Source: an uncultured Candidatus Saccharibacteria bacterium (GTDB lineage Bacteria > Patescibacteriota > Saccharimonadia > Saccharimonadales > EFPC-124). Taken from it: a stretch of DNA of 64,000 bases. The DNA lies in assembly GCA_964550035.1 (NCBI GenBank), contig CAZJVU010000001.1:147990-211989 (forward strand), given 5' to 3'. A program made the translations under genes and the position numbers. Shown one piece after another: positions 1 to 64,000 of this stretch. The notes beneath the pieces are model-generated. The model searched no databases. It had not been told where the DNA came from and saw only the letters and a list, made by a program, of their open reading frames with translations. The first letter of the stretch is position 1. Each line of letters opens with the position of its first letter.

Positions 1-486
1 GACTCCCTCGCCGAGCTTCCCGGTTGTGACACGAAGATGCTTGAAGGGCGGAATGCCGAATTTGATTGGAATAGGCAGCAGCCATGGCACGCCCTCTTTG
101 GTGAAGGTATCCATGATCAGGTGAGACACCATGCCGATCATGAACGCCCACCACACCAGTTCGATGTCGATGGTAGGCATGATGGGGTGAAGCGTCACGA
201 GCAGAAGCTTGGTGAGAAGCCCAAACAGCAGCAGCCCAAGTAGTGAGTGCGTTATAAAGCGATGCCCGCCAAGCAGACGATCGATGATCCGCCCGATAAA
301 CCCGCCGATTGGCAAGTTCCGCCAAAATGGTGCCGTCGGTTGGTCGACGTCCGGCGCGATGCCACCGAGCTGGTTGGCGAGCAGCGCCGCCACCGCCGTC
401 CCGAGCGTCAGCGAATGTTCTGGCTGAGCCATGACGATAACGCCCAGCGCAGTTACCGCTGCAAGGTCATGTGTGCGAGCTTTCAT
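1..486 (-). CDS. Membrane-bound metal-dependent hydrolase, YdjM/DUF457-like (C-terminus runs off the window)
   Basis: Hand translation of the minus strand from the ATG at 484-486 is stop-free to position 1. It reads MKARTHDLAAVTALGVIVMAQ...GGHRFITHSLLGLLLFG...SHLIMDTFTKEGVPWLLP, with hydrophobic helices plus HRxxTHS and HxxxD motifs. It is not in the ORF track because no stop lies in the window. Confidence 0.6.
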   Translation of the reverse strand, partial: MKARTHDLAAVTALGVIVMAQPEHSLTLGTAVAALLANQLGGIAPDVDQPTAPFWRNLPIGGFIGRIIDRLLGGHRFITHSLLGLLLFGLLTKLLLVTLHPIMPTIDIELVWWAFMIGMVSHLIMDTFTKEGVPWLLPIPIKFGIPPFKHLRVTTGKLGEGV

Positions 487-517
487 ACCGCTAGTGTAGC
501 ACGCCTAGAAATGATGC

Positions 518-540
518 GGCCCAGGTGCGAGACCTGGGCC
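518..540 (-). terminator. GC-rich hairpin after ORF 554..958
   Basis: GGCCCAGGT-gcgag-ACCTGGGCC is a 9-bp perfect stem starting 14 nt past the stop on the minus strand. Confidence 0.45.
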
Positions 541-553
541 TTGAAACGTTGCA

Positions 554-958
554 TCACTTTTGCGCTCGCTCACGAGGCACGACATCGAATGCTTGGCATC
601 CGCATCTGTCGGTGGCCGGGGCGCTAACTGCGTAACCGGCTCTCCTCAGAGGCGTGATGATTTTCTCGGTGAGCACCTCGAGGGGGATCTCGCGCCGCGA
701 CACTGTGCAGGTCAGTCGCCTGGGGCGGTGGGGCGGTCGAGGAACCAAGCGCACGTGCCAGAGGTGCTTGGCGTTGTTGCGCAAGCAGCTGGCAGTGGTG
801 AACGGATGTTTCGGCGCCTTGGCCACATCCACGAACTGAGCGATAGCGTCCAGCCAGTGTTGAATCTGCGCGCGCAGTGCATTCGCGCGCTGCGTGGCGA
901 TCTGGAGCTTCTGCTCTTCGGTCAATTCCGGACGCCTTCTGCCTGAACGACCAGGCAT
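554..958 (-). CDS. Hypothetical protein (GC-rich cassette A)
   Basis: 134-aa ORF with AAGGAG 6 nt upstream of the ATG. It is GC-rich relative to its flanks. No family recognised. Confidence 0.5.
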   Translation of the reverse strand: MPGRSGRRRPELTEEQKLQIATQRANALRAQIQHWLDAIAQFVDVAKAPKHPFTTASCLRNNAKHLWHVRLVPRPPHRPRRLTCTVSRREIPLEVLTEKIITPLRRAGYAVSAPATDRCGCQAFDVVPRERAQK

Positions 959-1007
959 GGTACTCCTTATCTATGTCGACAACGAATCTGACAGATTATA
1001 CAATGTA

Positions 1008-1036
1008 TTTACAAAATAAGCTATCTTTGGTATAGT
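1008..1036 (+). promoter_or_regulatory. Candidate sigma70-type promoter for tRNA-Lys
   Basis: TTTACA-N17-TATAGT ends about 19 nt before the tRNA 5' end. Confidence 0.4.
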
Positions 1037-1055
1037 TTTACCTGTTACAAGCTCT

Positions 1056-1132
1056 GGGCCACTAGCTCAGCTGGTTAGAGCAGCGGCCTCTTAAGCCGCG
1101 TGTCCTGGGTTCAAGTCCCAGGTGGCCCTCCA
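1056..1132 (+). tRNA. tRNA-Lys (anticodon CUU), CCA encoded
   Basis: The cloverleaf was folded by hand. Acceptor GGGCCAC/GTGGCCC, anticodon loop CTCTTAA, T-arm CTGGG-TTCAAGT-CCCAG, discriminator T, then CCA. Confidence 0.9.
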
Positions 1133-1141
1133 TAGAAAAGT

Positions 1142-1176
1142 CCTGATCAATCGCTACCGATCAGGGCTTTTCTTGT
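1142..1176 (+). terminator. Intrinsic terminator after tRNA-Lys
   Basis: CCTGATC-N10-GATCAGG is followed by GCTTTTCTTGTT. Confidence 0.55.
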
Positions 1177-1208
1177 TGGTTCAAAAAAGCTACGCGGCGC
1201 ATATATAA

Positions 1209-1237
1209 TTGCCATATATAGTTTAGTATGGCATAAT
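1209..1237 (+). promoter_or_regulatory. Candidate promoter driving cassette B
   Basis: TTGCCA-N17-CATAAT lies in an AT-rich spacer immediately before the GC-rich ORF. Confidence 0.4.
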
Positions 1238-1274
1238 ATACACACGCATCTCTCGATTGCCTTGGAGGCAAGAC

Positions 1275-1694
1275 ATGTCACAAGCACAAAACGCCGGCTT
1301 CCGTCGACTGCGCGGTTTCGGCTGGAGCGTCGCGCTGCCCGTCGCGGCCATCACTGGGATGGTCGGGTGGCTGATCGTGAACGCTTCGGTCGGCGCGGTG
1401 GCGGGCGCGAACGCCTCGATCATCGGTCTCATCATTCTGTCTTACGGCTACTCACTCGGCGGGATCTGGGGCGCCTACTGGATGATCCCCACGGCGCTGA
1501 TCGGCGCGAACCTCGCCCTGGTGACGTACGCGCTTGGTGGTCCGTGGCCCTGGGTGCTGCTGGGCTCCGGCGTGTTCATCGTGCTGGTCGCCCTGGTGGT
1601 GGCCATCAACCGCACCGCCAAGGGCAGAGGCGGGGTGTTGCGGCTCATCGGCAACTTCGTCGTGGCCCTCATCCCGGGGCAGTACTCCTGCTGA
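1275..1694 (+). CDS. Hypothetical integral membrane protein, about 4 TM (GC-rich cassette B)
   Basis: The ATG at 1275 is preceded by GGAGG with 6-nt spacing. The product is almost entirely hydrophobic helices (GWLIVNASVGAVAG..., VLLGSGVFIVLVALVVAI). Third codon positions are GC-rich. Confidence 0.6.
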   Translation: MSQAQNAGFRRLRGFGWSVALPVAAITGMVGWLIVNASVGAVAGANASIIGLIILSYGYSLGGIWGAYWMIPTALIGANLALVTYALGGPWPWVLLGSGVFIVLVALVVAINRTAKGRGGVLRLIGNFVVALIPGQYSC

Positions 1695-1720
1695 GCCAGG
1701 AGAAGCTGCACGCTGCGTGT

Positions 1721-1759
1721 CCGTCACCTGCTCAAGGGCAGGTGACGGACATTCTTTTT
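1721..1759 (+). terminator. Intrinsic terminator after cassette B; overlaps the 3' end of the convergent kinase gene
   Basis: CCGTCACCTGC-tcaagg-GCAGGTGACGG followed by ACATTCTTTTT. The minus-strand ORF 1724..2758 stops inside the 5' arm. Confidence 0.6.
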
Positions 1760-2758
1760 GGAGAAGAAATCTGTATTTTTGAAATTATCCAATGTCTTGA
1801 GAGCTGCAATACGTTTTTCGATCGATTTGAAATCGTATGCTGCCCCAGTTCCCCAGACATAAAGCTCGTAGAAAATTTCTTGCAGGCTAAAGCGCCGGAA
1901 GTCCTCCTTGATGTGTCCGAGCTCCGCAGGCGTGATCTTGGCTACTGCGGCGCTTTGATACGCGTCGAGGAAAGTAGCGAACTTATCAAGGTCGGGCAAC
2001 TTTGCGTCCGTCTCCAGCAAGGGCCCGATAAGATCGCTGATACGCGGCGCCAGTCCGCTCATACCGAAGTCGACGATCTGTGCGACGTTCCCATCTGGCC
2101 GGAACAAGATATTGCCTCTCCAGTAGTCACCGTGGACCGCCATTGTTGGTAGCGTGTGGAGGACTGCGTTCGTCGTATTTTGTAGTGTGTCGAACTGCGC
2201 CAGGATAAAGTCGCGCTGGCTCACAATGAAATGATCATGTTCCCGTGGTGCTCTGCTCAGCTTTTGCAGCAAACTGTCCACGCGATCATGGGCAACAGCG
2301 ATATTCGGTAGGTGAACGACAGGAAGATGCCGATAGTCTGGCGCGGGGACTGCGTCTAACTCGGCCATGATATTGTGAAATTTCGCCAGTTCAATTGCTG
2401 CATGCGTTAGGTGAAGGTCAGTGATCTCCGAAGTCTTTAGGATGGTGCCTTCCGCATACGGCGTTAATCTCCAGACGGTATCTCCAACGGTTACATGGCG
2501 GTGGCCGTCTTTGGTGAGGATCGCATCGTCAACTGCCAGCTCTGGATGTTTTCCTGCAACCTGGCGAATGCTGTCTTCAAGCTGTGCGATTTCTTCGCTC
2601 TCCTGCGAGATGCGCAATATACAGTTTCCGACTCGGTAAATCGAAGCATAGCCGCCATCGAGCATGTGGTGCAGGTCTGTGCTGTCGATGTGATACTGCT
2701 GCCGAAAGAGTGCGACATCGACGGGGAATTTGGGGGGATGAGGAGTTGGTGTGTCCAT
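1724..2758 (-). CDS. Phosphotransferase, APH / choline-kinase / homoserine-kinase-II family
   Basis: Brenner-type motif HGDYWRGNILFRPDGNVAQIVDFGMSG, within a 344-aa ORF. Confidence 0.8.
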   Translation of the reverse strand: MDTPTPHPPKFPVDVALFRQQYHIDSTDLHHMLDGGYASIYRVGNCILRISQESEEIAQLEDSIRQVAGKHPELAVDDAILTKDGHRHVTVGDTVWRLTPYAEGTILKTSEITDLHLTHAAIELAKFHNIMAELDAVPAPDYRHLPVVHLPNIAVAHDRVDSLLQKLSRAPREHDHFIVSQRDFILAQFDTLQNTTNAVLHTLPTMAVHGDYWRGNILFRPDGNVAQIVDFGMSGLAPRISDLIGPLLETDAKLPDLDKFATFLDAYQSAAVAKITPAELGHIKEDFRRFSLQEIFYELYVWGTGAAYDFKSIEKRIAALKTLDNFKNTDFFSKKNVRHLPLSR

Positions 2759-2839
2759 CTTGCGATTATTTTAACAGAAGGTTGCCACCCGGACGTACGC
2801 CGAGCGGTGCGTGGGGTTGTATTAAATAAGTTCAGAGCT

Positions 2840-2867
2840 TCGGGCGACGTTTGTAGACGTCGCCCGA
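2840..2867 (-). terminator. GC-rich hairpin after cassette C
   Basis: TCGGGCGACGT-ttgtag-ACGTCGCCCGA is an 11-bp perfect stem downstream of the stop at 2896. Confidence 0.45.
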
Positions 2868-2895
2868 GTCCTGTGTTGCGAGCCGGGCTGATGGA

Positions 2896-3414
2896 TCAGC
2901 GCATGACGATGCGGTAGCGCAGCGGCTTGGGGCCGCCCAGGCGCAGCACGTGGCGACGGAAGATCACCCCAGTGCGCTCACCTTCGATGGTGACCATCAC
3001 CATGGCGCCGGGCTTCACCGACGGGTCGAAGTTCTCGATGACGTCGGACGCGTTGCCGCGGTCGCGGAGGGTCGCCGCCGCCTTCTTGGCCATGGCGAGG
3101 GGGTCTTTGACGACGAAGGCGTGTGCGCTGTCGACGCCGAGCCTTTCCATGATCGTCGGGCTGGTCCAACTCATTATCCGGCCACCCGAGAAGAGGATGC
3201 GGCGGAAGCCCGGGCTGTTCAGGCGGAACTGCGGACGCGTCGAGGGCGCACCGCACTCGTACAGCGCCTGCGCCACCGTTTCCAGGGTCACGTTCGAGTT
3301 GAAGCGAACGATCGAAAGCCCCTGGTCGTGGAGCGGCGTGCGGTTGTACACCACCTTGATGATGAAGCCGAGGACGATGCCGGGGATGAGCCCGGCGATG
3401 ATGTAGCCCCACAT
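2896..3414 (-). CDS. Hypothetical N-terminally membrane-anchored protein (GC-rich cassette C)
   Basis: 172-aa ORF with GAGG 6 nt upstream of the ATG. The N-terminal helix is MWGYIIAGLIPGIVLGFIIKVV. TTGCCT-N17-TATAAA lies upstream on the minus strand. Confidence 0.6.
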   Translation of the reverse strand: MWGYIIAGLIPGIVLGFIIKVVYNRTPLHDQGLSIVRFNSNVTLETVAQALYECGAPSTRPQFRLNSPGFRRILFSGGRIMSWTSPTIMERLGVDSAHAFVVKDPLAMAKKAAATLRDRGNASDVIENFDPSVKPGAMVMVTIEGERTGVIFRRHVLRLGGPKPLRYRIVMR

Positions 3415-3502
3415 ACGGGACCTCGCTTTCCATGCTTGCTGACAGGAACAAAATAGTTTATACCATAGAAGTATGTTATAGGCAACCTGATATCATTGGT
3501 GC

Positions 3503-4012
3503 ATGAAGGTATTTGGCGAGGCAGAAAAAACGGAGGAATACGGCACGGCGCATCCGAACGCAACAGATGTAGAAGGCGTCGTGGTCGTTGGCTATGACCC
3601 GGCAACCGACACATGGCTGGCGCTGGAGTGGCGCGAGAAGAAGACTATCTGGCTGGTCGGTGGCGGCAGGGAAGACGGTGAGACGTTCGAGCAGTCTGCT
3701 ATCCGTGAGCTCAAGGAAGAGACCGGCTACGCCGACTTCCGCGAACAGGTCCAGCTCGGCGGACTCATCCGGTCGCACTACTATAACGAGAAGAAACGGT
3801 TGCATCGCCGCTCGAACTCGCTGGCATTTCTTTTTGTCCTGGACAGCAATACGAGAGGTGAACAAGAGCTAGAGGAGCACGAGAAGTTCGATGTTGTGTG
3901 GCTGGGCTACGACGAGCTTCGAGAGTCGCTCGAGCACACGGGCGGTGGCGTGGAGCACTGGCTTGCCGTGCTTGCACGGGCACACGAATATGTGAAGGCT
4001 TGTGGGTGGTGA
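3503..4012 (+). CDS. NUDIX hydrolase
   Basis: Nudix box GGGREDGETFEQSAIRELKEETGY. Confidence 0.85.
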   Translation: MKVFGEAEKTEEYGTAHPNATDVEGVVVVGYDPATDTWLALEWREKKTIWLVGGGREDGETFEQSAIRELKEETGYADFREQVQLGGLIRSHYYNEKKRLHRRSNSLAFLFVLDSNTRGEQELEEHEKFDVVWLGYDELRESLEHTGGGVEHWLAVLARAHEYVKACGW

Positions 4013-4037
4013 GGCCAATGCTTATTATGGGAGTAGT

Positions 4038-4685
4038 ATGAGTCAACGTTCGCTTACTCGAGCACTCCTGACGCCTTCGATCTTAAGCGGGTATTGTATG
4101 TTCTTTGTCGCGCTTGCGATAATTGGCGTAGGCGCGTGGTCGTATGTGTCGCAGGGCGAGTTCCTGCACGATTATCTTTTTGGCCCGTTTGGGGTTGTGA
4201 CTGCTATGGTGTATGCGCCCGACCTCTTTGTGCTCTTTCGGCAGACGATCGTCAACAATTCGATCACGTATGACGCATTTATATTGGTCTGTGCGGTGTT
4301 GATCGGAGTGCTTGTGTTCGAGCTCGTCGAGACACTTCGGCGGGTTACGAGCAGCACGTCAGTTGTGTGGTACGAGTTCCACTCTAATTCGCCGCAAGCG
4401 CAGGAAGCGCTCAAAGAGACACTTATTCGTATAGCGACGCGCTGTCTCGGGGCGATCGGGCTGCTCGTTTACACGCTATTTCTCGTAAATATTCTTGTGC
4501 CATTTTGTATTTTGATGGTTCAGAACGGTATTGATCAGTTCTCGGTGTCGCCGTTGATGGCGGTTGGGTCGTTTGTGCTGAGCTTCCTGTATCTTATACT
4601 GAGCCTTCATGTGATTGTCATCTTGGCACGTTTGTCATTGCTTCGTCCGCGGCTGTTTGGCGGGTGGGCGGTTCAACTGGACTGA
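4038..4685 (+). CDS. Hypothetical integral membrane protein
   Basis: Several hydrophobic helices. The ATG at 4038 with GGGAG upstream is preferred over the GTG at 4002, which overlaps the NUDIX stop. Confidence 0.55.
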   Translation: MSQRSLTRALLTPSILSGYCMFFVALAIIGVGAWSYVSQGEFLHDYLFGPFGVVTAMVYAPDLFVLFRQTIVNNSITYDAFILVCAVLIGVLVFELVETLRRVTSSTSVVWYEFHSNSPQAQEALKETLIRIATRCLGAIGLLVYTLFLVNILVPFCILMVQNGIDQFSVSPLMAVGSFVLSFLYLILSLHVIVILARLSLLRPRLFGGWAVQLD

Positions 4686-4688
4686 CGA

Positions 4689-4922
4689 CTAGCGCTCGGT
4701 GCGTTCGCTCACTTTTCGTCGGTCGTCTGCAATCATTTCGCTCATCGCGCCGTTCATGTCGATACCTCTTTCGGTTGCAATGTAGAGTACTTCAGCAAGT
4801 ATGTCGGCAAGCTCGTTGCGAAAGTCTGCTTCGAGCGCTTCCTTACTCTTTGTGTCGGCCCAGCGGTAGCCGGTAAGCTGGAGGATGACCTTATTGAGGC
4901 TGTCGATCTGGTAGGTAGAGAA
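4689..4922 (-). pseudogene. MazG-like nucleotide pyrophosphohydrolase, 3' remnant without a usable start
   Basis: The frame reads FSTYQIDSLNKVILQLTGYRWADTKSKEALEADFRNELADILAEVLYIATERGIDMNGAMSEMIADDRRKVSERTER*. Upstream in frame there is only the neighbour's terminator and its stop codon. There is no ATG/GTG/TTG until near the end, and the N-terminal EExxE helix is missing. Confidence 0.4.
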
Positions 4923-4945
4923 GGAGGCTCCAGTGCGGAGCCTCC
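4923..4945 (-). terminator. Hairpin terminator after ORF 4956..6650
   Basis: GGAGGCTCC-agtgc-GGAGCCTCC, followed by TTCTCT on the minus strand. Confidence 0.55.
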
Positions 4946-4955
4946 TGTTGTTACC

Positions 4956-6650
4956 TTACTGTTTAGTACTGCCAGCGTCCTGGCCGTATGGGGTTGCTCG
5001 CCAGGCGTTCCAGTCTTTGAGTGAGCCTGTTTGCTCAGTCATGAACTGCCATGGACCGTAGTATTTATTGTTGGACCACTTATTGTTCTGGTTGAAGGTG
5101 ACGGCTTTTTGGATGACGTCGCCTTTGTATGGTGACCAGCTTGGGTAGGTGCCGTAGTTACTGAGGACAGCCATGTGGCCACAGTAGGCGGTGTTGCAGT
5201 TATTGACGTTGGCTGGGGTGATGCGGAACTCGTTGTTGCTGATAGTGACGTTCTTGGTCTTCCAGCGACAGTCGGAGTAGTTTGGCTCGCTGCTGATGGT
5301 GCCTGTTACGCAGGTCTTGAGGGTGACATTCGGGTTGACCATGGTGCAGTAGCCGTCGCTCGTGTTGGCAGGTGAGTTGCAGTAGCGGTCGGCGTTCTCC
5401 CAGAGGGTGACACCGCCCCAGTTGTCGAGGAAGAGGTTGTTGCTGATGTCGATGGTTGGCGTCTGGGTAGTCTTGTACTGGACACGGCTGTCACCGCCGG
5501 ATTCAGAGATGTAGACAGATGCTTCGGGGAAGTCGTCGCCGTTCTTGGCGAACTCGCCGCCAGATACGAGCGCGTTGTGTTTGATCACGTTGTGACGAAT
5601 AGCGGCGTTGTAGCTGATCTCGTAGAAGATAGCTTCGGAGTCGTTGTTCTCGATCCAGTTGCCATCGAAGAGGAAGTCGATGTCGTTGGTGTCAGCCCAG
5701 AGGCCAACGCTCTTGTTGTCGTGGACATAGTTGTTCGTGACTTTGGCGCCCTTGACGTCCCAGAACTTACCGCCACCGGTACAACCACAGCCGTCGATCT
5801 TGGCTTCCCAGTTGTCGGTGTTGTTGCCGGCGATTTCGTTGTGGTCGAGCTCGATGTTGGTGATGGAAGAGCCGTTAGCGATCGGATCCTTGTACATACT
5901 GAAGCCGTACTGGCCGTTGTCTTTCAGGCAGTTGTACCTTACGAGGTTGTCGCTGCCCAGGAAAACACCTGCACCGGCAACGTTGTGGATGTTGTTGTAT
6001 TCGATTGTCCAATGGTCGCCAGCGTCGTGGTTGACGACTGCTTCGTTGTTGTTGTCGCCAGCCTTACCGAAGTTGCGGATTTCGAGGTGTGAAACGGTAA
6101 CGTACGTGGCGTGCTGGGTGAATGCGTAGAGGTTGGAGTTCTGACCGTCTAGGACAGCACCCGGCGCACCAATATAGGTGGTGTGGTCGGCGGGTTCAAT
6201 CTGCGCGTACTGACCTGTTCCGAGCGTGTGTACGCCAGGCGCGAACCAGTATGTTTTGCCTGCCTGAGCAAAGTTAACATTGCTGTTGTTGCCTGCGGGT
6301 ACGGTGATGGCGTCTGCTGGAGCAGCTGTTGGGCCATTTAGGATGCCTGTGTTGCCACAGATCTGAGCTGGCGGTGCTGAAGGCCAGCCACCAGAGGTTG
6401 CGACACTGGTGCCGAACTTGAGGGCTTTGCCGCCTGAGGCGTTCACGTCAGACACGACGCTTGCGTTGCCGGAGAGCGCGCCGGCTTCAGGTTCGATACT
6501 TACGAATGATCCAGCAGCCTTAGTGGTGGCGAATGCGTACCCAACGACCGCGACGATCACCGCGACGCCGACACCTGCTGCGATGCTGAAGCGCGATGGG
6601 CCGGTGAGTTTAGATTTGATAGATGTGGTAAGCCGATTTATCTTTTGCAT
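4956..6650 (-). CDS. Secreted or anchored right-handed beta-helix protein (pectate-lyase-fold polysaccharide-active enzyme)
   Basis: N-terminal anchor. A sugar-binding-like segment follows (SIEPEAGALSGNASVVSDVNASGGKALKFG). It then has repeated beta-helix turns (NHDAGDHWTIEYNNIHNVAGAGVFLG, ELDHNEIAGNN, VTNNYVHDNKSVGLW). Confidence 0.7.
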   Translation of the reverse strand: MQKINRLTTSIKSKLTGPSRFSIAAGVGVAVIVAVVGYAFATTKAAGSFVSIEPEAGALSGNASVVSDVNASGGKALKFGTSVATSGGWPSAPPAQICGNTGILNGPTAAPADAITVPAGNNSNVNFAQAGKTYWFAPGVHTLGTGQYAQIEPADHTTYIGAPGAVLDGQNSNLYAFTQHATYVTVSHLEIRNFGKAGDNNNEAVVNHDAGDHWTIEYNNIHNVAGAGVFLGSDNLVRYNCLKDNGQYGFSMYKDPIANGSSITNIELDHNEIAGNNTDNWEAKIDGCGCTGGGKFWDVKGAKVTNNYVHDNKSVGLWADTNDIDFLFDGNWIENNDSEAIFYEISYNAAIRHNVIKHNALVSGGEFAKNGDDFPEASVYISESGGDSRVQYKTTQTPTIDISNNLFLDNWGGVTLWENADRYCNSPANTSDGYCTMVNPNVTLKTCVTGTISSEPNYSDCRWKTKNVTISNNEFRITPANVNNCNTAYCGHMAVLSNYGTYPSWSPYKGDVIQKAVTFNQNNKWSNNKYYGPWQFMTEQTGSLKDWNAWRATPYGQDAGSTKQ

Positions 6651-6686
6651 AGCATTTTCATTTTCATTAATTATCTAACGCCCAAG

Positions 6687-7088
6687 TCACTCGACAATGA
6701 CCGTTCCCTTGTGCCCTACGTTGTCCGGATCGTGGTAGTGGAATGTACCCGTCTGATCGAATGTGAACGAGTAGGTGTCGCCTCGGCCAAGTGCCTCACT
6801 GGTGGCGAAGCCGGCTGGCTTACCTTCGTCGCTTGTCAGCTGTTTGGATTTGCTGGTTTGGTTCTTCCAGGTGATGTCTTGGCCTTTTTTGACCTGGATG
6901 GTTGCTGGCGTGTAGCCGTCATCGGTTATGGTGACCACGGCGGTTGGTGTTTCTTCGGACGCTTTGTCGTTGGAGTTCTGGAAGAACATCCAGGCGACGA
7001 CGCCGAGGGCGACCACCAGGAGTACTACGACGAGCGGCACGAGCCATGGTTTTGTTTTGGGTGTAGCTGTGGGAGTTGTAGGGTCCAT
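6687..7088 (-). CDS. Membrane-anchored cupredoxin-like domain protein
   Basis: A TM helix followed by VVTITDDGYTPATIQVKKGQDITWKNQ...GTFHYHDPDNVGHKGTVIVE. The usual Cys copper ligand appears absent. Confidence 0.6.
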   Translation of the reverse strand: MDPTTPTATPKTKPWLVPLVVVLLVVALGVVAWMFFQNSNDKASEETPTAVVTITDDGYTPATIQVKKGQDITWKNQTSKSKQLTSDEGKPAGFATSEALGRGDTYSFTFDQTGTFHYHDPDNVGHKGTVIVE

Positions 7089-7097
7089 TGTGATGTC

Positions 7098-8672
7098 CTA
7101 TTTCTTTTGTAGCCTTACGTTTTTCTCGATTGAGTACCAGTCGACTTTGAGGGAGACTGTCTTGGCTGAGAACCCATCACCGCGGTATGTTGCGTTGTAG
7201 CGACCAAATGGTACATCTCGGAGGGTGTAGGTGCCGCGATCGTTTGTAGTGGTTGTGTACTTGGTGTCGTTTGTCGAGAGCGTGACGCTGACGCCAGAGA
7301 GTTTCTTGCCTGAGCCGCTGACGGTGCCAAAGACTCGTGACTTGCGCTTGTTGGTGGCTGTTTTGGCGGTGGCGGTGTTGGACTGATCGCTTGTGTTGCC
7401 GGCTGCATCGCGGGCCTTTACGTAGTAGCTGTACTGCGTGTTTGCTTTGAGGCCGGTGTCGCCGAAGCTGGTCGTGGTGACTGATGCGACTTTTTGTGGA
7501 GCGTTGCCGTTTGCGGCTCGGTAGACATCGTAGCCGGCCACACCGACATTATCGGTGCTGGCGTTCCAGCTGAGGTTGATTTGCTGCGAGCTGATGGTTG
7601 TAGCGGTCAGGCTAGCTGGTGTTGATGGCGCTTGCGTGTCAGTCGTTGTTGGCGATGGCGTGGTTACTGTTGCTGGGGCTGAGCTTGGCGACTGGTTGCC
7701 GGCTGCATCGAGGGCGGTGAGCGTGTAGCTGTACTGTGTGTTCGGCAGGGCTTGGTTGTCCTGGAAGTTGGTGACGTTTCCGACCTGTGCTAGGAGCGCC
7801 CCGTTGCGGACAATGCGGTAGCCCACGACGCCGACGTTATCGGTGCTGGCGGTCCACTTCAGCGTGACGCTTGTAGGAGACGTCGCGTTAGCCGATGGTG
7901 CGCCTGGGGCGGTCGGTGCCTGTGAGTCGCCGTTCTGGACGGTGACGTAGTAGCTGCTGTTGCTGAAGTTGCCAGCTGCGTCGTATGCCTTGGCCGTCAG
8001 GAGATGTTGGCCATTAGCGACAGAGGTCGTATTCCACTGGAAGCTGTATGGCGAAGTTGATGCAGTGTTCGCAAGTGCGCTGTCGACGTAGAATTCAACT
8101 TTGGATACGCCTACTTCGTCGGTTGCGTTTGCGCTCACAGCGACGGTGCCAGATACACCGCTGCCTTCAGCTGGTGCAGTCAGCGTGACGCCCGGAGGAG
8201 TTGTATCGGCGGTTGTGACGCAGTTGTCACCCATGCCGGTTGGGGTGCAGGTAGCGTCTGAGGTGAAGACAAGTCGATCAACCTCGACGCCTGGCTGGCG
8301 ACCAATGAGTTTAACGGAGTGTGCGCCTTGCGCGAGTGACAGGCGAATTGGCGAGTTTGCGGTGCCGTCTTGGTAGTTGATCCAGGTCCATGCGCCTGGC
8401 GTCGGGCTGCTCACGACATAACACTGCGTGCCGTCGATCTCGAGCATGTAGCTGTTATTGGCGGCGTCGGCCGGCATGACTCGGCTCCAGAGCGAGTAGG
8501 TCGCCGCGGTTGGCACGGAGACGCTTGTTGTTACTTGTCCGTAGTCAGCACCAGGTGCTGGACAGGCTGAGGCTTTCGCCGGCGCTACAAAAATACTGCC
8601 CAGAAAGGCAGCAAGGGCCATAGCGAAGATAGATAGTTTGGTTGTTGTGTTTGGTTTTTTGATGTGTTTCAT
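7098..8672 (-). CDS. Secreted multidomain protein (CBM-like, Ig-like, fibronectin type III repeats, CarboxypepD_reg-like)
   Basis: Signal peptide ending AKASA. Three repeated NxTDxVGVxxY(x)V segments carrying the FN3/Ig signature. C-terminal segment FGTVSGSGKKLSGVSVTL...RGTYTLRDVPFGRY. Confidence 0.75.
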   Translation of the reverse strand: MKHIKKPNTTTKLSIFAMALAAFLGSIFVAPAKASACPAPGADYGQVTTSVSVPTAATYSLWSRVMPADAANNSYMLEIDGTQCYVVSSPTPGAWTWINYQDGTANSPIRLSLAQGAHSVKLIGRQPGVEVDRLVFTSDATCTPTGMGDNCVTTADTTPPGVTLTAPAEGSGVSGTVAVSANATDEVGVSKVEFYVDSALANTASTSPYSFQWNTTSVANGQHLLTAKAYDAAGNFSNSSYYVTVQNGDSQAPTAPGAPSANATSPTSVTLKWTASTDNVGVVGYRIVRNGALLAQVGNVTNFQDNQALPNTQYSYTLTALDAAGNQSPSSAPATVTTPSPTTTDTQAPSTPASLTATTISSQQINLSWNASTDNVGVAGYDVYRAANGNAPQKVASVTTTSFGDTGLKANTQYSYYVKARDAAGNTSDQSNTATAKTATNKRKSRVFGTVSGSGKKLSGVSVTLSTNDTKYTTTTNDRGTYTLRDVPFGRYNATYRGDGFSAKTVSLKVDWYSIEKNVRLQKK

Positions 8673-8751
8673 TTTCTCTCAGTCTTAGCTAAGATAGTTT
8701 ACTTTACATACTGAGCTTTTCGGTTGGTAGTGTCAATACTTTTATAGATTT

Positions 8752-9318
8752 TTAGGTGCGTTTCTGATAATAGCGGACACCCAACCAGGTGACGATCGCC
8801 AGCAGCATGACTCCGCCGATCACGTCGCTCACTGTGCCAAATCGGCTGAGGTATTCCGTGGCCTGTATGCCGGTATAGCCAATGGCAAGGTAGAAGCAGG
8901 CGTTCACGATAGAGCCGAAGAACGTAGCGGTTACAAAGATACGAAAATCAATCTTGATAAACCCACTCCCTGCCGACAGAAGCGTTCCCGGAAAGATCGG
9001 CAGCGAGTGCAGTGTAAAGAGTATGAGCCATACGCGCCACAGTTTACGACGATTACCGAGACGCTTGCTGAGACGATTGACGTCTTTGTGGGTGATGCCA
9101 AAGAGCTGGCGGTTACGAAACACCCATCCTTCCAGATGCTGTGCCAGCCAGTACACCAACGCGCCACCAGCGACACGTCCTGCACCACTGAGCGCGGCTA
9201 ACCAGCCCAAGTACCACCACGGCAAGCCTTGTGTGCTCGCGATCGCGCCAGCAGGAATGAGCACGACAATAGATGGAATCGGTGAGATCACCTCCTCTAT
9301 AAATGTCCCCACAAGCAC
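8752..9318 (-). CDS. DedA/VTT-family membrane protein
   Basis: FIEEVISPIPSIVVLIPAG plus the overall DedA helix pattern. The start is uncertain (GTG). Confidence 0.7.
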   Translation of the reverse strand: MLVGTFIEEVISPIPSIVVLIPAGAIASTQGLPWWYLGWLAALSGAGRVAGGALVYWLAQHLEGWVFRNRQLFGITHKDVNRLSKRLGNRRKLWRVWLILFTLHSLPIFPGTLLSAGSGFIKIDFRIFVTATFFGSIVNACFYLAIGYTGIQATEYLSRFGTVSDVIGGVMLLAIVTWLGVRYYQKRT

Positions 9319-9450
9319 GAATATATCGACCGGGAGATGCCGCGCGAGCGCTTCGAAATACTGTATAGCGGTGGCCTTTCTGCTAATGCTTTACTCTTAT
9401 CCTACGGCAATCCAGCCTGGTGGCAAAGTCTGCTATAGTTGATCTACTAC

Positions 9451-10281
9451 ATGAAGCTTACAAAACACCAGTTTCTGATGCGGGTGCGGCGTTTGCCGGC
9501 GGGTCCGCTGTTGGCGTTTGGCATTCGGCAGGCGTGGGCAGCGCTGTTTGGTGGGCTGATGCTTCTGGGAATCGTCGTGACAACGTATGTGCATTTGCCG
9601 TGGTTGTCGCAGTACGATTGGCTGTTCCTGTGGGCGATCGCCATCCAGGCGGTAATGCTGGCGACAAGACTCGAGAAGCCCCACGAGGTGCTAACGATCC
9701 TACTCTTCCACCTTGTGGGACTGGGGATGGAAATCTTTAAGACGTCGGGCGCGATCGGGTCGTGGTCGTATCCGGGCGATGCGTTCTGGAAGGTAGGGAA
9801 TGTGCCGCTGTTCTCGGGATTTATGTACGCAGCGGTCGGTAGCTACATCGCTCGTTCGTGGCGAGTGCTGCAGCTATCGTTCCAGCCGTATCCGCCGCGG
9901 AAATGGACGGTGTTGCTGGCTATTGCAATCTATCTCAACTTCTTCACGCATCATTATATCTACGACTTTCGATATTTCCTGTTTGGCGCGGTGTTGGTGT
10001 TGTTTGGCCGAACGCGGGTGAGTTATGTGCTGAATAAGCGGGTGCATCATATGAACGTGGTTGTGGGGTTCCTGCTGATTGCGTTGTTTGTGTGGATCGC
10101 CGAGAACATCGGGACATTTACGGGCGTGTGGCTGTACCCGGAACAGCTGGCGCATTGGCAGCCGGTAAGCCTGGAGAAGATTGGTTCGTGGCTGCTGCTG
10201 ATGGTGATTAGCTTTATTATGATCGACATGTTGTACTTTATACGAAGACAACTAAGTGGTCGGAGGGTTCAGAATGGATAG
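9451..10281 (+). CDS. Polytopic membrane protein, DUF817-like
   Basis: FGIRQAWAALFGGLMLLG... and about 8 helices. The ATG at 9451 is preferred over the TTG at 9439. The family call is from memory only. Confidence 0.5.
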   Translation: MKLTKHQFLMRVRRLPAGPLLAFGIRQAWAALFGGLMLLGIVVTTYVHLPWLSQYDWLFLWAIAIQAVMLATRLEKPHEVLTILLFHLVGLGMEIFKTSGAIGSWSYPGDAFWKVGNVPLFSGFMYAAVGSYIARSWRVLQLSFQPYPPRKWTVLLAIAIYLNFFTHHYIYDFRYFLFGAVLVLFGRTRVSYVLNKRVHHMNVVVGFLLIALFVWIAENIGTFTGVWLYPEQLAHWQPVSLEKIGSWLLLMVISFIMIDMLYFIRRQLSGRRVQNG

Positions 10282-10774
10282 CCACGAATCTTACATGCGA
10301 GCTGCGATAGCCGCGGCGCAGCAGGCTGAGGCGCAAGGCGGTGTCGCGATCGGTGCGGTGCTTGTCGACAATACAACCGGCGAGATTGTCGCCACAGGCG
10401 GGAGCATCGTAGGCGTCACCAAGGACCCGACGTCACACGCCGAGATCAATGCCATCCGCGGAGCTGCGGACAAGTTTCAGACCGATCAACTGTATGGTCT
10501 GACGCTCTACGGTACGCTTGAGCCATGTCACATGTGCCTGAGCTGTGCAGCTTGGGCGCGTATCCCGAAGGTGTATTTTGGTGCGTATCGCAGGGATGTC
10601 GACGAGTCGCTCTTTGATATCAAAGGCGACTTTAGCGACGAAGCAGAGGGCAAACGCATGAACTTACGAAGTAATACGACCATGCAGGTACACGGCGGCG
10701 TCCTCGAGGCGGAGTGCGCGCAGCTGCTTGCACGGTATGGCGAGCAAGACCATCGTCGTTCGCCCTTAGCGTAA
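10274..10774 (+). CDS. CMP/dCMP-type zinc deaminase (TadA / guanine deaminase-like)
   Basis: HAEINAI ... PCHMCLSCAAW zinc motifs, with GGAGGG before the ATG at 10274. Confidence 0.8.
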   Translation: MDSHESYMRAAIAAAQQAEAQGGVAIGAVLVDNTTGEIVATGGSIVGVTKDPTSHAEINAIRGAADKFQTDQLYGLTLYGTLEPCHMCLSCAAWARIPKVYFGAYRRDVDESLFDIKGDFSDEAEGKRMNLRSNTTMQVHGGVLEAECAQLLARYGEQDHRRSPLA

Positions 10775-10828
10775 ATACAGTTTTACAGCTGCACCCAATT
10801 CGTACTACGATTGAATCGGAGAAAGCCA

Positions 10829-11425
10829 ATGTTACCTGCCTGGTTCACTGTATTTTCTGTGGCTATTCGACTATTCGGCGGTGCGCAGTACTGCTGGGGA
10901 GTTTTGCGCGGCAAAGCGCAGCCCAACCCGATCACATGGTTTCTGTGGGGGCTAACTCCGCTCATTACGCTTTTCGCGAGCTTGCAATATGGATTGCAGC
11001 CTCAGGCGCTGGTACTTCTGGCGTTGGCGGTCACGCCCCTGACCGTGAGTGGTCTGGCGCTCATCGTACACAAACATCGACGGCGTGAACATTTCACGCC
11101 GTTTGCATTAGTGTGTGGTGCGCTCGCGCTGGGCGGTATCGTGCTGTGGCAGGTGACGTCAATTCCGGAGCTGGCTATTATCTTTAGTATTGTCGCTGAT
11201 ATCTTCGCGACATTACCAACGCTCGAGAAAGCGTATCGGAATCACGCCAGCGAGTATGCGTGGCCGTACTTCATGTCGATTATCAGCATGGCAGTTACGC
11301 TTCTGACGATTCGAGAATGGGCGTTTGCGGTGTATGCGTTTCCGCTGTATATGTTGCTGGTTAATGTCGTGCTGTTTATGTTCGCGCTCGTGCCGTTTAG
11401 GAAGCTATTCCAGCGGGCGAGCTAG
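10829..11425 (+). CDS. Hypothetical integral membrane protein
   Basis: Six or so hydrophobic helices, with GGAGAAAG before the ATG at 10829. Confidence 0.5.
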   Translation: MLPAWFTVFSVAIRLFGGAQYCWGVLRGKAQPNPITWFLWGLTPLITLFASLQYGLQPQALVLLALAVTPLTVSGLALIVHKHRRREHFTPFALVCGALALGGIVLWQVTSIPELAIIFSIVADIFATLPTLEKAYRNHASEYAWPYFMSIISMAVTLLTIREWAFAVYAFPLYMLLVNVVLFMFALVPFRKLFQRAS

Positions 11426-12354
11426 TTGTTCGGCTTGAGCGTTTTGGTGACGGAGTCAACGATCTGGAGTGCGCCAGCGTTTGACTGACGATAACTCTCA
11501 GAGCCAAGGACGGCACCAATGATTGTCTTTTGCTGGCCGTTGATCGTTGCGTTGGTCGAGAAGAGGAGCGTGTTGCGTGCTTGGACGCTTTCGCCTGGCT
11601 TCAGCCCGGTGTAACCATATTTTGTGACCATGGCATTGTAGTTGGGGACATCGCCGGCGTATGGAATATTGGCGGTGGGCAGGGCGACGATGTGTGCGAT
11701 AACGGGATTCTTGAGTGCAGCTTCGCCGAGGCGGACGAGATCGCTTGCGGTGCTTTTAGTGCTTGGGTCTAGGCCGCTTGCGTCAACGCCGACAACCGTG
11801 TCGTTGAGGCCAAGGCGTTTCAGCATTACGTTGGCATAGTCGTGATACTTCTTGAGCGAACCAAATGCCCAGACGGCCGTCGTATCAGCGATATTATTGG
11901 CGCTGGGGAGGAGCATCCCCTCGAGCGCGTCACGCTCAGTCAGGGGCACACCGGCTTTTACGAGTACGACCGTCCCGTTCTTGGCCACGTAGTCACGGTA
12001 ATACTGTTCGTCTTTTTCGGTGATGGGAATACTCGGGCCCATGTCGTCGCCAGCGAGCGGATGTTTTTCGAGGACCGCGAGGGCGGTGATAAGTTTGGCG
12101 ATGCTGGCGATTGGTCGTGGCTTGGCGTCGTTGTGGCTATCGACGATACCGCCACCGGCAATCCCAACTGCGGCGGTGGGGATGTCGCTGGGCCAGTCAA
12201 CGGTGGCCGTGTAGGCTGGCTTTGCTGGTTTGGCGTGCGCCACTTCGCTGACGTGCTGAGAACGATGTGTTGCAAAGAAGATACCGCCAGAGATAAGAAT
12301 GGCGATGAGTATGAGTTTGAAGGGGAAGCGGCGTTTTTGTTTTGGGAGTGTCAT
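11422..12354 (-). CDS. D-alanyl-D-alanine carboxypeptidase (peptidase S11 / PBP5-like)
   Basis: SxxK (SIAK) and SxN (SAN) motifs, plus an N-terminal anchor. Confidence 0.8.
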   Translation of the reverse strand: MTLPKQKRRFPFKLILIAILISGGIFFATHRSQHVSEVAHAKPAKPAYTATVDWPSDIPTAAVGIAGGGIVDSHNDAKPRPIASIAKLITALAVLEKHPLAGDDMGPSIPITEKDEQYYRDYVAKNGTVVLVKAGVPLTERDALEGMLLPSANNIADTTAVWAFGSLKKYHDYANVMLKRLGLNDTVVGVDASGLDPSTKSTASDLVRLGEAALKNPVIAHIVALPTANIPYAGDVPNYNAMVTKYGYTGLKPGESVQARNTLLFSTNATINGQQKTIIGAVLGSESYRQSNAGALQIVDSVTKTLKPNN

Positions 12355-12372
12355 GGTGGTTTTAGTTTCGTT

Positions 12373-13578
12373 TTAGTGTTGATCTTGTTGGCTGGCGAGG
12401 ATTTCGTTGACTCGTCGGAGCATTTCGTCGGGTTCGCGGGTCGGGATGACGTAGATGGGTTTGGATTTGGCGAGGCTGCTGATGAGTGTTGGTTCGTGTG
12501 GATCTTCGCAGGCGCCGTTGGCATTTTCGTCCAGGATGAAATCCATATAGTGCAAGCGGTCGACGATCCGACGCCGTGATTCGACTGATCGTTCGCCAAT
12601 AGTCCCGGTGAACACGAGCATGTCGGCGCCGGCAAGCGCTGCGGCCATGCTGCCGATTGCTTTTTGGATAACAAAGAAATACGTCTGGAGCGCAAGCTCG
12701 GCGTTATGGTTGCCGCGCGCTTCGTGCTCGAGGAGCTCGTTGACGGCCGACGACGTCTCGCTGAGGCCGAGTAGGCCGCTGTGGCTGTTGAGGTAATCTT
12801 CCATCTGCTCGTCATTGAGGTGTAGCTGCGTCTGGAGCATGTTGGCGGCGGTCGGATCGATGGAGCCGACGCGTGTGCTCATGATGAGCCCTTCCAGCGG
12901 CGAATAGCCCATGGTGTTGTCGAGGCTTCGGCCACCGTTGACTGCCGAGATGCTCGCGCCACTTCCGAGGTGCGCGACGATGACCTTGGGCGGGAGTTTG
13001 CCGGCCTCTTTCAGGGAATGCACGATAGACGCAACCGAAATACCATGGTAGCCGAAGCGCTTGATGTCGAACCGGTCGGCGTCCTGCAAGCGTACGCCGT
13101 AGTTCCAGGCGTAGTCGGGCTTGCCGGCGTGGAATGAGCTGTCGCTGACGCCGACGATTGCAGCGTCTGGGAAAATATCTTTGAGCGTGTCGAACTCGCG
13201 AAGTGACGCACCGATATGCAGGGGTGCGCGCGGTTCGCATTCGCGTAGGCGGCCGACCATCTCGTCGTCCATCAGGCGGTCGGCGAGGAAGTAGCTGCTC
13301 GGAGCGACAATGCGCAGACCAATACACGCGATCGTTTCGTCGGCATGGATAAGGTTGTGAGCTTTCAGAAGTGGCAATACTTGGCCGGCAACGTCGTTGA
13401 GATCGTGAATGTTGACCGGAACCGGTTCGTGTTGGTCGCCGAATGTGCCGGTGCAGGCGATGCGGCCTTCTTTATATTCGAAATGCAGCGCACCCACGCA
13501 CTGATCATCGCGGTACAGTGCGTACTTGCGGCTAGCGCTGCCTGGGTTAGCGATGAGTGTTAGCGTTTCCATTGCCAT
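12373..13578 (-). CDS. ackA: Acetate kinase
   Basis: LIANPGSASRKYALY at the N-terminus, GYHGISV and AHLGSGASI. It overlaps the stop of the upstream phosphoketolase gene. Confidence 0.9.
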   Translation of the reverse strand: MAMETLTLIANPGSASRKYALYRDDQCVGALHFEYKEGRIACTGTFGDQHEPVPVNIHDLNDVAGQVLPLLKAHNLIHADETIACIGLRIVAPSSYFLADRLMDDEMVGRLRECEPRAPLHIGASLREFDTLKDIFPDAAIVGVSDSSFHAGKPDYAWNYGVRLQDADRFDIKRFGYHGISVASIVHSLKEAGKLPPKVIVAHLGSGASISAVNGGRSLDNTMGYSPLEGLIMSTRVGSIDPTAANMLQTQLHLNDEQMEDYLNSHSGLLGLSETSSAVNELLEHEARGNHNAELALQTYFFVIQKAIGSMAAALAGADMLVFTGTIGERSVESRRRIVDRLHYMDFILDENANGACEDPHEPTLISSLAKSKPIYVIPTREPDEMLRRVNEILASQQDQH

Positions 13579-15899
13579 GCATCTATCTCCGGCATATCGA
13601 CGCCATTAACTTTTATATATGCGGTGTTTTCGTCAATTTTGGCTCGGTAGGCATCGCTGATGCGTTTGGCTTCGTCGGCGGGCAAGCGGCCCGTTTCCTC
13701 GGCGCGGTGCATAATCTCCATCACGAGGTGGTAGCGACTGGTCTGATTGCGGACGTGCATGTCGAATGGCGTGGTTGTGCTGCCGTTTTCGGTGTAGCCG
13801 CGGACGGTGAAGCGCTGTGGGTTGTCGACGTAGTCGAACAGGATGGATTTGATCGTTTCGGGGTAGCCGTGGAAGTTGCAGATCACCGGCTTGTCAGTAG
13901 TGAACTGGCGGTCGAACTCAGCTTGGCTCACGCATGTGCCTTGGGCGCCAAGGCCGCAGCTGGTGAGGCTCATGACGTTGACGCAGCGGAGGCGGAGGTC
14001 GGGAGCCTCACGTTTAGCGAGGCTGATCGCGGCGAGAACTTCTTTGGTCGGGTAATCACCAATGCCGACGAGCACGATATTTGGGTCCTCATCGCTGGCA
14101 AAGTCCCAAGTCATGACGCCGCTGGTCATTTCTGTGCGGGCGAGTTCCGGGGTGAGCCAGCGTGGTTCTTGGGTTTTGCCGGCAACGATGACATTTATCT
14201 GTTTGGTCGTGCCCATGGTGCGCTCCAGTACGGCGAGTGTGCTGTTGCCGTCCGGCGGGAAGTACACGTCCACGAAGTCACCTTGGCGACGTAGGACGTC
14301 ATCGATGAATCCAGGGTTTTGGTGCGAGAATCCATTGTGGTCCTGGCGCCAGCCGGAGCTGGTCAGGATGTAGTTGAGTGACGGAAAATCGCCGCGCCAC
14401 TCAACCTCGCGGGCTTGATTGAGGAACTTGGCGTATTGGTCCATCATGCTGGAGACGATCTGGACGAATGCTTCGTAGCTGGCAAACATGGCGTGGCGGC
14501 CGGTGAGGATATAGCCTTGGGCCAGGCCTTGGAGGTTGTGCTCGCTGAGCATTTCCATGACGCGTCCGTCCTGGCTCATGTCGCGGTCCCACGGTTCGAT
14601 CGGCCACAACCAGGCGCGTGACGTTTCGCTGAAAATAGCGTCGAGCTTGTTGCTGTATGTCTCGTCTGGCGACATGAAGCGGAAGTTTTGCTTGTCGCGG
14701 TTGAGGCGAAATACTTCCTGCAGGTACAAGCCGGCGCGGCGCATGCTGCTGGAACCAATGGTGCCGGGAACCTCGGCGTCTTCGGCGAATTGTTCGGCCG
14801 GCGGGAGGTCGAGCGGCTCATACGTGGCGTCGCCACCGAGAGTGTGCTTGGTGTTGCCGAGTCGTTTTGGCTCGTCGGGCAGAATGTTTGTGAGGAAATC
14901 GCCAAAGCCCTGCTCGGCACTGAACAGTTCGCTGAAGTTGTAGCTGTGCAGCCAGTCGTTCAGCAGGCGGAGCTGTTCTTCATTGCTCTTGGCCTCTGTC
15001 AGGACGACTTGGTGGCTGAGTGCGTTGCCTTCGATCTTTTGGCCATTGAGCTCACGCACGCCGGTCCAGCCTTTGAGGCTGCGGACGATCAGCATCGGCA
15101 GGTGCTGCTCGGTGACGTCGCTTTTCGTCTTGATGTCGCGGGTCAGCTGCCAGGCCCATTCCATTGCCTCGGCCATTTCCTGGTGCGGGTTGTCGCTGGC
15201 AGTCGTGTCCACGATGCGCGGGTGGTAGCCGTAGCCACTGAACAGCGCCATGAGTTCGTAGTTGCTCATACGGCCAAAGACGGTTGGGGCGGAGATCTTG
15301 TAGCCATTGAGGTGAAGGATGGGGAGGACGGTGCCGTTCTGTTTGGGGTTGAGGAGCTTGTTGAGATGCCATGCGCCACCGGTTGGGCCGGTTTCGGCTT
15401 CACCGTCGCCCACCAGGCAGGCGACCATAAGGTTAGGATTGTCCAGCGCTGCACCGTAGCTCGATGCCAGCGAATAACCCAACTCGCCGCCCTCGAGGAT
15501 GACGCCGGGCGTGCCGGGATTGCTGTGACTCGGGAAGCCGTACGGCCAGCTGAACTTACGGCACATTTCGGCAATGCCTTCGAGGTCTTGCGGCACGTCG
15601 ACGTAGTATTTGCTGAGTGTACCCTCGAGGAAAAGATTGGCCTGAAGCGCTGGGAAGGCGTGGCCCGGACCGAGCACAAACATCATGTCTTGGTTGTGCC
15701 GCTTCACGAGATTACTGAGGTGCGCATACACAAAGTTCACGCCCGGCCCCGAACCCCAGTGACCGAGCAGGCGAGGTTTGACGTCGTCGAACGTGAGATC
15801 GCGCTGCATCAGGAAGTTGTCTTGCAGGAAGATCTGCGCCGCGGTCAGATAGTTCGCGGCACGGTGGTACTTCTCGAATGATTCGATATCGACGTTCAT
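13560..15899 (-). CDS. xfp: Xylulose-5-phosphate/fructose-6-phosphate phosphoketolase
   Basis: 779 aa, with HWGSGPG, EGGELGYSL and GDGEAETGP signature stretches. Confidence 0.92.
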   Translation of the reverse strand: MNVDIESFEKYHRAANYLTAAQIFLQDNFLMQRDLTFDDVKPRLLGHWGSGPGVNFVYAHLSNLVKRHNQDMMFVLGPGHAFPALQANLFLEGTLSKYYVDVPQDLEGIAEMCRKFSWPYGFPSHSNPGTPGVILEGGELGYSLASSYGAALDNPNLMVACLVGDGEAETGPTGGAWHLNKLLNPKQNGTVLPILHLNGYKISAPTVFGRMSNYELMALFSGYGYHPRIVDTTASDNPHQEMAEAMEWAWQLTRDIKTKSDVTEQHLPMLIVRSLKGWTGVRELNGQKIEGNALSHQVVLTEAKSNEEQLRLLNDWLHSYNFSELFSAEQGFGDFLTNILPDEPKRLGNTKHTLGGDATYEPLDLPPAEQFAEDAEVPGTIGSSSMRRAGLYLQEVFRLNRDKQNFRFMSPDETYSNKLDAIFSETSRAWLWPIEPWDRDMSQDGRVMEMLSEHNLQGLAQGYILTGRHAMFASYEAFVQIVSSMMDQYAKFLNQAREVEWRGDFPSLNYILTSSGWRQDHNGFSHQNPGFIDDVLRRQGDFVDVYFPPDGNSTLAVLERTMGTTKQINVIVAGKTQEPRWLTPELARTEMTSGVMTWDFASDEDPNIVLVGIGDYPTKEVLAAISLAKREAPDLRLRCVNVMSLTSCGLGAQGTCVSQAEFDRQFTTDKPVICNFHGYPETIKSILFDYVDNPQRFTVRGYTENGSTTTPFDMHVRNQTSRYHLVMEIMHRAEETGRLPADEAKRISDAYRAKIDENTAYIKVNGVDMPEIDAWQWKR

Positions 15900-15986
15900 G
15901 CTTATGTTTATTTTAAGCTGCTAGGGGCTGATTGTGAAATCAATTATCCGACAAGGGCGCAAAATAATTCGAAAGGAGTATCACAT

Positions 15987-16020
15987 CTGAGTGCGGGCCG
16001 TGTTCTTGGCCCGCACTCAG
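15987..16020 (-). terminator. GC-rich hairpin after cassette D
   Basis: CTGAGTGCGGGCC-N8-GGCCCGCACTCAG is a 13-bp perfect stem. Confidence 0.45.
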
Positions 16021-16034
16021 ATGCGTTGTCGAGC

Positions 16035-16361
16035 TCAGCCGATCGTTTCGGGTTCCGACATCAGTACGAATGTGGTCCGGAAGCGCGGACCTCTCTTGGG
16101 CGTGCCTGCCTTGATCTGTTCGCTTCTGATGACCGTGGCGGTGCATTCCCATGCGGCCGCGGCCTCGCGTTTGCCACGCAAGCCGTAGCGGATCCGCACG
16201 GTGGTGCCCACCGTGGCAGTGGCATGCATTTCGACGCTGGCCGTGTCGCCTTCTCGCTTGTCCCTGAACTCGGCGGCCCACTGCGAGTAGTCGATGTGGA
16301 CTGCCACCAGCCCCTGGAACTTGTCGGGGAATAGTTGTGGGCCGAGCACTCTCTTTGTCAT
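16035..16361 (-). CDS. Hypothetical protein (GC-rich cassette D)
   Basis: 108-aa ORF whose third codon positions are mostly G/C. GAAGGAAG lies before the ATG, and TTGGAA-N17-TATAAA lies upstream on the minus strand. Confidence 0.55.
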   Translation of the reverse strand: MTKRVLGPQLFPDKFQGLVAVHIDYSQWAAEFRDKREGDTASVEMHATATVGTTVRIRYGLRGKREAAAAWECTATVIRSEQIKAGTPKRGPRFRTTFVLMSEPETIG

Positions 16362-16444
16362 GGCTTCCTTCTCGGTTTGGCCGATATGACGTGTTTTTTA
16401 TAGCACGTCCAACGGGGCTTTCCAATAGCTAACAAAAGTGTGCT

Positions 16445-17899
16445 ATGATCGAATTATCATATTTGAGGCGTGGGATGAAAACAAAAAAGCGTACACTGCA
16501 TACGCCGAAGGTTACCAAGGCGGTTGAGTCCAAGAAGTCACATATGAAGATCTATGTGGCGATTGCTCTGATGGTTCTTATTGCCGCGCTGTGTGGCGGG
16601 GTCATGTGGTTCTATGCGAACCGCGCACTTCCAGGTGTAGCGGTCGGGAACATGCAAGTTGGCGGCGCGCAGCCTGACACTATTCGCGCAGCGATTGCCC
16701 AGCAGGCGCCTGCCCTCAAGATCACCTTCGACGACAACGGCAAGAAGACAACCGTCCCGGCAAAAGACCTTGGCGTGGTTGTCGACACCGAAGCGACACT
16801 TCAGAATACCCTCAATGCTCGCCGCGGCGGGAACCTTGCCGTCTGGAATACAGTCACGGTGCCACTGGTGCTAGCGAACGACCCGGGCGTGTTGATCGAG
16901 TATGCCAAGGCGCATTTCCCCACGGCGTTTGCCGACCCGAAAGATCCGCAGATCGTATTTGATGATAAAGAGAGTGCATTCAAGGTCGAGCCCGGCGCAC
17001 CGGGTAAAGGGCTTGATATAAAGAGCTTCGAGCGCGCACTGCCCGGTCTAGCCACACATCCGGATGGTTTCACACTGAAGCTCACGACTGCAGCGGTACC
17101 GACACTGCTCGATCAAACGAAGCTCGAGACAGTGAAGGACGAAGCCAATAAGCGCATCGCCCAGAAGATTGAGTTCAAGCTCAATGGCGATGTTATTTAC
17201 ACCGCGTCCAAGTCAGACATTGCCAACTGGATGCATTTTGTGCCGGATACCACAAAGGGCACAGTGAATATCGAGACCGATAAGGCGAAGGTCCAGCAAT
17301 TCTTAACCGACAAGGTCGCCACAACTGTTGCTTCGCCGCCGGTTGATCGCAAAGTTGTCGTCGATAGCGCCACTGGGTCACAGTCTGTTATCCAGCAAGG
17401 CAAATCCGGAAGCACACTCCAGGGCATCGAGGATCTGACTGGCGAAGTTGTCGCCACAGTGAACGGTGGCCGTGACCTCAGCCGTGACGTGAGCATCACG
17501 ACAGCGCCATTCAAAACCGTCACGGTGACCGGCAGCGGCAAATGGATCGAAGTCGACCTCAGTCAGCAGCGCTTAACGATGTGGGTCGGCAGCACGCAGG
17601 TCATGACCACGCTTATCAGTTCGGGCAAGGCTGCCACGCCAACACAGATCGGCGAGTTTGCTATCTACAGCAAGCTGCCCGTGACGACGATGACCGGTAC
17701 GATTCTCGGCGATTACTACTACATACCAAACATCAAGTGGGTGAGTTACTTCGACGGCGGCGAGGCACTTCATGGTACCTATTGGCATCATAATTTCGGC
17801 CATCCAATGAGCCATGGCTGCGTCAACATGACTGAGGCTGCGGCGAAACAGCTGTACGACTTTGCGCCGATTGGCACGAAGGTCGTGGTTCACGCCTAG
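16445..17899 (+). CDS. L,D-transpeptidase (YkuD domain) with N-terminal anchor
   Basis: C-terminal catalytic motif HGTYWHHNFGHPMSHGCVNM. An alternative start is at 16475 (MKTKKR). Confidence 0.8.
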   Translation: MIELSYLRRGMKTKKRTLHTPKVTKAVESKKSHMKIYVAIALMVLIAALCGGVMWFYANRALPGVAVGNMQVGGAQPDTIRAAIAQQAPALKITFDDNGKKTTVPAKDLGVVVDTEATLQNTLNARRGGNLAVWNTVTVPLVLANDPGVLIEYAKAHFPTAFADPKDPQIVFDDKESAFKVEPGAPGKGLDIKSFERALPGLATHPDGFTLKLTTAAVPTLLDQTKLETVKDEANKRIAQKIEFKLNGDVIYTASKSDIANWMHFVPDTTKGTVNIETDKAKVQQFLTDKVATTVASPPVDRKVVVDSATGSQSVIQQGKSGSTLQGIEDLTGEVVATVNGGRDLSRDVSITTAPFKTVTVTGSGKWIEVDLSQQRLTMWVGSTQVMTTLISSGKAATPTQIGEFAIYSKLPVTTMTGTILGDYYYIPNIKWVSYFDGGEALHGTYWHHNFGHPMSHGCVNMTEAAAKQLYDFAPIGTKVVVHA

Positions 17900-17967
17900 G
17901 CTTGTGAATCTTTAGAACTAATGGTATAAGTATTATCGTTTGCTATTCCTTCGGCGAAAGGGATTGG

Positions 17968-18357
17968 ATGAAGCGTGAAAAGCCGTCGTGGCTTGATTGG
18001 TATGTCATCTGGCGCCTCGGAGCGATCGTGCTCCTGGGCGTTGCTCTGCTCGTCACGGTTGTCCATTTTTTGTGGGATCTAGACTCGACCTTCACGGATC
18101 AGCTCCGGGACAAGGGGTATCCCGCACCAGCCATCGAGAAAAGCACCACATCGCTCGGTGGGAACAAGTCCCAGCAGCTGTACATCGCGCGCGTGGAGAT
18201 CGGTACGTGTGTGCTCAGACTGGAACGCACACAGGCCAACGCCAACTTCTACCTGAAGGAGGCCAACGGCCGTGCCGTGGACGATCCCGACGCCAACCCG
18301 AGCAAGGAGCAAGCACTTGCTTTCCTGAGCAGCCACAACATCACCTGCTCCAGGTAG
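17968..18357 (+). CDS. Hypothetical N-terminally anchored protein (GC-rich cassette E)
   Basis: 129-aa ORF with TM helix WRLGAIVLLGVALLVTVVHFLW and GC-rich third positions. TTGTGA-N17-TATAAG lies upstream. It is followed by GCCCACGCC...GGCGTGGGC, then TTTCTCATTTT. Confidence 0.55.
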   Translation: MKREKPSWLDWYVIWRLGAIVLLGVALLVTVVHFLWDLDSTFTDQLRDKGYPAPAIEKSTTSLGGNKSQQLYIARVEIGTCVLRLERTQANANFYLKEANGRAVDDPDANPSKEQALAFLSSHNITCSR

Positions 18358-18471
18358 CACCGCCCACGCCGGCTGACGAAGCGACCCATCGACGACTCGA
18401 GGAGTCCACGCACAGCAACTGGCGTGGGCTTTCTCATTTTGTGGAAATGCTCGTGCTACAATGAGCGCGTA

Positions 18472-19956
18472 ATGCGCAAAAACACACCAACTCGCAAACG
18501 CCCCCGCCGACGCTTGCTTTTTGCTTTAGTGGGTGTGGTGGTTGTCCTTATTGGGTTTCATTTCTGGCTGCATATCACAAATCCTTATGCAGGGTGGAAT
18601 ATCGTGCAACAGCCGTATACAACTTCGGTCGATGGCGATAAGATTACTGTTCATAAGCAGTTCGCGCTTCATACGTATAGCAGCCCGCCGGCTGAACTGC
18701 TCGGCTATTACAAGTCGGGCTTTCTGATTGTGCAGAATACGTTCTTCGGGAGTCGCCCAGCGCACTCGTCGTCCGTGGATGGGATTATTCGCGATATTCA
18801 TCAGTTGCGATTTGACTCCGGAAGGTCCTATCTTATTTCTGGCGATCAATTCAGCGTGCTGTATCCGCGCAACCTCGGCGTGTTCTACAACGACATCCTG
18901 AATCCAAGCACCGCGCTCGACCAGCAAGATTGGCAGAACAAGCAGCGCATCTACTTGCAGTCGGCGCTCTATGCGCTGGATGCGTTCTCGGCCGAGAAAC
19001 GCCTGACCACAACAGTTGTTCCTGTCGCGTCACATTCGGCTGTTTTGACCGAGGTACATCCTGGGTCGGTTCCGTCGGATAGTTTGTACGGTATACTGTA
19101 CGCGCTCGATGCTTTGCAGGACTCGGCAAAGCACTCGAACGCGACGTACAAGCTGCAGACCGTGGACGCAGCGCAGGCAATTATCCGCGAGCGGCAGAGC
19201 GATCTACGGCTGCTGCTCCAGAAGTATTTATCGCAGGTGCAAGATCCATCCACCGGTCTCGTAAAGTCTGGCATGCATCTAGCCAGTGCACGAGATGGCG
19301 TTGTCCGTGATCGGTCGTTTTACGACAATATTGTGCTGTGGAAGACGCTGCAGCTGGCCGACAAGCTTGGCGTCCAGAAAGCATCCGCCGGACAGCTCGA
19401 TAGTATGCACGACCGTATTCTCGATCTGTATTGGGATGACCAAGAGGGACATTTCAAGGACGACATGAGCACCCGAGCAATACATGCAAACTATTCGTCC
19501 GATTGGCTGCTGGCGCTCCCGACTGGATTTTTGAGCGTCGACAAACCTGCGGATCGTCCATACCTCCAGCGCAGCATTGATTTCATTCGCGCCCAGCATA
19601 TCGCCGACCCGTTTCCTATAAAGTACCAAGCGACAACCGATGTGCCCGAAGCGCCGTGGGCGGTGCGGACATTCGTGCCAAACTACGGCAGCAACGCCAT
19701 CTGGAGCTACTGGGGTGCGCAGTACATGACGCTGCTTGGCCAGCTGGCGCATGTCGTGCCCGATGCAGGATACCAGCAGGAACTCCAGCGTGACATCGAT
19801 ATGTATTCCGACAAAATACGGACATACCACGGATTTCCCGAGACGTTCACGCCAGATGGCCGATTCCTCGAGACGCCGGTGTATAAAAGCATTCGTCAGA
19901 CCGGATGGGTCGTCCAGTTCGAGTCGGCGCGAAAAGCTCTCGACAGCGTGAAGTAG
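18472..19956 (+). CDS. Hypothetical membrane-anchored protein, possibly an (alpha/alpha)6 glycosidase-like fold
   Basis: N-terminal anchor after MRKNTPTRKRPRRR. The aromatic-rich helical repeats are only suggestive, so the function call is weak. Confidence 0.5.
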   Translation: MRKNTPTRKRPRRRLLFALVGVVVVLIGFHFWLHITNPYAGWNIVQQPYTTSVDGDKITVHKQFALHTYSSPPAELLGYYKSGFLIVQNTFFGSRPAHSSSVDGIIRDIHQLRFDSGRSYLISGDQFSVLYPRNLGVFYNDILNPSTALDQQDWQNKQRIYLQSALYALDAFSAEKRLTTTVVPVASHSAVLTEVHPGSVPSDSLYGILYALDALQDSAKHSNATYKLQTVDAAQAIIRERQSDLRLLLQKYLSQVQDPSTGLVKSGMHLASARDGVVRDRSFYDNIVLWKTLQLADKLGVQKASAGQLDSMHDRILDLYWDDQEGHFKDDMSTRAIHANYSSDWLLALPTGFLSVDKPADRPYLQRSIDFIRAQHIADPFPIKYQATTDVPEAPWAVRTFVPNYGSNAIWSYWGAQYMTLLGQLAHVVPDAGYQQELQRDIDMYSDKIRTYHGFPETFTPDGRFLETPVYKSIRQTGWVVQFESARKALDSVK

Positions 19957-20043
19957 GAGCGGCGGTTGCAAAGGAGGAAATTTCTGGTACTATTTCTTTT
20001 TGTGGGCGCGTGGCAACACCTACAAGCGAGCCAGGAGGCTCAG

Positions 20044-20475
20044 ATGAACATTTCGACCGAAGACGTCGCCAAGGTCTACGAGCTTTTCAACGACGGCAAC
20101 ATCGAGGCGCTGGTGGAGAAGTTCGCGCCGGACGCCACCTACTGCCAGATCAACAGCGGCTTCGAGGCGCAGGAGCGCGGCCAGATCCGCGCCGCGCTGG
20201 ACTCCTGGCGGCAGTGCTTCACCGGCGCGCAGATCAAGAACGTCGAGGTCCTGGAGGCTCCGCACCTCGTGCACGTGGCCGAGGGCGCCGCCTGGTGCTT
20301 CCTCGTCAGCTTCCTCGGGGTCGGGCGGTACGACTTCACCATGCGCGGGTTCGACGAGATCGGGCCGGCGCACCGTCAGCGGGTCAACCTGCCGATCAGC
20401 GAGATCGTGTGGTTCGACGAGCACGGGCTGATCCGCAAGGTGGACAACGAGGTCCTGATGCAGGCCCTGCGCTGA
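20044..20475 (+). CDS. SnoaL/NTF2-like small protein (GC-rich cassette F)
   Basis: The ATG at 20044 follows AGGAGG. The N-terminus VAKVYELFNDGNIEALVEKFAPDATY is typical of SnoaL-like proteins. Third codon positions are GC-rich. Confidence 0.55.
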   Translation: MNISTEDVAKVYELFNDGNIEALVEKFAPDATYCQINSGFEAQERGQIRAALDSWRQCFTGAQIKNVEVLEAPHLVHVAEGAAWCFLVSFLGVGRYDFTMRGFDEIGPAHRQRVNLPISEIVWFDEHGLIRKVDNEVLMQALR

Positions 20476-20502
20476 ACTTCCAGCACCGCACGACTGCCTG
20501 AT

Positions 20503-20527
20503 TGCGTCAGCTGACCGAGCTGACGCA
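20503..20527 (+). terminator. GC-rich hairpin after cassette F
   Basis: TGCGTCAGC-N7-GCTGACGCA. Confidence 0.45.
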
Positions 20528-20609
20528 GACTACTACATCGAGTAAGGGACGACCGCCACGCGCCCCTCTACTCGAACTTATATAACAGAGGTGATACAAT
20601 AGGCTCTAT

Positions 20610-21419
20610 ATGCGATCATTAAACGGTTCAGATTTAGCTGGCTTTATCAAAGAGCGCCAAGCGCACCAGGTGCGTGGGCTTATTCAGGCGCACTATGTCA
20701 CGCCCAAGTTGGCGATTGTGCAGACCGTGCATACGCCGGTGATTGATGCGTACGTTCGCCTCAAGAAGGCGTATGGGGCAGATATCAACGTCGTCGTTGA
20801 GGCGCATGTCATTGAGCAGTCCGACGCGCTCGAGACGATCAAGCAGCTCAACGCCGATTCATCGGTGCACGGTATTATTGTGCAGTTGCCAGTCGCCGAC
20901 CCTGTGCAGACGGATGAGCTCGTAAATGCGGTTGACCCCGCCAAGGACGTGGATGGTCTCGGCCAGAATCCTGCCTTCGACCCAGCCACGCCGACAGCGG
21001 TGAACTGGTTGCTTGCTGGGTATAATGTCGAGCTACGGCACAAGAAGATTGTGATCGTTGGTCAAGGCCGCCTGGTTGGTGCACCACTGAAGCAATTGTT
21101 TGAAGAGTCGGGCTTGACTGTCGAAACGGCAGATATCACGACCGAGGACTTGGGCGCGCTGACTCGAACCGCCGATGTGCTTATCTCTGCGACCGGTCAA
21201 CCGGGGCTCATCAAGAGTGGCATGATCATGCCGAGTGCGGTTGTTGTTGACGCTGGTGTAGCAACCGATGCCGGCAAGATGGTTGGCGACCTCGCGGACG
21301 ATGTGCGCGAACGCAGCGATCTGACGATTACGCCACCAAAAGGTGGGGTCGGGCCGCTGACGGTGTGTGCACTGTTTGAGAATGTGATTGAGGCAGCACG
21401 GCGGGCTGCGAAGCAGTAA
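20610..21419 (+). CDS. folD: Bifunctional methylenetetrahydrofolate dehydrogenase/cyclohydrolase
   Basis: GIIVQLPV, DVDG and the GGVGPLTV signature, within 269 aa. Confidence 0.9.
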   Translation: MRSLNGSDLAGFIKERQAHQVRGLIQAHYVTPKLAIVQTVHTPVIDAYVRLKKAYGADINVVVEAHVIEQSDALETIKQLNADSSVHGIIVQLPVADPVQTDELVNAVDPAKDVDGLGQNPAFDPATPTAVNWLLAGYNVELRHKKIVIVGQGRLVGAPLKQLFEESGLTVETADITTEDLGALTRTADVLISATGQPGLIKSGMIMPSAVVVDAGVATDAGKMVGDLADDVRERSDLTITPPKGGVGPLTVCALFENVIEAARRAAKQ

Positions 21420-21445
21420 GGTTGAGGTTTTTTCTAGGGCACGGA

Positions 21446-21551
21446 CCGGCTTTTCACCCACCGTCCCTCCGAGCTTGGGGCAGATGAGCTTCGCTCGCCT
21501 GCCGCCAGGCTAGGTTTAACCGTCGGGACGGTGGAGGTGGGTGAGCGCCGG
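21446..21551 (+). repeat. GC-rich rod-like hairpin element, copy 1 (candidate structured RNA)
   Basis: Arms CCGGCTTTTCACCCAC / GTGGGTGAGCGCCGG close a 106-nt imperfect hairpin. A second copy at 30123..30232 on the opposite strand has identical arms and compensatory stem changes. Confidence 0.5.
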
Positions 21552-21624
21552 CCGGCGTAATACCAAGATTCCCTTTGCTAGCATGCCTGAGGGCTTTGCC
21601 CGAAGAAGAATGGGGTGGCAATCG

Positions 21625-21647
21625 GCGGGGCAGCACCCGCTTTTTTT
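21625..21647 (+). terminator. Intrinsic terminator downstream of element copy 1
   Basis: GCGGG-gcagca-CCCGC followed by TTTTTTT. Confidence 0.6.
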
Positions 21648-21710
21648 GTTGTACTAATAAAAAGAAGGGGCGGACCGACTGACAGGACCCCAGTCCATTA
21701 TCAAATAAGT

Positions 21711-22241
21711 TTATTGTCCGTCGCGAATGTCCGTCATACCAAGCTTATCCTCGAGATACACCACCGTCGGGAGTGCCAACAAGTGGAATTTGACAGTATA
21801 TGACGGTAGCTTATACCCAATCTCGGGGTTAATGCCGCGATCTGCCGCCTTGAGGTCGAAGCCTTTGTCGGCATATTTCTTCAGAAAGTCATCTTTATCG
21901 TCAAACAAGACAAGCTCAACATGCTCGAGCCCTTCTTTTGTTGGCGTGTTCGGCTTTGGCGCCGGAAGCTCTAACGCGTCAATACGCCAGCGGTCATACC
22001 GAACTGGTTCAGCAAGCCGGAATGTCGCAATTGGCCTGCCATTCACTTGGTTCTCGCCAATGAGCTTTCCGACAGTTGCGAGCTCTGCTTTTTTGGCCGC
22101 GTAATCTTCCGTGGACGATACGCGATAGCACATATGGTCCATCTGAGAGAAGTCATCCAGATCGAATCCGGCGTCTTCGATTTCGCTCACGATCTGCTTA
22201 AGAAAGGCGTTGTAGCCGCCAACGATTTGCTGGAGTTTCAT
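21711..22241 (-). CDS. yecM: YecM-like VOC-fold metal-binding protein
   Basis: DHMCYRV, NGRPIATFRLAEPV, EGLEHVELVL and VKFHLL line up with my recollection of E. coli YecM. Confidence 0.6.
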   Translation of the reverse strand: MKLQQIVGGYNAFLKQIVSEIEDAGFDLDDFSQMDHMCYRVSSTEDYAAKKAELATVGKLIGENQVNGRPIATFRLAEPVRYDRWRIDALELPAPKPNTPTKEGLEHVELVLFDDKDDFLKKYADKGFDLKAADRGINPEIGYKLPSYTVKFHLLALPTVVYLEDKLGMTDIRDGQ

Positions 22242-22243
22242 GA

Positions 22244-22618
22244 TTATTTGGAGGAAGCGAGCGCTTCTTTCACCCGCTCCGTCACCTGCCGCGGCGTCAG
22301 GTCGGCCTTCACGATATAGCTCAGTACGTTCAAATCTTCGAGTTCTTTCGGCGCTTCTTCGACGCCGACGTTGGTGAGAATGAGCACTGGGATGTTTTTG
22401 CCCCAGTTGTGCTTGCGGATTTGGGTGAGGGCTTCGGCGCCGTCCATTTCCGGCATTCGCAGGTCGAGGAGGATGATGTCTGGGCGCATCTTTTCGACCA
22501 GCTCAACGCCAAGCCGGCCGTTGGCGGCCATCTGAACTTCATAGCCTTCGGCTTCGAATTTCATACGGTACATCTGTGAGATAACGGCGTCGTCTTCGAC
22601 GATGGCAATTTTAGTCAT
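22244..22618 (-). CDS. Single-domain response regulator (CheY-like receiver)
   Basis: VEDD ... DIILLDLRMPEMDG ... IVKA receiver motifs, with no output domain. Confidence 0.8.
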   Translation of the reverse strand: MTKIAIVEDDAVISQMYRMKFEAEGYEVQMAANGRLGVELVEKMRPDIILLDLRMPEMDGAEALTQIRKHNWGKNIPVLILTNVGVEEAPKELEDLNVLSYIVKADLTPRQVTERVKEALASSK

Positions 22619-23744
22619 TGGTGGCTCCTAAGTCTTTGATTAGTTGTTCGATAATGTCCAAGCCTTCGCGGAGCTGTTCCATACTTGTCCCGTAACTGAG
22701 GCGAACGTATCCATGACGCGTTGAGAATGCACGGCCGGGCACGAGCAATACGTTGCGCTCCGCCGCCCGCTCTACAAACTCAAGGTCAGTCATGCCGAAC
22801 GGCGCCTGGAAGAACACATAGTATGCGCCCTGCGCGCCGTGCACGGCCAGCCCCATTTCGGTGAGGCGATGAGTGACAAGGTCGCGCTTGTCTTGGTATT
22901 TGTGGTAATTGGTTGTGGCTGGTTCGGTGATTGCGCTGATGGCAGCGTGTTGGGCGATCGAACTGCTGCTGAACACGACGTATTGTTGCAGCTGGTTGAT
23001 GGCGTCGATAACCTCTTGCGGTCCGGTAATGTAGCCGAGGCGCCAACCGGTCATGGCGTAGCCTTTGCTGAAGCCATTCATGGTGATAGTGTTCGGATAC
23101 ACGCTGCCCACGCTGAAGTGCTCACCTTCGTAGACAAAATGCTCGTATATTTCGTCGGATATCAGCCAGATGCCGTGTTTATCGGCGATGGCAGCGATGG
23201 CTAGCAGATCTTCTTTGGTGTAGACCGTGCCGGTCGGGTTGTTTGGCGTGTTGAGGATAATTGCGCGAGTGCGGTTGGTGATGCTGGCTTCGATAGCCGG
23301 AATGTCCGGGTGAAACGTCGGGAGTGTCAGCACGGTCATCGCTTCGGCGCCGGTGGCGGTGGCGAGCGCTTCATACGGCGGATAGGCTGGGTCCATGACG
23401 ATGATTTCGTCGCCAGGGTCAAGGATGGCCAGGTAGAGAAGCAATAGCCCGGTAGTGAGACCAGGGACAATCGTGACCTCGGCGGCATCGACATGCAGAT
23501 TGTTGCGATCGGCAAGCTTTTTGGCGATAGCTTCGCGGAGTTCTGGCAATCCATTGGCCGGAGTGTAGGTCGTATGATCGGCTTCGATTGCCCGGATTCC
23601 AGCCGCCTTAATATGCGCCGGCGTGAGCTCCTCCGGTACCCCAATACTGAGGTCGATTGGGTTCTCCAGCTGCTGCTGTCGGCGGAAGACTTCCTGGAAC
23701 TCAGAGCTGTCGAAATACTTGAGACGATCAGAAATATGTAGCAT
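22611..23744 (-). CDS. Class I/II PLP-dependent aminotransferase
   Basis: NGFSKGYAMTGWRLGY lysine motif, within 377 aa. Confidence 0.85.
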   Translation of the reverse strand: MLHISDRLKYFDSSEFQEVFRRQQQLENPIDLSIGVPEELTPAHIKAAGIRAIEADHTTYTPANGLPELREAIAKKLADRNNLHVDAAEVTIVPGLTTGLLLLYLAILDPGDEIIVMDPAYPPYEALATATGAEAMTVLTLPTFHPDIPAIEASITNRTRAIILNTPNNPTGTVYTKEDLLAIAAIADKHGIWLISDEIYEHFVYEGEHFSVGSVYPNTITMNGFSKGYAMTGWRLGYITGPQEVIDAINQLQQYVVFSSSSIAQHAAISAITEPATTNYHKYQDKRDLVTHRLTEMGLAVHGAQGAYYVFFQAPFGMTDLEFVERAAERNVLLVPGRAFSTRHGYVRLSYGTSMEQLREGLDIIEQLIKDLGATND

Positions 23745-23842
23745 AACTATAAATTTTATTGTACAATCTCAGTATACAGCATTAAGTACGCTGGGAAATA
23801 GCAACCCGACGGTTCTATTCCGAAAGTTTCAGAACCAGTATT

Positions 23843-25324
23843 ATGAACGCGCCAAGTTCCACCCAACTCACAAGTAGGTCTAGCGACTATTGGACTTCTG
23901 TGGGCGAAAAACGGGCCGTCCAACTCTTTCAGGCGGCCGCAAAACGGGTGCCAGCGTACAAAAAATTCCTCGCGGCGCATCGCATTAATCCGGCGCACAT
24001 AAAGACGGCAGACGACCTAAAGCGTGTGCCGTCTATTGATAAAGATAACTATTTGCGCAAGTATCCGCTGCATCAGCTGGCCTGGGACGGAGAGCTCCAC
24101 CAGGCGAGCATGGTGACCAGGAGCTCGGGTTCATCTGGTCAGCCGTTCTATTGGCCGAGCAGCGAGCAGCAGCGCGACGAGGTTGGACAGTTCTATGACC
24201 TCGTTTTTAGTCAGATGTTTGATATGCGGCGCAAGAACACGCTGGTGATCATTGCCTATGGTATGGGCAGCTGGGTGGCTGGGACGACAACGCTGCTGAG
24301 CTCGATCGGCTACATGGCGCAGCACCGCTGTACATTTGTGACGCCTGGTTACAACAAGAATGAAATCATCGAAATCTGCCAAAACCTCGGCCCGCAATAC
24401 GATCAAGTCGTGATCTGTGCGTACCCACCACTCATCAAAGAAATCATCGACCTCGGCCGCGAACAAGGCATACATTGGCCAAAGCTAAAGCCCAAGTTTA
24501 TCTTCGGCGCCGAAGCATTCAGCGAAGAGCTCCGCGACTACATGCTCGAGCAGGTCGGCAGCAAGAATCCGCTGCTCGACACCATGAACACCATCGGGTC
24601 GGCCGACGCCATGGTTATCGGTCACGAGACGCCGATTTCGATTGCGCTGCGCCGTATGATTCACGCCGACGAGGCAATGCAGGATGACATCCTCGGCCCA
24701 GCTCGTATGCCAACCGTGGCGCAGTACTATCCGTGGCAAAAATATCTGGAAGTGGTAAACGATGAGTTGCTCATCACAAGCGATGGCGCCATCCCGCTCA
24801 TCCGTTACAATATCCACGACACCGCAAAGGTATTTACGTACGATGAGCTCGACAAACTCGTACGAGCTCATGGCAAGACCGCTGCCGACGCCCTGCCGCA
24901 GCGCATGCAGGACGCGTACCGCTGGCGATTGCCGTTCGTGTTCCTGTACGGCAAGAGCACAAACGCAGTGAAGCTTTACGGAGCCAATGTGTACCCAGAA
25001 AACATCAAGGAAGCGCTGGAGCACAAGTCGGTTGCCGGATTGTTCACTGGCAAATTTCGCATGCAGGTGTATTTTGATAAGCACCATGACCAGCGATTCC
25101 GTCTCTATATCGAACTGGCGCCAGGCGTCACGCCGTCGCAGATCAAGCGGCGCGAACTCCAAATGGGGATTGTCAAAACGATCTGTGAGAATAATACTGA
25201 ATTCAAGTCATCGTACCACGGCACTGGGCTCAAGATGGTTCCGGCCCTCAGCCTTGTGCCATACGGAAGGTTCGATTTAACCGCTACCCAGCAGAATAAG
25301 CACAAATATGTCGAACAACCTTAG
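23843..25324 (+). CDS. Adenylate-forming enzyme, PaaK / F390-synthetase / GH3-like family
   Basis: TRSSGSSGQPFYWP P-loop-like motif and a C-terminal segment YGKSTNAVKLYGANVYPENI resembling PaaK-type ligases. Confidence 0.65.
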   Translation: MNAPSSTQLTSRSSDYWTSVGEKRAVQLFQAAAKRVPAYKKFLAAHRINPAHIKTADDLKRVPSIDKDNYLRKYPLHQLAWDGELHQASMVTRSSGSSGQPFYWPSSEQQRDEVGQFYDLVFSQMFDMRRKNTLVIIAYGMGSWVAGTTTLLSSIGYMAQHRCTFVTPGYNKNEIIEICQNLGPQYDQVVICAYPPLIKEIIDLGREQGIHWPKLKPKFIFGAEAFSEELRDYMLEQVGSKNPLLDTMNTIGSADAMVIGHETPISIALRRMIHADEAMQDDILGPARMPTVAQYYPWQKYLEVVNDELLITSDGAIPLIRYNIHDTAKVFTYDELDKLVRAHGKTAADALPQRMQDAYRWRLPFVFLYGKSTNAVKLYGANVYPENIKEALEHKSVAGLFTGKFRMQVYFDKHHDQRFRLYIELAPGVTPSQIKRRELQMGIVKTICENNTEFKSSYHGTGLKMVPALSLVPYGRFDLTATQQNKHKYVEQP

Positions 25325-26492
25325 TCACCTCTTACAAAACCAAACCTGGAAACAGCCTCGCCTGTTCGAAGTAGAGAACGAAACCGACCTTGCCGCCGTC
25401 ATGAAGCTGGTGGATGAGGGCAAAGTCACGCGCTTTTTTGACCGCATGGACCTGGCTGTTGATGAGCTCTACGATATCGAGTATCCGCACGAAAAGGACG
25501 TTCCGCGCGAGCAAAAGACTGCGCACAAAGATTTCGCCACTCGCTACGACTGGCCGCGTGGTGTGTTTGTATTTTTCCCATGGGATGATACGCTCATCCG
25601 TCTGCCGCGTAAGGCTGAGCTCCGCGCATTGCGGACCTCTCGCAACCGCAATCTCATCATGGCCGACGAGCAGAAGAAGCTCTACGGTGCGACGATTTTT
25701 GTGGCTGGTCTGAGCGTCGGCAGCAATATCGTTGAGGCGCTGGTGAGCATGGGTATCGGCGGAAAGTTTATTGTGGCCGACATGGACATCATCGAGCCGA
25801 GCAACCTCAACCGCATCCGTGCGCCGTACCGCGACGTGGGCACGCACAAGGCGGACGCCATCGCCATGCGCATGAACGAGATCGATCCGTATCTGGAGTT
25901 CGAGCTCTACCGCGATGGTATCGACGAGCAAAATACCGTGCAAATCCTGGACAAGCACAAGCCCGACATCATTATCGACGAAATGGACCAGCTGCAACTG
26001 AAGATCAAGATGCGCCGCGAAGCGCAAAAGCGCGGCATGGCCGTGCTGAGCGCTGCCGATGATGGTGACAGCGCGCTTCTGGATGTGGAGCGCTACGACC
26101 TCGAGCCAGACTACACGCCGTACCACGGATTGATTCCGGCTGATGTGCTGAGCTATCTGGAGACCGCGACGGGTATTCCGCGCCAGGCGCTGGGAGTGCT
26201 GATCGGCAAGTACTTTGTGGGTTCGCATAACATTCCGCTGCGTATGTTCAAGTCGCTCGCCGAAGTCAGCAAGACGCTGCCAAGCTGGCCACAGCTGGGT
26301 GGTGCCGCGACTCAGGCCGGCGTGGCGATTGCCTATTCTGCCCGCCGAATTATCTTGGGGCAACCGCTCAAGGCTGGTCGGTATATCATCGGTCCCGACC
26401 AAGTGCTCGATGGCGACGAACAAGACGAAGCGCACAAAGAAGAACTGGCGGAATTTCGCCGCCAGCTCGATGCGTTTGAATTTAAGCAGTAA
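25308..26492 (+). CDS. ThiF/MoeB/HesA-family E1-like adenylyltransferase with a roughly 125-aa N-terminal extension
   Basis: Rossmann motif IFVAGLSVGSNIVEAL, then ADMDIIEPSNLNR. It overlaps the upstream ligase gene by 17 nt. Confidence 0.7.
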   Translation: MSNNLSHLLQNQTWKQPRLFEVENETDLAAVMKLVDEGKVTRFFDRMDLAVDELYDIEYPHEKDVPREQKTAHKDFATRYDWPRGVFVFFPWDDTLIRLPRKAELRALRTSRNRNLIMADEQKKLYGATIFVAGLSVGSNIVEALVSMGIGGKFIVADMDIIEPSNLNRIRAPYRDVGTHKADAIAMRMNEIDPYLEFELYRDGIDEQNTVQILDKHKPDIIIDEMDQLQLKIKMRREAQKRGMAVLSAADDGDSALLDVERYDLEPDYTPYHGLIPADVLSYLETATGIPRQALGVLIGKYFVGSHNIPLRMFKSLAEVSKTLPSWPQLGGAATQAGVAIAYSARRIILGQPLKAGRYIIGPDQVLDGDEQDEAHKEELAEFRRQLDAFEFKQ

Positions 26493-27492
26493 CTTCACTG
26501 GCCAGGAGACGAGGGCAGCGTGGCATGGCTTTCGTGCTATGGCCGATGCGAATGAGCGCCAGGGGTTGCGTCTTCAACCCGAGGAGCTTTTTGAGTTCCT
26601 GGCGTGTTTCAGGGCTCTCCACGATCGAAGCGAGCGGCGCTGTGTCGAGTTTGTGCGAAGTTGCCTCTAGGCATAGCCGTTCAAAGACGCGCCCGCCCTC
26701 AAGCCAAGAGGCAGTATCGTCGCTAGCGCCGCTAATGACGGCAAGGAGCGGACTGCCGCTGATCTGTTTGGCGTCTTTTTTGGCCTGGTCTTTCTCGATT
26801 GGCGCTTTGGGGATAATGAATTTCGCGATGAGCGAAACCGGCAAGGGCATGCCTTGTACGCTCGCGGGCATGCCAGTGCTGTGAGTTGTCCAACTTGGGT
26901 GTACCCACTGAGCCAGTTCTTTTTTGAACTCGTCGTTCATGAGCTGGAGGTCGGCTTTCGAGGCCAAAGACGCGATCTGTTCGCGCACGTTGGCGTCGGT
27001 GACGAAGGTAGTGGTGATTCCTGCGCTGTTGAGGTTTTGGGCCGAGAAGCTCGAGGCATCGAGCACTTCGGGCTTATATACGCTACGGTTAGTCATCCGA
27101 CTGCGGAGGGTTTGGAACACCTGCTCGTCTGGTGTCGGCAATTGTGCAGGCCAGGTAAGCGTTACGAGCGCTGACGCCTCCGTCGAAGTCTTGTACCGGA
27201 CCTTTACGGTTGCCCCATAGGCGGTGGCGGCAGTGCAAATGTTCTCTATGGCCGCCCCAAGGCTCAACGTTGCCTGCCTGCCACTAGGGTCAGACGCAGG
27301 TAAGAGGCGGTCTGGATTCAATGAGATCTCAATGCTGTTTTGTGAGGGATGAATGGTGAATCGCCAAGGCTGTGTATTGTGGGCTGATGGCGCAAGGACT
27401 GCAAAAGAAATTAGATTTTGGAGTCGCTCCTCGGGTGTGGCGTTCCTGAGGTTGATGGTTTGAGCGCCCCAGGCTTTGTAGTTTGCTTTCAT
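26482..27492 (-). CDS. Nitroreductase-fold FMN protein, Acg-like (double-domain)
   Basis: APSAHNTQPWRF near the N-terminus, 336 aa. The 3' end overlaps the ThiF-like gene by 11 nt (convergent). Confidence 0.7.
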   Translation of the reverse strand: MKANYKAWGAQTINLRNATPEERLQNLISFAVLAPSAHNTQPWRFTIHPSQNSIEISLNPDRLLPASDPSGRQATLSLGAAIENICTAATAYGATVKVRYKTSTEASALVTLTWPAQLPTPDEQVFQTLRSRMTNRSVYKPEVLDASSFSAQNLNSAGITTTFVTDANVREQIASLASKADLQLMNDEFKKELAQWVHPSWTTHSTGMPASVQGMPLPVSLIAKFIIPKAPIEKDQAKKDAKQISGSPLLAVISGASDDTASWLEGGRVFERLCLEATSHKLDTAPLASIVESPETRQELKKLLGLKTQPLALIRIGHSTKAMPRCPRLLASEVTA

Positions 27493-27536
27493 TTCAGTTG
27501 TATCCTCACTATAATGGTGATAAAAGTAAAACCCTT

Positions 27537-29738
27537 ATGCTCAGTTCGTTTACTATATTGACTATATTAACAATCATTGCCTTAGTAGCACAACTGCTAT
27601 TGACGGTAGGTGTGCTTGTTAAGAACAGTTCTAGCCTGCGAAACAGGGCGTTTTTCTTCTTGTCGCTTTCATTGTTAGCATGGGCAGTCGTTAATTACGT
27701 ATCCGAAACATACCCCGATGTGGCGAAGACGATCTACGTTATTCGCTTTATTATGCTCTTTGCGGTAGCGCAGAACTGTTTCTTTGTGTTGTTTGGATAC
27801 TCGCTGGATGGTCGGGGATTGCGGGTGACGCGGAGGGGCATCCTGTATGCCTTACTTAGTCTCGCCACTGCAGTAATCACCCTTACGCCCTTTCTTTTTT
27901 CACACCTGGCGCCAACAGCAAAAGGCGGCATATATCCGGTGGCGCAGCCGGGTATGGCGCTATTTGTGGTGCATGCTGCATTGTCGATTACGATTGGTTT
28001 TCGCTATTTGTTGCGCGAGTTACGGTCCTCAAAAGGCGCGCGCCATCAACAGATGGTATTCATCTTTGCCGGCTCTGTGGTGTTATGGGGGATTGTGCCC
28101 ATCACTAACTTTGCGCTCTCGGTTACGCTTCAGACGAGCCTGTTTGCAAACTTTAGCCCGTTCTATGCTTTCGCTTTCTCGTCGTTGATCGCCTATGCCG
28201 TCATAAAGCACAGATTGTTTGACATACGCTTGGCAATTGCGCGAACCGTCACGTATTTGTTCTTGCTGTTTACGCTAGCCAGCATGTACGCATTGGCAAT
28301 CTTTGGCTCGGCGCGGTTATTCTTTGGAGCGAGCAATGTAACTGTGTGGCAAAACGCAGTCTATGTGGCGCTCGGTCTATTCTTGGCCTTCACCCTCGAT
28401 CCGCTACGTCGATTCTTCAGCCGGCTGACCAATAGGTTTTTTTTCCAGGATATCTATAACACCGATCTTGTGTTGGATGACCTAAGCGATATCCTCGTGC
28501 ATACCACCTCAGTGCACGATTTGGCGCGTCGTTCGCTTAAAACGTTGAACGCTGCCCTTAAGGCCGAAGCGGCAGCAATCGTCGCACTGGACAAGAAAAC
28601 TGGCAAGATCGAGAAGGTCGTGGGAGTGGGCGGCCGTCGCCTGCGCCTAGACGATGTTGTTGCGCAGGCATCAGGTAGCAAGCAGCCTATCTTGGTTTTG
28701 GACGAAATAGTTGAAGATAGTCGCCACCTGGCGCGCAGCATGCAGGAGGCTGGCGCGGCAGTTGTGGGCAGAATGGAGACTAACAAGGAACGTATCGGCT
28801 ACGTCGTATTCAGTTACAAGAGCGGTGGCGGTATGTATACCGATCAAGATCTTTATCTTATTCAGATTGCCGCGGACGAGCTGGCCGTCGCTACTCAAAA
28901 CGCTCTGCGCTTCGAGGAGATCTCGCATTTCAACGAGACGTTGCAAGGCCAGGTCCGCGAAGCCACACGCGAACTGCGCGAGAGCAACAAAAAACTCAAG
29001 TCGCTTGATGAAGCCAAGGACGAGTTCATCAGCATGGCCTCGCATCAGCTCCGCACACCGCTTACCAGTGTGAAGGGCTATATGTCGATGGTGCTCGAGG
29101 GCGACGCCGGGAAGCTGAACCCCACGCAGCACCAGCTGCTCGAGCAGGCATTTGCCAGCTCGCAGCGCATGGTGTATCTGATCAGCGACTTTCTGAACGT
29201 CTCGCGCCTGCAGACTGGTAAGTTTACCATCGAGCGCACGCCCGTTATATTGAGCAATGTCGTGCAGCAAGAGGTGAACCAGCTGAGATCAACCGCAGAG
29301 TCGCGCAACTTGACTATCGAATGCAGCGTCCCGAGCGAATTTCCGGCGCTACAGCTCGACGAAAGCAAGCTGCGCCAGGCGATCATGAACTTTGTTGATA
29401 ATGCTATTTTCTACTCGCGGCCGGGCGGCGTGATCAAGGTCGATCTCATCAAGACCGCAAAAGACGCCGTGCTGACAGTTGAGGATAGCGGAATTGGCGT
29501 GCCCATGAGTGAACGACATCATTTGTTCACAAAGTTTTATCGTGCCAGTAACGCCCGCACTGCCCGACCTGACGGCACAGGTATTGGGCTGTTCATGGCC
29601 AAGAAAGTTGTTGTCGCCCACGGCGGGTCGATTATTTTCAACAGTGTCGAGGGCAAGGGGAGCACATTTGGCTTCCGTCTGCCGCTCAAGCAGCCCGCTG
29701 GGCTATCCGAAGATCATCCGAAAGAGCTCAAACAGTAA
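27537..29738 (+). CDS. Sensor histidine kinase (multi-TM sensor, GAF-like, HisKA, HATPase_c)
   Basis: H-box SHQLRTPLTSVKGY, N-box DNAIFYS, G-boxes DSGIGV and GTGIGL. The ATG at 27537 is preferred. Confidence 0.8.
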   Translation: MLSSFTILTILTIIALVAQLLLTVGVLVKNSSSLRNRAFFFLSLSLLAWAVVNYVSETYPDVAKTIYVIRFIMLFAVAQNCFFVLFGYSLDGRGLRVTRRGILYALLSLATAVITLTPFLFSHLAPTAKGGIYPVAQPGMALFVVHAALSITIGFRYLLRELRSSKGARHQQMVFIFAGSVVLWGIVPITNFALSVTLQTSLFANFSPFYAFAFSSLIAYAVIKHRLFDIRLAIARTVTYLFLLFTLASMYALAIFGSARLFFGASNVTVWQNAVYVALGLFLAFTLDPLRRFFSRLTNRFFFQDIYNTDLVLDDLSDILVHTTSVHDLARRSLKTLNAALKAEAAAIVALDKKTGKIEKVVGVGGRRLRLDDVVAQASGSKQPILVLDEIVEDSRHLARSMQEAGAAVVGRMETNKERIGYVVFSYKSGGGMYTDQDLYLIQIAADELAVATQNALRFEEISHFNETLQGQVREATRELRESNKKLKSLDEAKDEFISMASHQLRTPLTSVKGYMSMVLEGDAGKLNPTQHQLLEQAFASSQRMVYLISDFLNVSRLQTGKFTIERTPVILSNVVQQEVNQLRSTAESRNLTIECSVPSEFPALQLDESKLRQAIMNFVDNAIFYSRPGGVIKVDLIKTAKDAVLTVEDSGIGVPMSERHHLFTKFYRASNARTARPDGTGIGLFMAKKVVVAHGGSIIFNSVEGKGSTFGFRLPLKQPAGLSEDHPKELKQ

Positions 29739-29918
29739 CCAGCCAACAATCACGGCGCCACCGCCAATGCCACCGATCAGCTTGTACTGCTTCTTGTGGC
29801 TGTCCCACCATTCGCGGGCGGGGCTTTTGACCTCGGCTTTGTAGCGGTGAACCGTCGGAGTGCTGGCAGCATCACGGCCGGTGTATTGCTTGGTGCGTTT
29901 TTTCTTGGGTTTGTTCAT
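29703..29918 (-). CDS. Small C-terminally anchored basic protein (hypothetical)
   Basis: 71-aa ORF: Lys-rich N-terminus, then IGGIGGGAVIVGWLLFELF. It overlaps the kinase 3' end (convergent). Confidence 0.4.
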   Translation of the reverse strand: MNKPKKKRTKQYTGRDAASTPTVHRYKAEVKSPAREWWDSHKKQYKLIGGIGGGAVIVGWLLFELFRMIFG

Positions 29919-30024
29919 TATTTCTATTGTATCAGATGGTGTAATACCTCGGCCGCTTCTCGCCTCGTATGTTTAGCGCAGTCGCTGCTCCGCCGACTTC
30001 CTCCTCAGCAACGGTCCTGAGCTC

Positions 30025-30058
30025 GTATTCTTTGTGTTTGTTGTAACACAAAGAATAC
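30025..30058. other. Perfect 13-bp AT-rich inverted repeat
   Basis: GTATTCTTTGTGT-ttgttgta-ACACAAAGAATAC. There is no U tract on either strand, so the role is unknown. Confidence 0.3.
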
Positions 30059-30122
30059 TTCGTGCGGATGTTGCTTCACAGGAAGCCAGGCGGATCGCTG
30101 AGGAACTTTGTGCTATCGTCAG

Positions 30123-30232
30123 CCGGCGCTCACCCACGTCGTCTTCCCGACTGTATCGGAGCCTGGCGGATCCAAGAGCGAATAGCTCTGATCCCCAAGC
30201 AGGAGGGAATGGGGGCGTGGGTGAAAAGCCGG
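30123..30232 (-). repeat. GC-rich rod-like hairpin element, copy 2 (candidate structured RNA)
   Basis: The reverse complement aligns with 21446..21551. The terminal arms are identical, and the blocks TCCCTCC, GCTTGGGG, CCGCCAGGCT and GTCGGGA are conserved. Confidence 0.5.
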
Positions 30233-30372
30233 TGTTGCAGAAGACAGGCTCAAACAGGAAAGCCTGCTACAACAATAGTATTGACACCCCGACCCAGCTA
30301 ATGGTTTCATGTGCTCGCGAGGCGCCAGGGAAGCCGTTCACAAAACGTTGGCGTCTCGCGCCGCCGTAAATC

Positions 30373-30404
30373 AAAACCACCCCAGAGTAATCCGGGGTGG
30401 TTTT
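30373..30404 (-). terminator. Bidirectional intrinsic terminator after ORF 30436..32388
   Basis: AAAACCACCCC-N10-GGGGTGGTTTT, with T runs on both strands. Confidence 0.65.
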
Positions 30405-30435
30405 GTATGTATGAGCGGTCAGTCAAACCGTGCGC

Positions 30436-32388
30436 TTAGCGCTTGAACGTGTCGCGCAGGTTGCGACGGCTGCCGACCCAAGCCTTGAGGCTGAGGCCGA
30501 GAGCGCTGGTACCAAAGAGTCCGCCAGCTACGATGCCGGCGCTGGTGTTTGGCAGTTCACCAGGAGTTTCACACTCCTTGTTACCCGCTGGAACACCAGG
30601 CTTACATTCGTTACACTTTTGGTCGCCCATAGGGACGCCTGGCTTACACTCGGTGCAGCGGCTGTCGCCCATTGGGATACCTGGCTTACATTCTTCAGGT
30701 GCGACAGTAACTTTCTTGGCACAGTTGTCACTGGTGATACCAGTAACGGTCTTGCCGTCTACTTCGAAGGTTACCGAAACCTTAGTGGTGTAATCACCAG
30801 GCTTGTCGTATTTGTGGGTCTGGGTTTCTTGGCCTGCGCCAACGATGATGGTCTGGCCATCGCCGAAGTCGAAGCTGTATTCCTTGACCTTGACGTTACC
30901 TTGAGTTTTTGGAGTTACCTTGTACTCGAAGGTGTCGCGTGACTTCTTGATTACGTCAAGAGCGTCACAGGTGTATTTGTTCTCGACAGGCTGTTCTTTG
31001 ACCTCGAAAGGCTTCTTACAGTTGTCGCTGGTAGCGGTCTTTTCCTGACCGTCAACCGTTACGACGACGGTTGCCTCGACGGTGTACTTGCCGACCTTTG
31101 TCTGGTCGTAGGTAAGGGTGCCATCGATGCTGTCTTTCGTGTCAAGCACGGTGCCCTTGTCGTCACGAATGACGTAGACAAACTTCTTGAACTCGGCGTT
31201 CTCTACCATCTTTGTGGCGGTGAACTTGAACTGAGTTCGCGAGATTTGCTCGACGTTCAGTGCAGAACATTCGTATTTCGGAGGCTTAGTCTCTTCACAC
31301 TTCTTGGTGGTTGTGACGTCAGCGGTGTCGCTCTTGCTGCCGCTGTCGGTTTCGACGGTTGCAGAGTTGGTGAGCTTGTTGTCGCCACAAGTTGGCAGGC
31401 TGTCGTTATCGGCAACCTTAGCGCTGAAGATAACCCACGCGTTCGCGCCGGCTGCGTATGAACCAATGTTCACACCGCCCTTGGTGACGTTGTCGGAAAT
31501 CTTTGCGCCGTCTGGTGTCTTGGTGTTACCCAGGACAGAGCTGCCGTCGACGTATGTTTCGCCAGCTGGCAGGGTGTCTTTGACGACAACGTTGTCTTGT
31601 TGGGTATCACCAGTGTTCTTGTACTGGATCAGGTAGTCAACGGTTTCGCCAGGCTGAGCAGCGTAGCTCTCAACCCATTTGTTCTCGCCGTGCTTGCTGA
31701 CGAGTTTGCTCATGGTGAAGTTGGTGCTCTGAGGAGCCTCAACTTTTACCTTGAAGGTAACGTACCCGGCGTATTGCATACAACCAGGGATGATACCGTC
31801 GAGCTTGTCGTAGCCAAGTGGTGCACCAGCGTCGGTAACGATACCGTCGCTCAGCTGTGCGCCGGCTTGGCCAAATGCGTTGTTGTACAGACGAGCTGAG
31901 CCAGCTTGGTAGGCAACGTTGAAGTCGCTGTTGCTGGTCAGTGTTGCTGAATCCCAAATCTCCTGAGGAGCGGCGTTGTCGGCAGTAATGAAACCACCAA
32001 GCTGGACGCTCTTACCAGTTGTGTTCGGGACATTTACCTTGGTGCGTACGTTTGTAGCCTTCAGGTTGAGGTTGGCAGCTGCGTCGTTGTGGACGTAGAT
32101 GCGAACCAGGTATTCGTGACCAGCCTGGGCGGTCACGCTGTCTTGCCAGCCACCGGCGGCGGTGTTACTGGCGTCTTTGATCGTTAAAAAGTTACGTTCG
32201 TCGCCGACTTCTGAGTTGTCGGTGATCGAGTCAAACGTCACGTGGTCAGCAGGGTTGGCCATGGTGTAGGTAGGACGGTCAGGACCCCATGCCATAACAA
32301 CGGCAGGAATCATAACAGCAGCTACGGCAACGCCCATAGGCAACCAGCGCTTCGGAACGCGACGAAGTAATGTAGAAACAAACTTCAT
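30436..32388 (-). CDS. Cell-surface protein with PKD-type repeats, Cys-rich CKPG[IV]P repeats and an LPNTS sortase-type sorting signal
   Basis: Signal peptide. PKD-like FDFGDGQT. ECKPGIPMGDSRCTECKPGVPMGDQKCNECKPGVPAGNKECE. Then LPNTSAG, a hydrophobic stretch and an RRNLRDTFKR tail. Confidence 0.75.
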   Translation of the reverse strand: MKFVSTLLRRVPKRWLPMGVAVAAVMIPAVVMAWGPDRPTYTMANPADHVTFDSITDNSEVGDERNFLTIKDASNTAAGGWQDSVTAQAGHEYLVRIYVHNDAAANLNLKATNVRTKVNVPNTTGKSVQLGGFITADNAAPQEIWDSATLTSNSDFNVAYQAGSARLYNNAFGQAGAQLSDGIVTDAGAPLGYDKLDGIIPGCMQYAGYVTFKVKVEAPQSTNFTMSKLVSKHGENKWVESYAAQPGETVDYLIQYKNTGDTQQDNVVVKDTLPAGETYVDGSSVLGNTKTPDGAKISDNVTKGGVNIGSYAAGANAWVIFSAKVADNDSLPTCGDNKLTNSATVETDSGSKSDTADVTTTKKCEETKPPKYECSALNVEQISRTQFKFTATKMVENAEFKKFVYVIRDDKGTVLDTKDSIDGTLTYDQTKVGKYTVEATVVVTVDGQEKTATSDNCKKPFEVKEQPVENKYTCDALDVIKKSRDTFEYKVTPKTQGNVKVKEYSFDFGDGQTIIVGAGQETQTHKYDKPGDYTTKVSVTFEVDGKTVTGITSDNCAKKVTVAPEECKPGIPMGDSRCTECKPGVPMGDQKCNECKPGVPAGNKECETPGELPNTSAGIVAGGLFGTSALGLSLKAWVGSRRNLRDTFKR

Positions 32389-32613
32389 GCTCTTCTCCCT
32401 TAGTATTTTACTTATATCATAAATTGGTAGTGTAATCGAAACTATTTTCTTCTAGAAACTCTTTGGAACCAGATTGTTAATGAACGCTCATTGCTCAATT
32501 ACAGGTCAGATCATTTCAACTTGCTTGGTTGTTCCCCGAGGGGAGCAACGCGACCGAGCTTGTGGGCCCAGATGGTTACTCCTCTCGGTGGGGTGGTATA
32601 GCTTGTGGTCCCG

Positions 32614-32657
32614 CCGAACCGCCGGGCTGCCCGGGTTGGGCGAGCTCGGCGGTTCGG
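32614..32657 (-). terminator. GC-rich hairpin after cassette G
   Basis: CCGAACCGCCG-N22-CGGCGGTTCGG, immediately 3' of the stop at 32668. Confidence 0.45.
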
Positions 32658-32667
32658 TCAGTGCTGG

Positions 32668-34032
32668 TTAGCACTTGGGGATGCCCGGTGGGCACTTGAC
32701 GCCGGTGGCCGGGGCGCTCGGCTTGGGAGCCGGCGTCTCGACCGGTTGGGTCGGCGTGTGCGTGACCGTCGGTTGGTGCGTTGTCGGGTGCGGGTCGTAA
32801 CTCGTCGGCGGGTCGGACGGCCGGGGTTCGGTCGTCGACGGCGCCGGCGGGTTGGGACCTCCTTGTGATGCGCACACCTTCGTCCCGTCCGCACATCCCT
32901 GCGCGGAAATCTTGGACTCGATGCACTTGCCGTTCTCGTTCTCGTGTTCCGACGGGATGCATTTCTGCGTCGTGGTCGGCGGAGAAGTCGGCGGCGTTGT
33001 CGTCCCCGGGGGCGGCGTGCTGCCGTGTGTCGACTGGCTCGGAGTGGGGATCGGCGTCGGGATCGGCTTGGACTTCGGCAGCCGCCACAGGTTGTGGCAG
33101 TCGACGAAGGCACCATTGTCGGTCTCGATGTCCTTGAACTGCTCCTTCTCGTCGAGGGTAACCTTTCCCAGCGAAACTCGAACCATCGACCGCGCGTCGA
33201 TGAACTGATCGCAGTGGTTGATGTTCAAGTGCCGGGTGTTGATGATCGAGTCGACTCGAACGATCGGCAGCGTGCCGACGTTGGGGTTGCCGTCGCTGGC
33301 AGCCTTCTGTCGAATCGCGTCGTCGTTCAGGGACGTGTTGACGGCGAGGATGAAGCGGTCGTCATGCTCCTTCTCCGTGGCCACGAACTTCGGGACGTCG
33401 GTGTCCCAGTTCATGGCGAGGTTGGAGTTGGCGCAGTCGGTGTACCACTTCTCTTTGCCGTACAGACCGTCCAGCTCGGACCAGCTGTTTGTCCGATGCG
33501 CATCCGCGGATGTCCCCGTGGTGACGGGTACGGTGCGGGCGTCGCGGTTGGACTCGCTGCCGGTGATGGGCTTGTCGGGCTGACCCCCGTAGATGATGGC
33601 CAGCGTCTTGGTCTTGCCGTCGACATCTGTCACGGTCGCCGTGGGGCTGTCCGTGCAGGTGCCCTTGACGACGGCGTCTGCCTTCGCGTCGAGTTCGGCC
33701 TTGCGGGTCTTCAGCGTGTCGTTCAGGGTCTTGAGCTCCGGCGCGGTGGCCGGGGCGGTGAATCCGAACTTGGTGATGCCGTCGTAGTTGCCGGACTGGG
33801 TCACGTCCTGGGCGGCGCGGGTGAACTCGTCGTCGACGATCTTCGCGTCGGCGCACGTCACGGCCGCGATGCCGGCGCTGATGTTGGGTGACTGGTAGGC
33901 TCCGCCGTTGCTTCCGGGTTTCATCCCGAGTGCAGCGCCGGTCACCACCAGTCCGGCCACCACCAGCGCGGCGATGGACGGTAGGGCCCAGCGCCGTCCT
34001 GTGGCTGTGGTCGGTGCGGTTGTGGCAGTCAT
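32668..34032 (-). CDS. Secreted hypothetical protein with Pro/Thr-rich linker and Cys-rich C-terminus (GC-rich cassette G)
   Basis: The ATG at 34030-34032 follows AAAGGAG. The N-terminus MTATTAPTTATGRRWALPSIAALVVAGLVVTGAALG is Tat/Sec-signal-like. The protein ends ...VKCPPGIPKC. Third codon positions are very GC-rich. Confidence 0.6.
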   Translation of the reverse strand: MTATTAPTTATGRRWALPSIAALVVAGLVVTGAALGMKPGSNGGAYQSPNISAGIAAVTCADAKIVDDEFTRAAQDVTQSGNYDGITKFGFTAPATAPELKTLNDTLKTRKAELDAKADAVVKGTCTDSPTATVTDVDGKTKTLAIIYGGQPDKPITGSESNRDARTVPVTTGTSADAHRTNSWSELDGLYGKEKWYTDCANSNLAMNWDTDVPKFVATEKEHDDRFILAVNTSLNDDAIRQKAASDGNPNVGTLPIVRVDSIINTRHLNINHCDQFIDARSMVRVSLGKVTLDEKEQFKDIETDNGAFVDCHNLWRLPKSKPIPTPIPTPSQSTHGSTPPPGTTTPPTSPPTTTQKCIPSEHENENGKCIESKISAQGCADGTKVCASQGGPNPPAPSTTEPRPSDPPTSYDPHPTTHQPTVTHTPTQPVETPAPKPSAPATGVKCPPGIPKC

Positions 34033-34394
34033 GGGGGCACTCCTTTCGTGTCGAAGCCCCAAGGGTTTGCCCGCTCTGACCGCGGGCGCGGTTTCAGATG
34101 TAATGCGGGCGGCTGCTAGAGGCCAGGGCACGGAGGAGCACTTAAGCTATACCGTGCCGCTCCTGTAAGGCGCAGCAGTGTATTCACCAAGGGCTTTGTT
34201 TTGCGGCAATGCCCATCGGCGAATACACTGCCACGCCTCAGATGGAGAGCGGCAGATAAAGTAAGCTAAAATGATCTGACTTGTCAAAGAGCTCTTCGTC
34301 TTGCTGTGCCTGATTCAAAATATAAAAAAAGCCGCATGGCTGCAGCTATCCTTACGCCTCTCCTCACACACTGCCGCAAAACGATGTCTTAGTA

Positions 34395-34423
34395 AATATA
34401 ACACAAAACGGTAGTGGTGTCAA
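34395..34423 (-). promoter_or_regulatory. Near-consensus sigma70 promoter facing cassette G
   Basis: TTGACA-N17-TATATT on the minus strand, about 360 nt upstream of the G start. Confidence 0.45.
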
Positions 34424-34461
34424 TATTCTTAAGCACTATTGTATGGCTTGCGCAAATAACA

Positions 34462-34491
34462 AAACTACCCCTGCCGTGACGGGGGTAGTTT
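34462..34491 (-). terminator. Intrinsic terminator after ORF 34509..35876
   Basis: AAACTACCCC-N10-GGGGTAGTTT, followed by TTTTGTTATTT on the minus strand. Confidence 0.65.
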
Positions 34492-34508
34492 GAGGATTGG
34501 AGGTCTGA

Positions 34509-35876
34509 TTAGCGGCGGATAAAGCTGCTCATCAGGTTGCGGCGACTTCGGATGAAGTAACCACCAGCGGTCAGGATACTACCACCACCGATCGTGCCAC
34601 CAAGGACACTTACGGCACTGGTGTTTGGCAGCTCTTCAGGAGTACACTCCTTGCTGTCAGCTGGAACGCCTGGCTTACACTCGGTGCAACGGCTGTCGCC
34701 AACAGGGATACCTGGCTTACATTCCTGTGGAGGAGTTTGCTCAGGGCTGATCTTTGTCTGGCAAGTAACGCTCTTGACGTTACCGGCAACGTTGAAGTTG
34801 ACAGTTGCGACAATGGTGTAGTCGCCAGCCTTAGCGAACGTGTGCTCGCTCATAGCGGTGCTTTCGTCAGATGGCTTTACGCCGCTGACAGTTTGGCCAT
34901 CGCCAAAGTTGAAGTTTACATCCTTCAGGGTAGCGCCACCGCTCTGGGTCGTCTTGGCAGTAAAGCGGTACTGGCGGTTTTCTTTGTTAATGGTCGTAGC
35001 GGTCAGTGCGCTACAAGCGTAGGCAGGGGTTTCGGGAACAGGTTTAACCTCGACAGGCTTGGCACACTTGGCGCCGGTGACGGTCTTGGCCTCACCATTT
35101 ACAGATACGTAGACAGTAACTTTGGTCGTGAATGAGCCTTCCTTGGCGTATTCGTGCGTTACAGTCTGGCTTGCACTTGTAACGGTCTGGCTGGTGCCGT
35201 CGCCGAATTCGTACACAAGCTTGGCAACCTTGGCGCCGTTCAGGGCAGTTACGTCGGTTGTGTAGTTAAAGGTGGTGCGGTTTTTCTGGGTAACGTTCAG
35301 CATGTTACAGCTGTATTCAGGAGCCTTACCAGTTGGGTGACCCTTTACTGGGTTACCGCAAGCAGTCAGGGCGGCGAACTCAAACTGGTCGCCATTCATC
35401 ATAACCAGCGCAGGAATGTCACTTCGGAAAGCGTCCTGGTCGCGGTCTTGGTAGTACGTCTTACCGCCAATGTTGACAGTAGTAGAGTACGATTTCTTAT
35501 TTCGGCCAAGGCTGACAGCGTCGGTCGCAACGACCTTACCATCTACCTTTACGGTACCGTCTCGGTAGGCCATACCCATCTTGGCGGTTTTGCTCAGGCG
35601 ATCAATCTCGTTTGGAGCAAGACCGTAATCTGCGTAGATGGCAGGGTAGTCGCCTTTATCGTTAGCCTTGTACTTAGCAACAAAGTCATCGATGGTACTG
35701 TAACCACAAGGCAAAATGTTATTACTATCACACGTTGCGGCGCTGGCGCTAGAGCCAGAAGCTGCAAAGTTTGCCGTCAGGGCAACGCCCGTCATGGCTA
35801 CAAACAGTGCGCCTACTAGTAGCTTGCTACCAGAGGCATGGCGAATGCGATTCGCGATCTTATTAAATACGTTCAT
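34509..35876 (-). CDS. Cell-surface PKD-repeat protein with LPNTS sorting signal (paralog of 30436..32388)
   Basis: Signal peptide. YEFGDGTSQTV and NFNFGDGQTVSG. ECKPGIPVGDSRCTECKPGVPADSKEC. Then LPNTSAV, a hydrophobic stretch and an RSRRNLMSSFIRR tail. Confidence 0.75.
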   Translation of the reverse strand: MNVFNKIANRIRHASGSKLLVGALFVAMTGVALTANFAASGSSASAATCDSNNILPCGYSTIDDFVAKYKANDKGDYPAIYADYGLAPNEIDRLSKTAKMGMAYRDGTVKVDGKVVATDAVSLGRNKKSYSTTVNIGGKTYYQDRDQDAFRSDIPALVMMNGDQFEFAALTACGNPVKGHPTGKAPEYSCNMLNVTQKNRTTFNYTTDVTALNGAKVAKLVYEFGDGTSQTVTSASQTVTHEYAKEGSFTTKVTVYVSVNGEAKTVTGAKCAKPVEVKPVPETPAYACSALTATTINKENRQYRFTAKTTQSGGATLKDVNFNFGDGQTVSGVKPSDESTAMSEHTFAKAGDYTIVATVNFNVAGNVKSVTCQTKISPEQTPPQECKPGIPVGDSRCTECKPGVPADSKECTPEELPNTSAVSVLGGTIGGGSILTAGGYFIRSRRNLMSSFIRR

Positions 35877-36003
35877 TAAGTTCTCCCAAACTTACCTTTC
35901 AACTTAGCTATAGTAGCATAAGTATGACAGAATGTCAATATTACGCTTACGCTTTGATTCCTGAAAGGAGAACGACCCCTGCAAACTGTGGCATAATAGA
36001 GAG

Positions 36004-36408
36004 GTGAATAAAGAGACGCCGCAGATACCACAGCTCATGAATGCCCCTTTAAAGGCGGGATTTCCTAACCCAGCCGAAGAAGCGGGTGGATTTGCGCTCG
36101 ATCTCAATCAGTATCTGGTCAAGCACCCTGTTAGTACCTATTATCTGAGGGTAGAAGGTGATTCGATGACCGGGGCGGGTATCACCTCTGGAGATATAGT
36201 GGTGGTTGATAAGTCGCTTCAGGCACGGTCAGGTGATATCGTCGTGGCGGCGGTGGACGGTGATTTTACGCTTAAAAGACTCAAGAAACAGGGGAGCGGC
36301 GCCTGGCTAGTGGCCGAACACCCCGGTTATTCGCCGATCGCGCTCCATGAAGCAACAGATGCCGCTCTCTGGGGTGTGGTGACATTTGTCGTGCATAAGG
36401 CTCGGTAG
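36004..36408 (+). CDS. umuD: UmuD-like S24 peptidase (translesion polymerase accessory subunit)
   Basis: GFPNPAEE ... VEGDSMTGAGI ... FTLKRL matches the LexA/UmuD Ser-Lys dyad context. It sits directly upstream of umuC. Confidence 0.8.
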   Translation: MNKETPQIPQLMNAPLKAGFPNPAEEAGGFALDLNQYLVKHPVSTYYLRVEGDSMTGAGITSGDIVVVDKSLQARSGDIVVAAVDGDFTLKRLKKQGSGAWLVAEHPGYSPIALHEATDAALWGVVTFVVHKAR

Positions 36409-36409
36409 T

Positions 36410-37684
36410 ATGGCAAGAAAACCTGTTTTTGCGCTTGTCGACTGCAATAACTTCTTCGTGAGCTGCGAGCGAGTATTTCGACCTGACCTCTGGGACAAGC
36501 CCGTCGCGGTATTGAGCAACAACGACGCCTGTATTGTGGCGCGCAGCAACGAAGTTAAGGAGATGGGTGTGCCCATGGGCGCGCCGCTCTTCAAGATCGA
36601 CCATCTGATGAAGGGGAAGGGCGTGACGCTGTTTTCGGCCAACTTCCGTTTGTATGGCGACTTCTCGCAGCGTGTCGTGCGGATTTTGACCTCTGTGGCA
36701 CCAGAGATAGAAGTGTATTCGGTCGACGAGTCGTTTCTGGAGATATCGAGCCTGCCCGTCGATAACTATCAGGAGTGGGCCGAGACAGTGCGCGCTTGTA
36801 TCTTGCAGTGGACGGGTATCCCTGTATCTATTGGGGTGGCGCCCACCAAGACACTCGCCAAGGCGGCCTCGGAGTATGCCAAGAAGACAGCAACTTCATC
36901 TGGGGCCTATGTCGTGGCGGAAGATAACAGAGAAGACCTCTTGAGATGGCTCGCAGTCAAAGATGTGTGGGGCGTCGGGCGTGCGCTGGGGCCGAAGCTT
37001 CTGCAGCGCGGTGTCTCGACAGCATATGATCTAACCCAGGTGAGCGAGGTGTGGGCGCGTCAACAGATGTCGATCCGCGGCCTCAAGACCGTCAAAGAGC
37101 TCAAAGGCGAGAGCTGCCTCCCCCTGGAGCACGAAGTCGAACCGCAGCAATCTATCGCTCGCACGCGTTCATTCGGGCACAACGTGCGTGACTACTATCA
37201 GCTCGAGGGCGCCATTGCGACGTTCGCAGCTCAGGCGGCTGTAAAATTGCGTGCGCAAAAGGAGATTGCAACAGGGGTGGTTGTATTCGTGCGAACTCCG
37301 CATAACTTCGAAGGCGGGCATGGTTCCTCGACCCTCGTGCGCTTACCTCAGCCTACCTCTGACACTGGTGAGCTTATTGCAGCTGCGCTCAAGGGACTTG
37401 AGATTATCCGCGATCCGGATTTTGCTTATAAGCGCGCGGGCGTGGCGTTGGTGGGGCTCGTCTCGAAAGAAGCCTGGCAGCTTTCACTCTTGCAAGATTC
37501 TTCGGGGCTAGATAAGAGAGCGGCGCTGATGCAGTCAGTCGATCAGCTGAATACGAAATACAATACGCGATTAATCCGTCACGGCAGCGAGCACCTCGAG
37601 CTTACAGGGTGGCATAGCAAGCACGAACTCCGCAGTCCAGCGTACACAACATCGTGGAGCGATCTGCCTATTATCAAGAGGTGA
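36410..37684 (+). CDS. umuC: Y-family DNA polymerase (UmuC-like)
   Basis: FALVDCNNFFVSCERVF N-terminus and SVDESFLE. The ATG lies one nt after the umuD stop. Confidence 0.85.
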   Translation: MARKPVFALVDCNNFFVSCERVFRPDLWDKPVAVLSNNDACIVARSNEVKEMGVPMGAPLFKIDHLMKGKGVTLFSANFRLYGDFSQRVVRILTSVAPEIEVYSVDESFLEISSLPVDNYQEWAETVRACILQWTGIPVSIGVAPTKTLAKAASEYAKKTATSSGAYVVAEDNREDLLRWLAVKDVWGVGRALGPKLLQRGVSTAYDLTQVSEVWARQQMSIRGLKTVKELKGESCLPLEHEVEPQQSIARTRSFGHNVRDYYQLEGAIATFAAQAAVKLRAQKEIATGVVVFVRTPHNFEGGHGSSTLVRLPQPTSDTGELIAAALKGLEIIRDPDFAYKRAGVALVGLVSKEAWQLSLLQDSSGLDKRAALMQSVDQLNTKYNTRLIRHGSEHLELTGWHSKHELRSPAYTTSWSDLPIIKR

Positions 37685-37707
37685 CGAAGGTGCAAGCGTG
37701 AGCGTTG

Positions 37708-37736
37708 TTGACTTTACATTAGTATTACGGTATAAG
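37708..37736 (+). promoter_or_regulatory. Candidate promoter ahead of cassette H
   Basis: TTGACT-N17-TATAAG in an AT-rich spacer. Confidence 0.4.
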
Positions 37737-37823
37737 TAAAAATACCCTATCGACGACCGCGCCACGCATTTTATGGAAGGGTTGAAGAAAGGGTACATCC
37801 CCCGATCCAGAAGGAGCACCACC

Positions 37824-38210
37824 ATGGACCAGAAGCCGAGACACGCCGCCACCGACACCGGTAACGTCGCGGTCCTCACCGGCAACGACAATGTCATGCG
37901 TCGTCGGGGCATGACTCGCCGCCGCAAGGCCGTCGTCGTCAACAACTCCGCGCCCAGCGCGGTGGTTCACGGCGACAGGGAGATCGTGGTCTCGAAGAAG
38001 TTCCGCGACGTCGTCCAGTCCATCTACACCGGCGGCAACATCGCCGCGACCTGTGAGGGCAACGCCGAGCGTCTCCTCGACGCGATGGTGCACTGCCTCA
38101 ACAAGCGCAACGACCTGCCGAAGTGGACTCGCAGCGACGTGGCGACGGTCATCGGCTACCTGGCCGACAAGGGTGACATCTGGTTGCCCGCCGAGATCCG
38201 CGCGAGCTGA
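37824..38210 (+). CDS. Hypothetical protein (GC-rich cassette H)
   Basis: The ATG at 37824 follows AAGGAG. 128 aa with GC-rich third positions. No family recognised. Confidence 0.55.
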   Translation: MDQKPRHAATDTGNVAVLTGNDNVMRRRGMTRRRKAVVVNNSAPSAVVHGDREIVVSKKFRDVVQSIYTGGNIAATCEGNAERLLDAMVHCLNKRNDLPKWTRSDVATVIGYLADKGDIWLPAEIRAS

Positions 38211-38221
38211 CCATCCTTCGA

Positions 38222-38265
38222 CGGGCGGGGCTGGGGCGACACTGTTCGCCTCACGCCCCGCCCCG
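38222..38265 (+). terminator. GC-rich hairpin after cassette H
   Basis: CGGGCGGGGC ... GCCCCGCCCCG. Confidence 0.4.
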
Positions 38266-38545
38266 AAGTACCCATCTGGATCGGGGATTTCACCTTGCAC
38301 TAGCCAAGAACTTATTTTTTTGATAGAATTTCATCTGTTAGACAGAGGACATTGTGTTTTCTGGCTAATGAATTAGCCAACTATTTTATGGGTTGGACCC
38401 AATGTGTCTAGCGATATATTGGACTACATACTCGAGAGAGTAGGCACCTTTATCGCATCTGGCCCCAATTTGCCTAGGCAAATTGACCCGGATACTCGGA
38501 ATGTCCGATTTTATGCAAGCACAAAATCGTTCGTTCCTGCGTTCC

Positions 38546-38620
38546 GGCCCCGTCGTCCAGCGGTCAAGACACCGGGTTTTCATCCCGGCAACCGGAGTTC
38601 GACTCTCCGCGGGGTCACCA
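38546..38620 (+). tRNA. tRNA-Glu (anticodon UUC), CCA encoded
   Basis: Acceptor GGCCCCG/CGGGGTC, anticodon loop TTTTCAT, T-arm CGGAG-TTCGACT-CTCCG. It aligns by eye with E. coli tRNA-Glu. Confidence 0.9.
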
Positions 38621-38698
38621 TGAAATTATCTCCAACCAAGAAAAGCTCCATCATCTACGTTCGTGGAGCTTTTCTTATGTGACGAGTTTGGTGTACGT

Positions 38699-39294
38699 CT
38701 ACTCGGGCACCCGATACGTTGCCACGATCACACCGGTGTCGCTGGTTGTTTCCTCGACGAGTTTGAGCTTAGCGAAAGGCGCATCATCAAAGAACTTGCG
38801 GCCTTCACCCAGTACCACGGGGTGGATCATGAGCAAGAATTCATCAACGAGACCTTTCTCCATGAGCGAGCGAACGAGTACACCGCTGCCGAAGATAATG
38901 AGTGGCGTGCCTCCGTCCTCTTTGAGTTTGGCGACAGCGTCAGTAGCGTCGTCACCTGTCAGAAGAGTGGAGTTGGCCCACTTCGGCTTGTAATTGGCGT
39001 CGTGTGTTGCGACAAGCTTCTGTACATTTGTCAGAGCTTTGGTCATGGGGTGTTCCGGCTGGCGAACGTGCCACCCTTCGTAGAGATCTTCGTAGGTTGT
39101 CTGGCCAGCAAGGAGGCGCCAACCCTTTTGCATGTGCTTGCTGATTGCGTTTTGGGCGGTCTCATGAGCGTCCGTGTCATTTGACCAGCCACCATGCTTG
39201 AAACCATCACGCTTGTCTTCGTCGGTACGGGCTGGGGCTGGTAGACGCCGTCCAGCGAGAGGTGTTCGATTGCTATAACTTTGCAGTTTGCCAT
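38699..39294 (-). pseudogene. RibD_C / dihydrofolate-reductase-like family gene, apparently frameshifted near codon 20
   Basis: The ATG at 39292-39294 gives the family-typical MANCKVIAIEHLSLDGVYQ. The rest (PAPARTDEDKRDGFKHGGW ... IFGSGVLVRSLMEKGLVDEFLLMIHPVVLGEGRKFF) is in another frame. The switch occurs at TACCAGCCCCAGCCC. Confidence 0.55.
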
Positions 39295-39367
39295 AATGCC
39301 TATGTCCTTTCGTTAGTGACAAGTACGATAGTAATTGGTTCTGGCGGTTATTGATTGTACAGAGCCG

Positions 39368-39880
39368 TCATCGATATATGTACGACGAGCCGACTTGGTC
39401 GCGATAGAAATCGTGAATGTTTTGGGTAATGTCCTTGGGATTGATGCCTGAAAATGCCTTGATGTCACGAATAAAATGCGACTGATCATGAAAGTTGAGG
39501 TGCTTCGCCGCCGAATGCGTTGGGCCAATTGAACTATTGGTTAACATGGAAGCGTCTATTCCGAAGATAGTCCGTAGCGCATGCGGTTTGAAGATAACTT
39601 GGATGGTGGTGTAGGGCGCGGTGAAGTGCATAACGCTTCGATCGGTCACCTGTCCGTGCACAAATAGCGTCGGCACGCGGACCACTCGGCCTGAGGCGAC
39701 GACGATATCTTGTATGGCGGTCTGGTGATTGTGCTGCTGGAAGACAAGGCCGGGGAATGTGTTAGGGCATACTTGCACTGCTACATCGCCCTCGACGTTA
39801 TGCGTTGACATCCTGAAACATTCAATATCTCGTTTGAGCGTGGGTGAGGGGCGTATGAGCTTGAACTGTATGGCTTCCAT
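39368..39880 (-). CDS. AraC-type regulator remnant (N-terminal sensor-like domain plus a partial HTH)
   Basis: It ends with FHDQSHFIRDIKAFSGINP (second AraC helix-turn-helix). The roughly 60-80 aa that normally precede this, including the first HTH, are missing. Only 170 aa in total. Confidence 0.55.
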   Translation of the reverse strand: MEAIQFKLIRPSPTLKRDIECFRMSTHNVEGDVAVQVCPNTFPGLVFQQHNHQTAIQDIVVASGRVVRVPTLFVHGQVTDRSVMHFTAPYTTIQVIFKPHALRTIFGIDASMLTNSSIGPTHSAAKHLNFHDQSHFIRDIKAFSGINPKDITQNIHDFYRDQVGSSYIYR

Positions 39881-39956
39881 TCTATGATTATAGCTTTGAT
39901 GCCAAAAAGTATTTTATAATGTCGTAGGTTCTGGTATCGCAGCAGAAGGGTTTCCG

Positions 39957-40466
39957 ATGGAAGCGTACGAGCTCGTCGAAAAGTTCCAAAAGCTCTGGAG
40001 AAAGGTCGCGAAGAACATACCGCTCGAGGCGGGGTGGCACGGCAAGCATCGGCTCATCGCCATGTTTTTGGTCTCCGGACCCTTGCAGGTCTACCTCGCA
40101 CTGATCGTGGGCCCTCAGGGAGGTGTCAAGGAAACAGTGATCGTGATCGACCCAAGGCAGCGCATCACGACCGACCGACTCGTCATTTACTCGACCGACG
40201 GTGGCGATGTCGGTCGTGGCGCGCTCTTGAAGCTCGACAATCTTCGCCATCAAGTGCTCCAGAAGCCGCGCCCCCAGAGGCGCGATACGGCGATCCTGCT
40301 GTGTCGGGCGGCGATGTGGGACTACTCGCAGCAGTGGGGCGACGCACCGGTACCGCCGGACTTGCTCTGCAGCATGCCGTCGACTTCACAGTCACTCCAG
40401 GATGTCCTCGTTGCCGGCGCACCCAGCCTGGGTAGGGGCGGCGGTGGTGTATCCGGAAAGAACTGA
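39957..40466 (+). CDS. Hypothetical protein (GC-rich cassette I)
   Basis: 169-aa ORF. By my hand tally roughly four of five third positions are G/C in this frame, while the competing minus-strand frames are broken. A hairpin GCGGGCTGC-gcctt-GCAGtaCCGC lies at about 40482-40505. Confidence 0.5.
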   Translation: MEAYELVEKFQKLWRKVAKNIPLEAGWHGKHRLIAMFLVSGPLQVYLALIVGPQGGVKETVIVIDPRQRITTDRLVIYSTDGGDVGRGALLKLDNLRHQVLQKPRPQRRDTAILLCRAAMWDYSQQWGDAPVPPDLLCSMPSTSQSLQDVLVAGAPSLGRGGGGVSGKN

Positions 40467-40577
40467 CGGGCAGGGCTGTCAGCGGGCTGCGCCTTGCAGT
40501 ACCGCGGGCCCTCCCGTACATCCTCTACAAGTTAGATCCGATCCTTGGTTGCTCGACCTTTATTGTGTAGTCCATTA

Positions 40578-40769
40578 TCAGGATGACGAGTCTTTGGGCT
40601 CTTCCTTGGGTACTTTCTTTTGCTGCTGTTGCATGTGATGAATACCCATGCTTATGAGAAAGATCACCGCGGCGATCGGCAAGGCGACTTCTGGCGGCGC
40701 AAAGAAACCGAGCGCAATGCAAGCTATAAAGAAGGGAATCAGGAAAAGCGCAAATTTATTTTTATTCAT
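40578..40769 (-). CDS. Small two-TM membrane protein (hypothetical)
   Basis: 63 aa with backbone-like composition. Two hydrophobic helices, then a QQQQKKVPKEEPKD tail. Confidence 0.45.
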   Translation of the reverse strand: MNKNKFALFLIPFFIACIALGFFAPPEVALPIAAVIFLISMGIHHMQQQQKKVPKEEPKDSSS

Positions 40770-40891
40770 CGAAAGCCCCCGCTGGATAGTTAATCTTAGG
40801 GTAACTATAGCACAAGGCGTTTTGCCGCTGCATACAATAAAGATTCCACGTTGGCCGTGGAATCTTTATTGTATGTGCTGTCAGTTTGTTG

Positions 40892-42355
40892 TTAGCTTTG
40901 AGTACTTTTAGATACGATGTTGTGCGGCAAGAAGATGCTCAGCACAATACACAGCACAAGCAAACCGATCTCAAGCAAGCTGCCTTGCCCAAAGCCTTGG
41001 GCATAGCTCTGCGTCGAGATCAAGCTGCCAAAGAACACGATACCAACCAGAGCCATGCCTAGCGCACCGCCGATCTGTTGCAGCGCATTGGCGACACCAG
41101 ATGCAGAGCCCGCATTTTGTGGATTGACCTGACTCAGCACATACGGGAGCAGCGGTGTAAAGGACAGGCCCATGCCGGCGCCAAAGATGATCAGCATCGG
41201 TGCAAGCTGCCACGTGGTGAGTGCGCCTGAAGCGTGCGTCACGGCCAAGCCAAGCAGCGCAGCGCCCACTACCATGATTGCAGCGCCGATCGTGACGGTC
41301 CATCGACCGAGCTTCGGCATGAGCTTGGGTGTCAGCACTGCCGCTGCTGGCATGATGCCAACCGTGACGAAGATACCAGTAAGAATAGTGTGAAGCGGGC
41401 TAAAGCCGTACCCTGCCTGCAGGAGTAGTGTGAAGGTGAGGGCAAATCCGGTCATCGTACCAAAGATGAGAAGGCTCAAGAATAGTCCGACGTTAAACGA
41501 GCGGTGCTTGAAAAGCGCTGGAATCACGAGCGGCGAACCACCGCGTTTGCTCAAGCGTCGTTGCCACCAAGCGAACAGTCCGAGCACTGGTACCGAGGCA
41601 GCCATCATCGCAAAGCTCCACCACGGCCAGCCCAGCTCGCGACCCTGCACAAGCGGGAAGATCAGCAGACCTATCGCCGCCATGGCAAGCACGGTGCCGC
41701 GACCGTCAATTTTAGGGGCATGCTCTGATTTGCCTTCGGGGAGGTACTTCGCGCCGAGTATCAGCGCCGCCAGGCTGATCGGAAGGTTAATGAGAAAGAT
41801 CGGTCGCCATCCAAGGCCGGCGATGTTCATCGCCATCAGTATGCCGGCCACGATCGGCCCGAGCGTTGTAGCGATTGCGCTCAGCGCGCCGAGCAGGCCG
41901 TTCACCTTAACTCGTTCCTCGGGTTTATAGAGGAGTTGCACCACCGATAGAACCTGCGGAACCATCAATGCCGCTGTTGCGCCTTGGAGCAGGCGGGCGA
42001 TGACGAGCACCTCAGCGTTCCATGCCGCGCCGGTGAGCAGTGAAGTGAACATAAAGCCCACCAACCCCCACATAAAGAGTTTCTTGTAGCCAAACACGTC
42101 ACCCATTCGTCCGCCGGTGATCAGCAGGAGCGCAAACGTGAGCGTGTACCCTGATGCCATCCACAGCAGCGCCGTGTAGCTGGCGTTCATGGTGTGTTGA
42201 ATAGTTGGTAATGCGATGTTCATGATGGTTGAATCCATCAGATCGAGGACGAACGCGGTAGCGATGACCAGAAGTGCGAGTGTGCGCCGTTTACTGGTGT
42301 AGCCGGCCGCATGGGCTTGCGCCGATTTGGGCGCATTTAAGATAGCTGTAGCCAT
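40892..42355 (-). CDS. MFS transporter, DHA2 (14-TMS drug:H+ antiporter) type
   Basis: 487 aa with about 14 helices. GGRMGDVFGYKK motif-A-like loop. Confidence 0.85.
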   Translation of the reverse strand: MATAILNAPKSAQAHAAGYTSKRRTLALLVIATAFVLDLMDSTIMNIALPTIQHTMNASYTALLWMASGYTLTFALLLITGGRMGDVFGYKKLFMWGLVGFMFTSLLTGAAWNAEVLVIARLLQGATAALMVPQVLSVVQLLYKPEERVKVNGLLGALSAIATTLGPIVAGILMAMNIAGLGWRPIFLINLPISLAALILGAKYLPEGKSEHAPKIDGRGTVLAMAAIGLLIFPLVQGRELGWPWWSFAMMAASVPVLGLFAWWQRRLSKRGGSPLVIPALFKHRSFNVGLFLSLLIFGTMTGFALTFTLLLQAGYGFSPLHTILTGIFVTVGIMPAAAVLTPKLMPKLGRWTVTIGAAIMVVGAALLGLAVTHASGALTTWQLAPMLIIFGAGMGLSFTPLLPYVLSQVNPQNAGSASGVANALQQIGGALGMALVGIVFFGSLISTQSYAQGFGQGSLLEIGLLVLCIVLSIFLPHNIVSKSTQS

Positions 42356-42418
42356 GACAGCTCCTTTCTTGTCTTACTTTGATTTACTTTACAGGTGAGA
42401 ACTCATACGTTGCTAGCA

Positions 42419-43231
42419 TCACATACGTGTTTCACTCCCGTCTGCGGCGAGTGCGCGTTCGAGTTTGTCGAGCGTTTGGCCCCAGCCCATCTCGATGCCG
42501 GCAATGTAGGGTGCTCCGGCTGCAGTCGATGCGGCTAGGCGGATAGAGAGCGTCAGCTTGGTGTGCGTTTCGTCGATGGATTCAAACTTTACGGAATCGT
42601 GGCTCTCGAACACCGGTCGGCCATTCTCGAGTGGCGCCATCATAAAGTCTAATCGCTCAGGTTCCTGAAGCTGTGTGTAGTGACCCTCGGCGGTATGGAT
42701 GGTGCCGTCTGGGTTCTGCATATCAACGCGGAGTTTTCCGCCTGGTCGAGGGTCAGACTCTACGTACGATGCGGTTAGGTAATCCGGGCTCCACCAGTGC
42801 TTCATGTCGGTGGCGTTTGTCCAGAAGCGCCAGAGTGTCTTGCGCGACGCAGCGATAGTACGTGTAATAGTCACGCTACGGCCGTCGGCCCACGAACTAT
42901 TCTCAGCGGCGAGTGCTTGCTCGCGCTCTACGGCGGCGATGTACTCCTCGAGCTTATCTGGTGGGTTAAGCCAGTTTGGTTTAAACCTGCTCACCCAGGC
43001 GTATAGCTCCTGGAGCGGCTTTGCCTGGAGGGCATAAATGCGACGCTGACCTTGTGCGTAGGTGAGCGCGAGGCCGGCTTTTTCGAGCGCCTGCAAGTGC
43101 TTGGTGGCCTGCGGCTGACGGATATCGAGAAGGCTGGCAATCTCGCCAACAGAACGCGGGTGTTCGCGAAGAAGTTCGACGATGCGAAGGCGATTTGGTT
43201 CGGCGAGAGCATTGAGCAAGGTTATGTTCAT
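42419..43231 (-). CDS. ArsR-family HTH regulator fused to an SRPBCC/AHSA1 domain
   Basis: LAEPNRLRIVELLREHPRSVGEIASLL and QPQATKHLQALEKAGL, then an Aha1-like C-terminal half. The ATG at 43231 is preferred. Confidence 0.75.
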   Translation of the reverse strand: MNITLLNALAEPNRLRIVELLREHPRSVGEIASLLDIRQPQATKHLQALEKAGLALTYAQGQRRIYALQAKPLQELYAWVSRFKPNWLNPPDKLEEYIAAVEREQALAAENSSWADGRSVTITRTIAASRKTLWRFWTNATDMKHWWSPDYLTASYVESDPRPGGKLRVDMQNPDGTIHTAEGHYTQLQEPERLDFMMAPLENGRPVFESHDSVKFESIDETHTKLTLSIRLAASTAAGAPYIAGIEMGWGQTLDKLERALAADGSETRM

Positions 43232-43337
43232 GACTGAAGTATAACCCAACGGGAATATTCGTGTCAAGGAATATACAAAAAGATTTTCTTCCACCAGAAC
43301 ATACTCGACACATATTCAAACAAAGTATAATAAGAAC

Positions 43338-44765
43338 ATGAGCGTTTTGGACGAGCCACTTGTTTTCGTCGACATCGAGACAAACGGGCTCAACCATATC
43401 AAGGGAAGGGTTATAGAAGTAGCCGCGATTCGGGTAGAGCGCGGCGCAGTTGTTCGTGAGTTTCAGACGCTGATCAGCCCTGCGACGCCATTGCCGCAGT
43501 TCATCACGAATCTGACGGGGATTACGGAGGGCGACCTAGCCGATCAACCGCTGTTTGCCGCGATAGCCCAGGAGTTACAAGAGGTTTTGGATGGCGCGAT
43601 TTTCGTCGCCCACAATGTCAGGTTCGACTACTCGTTTTTGAAGCAAGAGTTCAAACGTATCGGGAAATCATTTCATCCGCGCCAGCTCTGTACGGTGCGT
43701 TTATCACGTGCGCTCTACCCCGAGCATCGGAGCCATAAGTTGCAGAGCCTCATAGATCGCCATGGTTTGCAGGTCAGCGCGCGACACCGGGCGTACGACG
43801 ATGCGCATGCCTTGTGGCAGTTTATCCAGCATGCGCAGCGTAGCCATGCTGCCGACGTGCTCGAGCAGGCGGTTGCTCGTCAGCTCAAGCAGCCGTCGCT
43901 CCCAAAGGCGCTCACGACAGATATGATCACCGCGCTTCCGACTGGCATCGGCGTGTATATTATGTACGACGAGTCGGACGCGCCGCTGTATGTGGGCAAG
44001 AGTATTCATATCCGTCAGCGTGTGAACGAGCATTTTATGCGCGATCACGATAATGTTGGTGAATTCAAGCTATCGCAGAATGTGCACCGCATAGCGGCGA
44101 TCGAAACGGATGGTGAGCTCGAGGCCCTGCTTCTTGAATCGCAGCTAGTGAAAGAACTGCTGCCATATCAGAACAAGCTGCTCCGCCGCACCAACAAGCT
44201 CGTGCTCGCGCTGAAAGAGCCAGACGCCGATGGCTATCATCACGTGCGTACGACCGAAGTAAATGCAGAAGATATCAATAACCCAAAGCACGTCCTTGCC
44301 GTCTATGACCGGCGCGGCAAAATGCGCACCGCACTCCAGGCGGCGGCGAAAGATTGGGACTTGTGCCCCAAGCTTATGGGCCTCGAGAAGTCGAGTCGCG
44401 CATGCTTCTGGTCGCAGTTGGGTAAATGCCGAGGCGCGTGTACGGGCCAGGAACCGCCCGCCAGTTACAATGCGCGTCTTCAGCTGGCATTTACCAATCA
44501 GCAGCTGCAGCCCTGGCCGTATCAGGGCGCAATTGTCGTGGAAGAGGCGATTACTGAAGACAAAACAAGCGGCATTGTTATCGATAAGTGGTGTGTCATT
44601 GGCAAGGTTCGCCAAGAGGACGGCTGCGAACCAGTGGTGGAACGCAGGCGGTCGGGGTTTGATCTCGACACCTATCGGATCCTGAAGAATTATTTGGCGA
44701 CAAAGCGGGATAAGATCAAGATTCGTATCATTGCACCGCAACAATTTGCTGCATTTGCGGAGTAG
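43338..44765 (+). CDS. DnaQ-like 3'-5' exonuclease fused to a GIY-YIG (Cho/UvrC-N-like) nuclease
   Basis: ExoI FVDIETNGL, ExoII FVAHNVRFD, then GIGVYIMYDESDAPLYVGKSIHIRQRVNEH. Confidence 0.8.
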   Translation: MSVLDEPLVFVDIETNGLNHIKGRVIEVAAIRVERGAVVREFQTLISPATPLPQFITNLTGITEGDLADQPLFAAIAQELQEVLDGAIFVAHNVRFDYSFLKQEFKRIGKSFHPRQLCTVRLSRALYPEHRSHKLQSLIDRHGLQVSARHRAYDDAHALWQFIQHAQRSHAADVLEQAVARQLKQPSLPKALTTDMITALPTGIGVYIMYDESDAPLYVGKSIHIRQRVNEHFMRDHDNVGEFKLSQNVHRIAAIETDGELEALLLESQLVKELLPYQNKLLRRTNKLVLALKEPDADGYHHVRTTEVNAEDINNPKHVLAVYDRRGKMRTALQAAAKDWDLCPKLMGLEKSSRACFWSQLGKCRGACTGQEPPASYNARLQLAFTNQQLQPWPYQGAIVVEEAITEDKTSGIVIDKWCVIGKVRQEDGCEPVVERRRSGFDLDTYRILKNYLATKRDKIKIRIIAPQQFAAFAE

Positions 44766-44780
44766 ATTACATGGTGGGGT

Positions 44781-44812
44781 GGCCAGCCCGGGGACGAATC
44801 CCCGGGCTGGCC
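44781..44812 (-). terminator. Perfect 14-bp GC-rich hairpin between convergent genes (after cassette J)
   Basis: GGCCAGCCCGGGGA-cgaa-TCCCCGGGCTGGCC. Confidence 0.55.
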
Positions 44813-44818
44813 GTGCCC

Positions 44819-45229
44819 TCAGCTGAAGAACCCCAGGATGCGGTCGAAGATCGACCGCTTCGGCGCCGGAATGAACCGAACGGCGAACCCGTCACCGTCC
44901 GCGGTCATCCGCGGCGGGATGGCGAGCGCGCTCCAGGTGACGGTCCGTTCCCCCGTCGCCGGGTGCTTGAGCACGATCCCCTCGCGGGTGAGGTGCATCA
45001 GGCGACCGACGGGCGGGAGGACCGTGGACGTCCCGGCGGGGACGGCGTAGAGTGCCTGGACCCAGATCTCCTTGCTGTGGTAGTCACAGCCGAAGAGCTC
45101 GCTGATGTCGGTGATCAGCTTGGTGGTGGAGTCCAGCCCGAGCTGGGTCCCGAAGCGTTCGATGAACTCGTCGCGACTCACGCTCTTGGCGCCGGGGGTC
45201 GAACCGGTGGAGACCTGCTGGTGCTGCAT
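44819..45229 (-). CDS. Hypothetical protein (GC-rich cassette J)
   Basis: The ATG at 45229 (MQHQQVSTG...) follows GAAAGGA. 136 aa with GC-rich third positions. No family recognised. Confidence 0.55.
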   Translation of the reverse strand: MQHQQVSTGSTPGAKSVSRDEFIERFGTQLGLDSTTKLITDISELFGCDYHSKEIWVQALYAVPAGTSTVLPPVGRLMHLTREGIVLKHPATGERTVTWSALAIPPRMTADGDGFAVRFIPAPKRSIFDRILGFFS

Positions 45230-45290
45230 GGTGTGTCCTTTCTGAGGTGCGGGCTTCAGCACCTCAAGGTGGAGGGACAAAGCTTTAGCG

Positions 45291-45319
45291 ATTTTACAAC
45301 TTTAAAACACTTTTGTCAA
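45291..45319 (-). promoter_or_regulatory. Near-consensus promoter directly upstream of cassette J
   Basis: TTGACA-N17-TAAAAT on the minus strand. Composition switches to GC-rich about 10-20 nt downstream. Confidence 0.5.
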
Positions 45320-45392
45320 TATTATCCATAATGCTAGTGTTTTACGCAGCAGTTGCTATAATGAAGCGTTGTAAAAAACGAGAAAGAAATGG

Positions 45393-46331
45393 GTGGGAAT
45401 GAAGCAGTTAGAATTGAATGAAAAGGCAATCGGCGCAACGTCGCTGCTTGGTGGCGCCTTCGTGGTAAGTACTTTTGGGATTTGGGCAAGATTTGTATCG
45501 CCGATGTTTAGCGCGGTGGCTCAGACTGCAACTCGCTGCTTTCTTGCGGCGGCGATTATGGCAGGAGCAGTACTTATTGGCCGGAAAAAGCGACTGTCGT
45601 GGCGCGGTTATACCAAGAAACAATACGCCAAGATTATCGTGTTGGGACTGCTGACGTGCGGGCTGGCACTGCTCTTTACGTTCTCTGTTACGAGCACAAA
45701 GGTCGGTAATACATTTTCACTTATATACGCTGGAAGCATTCTTACTTCTTTTTGCGTGGGAGTGTTCTGGCTGCGCGAAAAGACATCGCTCTTGAAGGTA
45801 TGCGCGGTACTTGTTGCGCTTGCGGGGCTCGCTATGTATGGGATGGATCTTGTTGGCTTGAGCGTTGGGATTATCGCTGGTTTTGGCGCGGGAATCTGCG
45901 ACGGTTTATCAAACGTAGTACGGAAGCAGCTCCGGGAGGTCGATCGTGGCGCCGTTGTCACCTACCAGTATGCGATAGCGGGTGCGTGTACGCTGCCACT
46001 TCTCTTTATCGGAAGCCCAGGCGGCGCTATTAAAACGATAAGCCTCGGTGCTATCCTTGCGATGGTTTTGTATGCCATTGCCTCGCTCGTTTTTGGGAGA
46101 TTGTTGCTGCGGGGATTTAGTCATTTTGATGTGAACGTAGGCGGCGTTATCTTGGCGATGCAGATCTTTTTTGGCATGCTTCTTGGCCGCGTACTTTTTC
46201 ACGAAGTTCCTTCCCTTAATGAGCTAGTGGGGAGTTTGTTGATTTTCCTCGCGGTCATTGTAGCGATGAGCAGCGAGAGTTCTATGGTTTCCTCCTTTCG
46301 AAAAAAGATACGAAGCAAACTAGTAGGATAA
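45393..46331 (+). CDS. EamA/DMT-family transporter
   Basis: About 10 helices in a two-EamA-repeat layout. An extended -10 (TGCTATAAT) lies upstream. Confidence 0.75.
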   Translation: MGMKQLELNEKAIGATSLLGGAFVVSTFGIWARFVSPMFSAVAQTATRCFLAAAIMAGAVLIGRKKRLSWRGYTKKQYAKIIVLGLLTCGLALLFTFSVTSTKVGNTFSLIYAGSILTSFCVGVFWLREKTSLLKVCAVLVALAGLAMYGMDLVGLSVGIIAGFGAGICDGLSNVVRKQLREVDRGAVVTYQYAIAGACTLPLLFIGSPGGAIKTISLGAILAMVLYAIASLVFGRLLLRGFSHFDVNVGGVILAMQIFFGMLLGRVLFHEVPSLNELVGSLLIFLAVIVAMSSESSMVSSFRKKIRSKLVG

Positions 46332-46449
46332 ATTATTAAATCCGTGTAGAATATATCCTTGTGCTGCGTGCTATTATGGTCGCTCAATCGTAGCTTCTGC
46401 CAAGCGGCAGCACAAACGAATCTCAAAATTAATAAGTCGGGGGGCACTT

Positions 46450-46995
46450 ATGGATTTGAAACACTTACCGCGTAAAGCGGCTGGCGGATGCGTTATATCG
46501 CCATACGAATCAAAAATAGAAATTGGTGCGCAGAGCCAACGGCTGTCTCGAGCGATGGCTCAGGATACAGCTGGATGTTCGCACATTTCCGGCGGTCTCA
46601 TCATTATGCCGCCAAAAAAGATCGCTCGACCTCATATTCACAAAGACAACGAGATTGTCTTGTTCATCGTAGAGGGTTGGGGCGCAGCATTGGTTGGACC
46701 AGAAATGACACCCATATTCCATGGACCTGGTGATTTCCTGTACTTTCCGGCCGGCGTTGAGCATGTCGGGATTAACCTGAGCAGCACTGACCGCATCGTG
46801 CTGGCCGAGATCCGTACGGATCCTAAATTCAACGATGACGTTATCGTCCTTCCGGAACTCGAAGAAAAAGCTCACCAAGTTGCTGCCGAGCTCTGGGAAA
46901 AGTTTGAAAAGGGCGAGATAATCCCTGAGGCAAAAACAGAGAGCTCGGTCTTCAATTACGATCAGTCTAAAGAGCAATTTGCGGAGAGCCAATAG
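46450..46995 (+). CDS. Cupin-domain protein
   Basis: HIHKDNEIVLFIVEGWG ... GDFLYFPAGVEHVGIN matches cupin motifs 1 and 2. The start is uncertain. Confidence 0.65.
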   Translation: MDLKHLPRKAAGGCVISPYESKIEIGAQSQRLSRAMAQDTAGCSHISGGLIIMPPKKIARPHIHKDNEIVLFIVEGWGAALVGPEMTPIFHGPGDFLYFPAGVEHVGINLSSTDRIVLAEIRTDPKFNDDVIVLPELEEKAHQVAAELWEKFEKGEIIPEAKTESSVFNYDQSKEQFAESQ

Positions 46996-46996
46996 T

Positions 46997-47431
46997 ATGA
47001 AGCAAGCTCCTGATTTTACACTGCCGGACCAGCACGGCAAGGTGCACTCACTCAAAGATTATGCGGGTAAGTGGCTGGTACTCTACTTTTATCCGCAGGA
47101 CGAAACACCAGGTTGTACAGCAGAAGCCTGCATGTTCCGTGATGGGCGTAATGACCTAGTTGCGGCCGGTGCCGAAGTCGTGGGTATATCTTCTGACGAC
47201 GAGGCTTCGCACAAAAAGTTTGCCGATAATCACTCTCTCAACTTTACGATTCTTGCTGATCCAGAGCGGAATGTGATCAAGGCTTACGGCGCGTACGATG
47301 ACGCTGCTGACCGGACACTGCGCAATACGCTTTTAATCGATCCGCAAGGCAAGATTGTGAAGACATACGAGAGTGTGTCACCGGCTGGGCACGTCCAGCA
47401 GATTCTCGATGATCTTCACGATGTAGCGTAG
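46997..47431 (+). CDS. bcp: Thiol peroxidase Bcp / PrxQ-type peroxiredoxin
   Basis: APDFTLPDQHGKVHSLKDYAGKWLVLYFYPQDETPGCT. Confidence 0.85.
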   Translation: MKQAPDFTLPDQHGKVHSLKDYAGKWLVLYFYPQDETPGCTAEACMFRDGRNDLVAAGAEVVGISSDDEASHKKFADNHSLNFTILADPERNVIKAYGAYDDAADRTLRNTLLIDPQGKIVKTYESVSPAGHVQQILDDLHDVA

Positions 47432-47492
47432 CGGCCAGAGTTACGCACTAAGGCTGGCGGTCGGGAATCACTCCGGCGGCCAGCCTTTACTC

Positions 47493-48563
47493 GTGACGAT
47501 TGAGCCAGGGCAGTATTCGAACGGACAAACAAAACTTTGCATGAAAGGGTGGGACCAGATGCAACAATTAACGAGATTACATCTCAATGAGATTCCATTC
47601 GCGCCAAGTGGACATGTTATTAAAGAAATTCAGGAAGTAAGCGCTATCAGCAATCGCTATCCCGAGTGGGACGGTATGTCGCTGCGCAGTGCGCTAGGGC
47701 ACCACTACGGGTTCGACCCAAGTTGGATTGCGGTCGCGGGGACGGGGAGTATCGGGCTGATCCAACAGGCGATGATCACGGCAGGTGTCGGGGAGGTCGC
47801 GTACTGTTGGCCAACATTTGAGGCTTTCGATATCGCCGCCAAGGCGCTCCGGATGCCAATCACGCACGTGGCTCTGAAGGATTATGCATGCGACCTCGAT
47901 ACGCTTGCGACTGCGATCGGTCCACACACGAGCATGCTTATCGTGTGTACGCCGAATGCGCCAACGGGTGGGATCGTGACGCAGAAGGCATTTGATGATT
48001 TTATGGCGCGCGTACCAGAGCATGTTATGGTGGTGCTCGACGAAGCGTATGGTGAGTTTGTCGACGATCCTACGGCGGTCGATGGCTTCGCCGCAACGAG
48101 AAACTATTCCAACCTGCTGCTTACGCGAACCTTTTCAAAGGCGTATGGCTTGGCTGGCATCCGCGTGGGGTACGGGATCGCACAGCCCGAGCTGGCCGAA
48201 CGAGTTCGCAGTGCTGGACTGCCATTTCCTGTGCCGGCACCATTTCAGGCGGCAGCGATTAAAGCGCTCCAAGATCAAGATAAGCTCCGCGATACGATCA
48301 GCAAAATTAGCAGCGAAAGAGCCCACTTGGCGGGCGAGCTTCGCAAGCAAGGTGCGGAAGTTATTGAGGGTTTTGGCAACTACGTATGGTTGCCCCTGGA
48401 GCGCGCGGCTGAGAAAGTCGTGCACCTTTTGAAGCAAGAAGGCGTACTCGCCAAGGCAGTCATTGGTCATGGTGTACGTATAACGGTTGGCACGGCAGAA
48501 GATACAGCGTCAGCACTCGAGGCATGGCGGCGCGCAGATATCGCCGGTGCGCTTGAAGAGTGA
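47493..48563 (+). CDS. hisC: Histidinol-phosphate aminotransferase-like class II aminotransferase
   Basis: TFSKAYGLAGIRVGYG lysine motif. The true start is probably downstream (MQQLTRLHLNE). Confidence 0.75.
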   Translation: MTIEPGQYSNGQTKLCMKGWDQMQQLTRLHLNEIPFAPSGHVIKEIQEVSAISNRYPEWDGMSLRSALGHHYGFDPSWIAVAGTGSIGLIQQAMITAGVGEVAYCWPTFEAFDIAAKALRMPITHVALKDYACDLDTLATAIGPHTSMLIVCTPNAPTGGIVTQKAFDDFMARVPEHVMVVLDEAYGEFVDDPTAVDGFAATRNYSNLLLTRTFSKAYGLAGIRVGYGIAQPELAERVRSAGLPFPVPAPFQAAAIKALQDQDKLRDTISKISSERAHLAGELRKQGAEVIEGFGNYVWLPLERAAEKVVHLLKQEGVLAKAVIGHGVRITVGTAEDTASALEAWRRADIAGALEE

Positions 48564-48638
48564 GCTGGGGTCATTGACTGGCGTTGAGCAATATACTATC
48601 GTAATGTATCTGAGGCTACACGACGAAAGGTAACGAAA

Positions 48639-48965
48639 GTGTCCACTCAGCAGGAAGTCGCCGCTAAACTGGTGGCGCAGATGCGTAACGTTGGCATTCC
48701 CGCCGACGACGCTTTCTTCGCGCGGATACAGGCGAAGCTCAGCGACGAGAGGCAGTACGCTGCCATCATGGCGGATCCAGAGCAGATCGTCACCGCGGTC
48801 TGCTATGCGTGGATTGTCGCCAACCGGGTCAGTAGGTTGCCATCCGGCGTTGACCTGTGGCCATTCATCGAGGTCATCACCCCAGCCGAACTGGTATCGC
48901 TGACGGCAGGTTTCTGGCGGTTGGTACGAGGAGCCGCGAGGGAGATGGATAAAGAAGGACTTTGA
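48639..48965 (+). CDS. Hypothetical protein (moderately GC-rich cassette P)
   Basis: 108-aa ORF with a GTG start. It is followed by a GC-rich imperfect hairpin at about 48990-49025 (GGGCGGCGGCGGG ... CCCTCCGCCGCCGC). Confidence 0.45.
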   Translation: MSTQQEVAAKLVAQMRNVGIPADDAFFARIQAKLSDERQYAAIMADPEQIVTAVCYAWIVANRVSRLPSGVDLWPFIEVITPAELVSLTAGFWRLVRGAAREMDKEGL

Positions 48966-49052
48966 GGCTGGGCAGCCTCTTCGTTCCGTGGGCGGCGGCG
49001 GGCTACTGTAGCCCTCCGCCGCCGCTCTTCATAACGATGGTATAGTAGGAGC

Positions 49053-49595
49053 ATGGACGATGTAACCCAAGAACTTATAGAGATGGCTCGTGCCGACCAG
49101 GCGTATCGCAGCCAATGGTTCGAGAAACGCGACGATCCTGAGTATATCGCGGGTAGACAACGAATAGATAAGGCCCATGCTGCTCGGCTTCAAGAGATTA
49201 TGCGTACATACGGCTGGCCGAGTAAGAAGCAAGTCGGGGCCGAGGCCTCGCACGCGGCGTGGATTCTGGTGCAGCACGCTGATCTTGAGTTTCAGGACTA
49301 TTGCCTGAAACTTTTGGATAACCTGTCTGCAGAAGAAAACGACCCCAGGCAGCGTGCGTATCTTATCGATAAAATACGGCTAAGGCGCGACCAGCCACAA
49401 CTCTATGGCACCCAATATGTTAAGCAGGACGACGACCTTGTGCTCTACGACGTTGAGGATCCGGAAGAGCTTGATGAACGCCGCCGACAGGTGGGCTTAC
49501 CGCCGGCGAGCTATCATTACGATTTTGAGGCTGCCAAACGGGCGGATGAAAACGGGACGGCTTTTAGCTCTCTAGGTGGCTGGGCAAGCGAGTGA
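49053..49595 (+). CDS. Hypothetical protein (resembles the DUF6624 family from memory)
   Basis: 180-aa helical ORF with backbone-like composition. The family call is weak. Confidence 0.5.
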   Translation: MDDVTQELIEMARADQAYRSQWFEKRDDPEYIAGRQRIDKAHAARLQEIMRTYGWPSKKQVGAEASHAAWILVQHADLEFQDYCLKLLDNLSAEENDPRQRAYLIDKIRLRRDQPQLYGTQYVKQDDDLVLYDVEDPEELDERRRQVGLPPASYHYDFEAAKRADENGTAFSSLGGWASE

Positions 49596-50280
49596 GACGC
49601 TCGGCAACATAGTCATATTCTCGCTGGAAATCCTGTATGTCGGTTGGACCGAAGCTCTCGAGGATGATCGGCGCGTCGGTCTTGACGGCCGTAATAATGT
49701 CGTCTTGGTGAGTGAGGTGCAGCTTGGTGTGCGGCTGCTTGGCGTCTTTAAAGCCGCTGATGTGATAGTGCCCTGGCGCCCCAAGCTGCTGGTAGAATTC
49801 CGCCACAGGTGCAAGCGTGGGGTCGTTCGTAAATACATGGTTGATATCAAATGTCCAGCGGGTGGTGGGGTACTCGCTCTTCACGAGTGCGAGGTCGGCT
49901 GGGGTTCTGCCAAAGGGCTTGAAGCGGTCCATGTTTTCGAATGATGCCAGCTCGCCGAAGTATTCCGCCAGCCAATCCCAGTGGTCCATAGTGTACGGGT
50001 GAATCGTGAGAGCATGGGCGTCAACGCGTTCGGCAAGCGTCCGAAAGTACGCCAGAGCTTCAGCGTCGTCGGTGGAATTATGAAAATCCGAGGTGTGGAG
50101 GGAGCGGTAGCTAAACTGGCTGATGAGATTGAGAAGCTCCGGGTCATCAAGCGGACGCCGGGCTGGCGCCTGGATTTCGATCGCGCTGCAGCCTGCGGCG
50201 AGCATGGTGCGAAGGAGCGTGCGGTAGAATGCCCTATCATGCTCCGCTGAGTATATGACTGAGAAGCCCAGTTGGTTCAT
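49564..50280 (-). CDS. Xylose-isomerase-like TIM-barrel protein (sugar phosphate isomerase/epimerase family)
   Basis: 238 aa with an alternating beta/alpha pattern and conserved His/Glu positions (IEIQ, HTSD, IHPY, DINH). Moderate confidence only. Confidence 0.45.
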   Translation of the reverse strand: MNQLGFSVIYSAEHDRAFYRTLLRTMLAAGCSAIEIQAPARRPLDDPELLNLISQFSYRSLHTSDFHNSTDDAEALAYFRTLAERVDAHALTIHPYTMDHWDWLAEYFGELASFENMDRFKPFGRTPADLALVKSEYPTTRWTFDINHVFTNDPTLAPVAEFYQQLGAPGHYHISGFKDAKQPHTKLHLTHQDDIITAVKTDAPIILESFGPTDIQDFQREYDYVAERLTRLPSHLES

Positions 50281-50312
50281 AGTCTCTATGGTAACACACG
50301 GATAATATGGTA

Positions 50313-50341
50313 TTGATAAATTTATGCTTTTATTTTATAAT
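50313..50341 (+). promoter_or_regulatory. Near-consensus promoter upstream of cassette K
   Basis: TTGATA-N17-TATAAT. Confidence 0.55.
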
Positions 50342-50402
50342 TTGTAATTGTGCCTACGGGCTCACAGTCCGATTTGTCTACGAGACCTAAAGGAGTGCCG
50401 CC

Positions 50403-51218
50403 ATGTGCGTCACAGCAGAAGAGGCCGAAATCTCGGGAACGCGGACCTACGTCTACGCCACCGACCTGGGCAACGGCCCGGTGCACGTCTGCGGATACCA
50501 GAACGTGGCGGAGTCGCGGGCGGGCGGGAACTGCATGTTCCTCAACTTCGCCGGCACAAACCTGAAGATGGTTCAGGGGCCGGAGCGCACCGAGAGCCTC
50601 ATGGACGACATGACCTCGGAGCTGCCGCTCCTGGTCCCGCCGCCCGCGCTGAGGAGCCGTAGCGGTTCGTTCGGCGGATGGCGCAGTGCCACTGTAGAGG
50701 AATACGGCGACTACACGGTCGTCCTGGCGCAGCAGCCGGAGGACATGCTCCTCGCGCTCCGTCAGGTGCCGGAGAGCCGTCGTCCCGAGCGGACCCCGCG
50801 GCTGGAGGAGATGATCAGCTTCTACATGTCGTTCTACCCGTGGGACAGCTTCGCCCTGCCGTGCTTCGACGGGGCGGTCGCACCCACGCACCCGATCACG
50901 GTGAGGTATACGCCGCGCGATCCCAGAGTCCTGACCATTCCCGGTCTGGACGCGCACGACGGCAATCTGCCGGTGCGCGGCGCGCCGGTCTACCGCGACT
51001 TCCGGGTGGCGTTCGGCGTCCAGGGCATGGACCTGCCGCACAAGGTCGACTACACCGACTCCGGTGTGGGTGCCCAACCGTGGGCGCCGGACAGTGTGGC
51101 CGGGTTCGTCGACAACCGCAAGGACGGCCCCAACGGCGAGTACGTCATGCCGATCAAGGCCCTCCGTCGAGGGTGGACCGGCAGCAAGCTGGCCAAGAGG
51201 CTGGTCGCCGCCGTGTAA
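50403..51218 (+). CDS. Hypothetical cytoplasmic protein (GC-rich cassette K)
   Basis: 271-aa ORF with AAGGAG 7 nt upstream. The product starts Met-Cys. Third positions are GC-rich, and the alternative frames are Arg-rich artefacts. Confidence 0.55.
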   Translation: MCVTAEEAEISGTRTYVYATDLGNGPVHVCGYQNVAESRAGGNCMFLNFAGTNLKMVQGPERTESLMDDMTSELPLLVPPPALRSRSGSFGGWRSATVEEYGDYTVVLAQQPEDMLLALRQVPESRRPERTPRLEEMISFYMSFYPWDSFALPCFDGAVAPTHPITVRYTPRDPRVLTIPGLDAHDGNLPVRGAPVYRDFRVAFGVQGMDLPHKVDYTDSGVGAQPWAPDSVAGFVDNRKDGPNGEYVMPIKALRRGWTGSKLAKRLVAAV

Positions 51219-51236
51219 GGCGGCAAGAAGGGATGC

Positions 51237-51273
51237 GGGTCTGGCTGGGCGAGATGATCGCCCAGCCAGACCC
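51237..51273 (+). terminator. Perfect 16-bp GC-rich hairpin after cassette K
   Basis: GGGTCTGGCTGGGCGA-gatga-TCGCCCAGCCAGACCC. Confidence 0.55.
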
Positions 51274-51293
51274 CTCCCAGCAACAGAACTTAT

Positions 51294-53216
51294 TTAGTAG
51301 ATGTACGTCGTATTGTTCTCGCCAAATGTTTCACGGAGGCGCTGAACAGATGCGCCATCGGTCACGATAAAGTAAGGGCGGTGTCGGTCGGCCGCCGCCT
51401 GGATGCAGGCCTTAATGACGGTGGTCAGCTGGTCTTGTTCGGCGGGCGCGCCGGTCCCGTACGTTTCGAGTGCAAAGATTCGCCCCGTGCAGGTGCCCGA
51501 AGCGGCTGAGCCGTCGGTCGTGTACTGCATGAGGTTAGCCCAGTTAACGACCGGTGCGTTGCCTGTTAATCGGCCGGTAGCTTCGTCATAACGTACGTGC
51601 GTCAGATTGGTACTGAGCTTTCCGGAGGTGCCAAGATCAGTGTAGCTACGGAGGGTTGGGGCCGTGGTTTTGGCGTTGTGGGCAAGCGTACCGAGGATGA
51701 TATGGGCTTGATTGAACGGATTTGCGGTCATGCCGGCGAGTCCTACGACGCCGACGATAACGGCGGTTGGGAGCGCAAGCCAGCGCTGGATGCTGGAGAT
51801 TTTGCTTTGATACAGAGCTACCGCCAGCACGACCGTAGCGACCGCAAGTGCGATGATCTCGAGGAGAAGTGAACTCTTGATAGCGTAATAGCGCAGCTCG
51901 CCGACGGTGAGGTATTGCAGGCAGACGAATGCGCCAACAAAGACAAAGAACGGCAGCAGCACATTACTGGCATATCGCCGCCACTCGTCGTTCACGCGCC
52001 CGCATAGCAGGTATACCATAAGTCCAAGTTCGGCTAGGAACGGTCCGTAGTGAAATATTTTGAGACCGCCAGTGGCATTGATGCCTTGCTCTGACGAAAG
52101 ATGGGCATACCTCAGGTGGAGATAGAGCGGCACGAGCTGCGCAACGAACGCGAGCGCCACCCAGCGCCACTCTCTGCTTACGAGCATGCGTGGTAGCGCA
52201 CGCATATTTTGAAAATGCGGCCAGAGGTACAAGATAGGAATAGTCAGCAGCGGAATCGTGAGTAGCGGCCCCCAGCTCATCGCGATGCCGAATGCTAAGA
52301 GCAGATACGCAATAACAGGCCACGGCGCCAGCCGTTTGTCGAGCTTGGCGTCATACAAATACATCACCGCCAACACCACGGCAGCACAGATGTAATAGTA
52401 GCTCAGGAACCCTTCTCGCAAGAAAACAAATAAATACACCAGAGACAGTATCGGCCCAATAGCGAGCGCAAGTAGCAGCGGTGAAGGCTTTTTCCGGAGA
52501 TGATCAACAAGCTGCGCTGCAAGATACAGCACGAGATATGCCAGAAATGCACCCCACGCAATAAACATACCCATATACGTGCGAGCATTCGCCGCCCAGT
52601 TTTGATCCGGCTGATTGGCATGCAGGCCATGCAGCAAGAACGCGCTGGCGAGGTGGAAGCCTTTGGGGTAATACTCGGCAGTGCGGTAGTTAAGGTGTTG
52701 CTCTTTACTCATCTCGGCGATGGCGGTGTAGTGGTTGGGCCCGTCCACGCCTTGCACGCTAGCGAGCGCTGCGATCTGCGCGGGGTCATTACGCCAGAAA
52801 CAGAGCACACCTAGTGGCAGCGCAAAGAATAGCGCCGCCACGATACCAGCGACGTCCACCCTTGTGAGGAGTATCCATGACTGGCGAGGTACATTCCGCA
52901 GCGACCAGACAAGGCCGGCGCTCGCCGCTGACGTCACAAAGCTTAGCAACGCAAACCGGCTGCCCGGTGCAACAAAAAACTGCACTGTTGCTGCCACTTG
53001 TATAAGGCTCAGAGCAAGCAAAAAAGCCGCCGCCAGTCGCGACAGCCAACTTCGAAATATCCGCGGATAGGGCAGGCCAACCGCCAGAAAGAACACGAGC
53101 GCAAGCACGTAAATGATACTGACCCCTGCCCACCAAAACACATGCCCCAGAAGAAGGACACCGAGACCCACGATGATTCGCCGGTCAATCAAAGCGAATG
53201 TTCTAGAAGCGGTCAT
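51294..53216 (-). CDS. Large polytopic membrane protein, possibly a GT-C-type glycosyltransferase
   Basis: 640 aa. More than 12 helices, then a soluble C-terminal domain. The function call is weak. Confidence 0.55.
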   Translation of the reverse strand: MTASRTFALIDRRIIVGLGVLLLGHVFWWAGVSIIYVLALVFFLAVGLPYPRIFRSWLSRLAAAFLLALSLIQVAATVQFFVAPGSRFALLSFVTSAASAGLVWSLRNVPRQSWILLTRVDVAGIVAALFFALPLGVLCFWRNDPAQIAALASVQGVDGPNHYTAIAEMSKEQHLNYRTAEYYPKGFHLASAFLLHGLHANQPDQNWAANARTYMGMFIAWGAFLAYLVLYLAAQLVDHLRKKPSPLLLALAIGPILSLVYLFVFLREGFLSYYYICAAVVLAVMYLYDAKLDKRLAPWPVIAYLLLAFGIAMSWGPLLTIPLLTIPILYLWPHFQNMRALPRMLVSREWRWVALAFVAQLVPLYLHLRYAHLSSEQGINATGGLKIFHYGPFLAELGLMVYLLCGRVNDEWRRYASNVLLPFFVFVGAFVCLQYLTVGELRYYAIKSSLLLEIIALAVATVVLAVALYQSKISSIQRWLALPTAVIVGVVGLAGMTANPFNQAHIILGTLAHNAKTTAPTLRSYTDLGTSGKLSTNLTHVRYDEATGRLTGNAPVVNWANLMQYTTDGSAASGTCTGRIFALETYGTGAPAEQDQLTTVIKACIQAAADRHRPYFIVTDGASVQRLRETFGENNTTYIY

Positions 53217-53233
53217 TCTGGACGTAGTATATA

Positions 53234-54319
53234 TTATTTGGCGTGCTGCTTCACGAATTCGACCATCCGCGTCAGCGCGTTTTGTCCGTCGGCGTTATCG
53301 AGAACAAACTGGTACTCGTGATTGAGTTTTGGCTGATGCTCGGGTGTATAGAATAGCGTGTCGGTTGGAACGTTCAGGTCTTTGAGCCGCTGCGCTAGCT
53401 CGGTGGACTGGGCGAGCAGCGGGTCGACGTTGCCGGCCGTAATAAAGCTTGGCGGGAATTTGTCGGTCAGGTAGTTAGCGACCGAGGCGGTCTTGAGGCG
53501 TGGGTCATGCAGAAAATCTTTGGTGCCAGAGTACGCCCACAAGACAGTGTTGAGGAAGCTGCCGAATTCGCCGTTGTAGTCGGGGAGTGCAAGGTCGTAG
53601 GCGCCGCAGTTGAGCAGAAGGCCTTTGAGTCTGTCGGGTGAAAGGTTCGGTTGAATGCCGATTTCGTTAGCGTACTTTTGGCTGGTGATAATGTTGGCCA
53701 TCTGAGCGACGATTTGCGATCCGGCTGAGTCGCCTGCCATTACGATGTTGTGGTCGTCGACATGGAGCCGCTTGGCGTTGCCGTCTTGCTGGAGGTAGCT
53801 CAGCGCTTCGTTGAGCTGGATGATTGGCGTGGGGTATTGTTTCTCTGGTGCAATGGTGTAGTTGACGCTTACAGCCGTAAAGCCATGACCGGCCAAGATT
53901 TTCATATAATTATCAACCTGATCTTTATTGCCGGAGACCCAGCCGCCGCCGTGCACCCATACGATAGTTGGCAGCTGCGTTGTCGTATTATCTGGGTAGA
54001 ACACGTCGAGTCGTGCGTCTTTGTCGCCGCTATGGTAGGATTGGTTTTCGATTTGCGTGATATGTGGCGGAACGTACTTCTCGAGCGCCGCCGATACCTT
54101 ATCTGCGCCTTTGGTGAATTCGTCTCGGATGAGGAGCGAGCTAGGCCACGGACTAACCTGGAACGCAATCCAAATAAGCCCGGCAAGAACTATGAGTGGC
54201 AGCACTATACCGCCGATCCATTTCCAGAGGCGACGATGGCGCACGAAGAGAAAATGATGGGTTGATTTTGCTTGCGGAGATGATTTCTTTTTGGTGTTTT
54301 TGGATGAGCTCATGATCAC
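53234..54319 (-). CDS. Membrane-anchored alpha/beta hydrolase (HSL-type esterase/lipase)
   Basis: HGGGW oxyanion motif and GDSAG nucleophile elbow. Confidence 0.8.
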   Translation of the reverse strand: MIMSSSKNTKKKSSPQAKSTHHFLFVRHRRLWKWIGGIVLPLIVLAGLIWIAFQVSPWPSSLLIRDEFTKGADKVSAALEKYVPPHITQIENQSYHSGDKDARLDVFYPDNTTTQLPTIVWVHGGGWVSGNKDQVDNYMKILAGHGFTAVSVNYTIAPEKQYPTPIIQLNEALSYLQQDGNAKRLHVDDHNIVMAGDSAGSQIVAQMANIITSQKYANEIGIQPNLSPDRLKGLLLNCGAYDLALPDYNGEFGSFLNTVLWAYSGTKDFLHDPRLKTASVANYLTDKFPPSFITAGNVDPLLAQSTELAQRLKDLNVPTDTLFYTPEHQPKLNHEYQFVLDNADGQNALTRMVEFVKQHAK

Positions 54320-54348
54320 TCACTAGTTAGTAATTTAAAGATACCATT

Positions 54349-55425
54349 CTAGCTGGCTTGAGGCAATTGTTGGCTGCGGGGTATGACGCCATCGATCGAG
54401 CCTGAACGGCGAACGGCATGTTGGCCGGGCCGCGGGACTGGTTGAAGCTTGGGGGGCTGGCGTACGATGTCGGCTTGTATTGGGCGCGCAGACTGCACTG
54501 GCCGAACACGAGGGGCGGCGATATCCATGACGGGGCGAACGCGCGGAGCTGGGCTGCGCGCCGCGACTGTTGCTTGCGGAGATGATGCGTGTGACGTGAG
54601 TGGTCGGTTGATCGGCGTCGGCTGTGCGGCGAGGTGGATTTGAGCGCTTGATTGAACGACTTTGCGATCCCGCTTGGTGCGGTTCTGGAGCCACACAAGC
54701 AGCACGCCAATCTGATACATCAGTATAATTGGCACCGCCAAGATAGCTTGGTTAGTGACGTCCGGCGTTGGCGAAATAACCGCAGCCACGATAAACGCTC
54801 CGAGCACAACAAACCGCTGGAAGCCCATGAGTTTCTTAGGCGGGATCGGCTTGATGGTGTTAATGATCATGAGTATCAACGGAATCTGGAAGAGCGCCGC
54901 AAACCCAAGCACATACGTGATTATAAAATTAAGATATGAATCAACCGTCAACATAGCCGTAACGTTCTGAATATTGAACCCAGTCAAGAAATGAAGCGCT
55001 GCAGGCAGACTGCCAAAGTAGGCGAAACATGCACCACCTATCGCCAAAAAGAACGACGCTATTATATAGAAGACAACGGAGCGTTTACGCTTTACGGGCA
55101 TAAGCGGCTCGAGGAACCGATACAGATGATATATAATGACAGGCAAAATAACACCGAGCCCAAAGTAGAGTGATACTTTAAATAAGAAATTAAAGCCACC
55201 TATCGGCGTCAGATAGACGAGTCGCTGCCCACCCAGCGGATGCATTAAGACGTGCATAATTTGGTCTTGGATAAGATAGCTCGCCGATCCCGCCAGGATC
55301 AGTGCCAAAACTATCCAGAACAATCTGGCGCGTAACTCATGCAGATGATCAATGAGTGTCTGCTGGCGTGCGTGAACGGTCTGGTTAGGACTTGTTGGTG
55401 CCGGTTGAGTTTTTGCTGTCATCAC
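54349..55425 (-). CDS. tatC: Twin-arginine translocase subunit TatC with a roughly 100-aa C-terminal extension
   Basis: The N-terminus [19 protein letters not shown] and six helices are typical of TatC. The tail is Pro/Arg/Gln-rich, with APRVRPV occurring twice. Confidence 0.85.
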
Positions 55426-55588
55426 TCAAACCTTCGTTCACACCCTTGCGGATCTCTTTGACTGATGTACCTAAGCTGCGAGCGAGCTCAGGAAGCTTCT
55501 TTGCGCCGAATAAGAGCAGCACGATAACGAGAATAACCAGTAACTCTGGCGTGCCGATCCCAAAGATTTCTGCGGCATTTGTGACCAT
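55385..55588 (-). CDS. tatA: Twin-arginine translocase subunit TatA/E
   Basis: [32 protein letters not shown]. Confidence 0.85.
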
Positions 55589-55772
55589 ATAGATTTCCCT
55601 CTCTCTTCACATAGTAATTATGCTTCTTTAAGCTTAAAGCGTGTAGCCTATAATAGCAAGTAGTGCCACTTATGAAAAAATAATTGTCCACCCCTGTAAT
55701 AATAAGTTGCATTAAAGTGCCTATGCTTGGTATGATGAGCCCATAATCAAAAAATCTTAGGGAAATAAAAAA

Positions 55773-55991
55773 ATGAGTATGGTGAAAGAGCGAATCGAAG
55801 AGATACTACAGAAACCAATGAGTAGGCAGCAATTCCTTAGAAACGTAGGGCTATTGCTTCTCACGGCGGTCGGTATTACTAGTATCATCAATACATTCGA
55901 CGGCAAACACGGCGGCAAAGTCTCATCAACTAGTGGCAATAGCCAGGCATATGGTGCGGCAGCATACGCTGGTGGCAAGAAGCCTGTATAG
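55773..55991 (+). CDS. Small exported protein with a Tat-like signal (hypothetical)
   Basis: MSRQQFLRNVGLLLLTAVG resembles SRRxFLK, but with RQ in place of RR. Confidence 0.4.
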   Translation: MSMVKERIEEILQKPMSRQQFLRNVGLLLLTAVGITSIINTFDGKHGGKVSSTSGNSQAYGAAAYAGGKKPV

Positions 55992-56000
55992 GAGGCGCAT

Positions 56001-56786
56001 ATGCGCAGTGTGAAGCGATTTTTATTGGAATTGTGGCAGAAATCTAAGCTTGCTTTGGCGACCGTAAGTGCTGTTTCCCTCCTTACGTTAAGCCCGATAG
56101 CAGTTCATGCCGACAACTATGGCAACAATGCCTATGGTAGCGATGTCTATAACTCTTCGAGTACATCTGGAGGCGGCTCTTCTGGTGGATCGACGTCAGG
56201 TGGTAGCTCGAGTGGCGCAAGCTCATCGGGCAGTTCCACGAAGGGCGGTAGCGGGGCTACAGCTGCGTCGACCAACAATGAGTCAACAGTCGTGCAGACC
56301 GATTCAGGCCTGCAAGTTGCAATCAACCTGAGCGACGGGCAAGCTATTCCTTCGACCGGCTACTACATTACTATTACGCCACTCAATGGCCAGGGCAAGT
56401 CGTTTGATAAGGCCGAGATCTACCTCGACGGCGTCCTCGCGTATAGCGGCGCACCAGACGAAACAGGCACGCTCAAGTGGCTGTGGGATACCACCAAGAC
56501 ACCAGCCACGAAAGTGAAAGTCATCGTGTACGGTCCAGGAAGTGGCACCACGACGCACGAGTTTTCTGTCACAGTCACACCAGTGCAGTCAGCAACCAAT
56601 AGCGCCGATCAGAAGTCAGTAGCACCGAACTCCGAGGTTGCTCCGTCATCTGAATGGCCAATATGGTTGACGTGGTTAGTCGTGGGGCTTGCTGCGTTGA
56701 TTCTGATCGTTATCGTGTGGCTTATCGTCCGTCGCCGGCGCCGCGACCGGCAGCTTCCGCCACCGACATTTACCCCCATGCAGTAG
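56001..56786 (+). CDS. Secreted Ser/Gly-rich protein with a C-terminal membrane anchor (hypothetical)
   Basis: Signal peptide ending VHA, an SGGSS low-complexity region, a beta-rich domain, then a TM helix followed by RRRRRDRQ. Confidence 0.55.
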   Translation: MRSVKRFLLELWQKSKLALATVSAVSLLTLSPIAVHADNYGNNAYGSDVYNSSSTSGGGSSGGSTSGGSSSGASSSGSSTKGGSGATAASTNNESTVVQTDSGLQVAINLSDGQAIPSTGYYITITPLNGQGKSFDKAEIYLDGVLAYSGAPDETGTLKWLWDTTKTPATKVKVIVYGPGSGTTTHEFSVTVTPVQSATNSADQKSVAPNSEVAPSSEWPIWLTWLVVGLAALILIVIVWLIVRRRRRDRQLPPPTFTPMQ

Positions 56787-56831
56787 CGGCTAGCATCTGA
56801 GTTGCTACATCTGATATAGTAGGAGTCGACT

Positions 56832-58268
56832 ATGAGTACATCACCTACACCACGAGTTTTTAAGCGCGCCAAAATCTTGGCAACCGTCGGCCCCGCAACC
56901 GACAGCTATGAAAAAATTGAAGCTATGGTTAAGGCCGGCGTCAATGGTTTCCGTTTCAACTTCAGTCACGCGACCGAAGAACGAGCCACGCAATGGGCCG
57001 CTTGGGTTCGCCAGGCGAGTGAAGCCTGCGAAAAGCCGGTCGCCATCCTGCAAGACCTCCAGGGTCCAAAGATCCGCCTCGGCGACTTCGAAGGAAGGGT
57101 TGACCTACACAAAGGCCAAGAACTCCGCCTTGTTTTCAAAGGCGAATACGATGGCGCCAACACCTTCCCAATTCAGTACGACCTGAGCAAGAAGGTAAAA
57201 CCAGGCGAACGCCTCTACATGTATGACGGCAAAGTTCGCACTACCGTTCTGGGCGTCGAAGAAGCCAACGCTGCTGTAAACGTCCGCGTCGAGAACGATG
57301 GATTCGTTCTGCAGCGCAAAGGCATTAATCTGCCAGATACCGACTTTGGTGGCGACATTCTGACGCCAAAGGATCTACGAGACATCGAATTTGGCGTCAC
57401 GCAAGATTACGACTACGTTGCGCTGAGCTTTGTGCAGAGCGCCGACGACATCAAGCTCCTCAAGGACATGCTCCGCGAAAAAGGTTCCGAAGTAAAAGTC
57501 ATTGCCAAGGTCGAGACGCCAGCAGCCATCGCCGACGAAAACCTTGAAGACATCGTCATAGAATCCGACGGCGTGATGGTCGCTCGTGGAGACCTAGCGG
57601 TCGAAGCTAGTCCAGAAGTTGTGCCAATTGTTCAGCGTCGTATCCTGGCGCTCTGCCAGAAGCACGGCAAGATCAGCATCGTCGCCACCCAAATGCTCAT
57701 GAGCATGGTTGATGCACCAGAGCCAACACGCGCCGAGGTGAGCGACATCGCGACCGCTGTTATTAGTGGCGCTGACTGCCTGATGTTAAGCGAGGAATCG
57801 GCCATGGGTAGTTACCCAATCGAAGCGATTGCAACCATGAAGCGCGTGATCATGTACACCCAAGAGCACGAGCCGGTTCGTCCGATTCTGTATAACGACC
57901 AGCCAAATCACGCTGAGCGCAGAGATTCAATTAGCTCTGCCGTAACAACGCTTGCGCATCAGATTGGTGCCAAGGCGATTATCGCTGAGACAAAGACAGG
58001 TGCAACCGCACAGAGTATCGCCAGTCACCGCCCCACGATGCCGATCATCTCGGTCACTTCCGTCCCACGTGTTGCCCAGCAGCTCACGTTGCTTTACGCC
58101 AACAAGAGCTTCCTGCGCCCAGACGGCGAAAACGCTGGATACGATCTCGCCAAAGAGCTGCGCGAGAAGGACTTCTTCGACGCTGGTTCGACGGTCGTTG
58201 TTGTTTCTGGCCAACAGCCGGGTGTACCGGGCAACACCGACACGATTCGCGTTCGCGTCCTCGAGTAG
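56832..58268 (+). CDS. pyk: Pyruvate kinase
   Basis: 478 aa with RFNFSHA, GPKIRLG and MVARGDL motifs. Confidence 0.92.
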   Translation: MSTSPTPRVFKRAKILATVGPATDSYEKIEAMVKAGVNGFRFNFSHATEERATQWAAWVRQASEACEKPVAILQDLQGPKIRLGDFEGRVDLHKGQELRLVFKGEYDGANTFPIQYDLSKKVKPGERLYMYDGKVRTTVLGVEEANAAVNVRVENDGFVLQRKGINLPDTDFGGDILTPKDLRDIEFGVTQDYDYVALSFVQSADDIKLLKDMLREKGSEVKVIAKVETPAAIADENLEDIVIESDGVMVARGDLAVEASPEVVPIVQRRILALCQKHGKISIVATQMLMSMVDAPEPTRAEVSDIATAVISGADCLMLSEESAMGSYPIEAIATMKRVIMYTQEHEPVRPILYNDQPNHAERRDSISSAVTTLAHQIGAKAIIAETKTGATAQSIASHRPTMPIISVTSVPRVAQQLTLLYANKSFLRPDGENAGYDLAKELREKDFFDAGSTVVVVSGQQPGVPGNTDTIRVRVLE

Positions 58269-58303
58269 AAAGCCACGGTCCGAAGCAAATCAGCCCCTCA
58301 TGT

Positions 58304-58795
58304 TCAGGGGCTGATTTTTATTGTCTTGAGAATTTTGCGCTGATACGGGTCGTCACGTGGGAAGAAGTCGATGATAGTGAGCGCGTCAAATACCACGGAG
58401 TCGCCGGCGCGCAGGCGTGTATGCTTCTGCACGGTCGAGTGTGGCAGGAATCCGTCGCGGACAAACTCGGGATTGTTTGGCTTGAAGCCGCCTTGCTCGA
58501 GTACCGTGATGATATCTTGATGCAAGCGGACAAGACTGGGCGTTTTCTCGAGGAGCACAACACGAATCTGCTTGTCGGGACCGAAGAATGTATCACCCAT
58601 GGCGACGCTTGTTGCTGGCGTGTGAGATGCCAATGACGCTTCCAGCCGTTCACCCATGGTGGATGCGTTCCAATCGACCGCAAAGACATCGACCAGTGTC
58701 GAATGGAGCGGCCAATCCTTCCAGAAAAACTGGGTGCCTTCTGGTACGTCCTCGAAAAGCTGAATGATGGCGTACTTCTGCGTGAATGCTTGCAT
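58304..58795 (-). CDS. 2H phosphoesterase superfamily protein (LigT / 2'-5' RNA ligase-like)
   Basis: Two HxT motifs (PLHSTLVD and LPHSTVQK) at appropriate spacing. Confidence 0.55.
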   Translation of the reverse strand: MQAFTQKYAIIQLFEDVPEGTQFFWKDWPLHSTLVDVFAVDWNASTMGERLEASLASHTPATSVAMGDTFFGPDKQIRVVLLEKTPSLVRLHQDIITVLEQGGFKPNNPEFVRDGFLPHSTVQKHTRLRAGDSVVFDALTIIDFFPRDDPYQRKILKTIKISP

Positions 58796-58869
58796 ATGAG
58801 TCTTAGTATACCCTGTCGCCGTGGGAACTACTCGCCTGCGTAAACGACTTATGCTTAAATAAACTCATT

Positions 58870-60099
58870 ATGGCGTTTAGCAAAAAGACGATTTCGGATG
58901 TGCCTTTGGACGGTCAGCGCATCTTACTTAGAGCAGATTACAATGTACCACTCGATGGCACGAAGGTTGACGACGACTACCGTATTACGCAGTCGCTGCC
59001 GACTATTGAAGCGCTCAGGGCACGTGGCTGTCAGATTGTGATCTGTTCGCACCTCGGCCGGCCAGAAGGCAAGCCAAACCCAGCGCTCAGTCTCGCGCCA
59101 GTCGCTGAACGGCTGGGTGAGCTGCTGAATGAGCATGTAGCTTTTGTGCCAGAATGCGTGGGCGACCGCGTGGTGCAAGCCGTTAAGAATATGGGGAGCG
59201 GGCAGATTGTGCTGCTCGAGAACCTGCGGTTCCATCCTGAAGAGGAAGCTAATGATCCGACATTTGCTAAGCAGCTCGCGACCGATAGTGGTGCGGCGTA
59301 TTTTGTGGAGGACGGATTTGGTGTGGTGCACCGTGCGCACGCGAGCACGGAGGCGGTCACGCACTTTCTGCCGAGTGTCGCCGGGCTGTTGCTCCAGAAA
59401 GAAATCACAATTATCGACGCTGCCATGGAAGATCCAAAACGTCCGATGGTCGCCATCGTTGGCGGCGCCAAGATAAGCGACAAGATCAAGATCGTCGAGC
59501 GTTTCGTGGACATGGCTGACCAGCTGATCATCGGCGGCGCCATGGCGAATACATTTCTCAAGTACAAGGGCTGCGAGATCGGAAAGAGCAAGTTTGAAGG
59601 CGACCAAGAGCACCTCCTGCAAGAGATCTATGCACGCGCGCTCAATAAAGTATCAGGCAAACGCTCTGTCGATGAGTTCCTCTACTTACCGGTTGATGTC
59701 GCGGTGACGACCGATCTAGAGAGCGAGCAGCAACGTCGCACGGTTGTGAACGTGCACGACGTGACGTCAGATGAGTTTATCGTTGATATTGGTGCACAGA
59801 CCATCAGTCGAGCGGTCGAGCTGCTACAGGGCGCGGGAACGGTTGTGTGGAATGGCACGATGGGCGTCACTGAGAAGGAGGCGTTCAGTAACGGCTCGGC
59901 CTACATTGCTGATGCGCTTGCCAAGCAGCACGACACGACCGAGACAATCGTTGGTGGCGGCGACACGGCGGACTTTGTGCTGCACTGGGACCCGAAGAAG
60001 GGCGGGAGTTTCTCTCACGTCAGTACCGGTGGTGGCGCAAGTCTCGAGCTCATGGCTGGCGAGAAACTTCCCGGTGTCGAAGCATTGATGGACGCCTAG
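58870..60099 (+). CDS. pgk: Phosphoglycerate kinase
   Basis: RADYNVPL, SHLGRP and GGGDT motifs. Confidence 0.92.
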   Translation: MAFSKKTISDVPLDGQRILLRADYNVPLDGTKVDDDYRITQSLPTIEALRARGCQIVICSHLGRPEGKPNPALSLAPVAERLGELLNEHVAFVPECVGDRVVQAVKNMGSGQIVLLENLRFHPEEEANDPTFAKQLATDSGAAYFVEDGFGVVHRAHASTEAVTHFLPSVAGLLLQKEITIIDAAMEDPKRPMVAIVGGAKISDKIKIVERFVDMADQLIIGGAMANTFLKYKGCEIGKSKFEGDQEHLLQEIYARALNKVSGKRSVDEFLYLPVDVAVTTDLESEQQRRTVVNVHDVTSDEFIVDIGAQTISRAVELLQGAGTVVWNGTMGVTEKEAFSNGSAYIADALAKQHDTTETIVGGGDTADFVLHWDPKKGGSFSHVSTGGGASLELMAGEKLPGVEALMDA

Positions 60100-60159
60100 C
60101 CAGGTTGGCCAAAACATAGTAGGATTAAAGCATAAGAATAATATCGGGTGGCATAGCTG

Positions 60160-60933
60160 ATGTCCAAAAAATTGATCGTCGCTAACTGGAAAATGCACTT
60201 TACAACTGGGCAATCCAGTTTGTATCTGCACAAACTTCAGGAGCAAGCGCCAAACTATCGTGACGTCGAAGTGGTGCTGTGCCCGAATCTTCTTGCGCTT
60301 CAGTCGCTCTCGTTGCAGGTCAATCACCGCAAGTTTCACCTTGGCGCTCAGAATTGCTATTTCCAAGACGAAGGCGCATTTACCGGTGAAGTGTCGGCCA
60401 CGCAGCTTCGTGGGTTGGTGCACTATGTGATCGTCGGCCACTCCGAGCGCCGTCACATCTTTGGTGAGACGAACAAGGAGGTTGCGCAAAAAGTTCAGGC
60501 CGTGCTCCGAAACGGCATGAAGCCCATCCTCTGCGTCGGCGAGACTAAACACGAACGCGCTGAGGGCGAAACCGCGCATGTCATTCACGATCAAGTGACC
60601 GCCGGTCTTCGCAACATCACTAGCGAAGAGATCGAAGATGTCGTCATAGCTTACGAGCCAGTGTGGGCGATCGGCACGGGTGATTACGCCAGCACTGAAG
60701 ACGCCGCCAAAGCCGCTAAGCTTATCCGTAAACACGTCCGCGCACTATTCGGTGACAAGGCGGCAGAAGCGGTCCGAGTACTCTACGGCGGGAGCGTGGA
60801 TGGTTCAAACGACGCGAGCTTTATACACACCGAAGGCATCGACGGCCTGCTCGTCGGTGGCGCAAGCCTGAAGGCCAAGGTGTTCAGTGCGATCATCGAA
60901 AGTGCTCACGGACAGGATAACGACAAAGGGTAA
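60160..60933 (+). CDS. tpiA: Triosephosphate isomerase
   Basis: ANWKMH, GHSERR and AYEPVWAIGTG motifs. Confidence 0.92.
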   Translation: MSKKLIVANWKMHFTTGQSSLYLHKLQEQAPNYRDVEVVLCPNLLALQSLSLQVNHRKFHLGAQNCYFQDEGAFTGEVSATQLRGLVHYVIVGHSERRHIFGETNKEVAQKVQAVLRNGMKPILCVGETKHERAEGETAHVIHDQVTAGLRNITSEEIEDVVIAYEPVWAIGTGDYASTEDAAKAAKLIRKHVRALFGDKAAEAVRVLYGGSVDGSNDASFIHTEGIDGLLVGGASLKAKVFSAIIESAHGQDNDKG

Positions 60934-60935
60934 TA

Positions 60936-62015
60936 ATGAACGATTTTGATTTTGAGGAGTTGGATAAAGCGGTAAGTGACTTAGCAGTCAAAACGCAGGA
61001 CGAGCATAGCGACGTCGGTCTCGAGGCTGCTCCAGTATCTCTTGCCATCGCACGGAGTGACCCTCGGAAGCCAGAGCCAGTAGTAGTCAAAGCTACCGTG
61101 CCACGCAGCGAACCCCAGCCGACCGAATCAACATCGATTCCGGTCGCTACACCGCAGAAACACTCAGCGCGCCTGAGCGACACAAAACCCCGAAGCCGCG
61201 GTGCATTCATGGACATTGTGCCGCCCACGTCTCGCAAGCCTGGTGGCCGCGTGGGTGTGTTCATTCAGCCGGTAAACAAGCCAGAAGATGTTATGCCAGA
61301 AGAACCACAGAAGCAGTCCGAACCAGAAGCTCCTGCCTCTGAAGCAACTGTAGAACCCAAGCCGGAAGTGCCAACTTCTCAACCCGACACGCCTGAGACG
61401 AATATTCAGAAGAAGCCCCAAGAAGTGTCATGGCCTGACCCGCTCGATTTTGGCGCAGGCGAGAAAGACGACGCAGATAAGAAATCCCTCGAGCAAACCC
61501 AGCCCGAACCGCCCGTCACGCCTTTCCTTGCGGAGGCCAAGGTAGAAAAGCGACCGCTTGGCGCGTTCTCTAACTTTAAGCCTGCTGTTGAGCCAAAAGC
61601 TGAGGAGGCGCAAACGCCCGAAGAGCCCAAGCCGCACGACGAGCTAACGCCAGAAAAAGATGGTACGTTCAAAGAGCCTCAGCCCGAAAAGGAAAAGCCA
61701 GCCGAGCCAGAATCTCCTGAAGTTCCAGCGCCGCAAGAAGAGAAGTCGAGTAAGCCTACAGAGTCAGAGAAGCCTGATCTCCATAATCAAGCCATGATGT
61801 CCATCCCACAGCAATACCACACCGAGGCAAAGCTGGCCGACAAAGCTGCTCGTCCTGTCTTCGATACCAAAGAATATCACCCGCCCCTCGCCGAAGCAGC
61901 CGGTCATGAGCACCGAGGCGGCGGAAGCATGTGGGGCAAGATCTTTATCGCGTTTGTGGTGGTTGTGCTGCTCGCAGTTGCCGGGTATTTTGCCTACCTC
62001 TACGTTGCGCGATAG
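60936..62015 (+). CDS. Pro/Glu/Lys-rich tail-anchored protein (hypothetical)
   Basis: A low-complexity PE-rich body with a single C-terminal helix FIAFVVVVLLAVAGYFAYLYV. Confidence 0.5.
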   Translation: MNDFDFEELDKAVSDLAVKTQDEHSDVGLEAAPVSLAIARSDPRKPEPVVVKATVPRSEPQPTESTSIPVATPQKHSARLSDTKPRSRGAFMDIVPPTSRKPGGRVGVFIQPVNKPEDVMPEEPQKQSEPEAPASEATVEPKPEVPTSQPDTPETNIQKKPQEVSWPDPLDFGAGEKDDADKKSLEQTQPEPPVTPFLAEAKVEKRPLGAFSNFKPAVEPKAEEAQTPEEPKPHDELTPEKDGTFKEPQPEKEKPAEPESPEVPAPQEEKSSKPTESEKPDLHNQAMMSIPQQYHTEAKLADKAARPVFDTKEYHPPLAEAAGHEHRGGGSMWGKIFIAFVVVVLLAVAGYFAYLYVAR

Positions 62016-62086
62016 GAGCAAGAAGCTGTTTTGAGAATTCGCGTTTGCTCTGTGAACTGTCAAAATAGTTTCTTGTGTCGTATGGG

Positions 62087-62122
62087 GCGAGGGCGGCTCG
62101 GTTGTGCCGAACCATCCCTCGC
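62087..62122 (-). terminator. GC-rich imperfect hairpin after ORF 62129..62383
   Basis: GCGAGGG ... CCCTCGC outer stem, with inner GGTTCGG/CCGAGCC pairing. Confidence 0.4.
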
Positions 62123-62128
62123 CTCCAT

Positions 62129-62383
62129 TCAGTCGTTCCGTTGGTGGCGCAGAGTCTCCTCCACTACGTCGTCCAGCGACGCGATGCGTGCGTTGCGCTT
62201 CCGCTTGACCTGCCAGTAGCGGGCCTCGACCACCAACCAGATCAGAAGAACCGCGCAGCCCACGATGATGATCCATTTCGTGGACCACGGCTGGGACGTG
62301 TAGTCGAGCCACGTGTCGGTCACCACGATCGCCACCACCAGGAGCAGCACAGCAAAGCGACCGAGTTGTCGGAACAAACGCAT
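62129..62383 (-). CDS. Small two-TM membrane protein with a basic tail (GC-rich cassette L)
   Basis: 84 aa with GGAGG 6 nt upstream. It has helices FAVLLLVVAIVV and WIIIVGCAVLLIWLVV, then a KRKRN tail. It is divergent from the RelE-like ORF. Confidence 0.55.
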   Translation of the reverse strand: MRLFRQLGRFAVLLLVVAIVVTDTWLDYTSQPWSTKWIIIVGCAVLLIWLVVEARYWQVKRKRNARIASLDDVVEETLRHQRND

Positions 62384-62570
62384 GTCTTACCTCCAAGGGG
62401 AATGGATTCTTTGTTTATTTATAATAAAAACACATTTCAGTCAAGTGCATCAGTGGCTGCACTTGCTCGGCTGTGTCGCGGCCGGCTAGATTCTAGGCGT
62501 CTGTATTTTTGTCCAACAGCAAAGATCGTTATAATACAGGAGTCCGATTCGGCACGAGCAAAGGAGAACC

Positions 62571-62807
62571 ATGTCCTTCAACGTGAAGGTGCTGCCCGAC
62601 GCCCAGACTGCCATGAGGAGTCGCCCGCACAGCGTCCAGGAAGCGATCAAGACCATCCTGCGTGGCGACCTGGCGACTCGTCCGGAAGAGGTGGGCGCGG
62701 CCCTGCAGGAGCCCTTCGTCGGCTGCCGCTCGCTGAGCCGCGGGGGCTACGAGATCATCTACCGGGTGGCGGGCGACGAGGTGCACGTCCTGAGCATCTC
62801 GCAGTGA
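62571..62807 (+). CDS. RelE/ParE-superfamily toxin-like protein, short form (GC-rich cassette M)
   Basis: LRGDLATRPEEVGAALQEPFVGCRSLSRGGYEIIYRVAGDEVHVLSI matches the xLxxxPxxxGxxLxGxLxGxxSxRxGxYRxxYxV pattern of actinobacterial RelE proteins. AAAGGAG lies upstream, with TATAAT at 62530-62535. Confidence 0.65.
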   Translation: MSFNVKVLPDAQTAMRSRPHSVQEAIKTILRGDLATRPEEVGAALQEPFVGCRSLSRGGYEIIYRVAGDEVHVLSISQ

Positions 62808-62833
62808 CGCCGAGCTCCTAGGCGGCCGGACAC

Positions 62834-62865
62834 GGGCAGGACCAACTGACACGTTGGTCCTGCCC
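62834..62865 (+). terminator. Perfect 13-bp GC-rich hairpin after cassette M
   Basis: GGGCAGGACCAAC-tgacac-GTTGGTCCTGCCC. Confidence 0.5.
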
Positions 62866-62915
62866 GCAACTCCATTCTAGATACAATAATTTCAGTACTA
62901 TATTTTGTGGTGTGG

Positions 62916-62944
62916 GCGGGGCTCGTTCAGCTGACGAGCCCCGC
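62916..62944 (-). terminator. GC-rich hairpin after cassette N
   Basis: GCGGGGCTCGT-tcagctg-ACGAGCCCCGC. Confidence 0.5.
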
Positions 62945-62952
62945 ACCGCGAT

Positions 62953-63186
62953 TCAGGCCTCGGGGCGACCCTGCTTGCGTCGACGCCCGCGCCGCCACGC
63001 CCGCGCCATGAGCCAGATGATTCCCAGACCGAGCACGATCCCCAGCACCGTGTTGAGCCAGGGCACGTGAACGTTGAGGAAATCGTCGATTTGTCGGGGC
63101 TCAAAGACCGTGACCACGAGAGCCACCACGATCAAGATGCAGACCCCGATGTTGCCGAGGATTTTTTTCACCGAACGGCGTTCCAT
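62953..63186 (-). CDS. Small two-TM membrane protein with a basic tail (GC-rich cassette N)
   Basis: The ATG at 63186 (MERRSVKK...) follows GGAGGT. It has helices IGVCILIVVALVVTVF and VLGIVLGLGIIWLMA, then an RRGRRRK tail. The architecture is the same as 62129..62383. Confidence 0.55.
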   Translation of the reverse strand: MERRSVKKILGNIGVCILIVVALVVTVFEPRQIDDFLNVHVPWLNTVLGIVLGLGIIWLMARAWRRGRRRKQGRPEA

Positions 63187-63316
63187 TGGTACCTCCGTTG
63201 TCGATGGGAACTGAGTTAAAATATCATGATATAGCAAATGACGCAACTAGTGAGCTGACTCCGCCGCGTACGCTATACTAGGACAGTCGATACTAGGGCG
63301 AGATTGAGGAGTTTTG

Positions 63317-63559
63317 ATGGCGGCATACCAGGTGAAGGTGACGGACGAAGCCCGCGACGGATACAACGGTTTTTCGCGGGCAGTCACGCCGGCGATCTTC
63401 AACACTCTGGAGGGTGACCTGTCCGAACGGCCCAACGAAGTTGGTACGGCTCTGGTCGGTCGGCTCGCCGGTACTCGGTCACTGACGAGGGGAAGTTACA
63501 AGATCCACTACAAAGTCGAAGGCAAGACTGTGCTGATCATCGACATCACTCGTCGCTGA
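63317..63559 (+). CDS. RelE/ParE-superfamily toxin-like protein, short form (GC-rich cassette O)
   Basis: LEGDLSERPNEVGTALVGRLAGTRSLTRGSYKIHYKVEGKTVLIIDITRR is a clear paralog of 62571..62807. GAGGAG lies 5 nt upstream of the ATG at 63317. Confidence 0.65.
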   Translation: MAAYQVKVTDEARDGYNGFSRAVTPAIFNTLEGDLSERPNEVGTALVGRLAGTRSLTRGSYKIHYKVEGKTVLIIDITRR

Positions 63560-63563
63560 GCGT

Positions 63564-63599
63564 CGTCCCGCCCGCGAGCTATGGCTCGCGGGCGGGACG
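63564..63599 (+). terminator. Perfect 16-bp GC-rich hairpin after cassette O
   Basis: CGTCCCGCCCGCGAGC-tatg-GCTCGCGGGCGGGACG. Confidence 0.55.
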
Positions 63600-63649
63600 C
63601 ACAAAATTACAACTCCGCTATCGACCTGCCTACGCTACAATAAAAAGCG

Positions 63650-64000
63650 ATGATTGATTACCTTCTGGACGAACTCAACCCAGAGCAGCGTGCTGCTGCC
63701 GAACAGACTGATGGCCCGGTGCTTATCCTGGCCGGTGCCGGCTCAGGCAAAACTAAAACATTGACGCATCGCATCGCTTACCTCATTGCCAAGAGGGGAG
63801 TGCGCCCAGAGAATATCCTGGCCGTGACGTTTACCAACAAAGCTGCCAAAGAGATGCGCGAACGCCTTGGCAAACTGCTAGGCCGCGCCGGTAATGATCG
63901 AAGTTTCATGCCGTTTATGGGCACATTCCACAGTATTTGCGTGCGATTACTACGGTTCGATGGCGAGTCGATTGGCGTGCCAAAGAACTACGTTATCTTT
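63650..64000 (+). CDS. uvrD: UvrD/PcrA-type ATP-dependent DNA helicase (N-terminal 117 codons; continues beyond the window)
   Basis: [10 protein letters not shown], Walker [20 protein letters not shown], and [14 protein letters not shown]. Confidence 0.85.

Follow-up and report, generated by a model that had tools for sequence, protein, structure and literature searches.

The hairpins of the Rickettsia palindromic elements (RPEs) are kept by compensatory change, and the attC sites of integrons, imperfect palindromes of about 60–140 nt lying shortly past the stop codon of a co-oriented gene, conserve structure over sequence and are strand-specific as single-stranded DNA (ssDNA) hairpins. RPEs make up an old, diverged family of palindromes of about 150 bp in a reduced genome, and often insert in-frame in protein-coding genes; the ERIC and Correia MITEs are imperfect palindromes of 100–150 bp, found in either orientation in intergenic DNA or 3′ UTRs, with a presence and copy number that change from one strain or species to another and with RNA hairpins, co-transcribed with the flanking genes, that alter transcript stability (PMC10969869). 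Bacterial MITEs in such intergenic and 3′-UTR positions affect transcripts via RNase III or RNase E (PMC10969869). REPINs, which are doublets of REP sequences mobilised by RAYT transposases in a Pseudomonad or an Enterobacterium, are extragenic units of about 100 nt with two invariant, inverted ends of about 16 nt and a less conserved spacer; they are predicted to form long hairpins as ssDNA or mRNA, in which compensatory changes between the arms are common, occur in higher-order or nested arrangements, and have an asymmetric single-stranded tail in a putative intermediate (Bertels & Rainey, 2011; PMC3116915).

Here we describe an element from a patescibacterium, an uncultured Candidatus Saccharibacteria bacterium of the Saccharimonadales, that resembles each of these systems in part. 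It lies in a 64,000-nt stretch of DNA with a GC content of 55% (the window). The description of REPINs fits it point by point, from a size of about 100 nt and inverted conserved ends around a more variable spacer to a hairpin with compensating arms, an asymmetric tail and a nested arrangement; the size, location and variable orientation of ERIC and Correia elements, and the age and divergence of the RPE family, find their counterparts in it; and, like attC, it is palindromic, conserves its structure and stands shortly past a co-oriented stop codon. On balance, we favour the view that it is one of a small family of palindromic intergenic repeats, non-autonomous and confined to a clade of the Saccharimonadales, that functionally are of the MITE/REPIN/ERIC kind.

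An initial annotation of the window had reported a hairpin present twice, in opposite orientations and with identical termini, and both copies were located as described. Copy 1 occupies 21446..21551 on the plus strand (106 nt); copy 2, at 30123..30232 on the minus strand (110 nt), has the same architecture, with extra junction bases between helices P2 and P3. Together they are the top-ranked inverted repeat of the window (I1). Read in the same sense (copy 2 as its reverse complement), the two copies have CCGGCTTTTCACCCAC at their start and GTGGGTGAGCGCCGG at their end, and a scan of the 64-kb window found these exact strings in the two copies only. The unit is an imperfect palindrome of about 106–110 nt with strongly conserved ends (CCGGC followed by a variable arm on the 5′ side, GAGCGCCGG on the 3′ side), which in both window copies form terminal inverted repeats (CCGGC..CACCCAC / GTGGGTG..GCCGG). 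The end sequence by which related full-length IS elements would be recognised is CCGGCGCTCA; we know of no IS element related to the repeat. In copy 1, six helices make up the rod: P1 (CCGGC/GCCGG), P2 (UUCACCCACC/GGUGGGUGAG), P3 (GUCCC/GGGAC), P4 (GCUUGGGG/CC-G-CCAGGC), P5 (CAG/CUG) and P6 (UGAGC/GCUCG). The internal motifs (U)CCCUCC and GUCGGGA are invariant. A protein-coding explanation was rejected, the open frames being unlike between the copies and the indels not being multiples of three. Copy 2 is identical in two Logan contigs (L020 and L021). Two other Logan contigs end at or near copy 1, one (L002) within it and one (L022) at window position 21667, and we considered these contig ends as a possible sign of more copies elsewhere in the genome.

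How firm is the hairpin itself? As RNA, copy 1 folds at -63.9 kcal/mol (z = -5.2) and copy 2 at -55.3 kcal/mol (z = -4.8) relative to dinucleotide shuffles, none of which (0/200) folded as well. When the two copies are aligned with guidance from the structure, 30 of the 36 pairs are unchanged, six are changed on both sides and none is broken; the copies differ in only 12 of 72 stem columns, as against 28 of 44 columns that are unpaired. The initial annotation was right about the internal blocks common to both copies and about the compensatory stem changes, and adding homologues from two related genomes (discussed below) extends the covariation. In the resulting four-sequence alignment (A10), which was model-fitted to the structure and so leans towards it and inflates the pairing figures somewhat, 96.9% of the cells form standard pairs and 12 of the 36 pairs are changed on both sides, values reached by none of 500 shuffles; one pair takes four types (AU, CG, GC and UA), and sliding the partners by 1–3 columns leaves only 0–2 covarying pairs. 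These statistics were taken from the hand alignment and from A10, because the MAFFT alignments (A2, A7 and A8) misplaced the apical helices. Folded separately, each sequence reaches the same rod independently. Conserved across the four are the outer helix CCGGC/GCCGG, a GAGC ahead of the 3′ CCGG, the motif (U)CCCUCC(U) and its partner region AC(A/C)GUCGGGA. The hairpin is truly maintained in the family, and this structural observation is real and statistically solid.

Could the copies nevertheless be chance hairpins, or unrelated GC-rich, terminator-like stems of no common origin? All that speaks for this is the GC-rich, hairpin-prone character of intergenic DNA. It is refuted by the identical 16- and 15-nt termini, found at the two copies only, by covariance-model E-values between copies and homologues of 1e-8 to 1e-28, by the shuffled folds, and by the lack of a U-tract: copy 1 is followed by CCGGCG and copy 2 by CTGACG. 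For want of this U-tract the hairpin is not an intrinsic terminator either, and the only terminator-like sites that a scan returned, at 21624-21641 and 29766-29753, do not lie within an element.

The two copies differ in their surroundings. Copy 1 follows folD (20610..21419, plus strand; Pfam THF_DHG_CYH and THF_DHG_CYH_C), whose stop lies about 26–27 nt before it, in agreement with the 27 nt given initially. Convergent with folD is a gene of the YecM family (21711..22241, minus strand; Pfam YecM). The terminator that had been noted beyond copy 1 was also found, as a hairpin (GGCGGGGCAGCACCCGC) followed by T7 at 21624..21648 on the plus strand, 72 nt past the copy; since it would end the folD transcript, copy 1 would lie in the folD 3′ UTR. 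Copy 2, by contrast, does not share the convergent setting that had been claimed for both. It lies 203 nt downstream, on the minus strand, of a DUF11/PKD gene (30436..32388), and is followed by a co-oriented gene for a 71-aa protein (29703..29918, minus strand) that the initial annotation had overlooked and that is conserved in relatives (75% identity to its L007 counterpart). The DUF11/PKD gene has its own intrinsic terminator (CCACCCCGGATTACTCTGGGGTGG then TTTTGATTT; 30368..30400, minus strand; inverted repeat I2), which is conserved in L007, L025 and L032 and lies upstream of copy 2. An extended -10 box, TGATACAAT (29926..29934, minus strand), stands 7 nt upstream of the 71-aa gene in an 89% conserved block shared with L032. 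Given this order of gene, terminator and -10 box on the minus strand, with about 135 nt between the terminator and copy 2 and about 190 nt between copy 2 and the box, copy 2 falls in spacer DNA behind one gene's terminator and ahead of the promoter of the next gene, and is probably little transcribed or not transcribed at all. No sigma-70-like promoter was found upstream of either window copy or of the homologues in L033 and L032.

Homologues were located by way of the loci of YecM homologues, using covariance models built from either window copy. (Copy 1 itself scores 133.7, 59.0 and 91.4 bits with models R1, R2 and R3, and copy 2 139.9 and 103.3 bits with R2 and R3.) They occur in two related metagenomic genomes, in both cases in the folD/YecM intergenic gap. 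The first, at L033:1046-1153, is identical in L034, from a different sample, and scores 38 bits with R1 and 79.7 bits (E = 3e-15) with R2; the adjoining FolD and YecM proteins are 87% and 76% identical to those of the window. Its termini differ from the window's (CCGGCGCTCATCCAC...GTGAATGAGCGCCGG), and its 26-nt arms are 85% complementary. Other long hairpins exist in intergenic DNA, as at L033:1237-1340. The second homologue, at L032:10562-10692, scores 32.2 bits beside a YecM 81% identical to that of the window. It is rearranged: its 5′ half, whose terminus CCGGCTTTTCACCCAC exactly matches that of the window copies, runs to the apical helix and is directly followed by a 66-nt mini-hairpin (CCGGCUCUUCGGUACCU...AGGUAUCGAGCGCCGG) that has no P4–P6, and whose P2 departs from the family consensus at most positions, yet is fully paired. 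This copy is truncated or nested.

In pairwise alignments the homology runs on for about 25–45 nt on the 3′ side of the hairpin, so that the unit is an asymmetric hairpin-plus-tail module of about 135–155 nt. The tail of copy 1 (CCGGCGTAATACCAAGATTCCCTTTGCTAGCATGCCTGAGGG; 21552..21593, plus strand) is homologous to that of the L033 copy (z = 5.3, 0/1000 shuffles); the tail of copy 2 (CTGACGATAGCACAAAGTTCCTCAGC; 30097..30122, minus strand) is homologous to those of L032 and L033, the similarity of pairs other than copy 1 and L033 being at z about 3.2–3.3 (p about 0.01). On the 5′ side, pairwise alignment showed a leader ACGGA (21441..21445, plus strand) to be shared by copy 1 and the L033 copy only, not being present upstream of copy 2 or the L032 copy. 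A scan of the sequence downstream of the L033 and L032 copies found no terminator, which puts the copy 1 terminator outside the conserved module; the RNA of roughly 200 nt ending at that terminator, as proposed initially, is accordingly not conserved in the homologues.

Two features of these relationships are difficult to reconcile with a gene fixed in its place. With YecM and the conserved 21-nt sequence flanking it, GGACTGGGGTCCTGTCAGTCG, set in the same direction, the module in both L033 and L032 is reversed with respect to the window: the 'sense' strand of the module runs with folD in the window, but with YecM in the two relatives. Furthermore, copy 2 is 79.5% identical to the L033 copy, 81.8% identical to the L032 5′ half and 72.9% identical to copy 1, while copy 1 and the L033 copy, at the same locus, are 69.3% identical. 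As judged from these sequence comparisons, similarity among the copies is incongruent with their loci.

The distribution of the element among close relatives is also patchy. In five genomes with FolD 82–89% identical, it was found neither at folD nor, where this was covered, at the slot of copy 2; these element-free relatives include ones with FolD 87–89% identical. L025 has the response-regulator gene immediately next to folD, with no element in the slot; in L023 the slot holds another ORF, and in L005 and L007 it holds other genes. L032 has no element at the copy 2 slot. Among the relatives examined, the element occurs only in those that carry YecM at the folD locus, the element-free ones compared having no YecM there; at distant YecM loci in other contexts (L035 and L036) it was not found. 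In all, the element is visible twice in the 64-kb window and at a single site apiece in two relatives.

Wider searches produced no further member. A family profile run over 355 kb of sequence found none, and the four-sequence covariance model recovered only copies 1 and 2 from the 64-kb window; two weak covariance-model matches (L025:11461-11512 and L007:18043-18091) were dismissed as unrelated GC-rich, terminator-like hairpins. An exact pattern of the termini gave a single match in the GTDB genomes, in a coding region of L001, and 11 in the JGI metagenomes, all of them attributable to chance; this pattern is too strict, because the termini of the relatives differ. Three patterns searched in viral contigs returned nothing or chance matches, blastn against phage and plasmid collections gave no match, and a six-frame pseudo-protein of both copies matched nothing among 5.8 billion predicted proteins. 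In Rfam 15, two tRNAs are all that passes the gathering threshold in the window, and even at E<=10 the surroundings of the copies and of the L033 homologue gave only noise (E at least 0.29, with scores far below the gathering thresholds), and the hairpin matches no Rfam family. SRP RNA, 6S RNA, Y RNA, attC, group II intron domain V and the ends of IS200/605 likewise found no support, by eye or in Rfam. As far as Rfam and the searched collections go, the element is new.

The reading of the initial annotation, that this is a novel structured RNA, retains real support. It would make the hairpin and tail a dedicated RNA, either a cis-acting 3′-UTR element or a small RNA or protein-binding RNA released from the 3′ UTR, with its function carried by the invariant internal-loop motifs CCCUCCU and ACAGUCGGGA and its stems free to covary. 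We regard this as possible, though doubtful. The covariation is strong while the loop motifs are conserved, the element begins 27–33 nt past the stop of a co-oriented gene at all three convergent-gap sites, and a strong terminator follows copy 1; moreover, no Rfam family matches, so that the RNA, if real, would be new. What stands from the original claim is a conserved, unannotated structure with compensatory changes. Compensatory changes, however, are also typical of palindromic mobile repeats (PMC3116915). An RNA gene is further made doubtful by the failure to find a promoter at any copy, by a terminator that is not conserved, by the position of copy 2 in a spacer that is likely untranscribed, by the nested or truncated L032 copy without P4–P6 pairing, by equally close relatives that have no element, by the incongruence between copies and loci, and by an orientation that is not fixed between the same flanking genes. 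As to the spacing from the stop codon, an element in a convergent gap has a co-oriented gene upstream of it whichever way it faces.

On the side of an RNA, two G.U wobbles are conserved on the 'sense' strand (columns 8-111 and 36-73), and the covariance models score sense far above antisense (79.7 vs 26.2 bits for L033 with R2, 103 vs 24 bits for copy 2 with R3). The wobble argument by which the initial annotation had chosen RNA over a DNA palindrome holds for the two window copies, whose only irregularities are G.U, but is not borne out by the L033 copy, which has a sense-strand C.A mismatch (as does the L032 mini-hairpin, one in each) and folds better by 12 kcal/mol as antisense RNA. Sense and antisense energies (kcal/mol) are -63.9 and -61.5 for copy 1, -55.3 and -64.2 for copy 2, and -59.6 and -71.5 for L033, the antisense strands thus folding about as well as the sense strands or better; with DNA parameters, both strands form significant hairpins. 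Counted over the alignment, G.U outnumbers A.C on the sense strand by nine cells to two, corresponding to about five independent columns against two, which is not significant. The strand preference is weak.

A variant of the RNA interpretation takes account of the movement. CCUCCU is the core of the anti-Shine-Dalgarno sequence, which the invariant CCCUCCU of the element resembles. It is conceivable, if unlikely, that the hairpin-plus-tail module is a new structured, functional and clade-specific class of Saccharimonadales RNA at gene 3′ ends that relocates as a small cassette, in which case the CCCUCCU loop and ACAGUCGGGA would bind to a protein or to the ribosome-binding sites of mRNAs. Relocation as a small cassette would explain both the orientation flip and the patchy distribution.

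The reversal of the module between the same flanking genes in relatives could also point to a site of DNA recombination or inversion, in which the palindrome, or a near-palindromic edge motif CGGWCCG, would be the substrate of a site-specific recombinase; the module would then be a YecM-associated segment that can be inverted or behaves like a cassette, as opposed to a transposing repeat. The motif, as CGGACCG, stands at both edges of a 229-nt block that contains copy 1, and in L033 it borders the YecM flank; at this locus the element and YecM are found together, and the slot between folD and the response-regulator gene is a hot spot of gene content. However, the case depends on a motif of 7–10 nt, and a 9/10 match between direct repeats of 10 nt is estimated to arise about one to two times by chance in 331 nt, one having been found per region. 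No gene for a recombinase or an integrase turned up among the scanned ORFs of the window, copy 2 is accompanied by neither YecM nor CGGWCCG, attC core sites are missing from the termini, and the YecM homologues in other contexts (L035 and L036) lack the element. We consider a recombination site very improbable.

We return, then, to a palindromic repeat, which we prefer to a fixed RNA gene because the ends are conserved while the interior compensates, because the copies lie in gaps at gene 3′ ends in either orientation, and because they are patchy in close relatives, related as paralogues across genomes, and in one case truncated or nested. The element occupies permissive gaps at gene 3′ ends, in either orientation; it has been gained, lost and rearranged between close relatives, and its two arms co-evolve so as to keep the hairpin. 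It is probably mobile, and probably restricted to a narrow clade of the Saccharimonadales. Why should the hairpin be kept? A single-stranded form may be needed for propagation or tolerated by the host, this form being ssDNA during mobilisation or replication, a transcript, or both; alternatively, one arm may be repaired from the other. A copy that falls inside a transcription unit would be transcribed as a very stable 3′-UTR stem-loop, and the arrangement of gene and terminator suggests that copy 1 is passively co-transcribed with folD in this way. Such a stem-loop may alter the stability or processing of the mRNA 3′ end, as for ERIC and Correia elements.

Several observations count against a mobile repeat. 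Few copies are visible in the window and the relatives; they are 69–80% identical, unlike the near-identity that follows recent bursts; there is no consistent target-site duplication and no mobilising gene in the window; the one-sided 3′ tail is atypical of a symmetric MITE, and the termini are not REP-like palindromes; the loop motifs are invariant while the stems vary, and G.U pairs are conserved, as would be expected also of a functional RNA; and all three elements in convergent gaps start 27–33 nt after a stop codon. The initial annotation had contrasted its RNA with a MITE or REP-type DNA element present in many near-identical copies with target-site duplications. The evidence approaches the latter but does not fully reach it, with two copies visible, about 73% identical, and no target-site duplication seen. 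No direct repeat is common to the flanks of the four sites, and the single 10-nt direct repeat around copy 1 (CGGACCGGCT/CGGACCGACT) is at chance level; a 4-bp duplication of CCGG is conceivable, because the terminal CCGG is itself palindromic. Among about 60 ORFs of the window that were scanned, none encodes a transposase, RAYT, integrase or reverse transcriptase.

Can the element be assigned to any of the systems with which we began? It differs from REPINs in that its ends are not short REP palindromes (neither CCGGCTTTTCACCCAC nor GTGGGTGAGCGCCGG has an internal palindrome), its copies are far more diverged, its copy number is apparently low, and the 64-kb window has no RAYT (Y1 transposase). 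Unlike ERIC and Correia elements, with which it has no sequence similarity, it shows no TA or other target-site duplication and has a one-sided 3′ tail. Nor has it any sequence similarity to RPEs, and, whereas these often lie in-frame within genes, the two window copies stand between genes and have frames that indels disrupt. It departs from attC in having neither the R″/R′ core sites (RYYYAAC / GTTRRRY are not in the termini, CCGGC... / ...GCCGG) nor an integrase in the window, and in not belonging to a cassette array, folD being a core gene. In view of the missing target-site duplication, REP-type ends, attC core sites and U-tract, of a window with no transposase, RAYT, integrase or reverse transcriptase, and of the one-sided tail, we do not place it in a named family, and describe it rather as a new family within a general kind that is already known.

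The genomes of Patescibacteria (CPR) are small and are regarded as repeat-poor, and a full-text literature search on miniature inverted repeats in Patescibacteria found nothing related; for both reasons the element would be a useful marker of genome dynamics in these organisms. For the discovery of RNA motifs it carries a caution, in that clean compensatory changes between two copies, even together with conserved G.U pairs, are not enough to tell an RNA gene apart from a palindromic repeat of the DNA. Should the RNA interpretation prove true, it would bring to light a new class of RNA, from a lineage that is uncultivated. A diverged palindromic repeat that preserves its structure while moving or flipping between close relatives would mark the dynamics of their genomes, and would imply a mobilising activity in the clade.

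The interval between folD and the response-regulator gene, in which copy 1 lies (window 21420-22243), is a hot spot of gene content. It is occupied by YecM in the window and in L032 and L033, contigs that carry homologues of the element, and its counterparts in four other contigs contain TauE (L005), three small ORFs (L007), a 135-aa ORF (L023) or nothing (L025). In the window, a direct repeat of 10 nt (21442-21451 and 21671-21680; CGGACCGGCT / CGGACCGACT) flanks the 229 nt that comprise copy 1, its tail and the terminator, and the near-palindromic core of this repeat, CGGWCCG, recurs next to the YecM flank in L033, a contig in which the module of hairpin and tail is inverted. Taken alone, the repeat is at chance level, yet it is located at an apparent inversion boundary.

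Two contigs from the same sample, L003 and L032, both stop near the element (at 10794-10832 and 10720-10751, respectively), and GCCAGAGTATCCTC is present at both ends, on what are expected to be opposite genomic strands. By implication, an inverted repeat separates the folD stop from the tail of the element, and the assembly broke there. The Nextera adapter sequence (CTGTCTCTTATACACATCT...) at the end of L006, an ENA contig (about 2150-2205), is an assembly artefact and not biology. In L025, a Saccharimonadales-like contig of otherwise about 55% GC, the GC content rises to about 75% over 11400-11960, and this segment may have a foreign origin or reflect chimeric assembly; a GC-rich hairpin inside it was the source of weak matches to the covariance models built from the element.

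The YecM/folD gap of L033 contains a second rod-like hairpin (1237-1340; c. 104-114 nt), unrelated to the element, with arms CCCACCACTCCACAAC / GTTGTGGGGTGGTGGG and a fold energy of -61.3 kcal/mol (z = -6.2). No further copy of it was found among the sequences compared here, and its matches in Rfam were at noise level only.

On the minus strand, the tail of copy 2 includes GATCCGCCTGGCT (window 30084-30096), which shares 12 of 13 positions with the 3' strand of helices P5/P4 in the copy 2 hairpin (30160-30172). Either part of the hairpin has been duplicated internally, or the tail offers a potential alternative partner for pairing. The window-specific segment that separates copy 2 from the 71-aa gene contains an AT-rich perfect 14-bp hairpin without a T-tract (30025-30058; GTATTCTTTGTGTT-N6-AACACAAAGAATAC). 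The small 71-aa gene itself (29703-29934 with its upstream box, minus strand), kept in L007, L025 and L032, shares sequence with the 3' end of the histidine kinase gene, which is encoded on the other strand. Just 7 nt 5' of its ATG is a conserved TGATACAAT box, and such proximity suggests that its mRNA is leaderless.

Elsewhere in the window, this reduced genome carries an operon of the error-prone polymerase V type, a umuD/umuC-like pair (36004-37684) encoding Peptidase_S24 and then IMS/IMS_C/DUF4113 domains.

Follow-up and report, generated by a model that had tools for sequence, protein, structure and literature searches.

We found that genes A, G and B, which are all three on the minus strand according to ORF calling in a 64-kb window (the whole stretch of DNA that was analyzed), belong to a cell-surface gene cluster that is conserved in ultrasmall bacteria of the Saccharibacteria type. 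Taken as a whole, the locus is probably best explained as a long-standing surface module of Saccharimonadia-type (CPR) bacteria, in which A and B are anchored, while G is a resident, fast-changing and conditionally expressed gene that did not arrive by insertion. This reading builds on the anatomy, synteny, composition, evolutionary rates, inverted repeat and RNA covariation of the locus, which were all observed directly.

A conserved order of surface-protein genes

A first-pass annotation of this DNA had described three ORFs as a surface-protein locus, in a genome that it called epibiont-like. ORF calls in the window recovered all three, and the description was borne out, the genome being of the Saccharibacteria/CPR kind.

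30436..32388, minus strand: gene A, 650 aa, predicted to be secreted (ORF and domain searches)
32668..34032, minus strand: gene G, 454 aa, predicted to be exported (ORF and family comparison)
34509..35876, minus strand: gene B, 455 aa, predicted to be secreted (ORF and domain searches)
29703..29918, minus strand: conserved protein of 71 aa, transmembrane helix at its C-terminus, found downstream of A wherever a locus reaches that far

The open frame of G extends further, as far as a GTG at 34131. Fifteen distinct loci display the order S24-UmuC / B / G / A / small membrane protein / HisKA_7TM, and the loci with either this full order or G-A alone are L002-L006, L009-L012, L039, L050, L060, L087 and L133-L136; in L007, a G-like gene is followed by an MFS gene and then by A. 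G was in the equivalent syntenic position in every related locus examined, and a two-component system (the HisKA_7TM kinase) is a constant neighbor.

A and B carry sortase-type sorting signals

30541..30555, minus strand: LPNTS of A (sequence)
30556..30696, minus strand: three Cys repeats of A (sequence)
34617..34631, minus strand: LPNTS of B (sequence)
34644..34724, minus strand: two Cys repeats of B (sequence)

A is made of a beta-rich N-terminal domain (residues ~40-232), a CLIPPER/DUF11 domain (237-359; 42 bits for a cut-off of 24.6), two Ig/PKD-like domains, three Cys repeats, LPNTS, a hydrophobic stretch and a basic tail. B starts with a domain that matched no family in domain searches and that is unrelated to the N-terminal domain of A, followed by two PKD domains, two ECKPG[IV]P..C repeats, LPNTS, a hydrophobic stretch and a basic tail. 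The PKD-type repeats and the common Cys-rich C-terminal repeats that had been pointed out in both proteins were recovered: PKD_4 exceeded the Pfam cut-off of 27, with 33.2 bits in A and 53.6 bits in B, and E-C-K-P-G-[IV]-P-x-G-D-x-x-C is present in three copies in A and in two copies in B. Judging from their sequences, the C-terminal halves of A and B are paralogous, with 40% identity over 293 aa. Each protein would form a chain of Ig-like domains, with a sortase-type signal at the end of a short stalk made of Cys-bounded Pro-Gly loops.

Among the real ORFs of the window, A and B are the only ones in which LPNTS is followed by ~22 hydrophobic residues and a basic tail, in agreement with the sortase-type signals first assigned to them. 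LPXTG models scored slightly under their cut-offs (14.8 versus 15.9 for TIGR01167; 13 versus 20 for PF00746), and homologues have a canonical LPxTG at the equivalent position. Most of the 120 homologues in the A family have LP[KSHQTN]TG as their pentapeptide, seven have LPNTS and one has LPNTD, and position 5 has drifted from G to S in this lineage. Because a single genome, L009, mixes LPNTG (in A) and LPNTS (in B), these signals suggest that the sortase tolerates different residues at position 5, rather than having a dedicated specificity. As previously stated, the 64-kb window has no recognizable sortase gene: none was returned by scanning for the TLxTC motif, by a phmmer search with SrtA or by Pfam on ~35 ORFs. 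A and B would be exported, and a sortase whose gene lies elsewhere in the genome would join them covalently to the wall; such an enzyme is encoded in more than half of CPR genomes (PMC6744442).

This architecture is reminiscent of the sortase-anchored fibrillar adhesins and pilins of Gram-positive bacteria, which have CnaA/CnaB, CLIPPER/DUF11 or PKD stalks: A and B likewise have a signal peptide, a chain of Ig-like beta-sandwiches and, at their end, an LPxT-x signal, a hydrophobic stretch and a basic tail. When a model of A was used in Foldseek, BcpA and Streptococcus sanguinis pilins were among its neighbors, and CLIPPER has been described as forming stalks in fibrillar adhesins (doi 10.1101/2025.04.25.650565). 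The differences are that position 5 is S (or D in one relative) instead of G, that the signal comes after a block of zero to four short Cys-bounded Pro-Gly loops and that no sortase or pilus-type gene cluster adjoins A/B. The class D sortase substrates BasH and BasI of Bacillus anthracis SrtC, which carry LPNTA, also combine LPNT with a small non-glycine residue at position 5, but this residue is S, G or D here instead of A, with LPNTG and LPNTS side by side in L009.

A GC-rich gene at a constant position

54349..55425: TatC gene, within the window

G is composed of an RR-containing signal or anchor, a helical hairpin, an alpha/beta globular domain and a Pro/Thr stalk with three short Cys loops, ending with ...GVKCPPGIPKC. 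The Pro/Thr-rich tail and the RR-containing N-terminus had already been noticed, and RR is indeed found in 18/19 of the G-family members that have an n-region. G may be exported via this signal or anchor, with the last of its Cys loops at the very C-terminus. Its globular domain had no relative in Pfam, NCBIfam, PHROG or PDB, either by sequence or by Foldseek.

The strongly GC-biased codon usage by which G had been singled out is real: in the window, G has a GC of 0.65 and a GC3 of 0.84-0.86, compared to a GC3 of 0.58-0.64 in A and B and of about 0.62 in the rest, and codons ending in G or C are enriched along the whole gene, for almost all amino acids. The first-pass annotation described G as foreign-looking. 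A recent acquisition, for example from a GC-rich actinobacterial host, together with a Cys motif recruited from or exchanged with the adhesins, would agree with this GC3 contrast, with the Pro/Thr/Ala-rich, actinobacterial-looking composition of G, with the lipoprotein-type signals on many members of its superfamily and with the further orphan ORFs of GC3 ~0.9 that are dispersed across the window. However, G is GC-rich in every related locus examined, whatever the background composition (GC ~0.66 and GC3 0.78-0.86 in G across loci; GC3 0.40-0.70 in the flanks and ~0.45-0.65 in the genome background), and this GC excess is present even where the background GC3 is ~0.45-0.5. Moreover, searches recovered 26 close homologues and 152 representative clusters, among which all named relatives are Saccharibacteria, Saccharimonadales or Nomurabacteria MAGs, most superfamily members being metagenomic proteins without a taxon; the family appears to be known so far only from Saccharibacteria/CPR MAGs. 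Its syntenic position is constant, G co-diverges with A (Spearman 0.89 between G and A pairwise identities, over 55 non-independent locus pairs), its tail is ancestral to the family, with motif codons unlike those of A and B, and no mobility genes are present. We therefore rejected the insertion of a foreign gene on constant synteny, CPR-only named relatives and co-divergence with A; recent acquisition is largely refuted and we consider it highly improbable.

The terminal Cys loop of G

32671..32694, minus strand: terminal loop CPPGIPKC of G (sequence)

In real frames of the 64-kb window, C.PG[IVM] is found only in A, B and G, and the tail of G had been described as one copy of its neighbors' repeat. 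What stands of this claim is C-x-P-G-I-P, the only element in common, which has a chance of ~0.0015-0.002 of occurring anywhere in the G tail given the composition of that tail. The remainder does not hold, since the terminal loop of G is C-x6-C instead of C-x10-C, since the conserved E, K, G-D and R positions of the A/B repeat are missing from it and since its motif codons differ from those of A/B. The first-pass annotation would have been abandoned if G homologues lacked a CPPGIPKC-type end; instead, nearly all close homologues keep C..PPG[MI]..C at their C-terminus, and 46/147 representative clusters of the superfamily have a Cys pair at their C-terminal end, a point in favor of that annotation. 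Since this loop is present across the wider superfamily, it is ancestral to G, rather than grafted from A or B. Given this ancestry and the different codons, recruitment or donor exchange of the motif across a compositional boundary is not supported.

G-family proteins have internal CKPGEC or C-x-PP...G-x-C loops in addition to the terminal one, and A-family proteins (120 homologues) have zero to four Cys repeats. C-x-P-G-[IVM] is probably a common stalk building block in the surface proteins of this lineage, ancestral separately in each family. No family model was found for the block of Cys-bounded Pro-Gly loops before the sorting signal, and AlphaFold gave a pLDDT below 50 on the Cys-repeat region. 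The loops would be closed by extracytoplasmic disulfide formation, DsbA/MdbA-like oxidoreductases with VKOR being enriched in CPR (PMC6744442).

G changes faster than its neighbors

Comparing the window with L009, identity reaches 90% for A, 89% for B and 87% for UmuC, and 54% for G. The dN is 0.425 for G and 0.06 for A and B, corresponding to a non-synonymous rate that is ~7-fold higher in G. The dS of G (0.75 versus 0.56-0.66) is of the same order but distorted by its codon bias, and its four-fold-site distance, hand-corrected for that bias, is ~2-fold that of A. With a dN/dS of ~0.4-0.6, thus below 1, diversifying selection and relaxed constraint are both compatible. In L011, A is 91% identical and the central domain of G is a different one, between an unchanged N-terminus and an unchanged tail ...PSAPATGVQCPPGIPNC, showing that replacement within G does occur.

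Such a swap is also what one would expect if the repeat-bounded G unit were an exchangeable cassette, moving among Saccharimonadia by homologous recombination in its flanks, for example after transformation, with a GC content reflecting either alleles drawn from a common GC-rich pool or a recombination hot spot with GC-biased gene conversion. Nucleotide identity, which is 0.8-0.95 in B and A, drops abruptly to 0.5-0.7 within G, the leader and 3' flanks are better conserved than the G coding sequence, and the compositional boundary coincides with the repeat arms. In addition, four-fold sites are less diverged in A/B (0.29-0.36) than in neighboring housekeeping genes (0.47-0.65), a hint that the region recombined recently. 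Nevertheless, G identity tracks A identity, as described above, the dS of G is similar in magnitude to the dS of its flanks, silent donor copies were not found in the 64-kb window, and A and B adjoin the supposed hot spot yet show no GC3 enrichment. We thus regard a mobile cassette as rather unlikely and favor a resident G, which would be inherited together with A and B, its central domain being replaced now and then, and in which the high GC of the repeat-bounded unit would be actively maintained.

Borrelia vlsE is an antigenic-variation expression site of anomalous composition, and it is likewise a variable surface-protein gene with a GC far above that of the genome, sharp compositional borders and an inverted repeat. 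Here, however, no silent donor cassettes were found in the 64-kb window, there are no G4 motifs, the G variation that was seen is between lineages, and the organism and protein family are unrelated.

A co-evolving inverted repeat bounds G

34259..34292, unstranded: left arm, core AAGTCAGATCATTTTAG, inside the G leader
32493..32526, unstranded: right arm

Every locus in two divergent clades has such arms, 20-34 nt long, on either side of G, and the right arm is followed by a conserved block with the near-palindrome TGAGCGYTCA and TTAACAAT. In seven loci, the two copies of the 20-nt core are complementary apart from G.U-type exceptions, and concerted changes between the arms were seen at five positions. 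Composition changes at the arms (0.54-0.68 inside versus 0.29-0.49 outside, in six loci), so that the limits of the GC-rich domain coincide exactly with this conserved, co-evolving inverted repeat. This repeat could act in RNA 5'-3' pairing, as a pair of protein-binding sites or as recombination sites.

If the arms were sites for a site-specific recombinase, the 1.4-1.8-kb segment could invert and switch G off, giving phase variation from a promoter located outside. The conservation of the arms in both clades, their concerted changes, the promoter just outside the left arm and a payload that is a variable surface protein, as is typical for phase-variable loci, all fit this idea, and invertible switches (fimS, Hin/Gin, Bacteroides invertons) likewise have 20-34-nt inverted repeats around a segment that governs a surface protein, with a promoter beside one arm. 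Unlike in such switches, the G promoter is outside the segment instead of inside, and G is co-oriented with A and B in 15/15 distinct loci; an apparent flip of G in L133 and L135 was a gene-calling difference on identical DNA and not an inversion. Furthermore, no recombinase gene was recognized among the ORFs scanned near the locus, an inverted segment would put no recognizable gene behind the promoter, and the lasting asymmetries between the arms, all of the G.U type, are compatible with RNA pairing too. Phase variation by inversion is therefore improbable in our view.

G has its own promoter and a structured leader

34395..34423, minus strand: G promoter, TTGACA-17 nt-TATATT with TG, 11/12 matches (scan and alignment)
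34033..34388, minus strand: G 5' leader, ~360 nt (alignment and covariation)
34330..34347, minus strand: internal hairpin of the leader with a U-run (terminator)
34168..34238, minus strand: long hairpin of the leader
32614..32657, minus strand: GC-rich stem-loop with 15-bp arms, 93% complementary, directly after the G stop codon
35910..35938, minus strand: promoter-like site of B, TTGACA-17 nt-TACTAT, extended -10 TG (consensus scan alone)
34455..34490 (approximate), minus strand: intrinsic terminator of B, CTACCCC...GGGGTAG then a T-run (alignment)
32411..32419, minus strand: putative extended -10 of A's own promoter, TG-A-TATAAG (read by eye)

The G promoter is kept in all clade-1 loci, and the stem of the B terminator shows compensatory changes between loci. 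A putatively has its own promoter as well: the extended -10 is kept upstream of A in relatives, although the promoter scan did not flag it. G would then be a separate transcription unit between A and B, driven by a strong promoter of its own.

The leader, which reaches up to ~490 nt in relatives, is better conserved than the G coding sequence. The loop of its long hairpin, CGCCGCAAA, is complementary to the 5' end of the leader, GUUUUGCGGC, and a second long hairpin and an anti-SD pairing are also predicted. In the leader helices, 97.7% of cells are paired, and 15 pairs changed on both sides, compared to 7.7 +/- 1.9 in shuffles and 2-5 in slid controls; since these helices contain many G.U pairs, the structure acts in the sense RNA. 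The early terminator hairpin would provide attenuation, making G expression conditional, with the possible anti-Shine-Dalgarno pairing as a further control. Riboswitch and attenuator leaders also have a conserved promoter, a long structured covarying leader, an early terminator with a U-run and, possibly, SD sequestration, but the G leader is unusually long (360-490 nt), matched no Rfam family and precedes a surface-protein gene instead of a metabolic gene or transporter.

The arms might take part in this control, either by pairing in the G transcript (leader/3' UTR) or as two operators bound by a single regulator, perhaps the response regulator that works with the neighboring HisKA_7TM kinase, so that G expression would be coupled to a signal. 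The complementary core with its compensatory or concerted changes, the position of the left arm within a leader demonstrably structured as RNA and directly adjoining the predicted anti-SD segment, and the constant proximity of the two-component system argue for such a coupling. Arguing against it, the strong stem-loop between the G stop codon and the right arm, whose structure is kept with compensatory changes between loci but which has no U-run, may stop the transcript short; concerted changes fit RNA pairing and recognition by one protein alike, and the G.U bias comes from two asymmetric positions, which is statistically not meaningful. We consider this role of the arms as a tentative possibility.

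A probable diversifying surface protein

A Gracilibacterium has a hypervariable Pro-Thr-Asp repeat surface protein with a motif common to a co-occurring bacterium, which prompted ideas on adhesion (PMC6851277). G is likewise a CPR surface protein with an N-terminal anchor, Pro/Thr-rich, locally hypervariable and motif-sharing. The two differ in that nucleotides vary and the peptide repeat is conserved there, whereas the protein varies and composition is conserved in G, and in that the motif partner is in another organism there, whereas it is in neighboring genes of the same genome for G. The proteins of the locus may act in adhesion or host contact. Altogether, G is most likely a resident, tightly regulated and diversifying surface/host-contact protein, and its fast change is the pattern that would be expected under diversifying pressure from host recognition, host defense or phage.

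Genes A and B encode probable sortase-type Ig-like surface proteins

The three surface-protein genes of the locus are arranged head to tail:

34509..35876, minus strand: gene B, 455 aa
32668..34032, minus strand: gene G, 454 aa
30436..32388, minus strand: gene A, 650 aa

The first-pass annotation had described two LPNTS-anchored PKD proteins with Cys repeats on either side of a GC-rich gene, and this account proved accurate, as the three ORFs, the PKD domains, the Cys repeats, the LPNTS signals and the GC-rich G were all confirmed. PKD_4 (PF18911) scored above its Pfam gathering cut-off of 27 on both proteins (33.2 bits for A and 53.6 bits for B), and A also contains a CLIPPER/DUF11 domain (PF01345, 42 bits vs 24.6; TIGR01451, 43.2 bits vs a cut-off of 24). 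CLIPPER is an adhesin stalk domain, and the Lys-Asn isopeptide bond with its catalytic Asp is absent from some DUF11 domains (doi 10.1101/2025.04.25.650565). The paralogy between A and B is confined to their C-terminal halves (40% identity over 293 aa, E = 3e-54), and both proteins end with LPNTS followed by ~22 hydrophobic residues and a basic tail, an architecture that was found in no other real ORF of the window. Considering that Gram-positive pilins are among the Foldseek neighbours of the A model and that CLIPPER is an adhesin stalk domain, A and B are probably exported, wall-anchored proteins of the stalk/adhesin type. They would be new members of the already known sortase-type Ig-like surface proteins. 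Two other assignments were tried and rejected: B as the PamR protein of the CPR Pam pilus (NF058578, 20 bits vs a cut-off of 300, covering only one Ig-like stretch; pam-type chaperone genes were not found at the locus) and a Myxococcus-type Cys-rich repeat (DUF4215, PF13948; 11.2 bits vs 27, E = 0.48).

LPXTG models fell just short of their cut-offs on A and B (TIGR01167, 14.8 vs 15.9; PF00746, 13 vs 20). LPxTG stands at the equivalent position in 106 of 120 A homologues, and the pentapeptides of these 120 proteins are mostly LP[KSHQTN]TG, with seven cases of LPNTS and one of LPNTD, all carried by close relatives of the window genome. Since L009, one of the related loci compared with the window (designated here by L numbers), has LPNTG in A and LPNTS in B, a single sortase would accept both, suggesting that LPNTS is a tolerated drift at position 5 rather than the mark of a separate system. 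No sortase gene is present in the 64-kb window, as already stated in the first-pass annotation and as now seen with a scan for TLxTC motifs, a phmmer search using SrtA and Pfam on ~35 ORFs; more than half of CPR genomes encode a sortase (PMC6744442). Two other secreted-looking proteins (4956..6650 and 7098..8672, both on the minus strand), one with a right-handed beta-helix and the other with Big_7, fn3 and CarboxypepD_reg domains, lack an LPNTS-type sorting signal.

Gene G occupies the same position in related loci

G has no match in Pfam or NCBIfam. Its globular domain was modelled confidently (pLDDT ~90, residues 50-330), and neither Foldseek with this model against PDB and BFVD (best E values of 0.31 and 0.62, with low TM-scores) nor a sequence-profile search of PDB detected relatives. 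At the N-terminus, RR is found in 18 of 19 G-family n-regions, with RR-x-hydrophobic-hydrophobic in only 9, and the hydrophobic stretch of G, of 21 residues, might serve as a membrane anchor. The window also contains the following gene:

54349..55425, minus strand: TatC gene (PF00902, E = 7.7e-51)

A Tat export pathway is thus present in the organism, a point of relevance to the RR N-terminus of G. The protein is probably exported, and the RR n-regions together with TatC suggest that it may take the Tat route.

Among 5.8 billion proteins searched, 26 were relatives of G, one of them named (Candidatus Saccharimonadales), and three G loci, all in Saccharibacteria or Saccharimonadales MAGs, came out of a scan covering one genome per GTDB species. 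A profile of the globular part of G retrieved 152 clusters from 1.84 billion cluster representatives, and of the 20 clusters looked up, names were attached only to a Nomurabacteria MAG and to a Saccharimonadales MAG, with no isolates. Several distant G members share contigs with A-family genes (homologous proteins P0150 with P0057 and P0229 with P0062, and also P0158). Gene order was compared at every related locus with retrievable DNA and runs as S24 peptidase, Y-family polymerase, B, G, A, a ~71-aa tail-anchored protein and a convergent HisKA_7TM kinase. L002-L006, L009-L012, L039, L050, L060, L087 and L133-L136 have either this complete order or, at a minimum, G next to A, while in L007 an MFS gene separates a G-like gene from A.

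The first-pass annotation had presented G as foreign-looking and had considered the recruitment of a host-type adhesion or ligand module. Among the features of a genomic island, G displays a deviant composition (GC3 of 0.84 vs ~0.62); patchy presence, named non-CPR homologues and mobility genes are all lacking, with no integrase or transposase at the locus. Considering its constant position in all related loci, the CPR-only names of its homologues and a GC-rich composition that persists throughout, these comparisons do not support a foreign origin of G.

The S24 peptidase (LexA/UmuD-like) and the Y-family polymerase (IMS, IMS_C, DUF4113), at 36004..37684 on the plus strand, are constant neighbours that are found at the same position in L002, L003, L005, L007, L009, L012 and L133-L135, with S24 alone in L136. 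L012 carries an insertion of two genes between B and the G unit (7739..9523), encoding a 118-aa Peptidase_S74 fragment (phage tail-fibre chaperone type) and a 412-aa protein without a family match.

The GC-rich composition of G is maintained across lineages

GC3 reaches 0.84-0.86 in G, compared with 0.58-0.64 in A and B and 0.55-0.71 in ordinary genes of the window (window average ~0.62), and the excess of GC-ending codons concerns nearly all amino acids over the entire gene length. G is GC-rich at all the syntenic loci compared: its GC3 is 0.84-0.86 vs ~0.6-0.7 for its neighbours in the window, L002 and L009, 0.80 vs ~0.52 in L006, 0.78 vs ~0.50 in L007 and 0.82 vs 0.40-0.52 in L012. Since this anomaly is kept at one locus across lineages with saturated synonymous sites, it is not a relic of a recent transfer and must be maintained. 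Composition is therefore an unreliable sign of recent transfer here, with G being GC-rich at a single locus across differing genomes.

Three possible causes of the anomaly can be ranked, with locus-specific recombination or gene conversion placed first, selection acting on RNA or codon usage second and repeated replacement out of a GC-rich allele pool third. Translational selection is unlikely to lie behind the GC3 of G, because the glycolytic genes of the window have an ordinary GC3 (0.62-0.65) and because G evolves fast.

An inverted repeat marks the border of the GC-rich unit

G is flanked in the window by the two arms of an inverted repeat, 79% complementary over 34 nt:

32493-32526: first inverted-repeat arm flanking G
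34259-34292: second inverted-repeat arm flanking G

The same inverted repeat surrounds G in L002, L003, L005, L009 and L010, and it is also present in the more distant L004, L006 and L012, with 86-91% complementarity. Its 20-nt core is complementary in seven loci with concerted changes of the two arms at five positions, and the constant asymmetries within this core are of the G.U type only. Non-coding DNA has a GC content of 0.54-0.68 inside the arms vs 0.29-0.49 just outside them (six loci): the GC-rich domain is the whole repeat-bounded unit and extends beyond the coding sequence.

Flanking inverted repeats are a property that the G unit shares with invertible DNA switches, but both orientations were not seen at G loci: the orientation of G is identical in 15 of 15 distinct loci, as seen in assemblies that show the majority state only. 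L133 and L135 seemed to have G inverted, but this was rejected, since their DNA is identical to that of L134 and only the opposite-strand gene calls differ, so that the flip is a gene-calling artefact. In this identical DNA, the call at 2917..4281 of L134 is a 454-aa G, while those at 4579..5768 of L133 and 3104..4293 of L135 are spurious antisense ORFs of 237 and 61 aa. Public gene calls thus sometimes place the GC-rich G on the wrong strand, which is a warning for annotation. G4 motifs and silent G-like copies or fragments were not found in the window.

A conserved block is located just downstream of the right arm (~32460..32490, minus strand; columns 203-225 of the locus alignment A7), where the near-palindrome TGAGCGYTCA is followed by TTAACAAT, and CATTAACAA is also found directly ahead of the left arm; the TGAGCGYTCA block and CATTAACAA may be operator or promoter elements. 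Most matches of the 18-mer TCAGATCATTWYAGTTCA in a metagenome scan were due to chance, real G loci accounting for 4 of 120 stretches, and three loci with a seeming partner arm for TCAGATCATTWYAGTTCA (L034, L105 and L131) turned out to be an unrelated transporter operon.

Five small ORFs of the window also have a very high GC3 (0.89-0.94, in a genome of GC3 ~0.62):

2896..3414, minus strand: orphan in Pfam, NCBIfam and PHROGs
20002..20475, plus strand: SnoaL_2 match, the sole family match of the five
37773..38210, plus strand: orphan in Pfam, NCBIfam and PHROGs
44819..45280, minus strand: orphan in Pfam, NCBIfam and PHROGs
50403..51218, plus strand: orphan in Pfam, NCBIfam and PHROGs

Two of the five have counterparts at the matching position in related loci, which are GC3-rich too and only 27-38% identical, vs 75-90% for neighbouring genes. 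No inverted repeats flank these ORFs, so that the repeat-bounded structure is specific to G. This GC3-rich, fast-evolving class seems to represent about 10% of the genes in the window.

G diverges faster than its neighbours and its central domain differs in L011

Between the window and L009, amino-acid identity is 90% for A, 89% for B, 87% for UmuC and 92% for the S24 peptidase, and falls to 54% for G; nucleotide identity goes from 0.8-0.95 in B and A down to 0.5-0.73 within G. The dN of G is 0.425 vs 0.06 for A and B, while Nei-Gojobori dS values are of the same order (0.75 for G vs 0.56-0.66 for A and B); the four-fold-site distance of G is ~2 times that of A after a hand correction, codon bias lowering the saturation level of G. 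The identities of G and A are correlated over 55 locus pairs, which are non-independent (Spearman 0.89). The A protein of L011 is 91% identical to that of the window, yet the central domain of its G is another one, of the type of the homologous proteins P0021, P0024 and P0025, with the N-terminus and the tail ...PSAPATGVQCPPGIPNC being kept. These rates, the correlation between G and A and the swap in L011 thus suggest that G and its neighbours are mostly inherited together, that the constraint on G is weak or diversifying, and that a domain or allele is replaced from time to time. We infer that G is a variable host-contact or antigenic determinant.

Four-fold-site divergence from L009 and L011 is 0.29-0.36 for A and B, below the 0.47-0.65 of neighbouring housekeeping genes, which could reflect recent recombination or a sweep between lineages. 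The HisKA_7TM kinase (27483..29738, plus strand) is 57% identical to its L011 counterpart (3904..6075), with a dN of 0.40, vs 86-91% identity for other genes, and the kinase gene is apparently another one of this neighbourhood that evolves fast or has been replaced.

The Cys loop at the end of G belongs to its own family

The repeat E-C-K-P-G-[IV]-P-x-G-D-x-x-C is present in three copies in A and two in B, and C.PG[IVM] is confined to A, B and G among the real frames of the window. The A-family consensus, from 119 instances, is E-C-K-P-G-[IV]-P-[VM]-G-D-x-R-C, forming a C-x10-C loop; A-family proteins have 0-4 ECKPG[IV]P copies immediately ahead of the sorting signal, with companion loops such as CVPGKDAAC and CTVPGKEHLPKNSPDC. 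The tail of G in the window is K-C-P-P-G-I-P-K-C, a C-x6-C loop, and its Pro/Thr region contains the loops C-x11-C, C-x6-C and the terminal C-x6-C.

The first-pass annotation had taken this tail as effectively one copy of the neighbours' repeat. The two do share C-x-P-G-I-P, with a probability of ~0.0015-0.002 by chance given the tail composition; this is their only common part, and they differ in loop size (C-x6-C vs C-x10-C) and in codons (TGC CCA CCG GGC ATC CCC in G vs TGT AAG CCA GGT ATC CCA in A and B). In an alignment of close G homologues, nearly all end with ...P-A-T-G-C-x-P-P-P-G-[MI]-x-x-C and the PGIP form is a minority, while among 147 distant representatives a terminal Cys pair is found in 46 and a C..PG..C end in 21, with C-termini such as GCVPNPGETTC, CPLGPGMC, ECVNPPGMDVC and CNPDFQDC. 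The tail of P0158, a G-family protein, has the loops GCKPGEC and GCKPNEC. The terminal Cys loop is ancestral to the G family. Recruitment of the motif, or its exchange with donors, is not supported, given a tail loop that belongs to the G family and codons unlike those of A and B. L004 has the terminal loop in G and no Cys repeats in A, so that the G loop and the A repeats are not obligately paired. It is a reasonable reading of these sequences that short Cys-bounded Pro-Gly loops are a shared stalk element of the surface proteins of this lineage, inherited separately within each family. The AlphaFold model of A is of high confidence up to residue 570 and has a pLDDT <50 in the Cys-repeat block; the disulfide loops that we picture here are therefore drawn from the sequence and from the reported enrichment of DsbA/MdbA-like oxidoreductases in CPR (PMC6744442).

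G is preceded by a long structured leader

B, G and A are predicted to be separate transcription units. The terminator of B is a stem with compensatory changes between loci, the B-G spacer is better conserved than G itself (locus alignment A4), and promoters are predicted as follows:

35938..35910, minus strand: promoter-like site of B, from a consensus scan
34423..34395, minus strand: strong predicted promoter of G in the B-G spacer, TTGACA-17-TATATT with an extended TG

Downstream of the G promoter comes a leader of ~360 nt in the window and up to ~490 nt in relatives, which has the invariant GACAUCGUUUUGCGGC at its start. Some 40-110 nt downstream of this 5' start lies a hairpin, variable in sequence, with a U-run, which resembles an internal terminator; the leader also holds two long helices and finishes with a conserved region around the Shine-Dalgarno. 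RNAalifold on nine loci gave 61 leader pairs, 15 of them changing on both sides as counted on the same nine sequences that gave the structure; 97.7% of the cells are paired, none of 500 shuffles reached the observed value and slid controls gave 2-5 both-side changes. Many pairs are G.U, so that the structure acts in the sense RNA. The first long hairpin has a loop complementary to the 5' end of the leader, and a single compensating difference separates the window from L002 in this pairing. GUUC-CUU, which adjoins the left repeat arm, is predicted to pair with the Shine-Dalgarno AAGGAGC; this last pairing is invariant and therefore carries no covariation support. An Rfam 15 cmscan of the leader returned only chance-level miRNA matches (E 0.07-0.46). 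Expression of G is probably gated by attenuation in this leader.

Discussion

A tentative and rather doubtful reading is that the G unit is an undescribed diversification locus of Saccharimonadia, combining a maintained GC content (~0.66, in genomes of 0.48-0.55), payload swapping and gating by the leader and the 3' arm. A locus-specific process would then uphold the GC content of the unit, be it targeted recombination, gene conversion or mutagenesis tied to the adjacent Y-family polymerase; the payload would diversify or get swapped; and a long structured leader RNA of a new class, in communication with the 3' repeat arm, would gate expression. In the literature and libraries searched, we found no description of the G family, of the repeat-bounded GC-rich unit or of the leader RNA, and compositionally odd antigenic-variation loci, invertible switches and attenuator leaders are only partial parallels.

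If confirmed, the persistent GC content of G would imply an unexplained locus-specific force on base composition, and this anomaly, the co-evolving inverted repeat that marks its border and a long leader RNA without a described family would be of wider interest. The lifestyle of Saccharibacteria and other CPR bacteria is one of attachment to host bacteria, and, to our knowledge, the molecules that decide their host contact and host range are mostly unknown. The locus offers candidates for such contacts: two probably wall-anchored Ig-like stalk proteins that are kept across hundreds of CPR genomes, and a probably exported, fast-evolving G whose domain may be swapped between near-identical genomes.

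Follow-up and report, generated by a model that had tools for sequence, protein, structure and literature searches.

RelE-fold genes without antitoxins, and small two-TM protein genes, in an accessory-gene slot of a Saccharibacteria genome

When two RelE-like genes lie close together without an antitoxin, each back to back with a gene for a small two-TM protein, are they the toxin halves of a new kind of module? The arrangement arises in the genome of a Candidatus Saccharibacteria, a group of episymbionts with very small genomes, within the 64-kb stretch of DNA analyzed here (the window). A preliminary description had listed four open reading frames—TM1, R1, TM2, and R2 in order, on alternating strands—and read them as two diverged copies of a toxin working with a membrane protein. 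All four are present (Table 1).

Table 1. Features of the four-gene locus, with positions in the window
Feature	Position	Strand	Description
TM1 hairpin	62082..62128	-	GC-rich, directly 3' of TM1 stop; putative terminator; -36.7 kcal/mol, z -7.6, 0/200 shuffles as stable
TM1	62129..62383	-	84 aa, two TM segments, basic N-terminus, basic/charged C-tail; GGAGG 7 nt before ATG
TM1-R1 spacer	62384..62570	.	187 nt, AT-rich, divergent
Palindrome CAAGTGCA-N8-TGCACTTG	62442-62465		in TM1-R1 spacer
Small repeat CTAGATTCTAG	62486-62496		in TM1-R1 spacer
R1 -10-like TATAAT	62530-62535		in TM1-R1 spacer
R1 leader motif GTCCG	62542-62546		in TM1-R1 spacer
R1 SD AGGAG	62562-62566		in TM1-R1 spacer
R1	62571..62807	+	78-aa RelE-fold protein, stop codon TGA
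R1 hairpin	62833..62866	+	perfect 14-bp stem, putative terminator; -38.9 kcal/mol, z -4.9
TM2 hairpin	62916..62944	-	perfect 11-bp stem after TM2 stop, putative terminator; -27.4 kcal/mol, z -4.5
TM2	62953..63186	-	77-aa two-TM protein, basic N-terminus, Arg-rich tail; GGAGG 5 nt before ATG
TM2-R2 spacer	63187..63316	.	130 nt, divergent
R2 -10-like TATACT	63274-63279		in TM2-R2 spacer
Direct repeat ATACTAGG-N7-ATACTAGG	63275-63297		in TM2-R2 spacer
R2 leader motif GTCGA	63286-63290		in TM2-R2 spacer
R2 SD GAGGAG	63306-63311		in TM2-R2 spacer
R2	63317..63559	+	80-aa RelE-fold paralog of R1
R2 hairpin	63564..63599	+	perfect 16-bp stem, putative terminator; -39.8 kcal/mol, z -7.8

Family membership and C-terminal ends of the R proteins

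R1 and R2 are identical at 31 of 77 positions (40%; BLASTP E 7e-19), in line with the paralogy of roughly 40% first proposed. Their kinship with RelE, also proposed, is borne out in two ways. A profile of the R subfamily matches Mycobacterium tuberculosis Rv2866/RelE2 (3g5o; E 2.2e-12), RelE1 (9g12; 5.5e-10), and Escherichia coli RelE (2.4e-4). An AF2 model of the R protein (pLDDT 90, order beta-alpha-alpha-beta-beta-beta) finds 3g5o_B as its top Foldseek match (TM 0.96, rmsd 0.9 Å), with other RelE, YoeB, YafQ, and ParE structures among the further matches, although RelE homologs dominate the MSA behind the model, so that fold and sequence evidence are not wholly independent. Judged by profile and predicted fold, R1 and R2 are genuine members of the RelE family. 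Taken singly, both fall below family cut-offs: PF05016 (ParE_toxin) scores 19.7 bits for R1 and 13.7 for R2 against a cut-off of 23, and TIGR02385 (RelE_StbE) scores 16 bits for R2 against 27.9. Sub-threshold PF05016 matches recur in seven of the eight subfamily members (best E 6.3e-5), PHROGs give a weak “RelE-like toxin” match, and PADLOC-DB returns nothing for R1 or R2.

Homologs of the R and TM proteins are very few among 5.8 billion proteins. As single word-indexed queries R1 and R2 recovered only themselves, an alignment query recovered eight close relatives, and among 1.84 billion representative proteins a profile picked out RelE-like proteins with an HRxxxYR tail; three repeat proteins (P0005, P0014, and P0020) were rejected as spurious multi-stretch matches in that search. 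Viral-contig scans, one with R and one with TM2, gave no matches. A protein identical to R1 occurs in an independent assembly (L001). In a NJ tree R2 groups with P0003 and P0152 (80% bootstrap), the R1 clade is weakly supported (49%), and identities and tree agree, with weak support, with the positional orthology of the R genes. R1 and R2 appear to descend from one RelE-family gene, related to the mycobacterial RelE1/RelE2 type, that was duplicated long ago, before these genomes diverged, with both copies kept.

In M. tuberculosis RelE1 the substitutions R60A, R65A, R85A, and Y89A each significantly affect toxicity, and the counterparts of these residues in E. coli RelE are K54, R61, R81, and Y87 (PMC12620021). 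R1 has S and E at the first two positions and ends at the R84 position, one residue short of the catalytic R85, and thus lacks all four; R2 has T and K there and ends on the R85-equivalent Arg, the only one of the four that it keeps, four residues short of Y89. The truncation noticed earlier is therefore correct, but its placement 10–15 residues before the Arg/Tyr segment is wrong. All eight family members end before that Tyr. P0021, like R1, has lost all four residues, whereas P0153, P0010, and P0003 retain two along with conservative replacements. Elsewhere R53 and R57 are conserved, and the basic residues corresponding to RelE1 R17, K47, and R50 are mostly replaced. The truncation is real, since TGA, TAG, and TAA all serve as stop codons among the eight members; read-through or UGA recoding is rejected on the same ground, and reading past the R1 TGA gains no Tyr.

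Mapped in this way onto RelE1 and E. coli RelE, the R proteins are predicted to be non-toxic, and the label “toxin” finds no support in R1 or in the variable retention across the family. RelE-family active sites are notoriously plastic, and with two of four residues kept in P0153, P0010, and P0003, they may have some RNase activity left, or an RNase activity of a changed kind. Ratios of dN/dS are 0.40 for P0003/P0152 and 0.17 for the P0010 pair; the R genes appear to be under moderate purifying selection, which would imply some function.

Upstream regions and the antitoxin question

Direct reading confirms the lengths of both spacers and their three small repeats. No + strand ORF of at least 20 aa that touches either spacer resembles an antitoxin. 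Around R1, a 25-aa TTG ORF overlapping the gene start, a 58-aa + strand ORF near the spacer, and long antisense ORFs were each rejected, having neither SD nor conservation and overlapping real genes. The long frames on the strand opposite the TM genes are implausible as antitoxins, and so are a 31-aa TTG ORF in the TM2–R2 spacer and a 37-aa TTG ORF running out of frame across the R2 start. An Rfam search (E up to 1) of 61500-64000 found no RNA match. The search for an antitoxin acting in trans covered 64 kb of genome: six-frame translation of the window held no PhdYeFM-like sequence, and related loci held none either. None of the eight R genes (0/8) has an upstream antitoxin ORF. By way of control, P0154 and P0155, the closest relatives of full length, are both preceded by a PhdYeFM gene that overlaps them. 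The reported absence of a conventional upstream antitoxin consequently stands, and R1 and R2 lack the adjacent, co-transcribed protein antitoxin gene that defines type II relBE/parDE systems.

Aligning the regions upstream of the eight R genes revealed a conserved GCTATAAT-like element, a GTCC(G/A) leader motif, and an SD, and no conserved element beyond these three. The R genes appear, from their sequence, to be monocistronic, each with its own promoter-like element, leader, and SD. A conserved operator was rejected: the spacer palindrome is absent from the related locus L002, where an unrelated 32-bp inverted repeat sits instead. A GC-rich hairpin follows each of the four genes (-27 to -40 kcal/mol, z -4.5 to -7.8, none of 200 shuffles as stable). 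The earlier claim that every gene has its own SD and hairpin holds, but the hairpins have no U-tract and so were overlooked by a terminator scan.

A variable slot upstream of uvrD

The four genes occupy a gap between two conserved genes, one for a Pro-rich membrane-anchored protein on the left (P359; 60936-62015) and uvrD/pcrA on the right (from 63650). The R2 hairpin gives way to the conserved uvrD upstream region (AAATTACAAC...GCTACAATAAAAAGCGATG), a right flank common to L002 and L005. The gene order TIM–P359–UvrD is widespread in Saccharibacteria; the P359–UvrD gap is shorter than 110 nt in six loci, and in L010, L012, and L013 it is filled by GC-rich HbpS-like genes. The gap is a variable slot, or hotspot, for GC-rich accessory genes, and its recurrent use bears on foreign-gene uptake, a matter of interest in Saccharibacteria.

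Composition supports part of the original picture of four GC-rich cassettes. Against a mean GC3 of 0.648 ± 0.073 for the 38 long ORFs of the window, R1 (0.91), TM1 (0.85), and TM2 (0.81) stand out, but R2 (0.70) lies within the host range, so it is no compositional outlier and a foreign origin is not supported for it. Judged from GC3, the ancestral R gene was probably acquired horizontally. Integron-like cassettes were rejected on account of the alternating orientations, the genes' own promoter-like elements, and perfect GC stems unlike attC sites.

Related genomes keep different subsets of the four genes. L002 has TM1 and two R genes and is missing TM2; L005 has an R gene and TM2, the latter convergent rather than divergent, and no TM1; L063 has TM1, TM2, and one R gene, the R1-type gene being absent; and L007 has TM1 alone. 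In L002 and L063 a TM gene is divergent from an R gene, as in the window, and wherever an R gene lies at the hotspot (four loci) at least one TM gene accompanies it, although this co-occurrence is confined to one syntenic locus in one lineage and so is not independent evidence of linkage. P0004 (L004/L066) is the sole R gene in a different genomic context, a solo unit of promoter-like element, ORF, and hairpin with 63% GC amid surroundings of ~44% and no TM neighbor; L066, the sole return of a metagenome scan, is a second copy of the L004 locus. The four genes have been lost independently across related Saccharibacteria, and P0004 has relocated alone; the ancestral order may have comprised all four. 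Since related genomes keep different subsets, the TM–R pairs are not obligate units. The proposal that a divergent pair forms a functional unit thus goes unsupported, and R–TM linkage is not conserved in the related loci. This comparison spans about six distinct loci, all but one of shared ancestry, so that arguments for and against linkage both rest on small numbers.

For the TM proteins, hydropathy upholds the matching architecture described before: both have two hydrophobic segments of at least 17 residues each, a basic N-terminus, and a basic tail. Their similarity to each other in sequence is borderline (BLASTP E 0.011; hhalign probability 78%). L002, L007, and L063 each have a TM1 ortholog in the corresponding place, and TM1 comparisons give dN/dS of ~0.8; the TM2 ortholog in L005 is 64% identical (dN/dS 0.39), and a more distant one occurs in L063. 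The C-tails vary among orthologs. TM1 belongs to no Pfam, NCBIfam, or PADLOC family at threshold, and in PADLOC-DB the TM proteins match only through TM segments, all with E > 0.01. A holin-like PHROG match of TM2 is weak (E 0.01), and the PHROG results for TM proteins amount to noise. DUF2530 (PF10745), 8xMP (PF24838), and DUF202 (PF02656) resemble TM1 and TM2 in length and two-TM hairpin (E 8e-4 to 5e-3). Membership in these or in a pilin-like family was rejected, the matches being below gathering thresholds and differing between orthologs, hence most likely compositional. By these searches TM1 and TM2 are outside any described family.

Competing readings and known systems

With somewhat more belief than doubt, we read R1 and R2 as RelE derivatives that have been disarmed and stand on their own in a hotspot of accessory genes, with the TM genes no dedicated partners. 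The slot in this lineage would then hold four separate single-gene units, each with an SD and hairpin. Toxicity and the PhdYeFM-type antitoxin would have been lost together from a RelE-family gene, with the C-terminal helix that bears the catalytic Tyr missing throughout the subfamily and other critical Arg positions replaced member by member. If the R proteins are not RelE-type RNase toxins, no antitoxin would be needed, and selection may have kept them as small soluble RelE-fold proteins. Their role would most likely be non-catalytic binding, with the groove normally under helix alpha3 or RelB left open. The TM genes would encode small inner-membrane proteins of their own, present at the hotspot alongside R through common descent.

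Unlikely, to our minds, is a reading in which an island gained by horizontal transfer is decaying and the R and TM genes are what is left of it, heading for loss and without current function. Patchy presence with independent losses among close relatives, the scarcity of homologs, the degenerate active site, and the dN/dS of TM1 would all fit such decay, but ORFs, SDs, promoter-like elements, and hairpins are intact across proteins only 32–56% identical, dN/dS is 0.17–0.40 in the closest R and TM2 pairs, and both copies persist from a duplication that appears to predate genome divergence. Quite unlikely, too, are active toxins of altered specificity, checked by an antitoxin elsewhere in the genome or by an unrecognized RNA or antisense element. 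Such orphan toxin homologs are known, some of them toxic in E. coli (PMC3141249); the purifying selection on the R genes and their conserved R53 and R57 agree with that idea, as does an antitoxin search confined to 64 kb of genome. Against it stand the lack of PhdYeFM-like sequence, both in the window and at related loci, the lack of an Rfam RNA in 61500-64000, upstream conservation limited to promoter-like element, leader, and SD, the missing Y89 in all members and the loss of every key residue in R1 and P0021, and the trans antitoxin of its own that the solo P0004 would need in a different genome.

We give little credence to the module that the locus first suggested, a new two-gene system in two diverged copies in which the divergent two-TM proteins serve as unconventional neutralizers, sensors, or co-effectors of the toxins R1 and R2, which are active or conditionally so. 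The two divergent pairs of the window, the divergent TM genes of L002 and L063, and the presence of a TM gene in all four hotspot loci with R—either TM protein possibly neutralizing—speak for it, as does the loss of helix alpha3, which would leave open the groove taken by RelB in RelBE complexes. Yet R2-type genes occur without TM2 (L002), an R1-type gene without TM1 (L005), and TM1 without an R1-type gene (L063) or any R gene (L007); P0004 moved alone; neither TM C-tails nor spacer palindromes are conserved; the toxicity residues are lost; and co-occurrence is limited to one syntenic locus in one lineage. A reversed, type V-like logic, with the two-TM proteins as membrane-damaging toxins that the RelE-fold proteins counteract, for instance by attaching to them or by binding or cutting the mRNA that encodes them, strikes us as very improbable. 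Two TM segments with basic termini do resemble known small membrane toxins, TM2 has its weak holin-like match, and a lone R gene in L004 is what an orphan antitoxin would look like; but L007 has kept TM1 by itself, L063 carries one R gene against two TM genes, the active sites of R have degenerated, each gene is a transcription unit of its own and no operator common to them is conserved, and the TM family matches are sub-threshold and not reproducible among orthologs. Equally doubtful as the two-gene module is an undescribed loose system particular to this Saccharibacteria lineage, whose truncated R and two-TM proteins complement in trans, the exposed RelB-binding groove of R serving to dock it either to a partner in the membrane or to a RelB-like protein from the actinobacterial host.

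On the favored reading, of disarmed and self-standing genes, the locus offers a clean example of a RelE-family gene shedding antitoxin and catalytic apparatus and yet persisting under selection as a single-gene unit. It also illustrates that “toxin without antitoxin” calls made from sequence can be disarmed derivatives. If the R proteins bind a partner, they would illustrate the recycling of a TA toxin fold, at present a matter of modest, specialist interest; were the docking idea true, an episymbiont would have turned a RelE scaffold to a use other than as a toxin.

Among described systems, type V GhoT/GhoS pairs a small two-TM membrane toxin with an RNase antitoxin, and the ghoST genes form an operon. 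As far as the published description of that system goes (PMC4344625), the likeness lies in a small two-TM protein encoded beside a small protein of RNase-type fold, an analogy rather than membership: the GhoS fold appears to differ from the R fold, and, set against the operon described there, the R and TM genes stand apart as units of their own, in divergent or convergent orientation, and are lost independently, with no intact RNase site in R. The type II relBE toxins RelE1 (Rv1246c, 9g12) and RelE2/RelG (Rv2866, 3g5o) of M. tuberculosis are the best sequence and structure matches (TM-score 0.92-0.96), sharing the beta-alpha-alpha-beta-beta-beta core and the motif RP.xVG...RS.xRG.Y.I.Y. Unlike them, the R proteins have neither an upstream RelB/PhdYeFM antitoxin nor the C-terminal helix with Y89, their equivalents of R60, R65, and R85 are variably or wholly lost, and their genes are predicted to be monocistronic with a promoter-like element of their own. 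Also comparable are the solitary RelE/ParE-superfamily homologs found in genome-wide TA surveys without an adjacent antitoxin, some of which are toxic in E. coli (Leplae et al. 2011, PMC3141249). The R genes share with these the absence of a recognizable adjacent antitoxin but differ in that solo state, truncation, and private promoter-like element and leader are conserved in a small subfamily under apparent purifying selection. A conserved solo state combined with a degenerate active site speaks for disarmed derivatives over active toxins that lack a partner.

R1, R2 and their membrane-protein neighbors

The four open reading frames of the preliminary description are confirmed: two RelE-like genes, R1 and R2, and two genes for two-TM proteins, TM1 and TM2. 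R1 and R2 are paralogs (31/77 identical, E 7e-19). TM1 and TM2 do share a matching architecture (a pair of hydrophobic segments between a basic N-terminus and a basic tail), with marginal sequence likeness (BLASTP E 0.011) and a profile–profile probability of 78% for profiles built with their orthologs. Each gene carries its own GGAGG/AGGAG-type SD, and the three small repeats listed earlier are all present. The proposed terminators stand in part: a strong GC-rich hairpin follows each gene (-27 to -40 kcal/mol, z -4.5 to -7.8), but none has a U-tract, which explains their omission from the terminator scan. Likewise, R1, TM1 and TM2 exceed the window GC3 (mean 0.648 +/- 0.073 over 38 long ORFs) as GC-rich cassettes, whereas R2 is no outlier. 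GC3 suggests horizontal acquisition of the R genes. Two long ORFs of high GC3 elsewhere in the window may be further acquired genes; the second has overlapping ORFs on both strands, so its reading frame is ambiguous.

Coordinates of genes and elements in the window and related loci
Feature	Sequence	Position	Strand	GC3	Description
TM1	window	62129-62383	-	0.85	84 aa
R1	window	62571-62807	+	0.91	78 aa
TM2	window	62953-63186	-	0.81	77 aa
R2	window	63317-63559	+	0.70	80 aa
P359	window	60936-62015			359 aa, Pro/Glu/Lys-rich, single C-terminal TM anchor, no Pfam domain
P359-uvrD gap	window	62015-63650			
Long ORF	window	32668-34131	-	0.84	no Pfam match
Long ORF	window	50403-51218	+	0.89	no Pfam match
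Element with GTCC(G/A)	window	62530-62546			upstream of R1
Element with leader motif	window	63274-63290			upstream of R2
HbpS-like gene	L010	9187-9702			one gene, in gap
HbpS-like gene	L012	9071-9607			one gene, in gap
2.7-kb insert	L013	7431-10127			in gap; HbpS-like gene and several more long GC-rich ORFs
GC-rich ORF	L063	2003-2497			164 aa, no Pfam match
Inverted repeat	L002	4118-4230			perfect, 32 nt, 49-nt spacer

Pfam and NCBIfam matches of the R proteins fall under curated thresholds. A profile of the eight members nevertheless matches Mycobacterium tuberculosis RelE2 (Rv2866) at E 2.2e-12, RelE1 at E 5.5e-10 and Escherichia coli RelE at E 2.4e-4, and an AF2 model of R1 (pLDDT 90, order beta-alpha-alpha-beta-beta-beta), dependent on an MSA with many RelE homologs, has 3g5o_B as its top structural match (TM 0.96, rmsd 0.9 A). 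By homology and predicted fold, R1 and R2 are therefore RelE-family proteins, as first proposed. The subfamily is tiny: eight close relatives among 5.8 billion clustered proteins, beyond which a profile search of 1.84 billion representatives yields remote RelE-like proteins with an HRxxxYR tail. Three long proteins (P0005, P0014 and P0020; 1022-2644 aa) gave multi-repeat matches to a two-sequence R profile, up to E 1.7e-17, and were rejected as relatives; the matches to P0005 and P0014 seem due to repeats or low complexity rather than to RelE domains.

Active site and upstream regions

Toxicity of RelE1 is significantly affected by single alanine substitution at R60, R65, R85 or Y89, equivalent to K54, R61, R81 and Y87 of E. 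coli RelE (PMC12620021). Checked against these positions, the toxin label given to the RelE-like proteins is not supported: R1 retains none of the four, ending at the R84 position, and all eight members terminate ahead of Y89. The truncation is genuine, because members use different stop codons (TGA, TAG or TAA). The RelE1 basic residues R17, K47 and R50 are mostly substituted as well. Such member-specific degeneracy argues that catalysis is no longer selected for, while dN/dS (P0003/P0152, 0.40; P0010 pair, 0.17; saturated for more divergent pairs) points to a RelE fold still under selection.

RelE1 catalytic positions in R proteins, by alignment to RelE1
Protein	R60	R65	R85	Y89
R1	S	E	absent	absent
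R2	T	K	R (last residue)	absent
P0021	V	A	V	absent
P0153	R	R	K	absent
P0010	R	R	H	absent
P0003	T	R	R	absent

Neither spacer upstream of R1 and R2 (187 nt and 130 nt) holds a credible + strand ORF or an Rfam match, bearing out the reported lack of an upstream antitoxin. The nearest full-length relatives, P0154 and P0155, serve as a control: in each, a gene for a PhdYeFM antitoxin overlaps the start of the toxin gene, and an HMM of these antitoxins found no match in six-frame translations of the window or related loci. When the 84 nt before the start of all eight known R genes were aligned, a GCTATAAT-like element appeared in every one, ~37-45 nt 5' of the start codon, followed in most by GTCC(G/A) 6-8 nt downstream; a GAGGAG-type SD is present in all except P0021. 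An upstream element at each R gene implies that the solo, monocistronic state is a property of the subfamily rather than a peculiarity of this genome. Across the window and L002, L004, L005 and L065, most R genes carry GTCC(G/A), the relocated solo copy in L004 included, which suggests a leader or start-site element travelling with the R gene.

A recurrent insertion slot

The order PGK-TIM-P359-UvrD, in which P359 is a Pro-rich protein with a C-terminal TM anchor, is widely conserved. The P359 gene adjoins TIM across many Saccharibacteria, its ORF beginning directly after tpiA with 4-nt spacing. Six loci have a P359-UvrD gap shorter than 110 nt, and in other lineages the gap holds GC-rich (65-73% GC) HbpS-like (PF03928) genes, marking it as an accessory-gene hotspot into which Saccharibacteria have repeatedly received insertions. 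The 164-aa ORF of L063/L064, between P0021 and the downstream + strand gene and with its own hairpin, appears to be further cargo.

Content of the P359-UvrD gap
Locus	Content
window	TM1(-) R1(+) TM2(-) R2(+)
L002	TM1(-) P0010(+) P0003(+)
L005	P0153(+) TM2(-)
L063/L064	TM1'(-) TM2'(-) P0021(+), 164-aa gene
L007	TM1-like only
L008	nothing recognisable

In an NJ tree and by pairwise identity, position-1 genes (R1, P0153, P0010, P0004) fall separately from position-2 genes (R2, P0003, P0152), with 80% support for the position-2 clade and weak support elsewhere. Among the ~6 distinct loci known, every arrangement is compatible with a single ancestral order of four genes from which individual genes were lost independently, leaving R2-type genes without TM2, an R1-type gene without TM1, and TM1 without an R1-type gene; L007 has TM1 without any R gene. 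P0004, the only R gene seen outside the hotspot (L004, again L066), comprises a full set of promoter, leader, ORF and hairpin at 63% GC within a ~44% GC region. On one side of it lies a gene for an MFS transporter, on the other an unrelated gene, and it has neither a TM neighbor nor an antitoxin. The C-terminal tails of the TM proteins lack conservation among orthologs, and the window spacer palindrome CAAGTGCA-N8-TGCACTTG is not conserved in L002. At the same position there, between the TM1-like gene and the first R gene, lies an inverted repeat of unrelated sequence, which may represent a structured RNA or what is left of a mobile element.

Interpretation and known systems

The divergent TM-R pair, put forward as a functional module, is not supported as a unit, since its genes were lost independently (L002, L005, L063, L007) and P0004 moved without a TM gene. 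Every hotspot locus with an R gene also has a TM gene, leaving room for cross-neutralisation, but these loci share ancestry and the sole independent relocation carried R alone; we consider such a module unlikely. Active toxins restrained by a trans or RNA antitoxin are unlikely given the degenerate active sites, the antitoxin search in this genome having covered the 64-kb window, and a reversed, type V-like logic is very improbable. That R and TM genes are functionless, decaying remnants would accord with the scattered losses, yet sits poorly with the dN/dS values and seems improbable.

We lean, with a little better than even confidence, towards R1 and R2 being descended from a relBE-type toxin gene, disarmed, and maintained as independent one-gene units within an accessory-gene hotspot, the TM genes encoding separate small membrane proteins that would share the slot through common descent. 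Disarmed proteins would need no antitoxin. Without alpha3, the groove filled by RelB in RelBE would lie exposed, which would favor a non-catalytic binding role.

Solitary RelE/ParE homologs are already known from surveys (PMC3141249). An active RelE toxin is defined by catalytic residues at which the R proteins are degenerate, and a type II module by an adjacent antitoxin gene, which the R genes lack. The novelty lies in a small and conserved RelE subfamily, truncated and monocistronic, so far confined to a few Saccharibacteria-like genomes.
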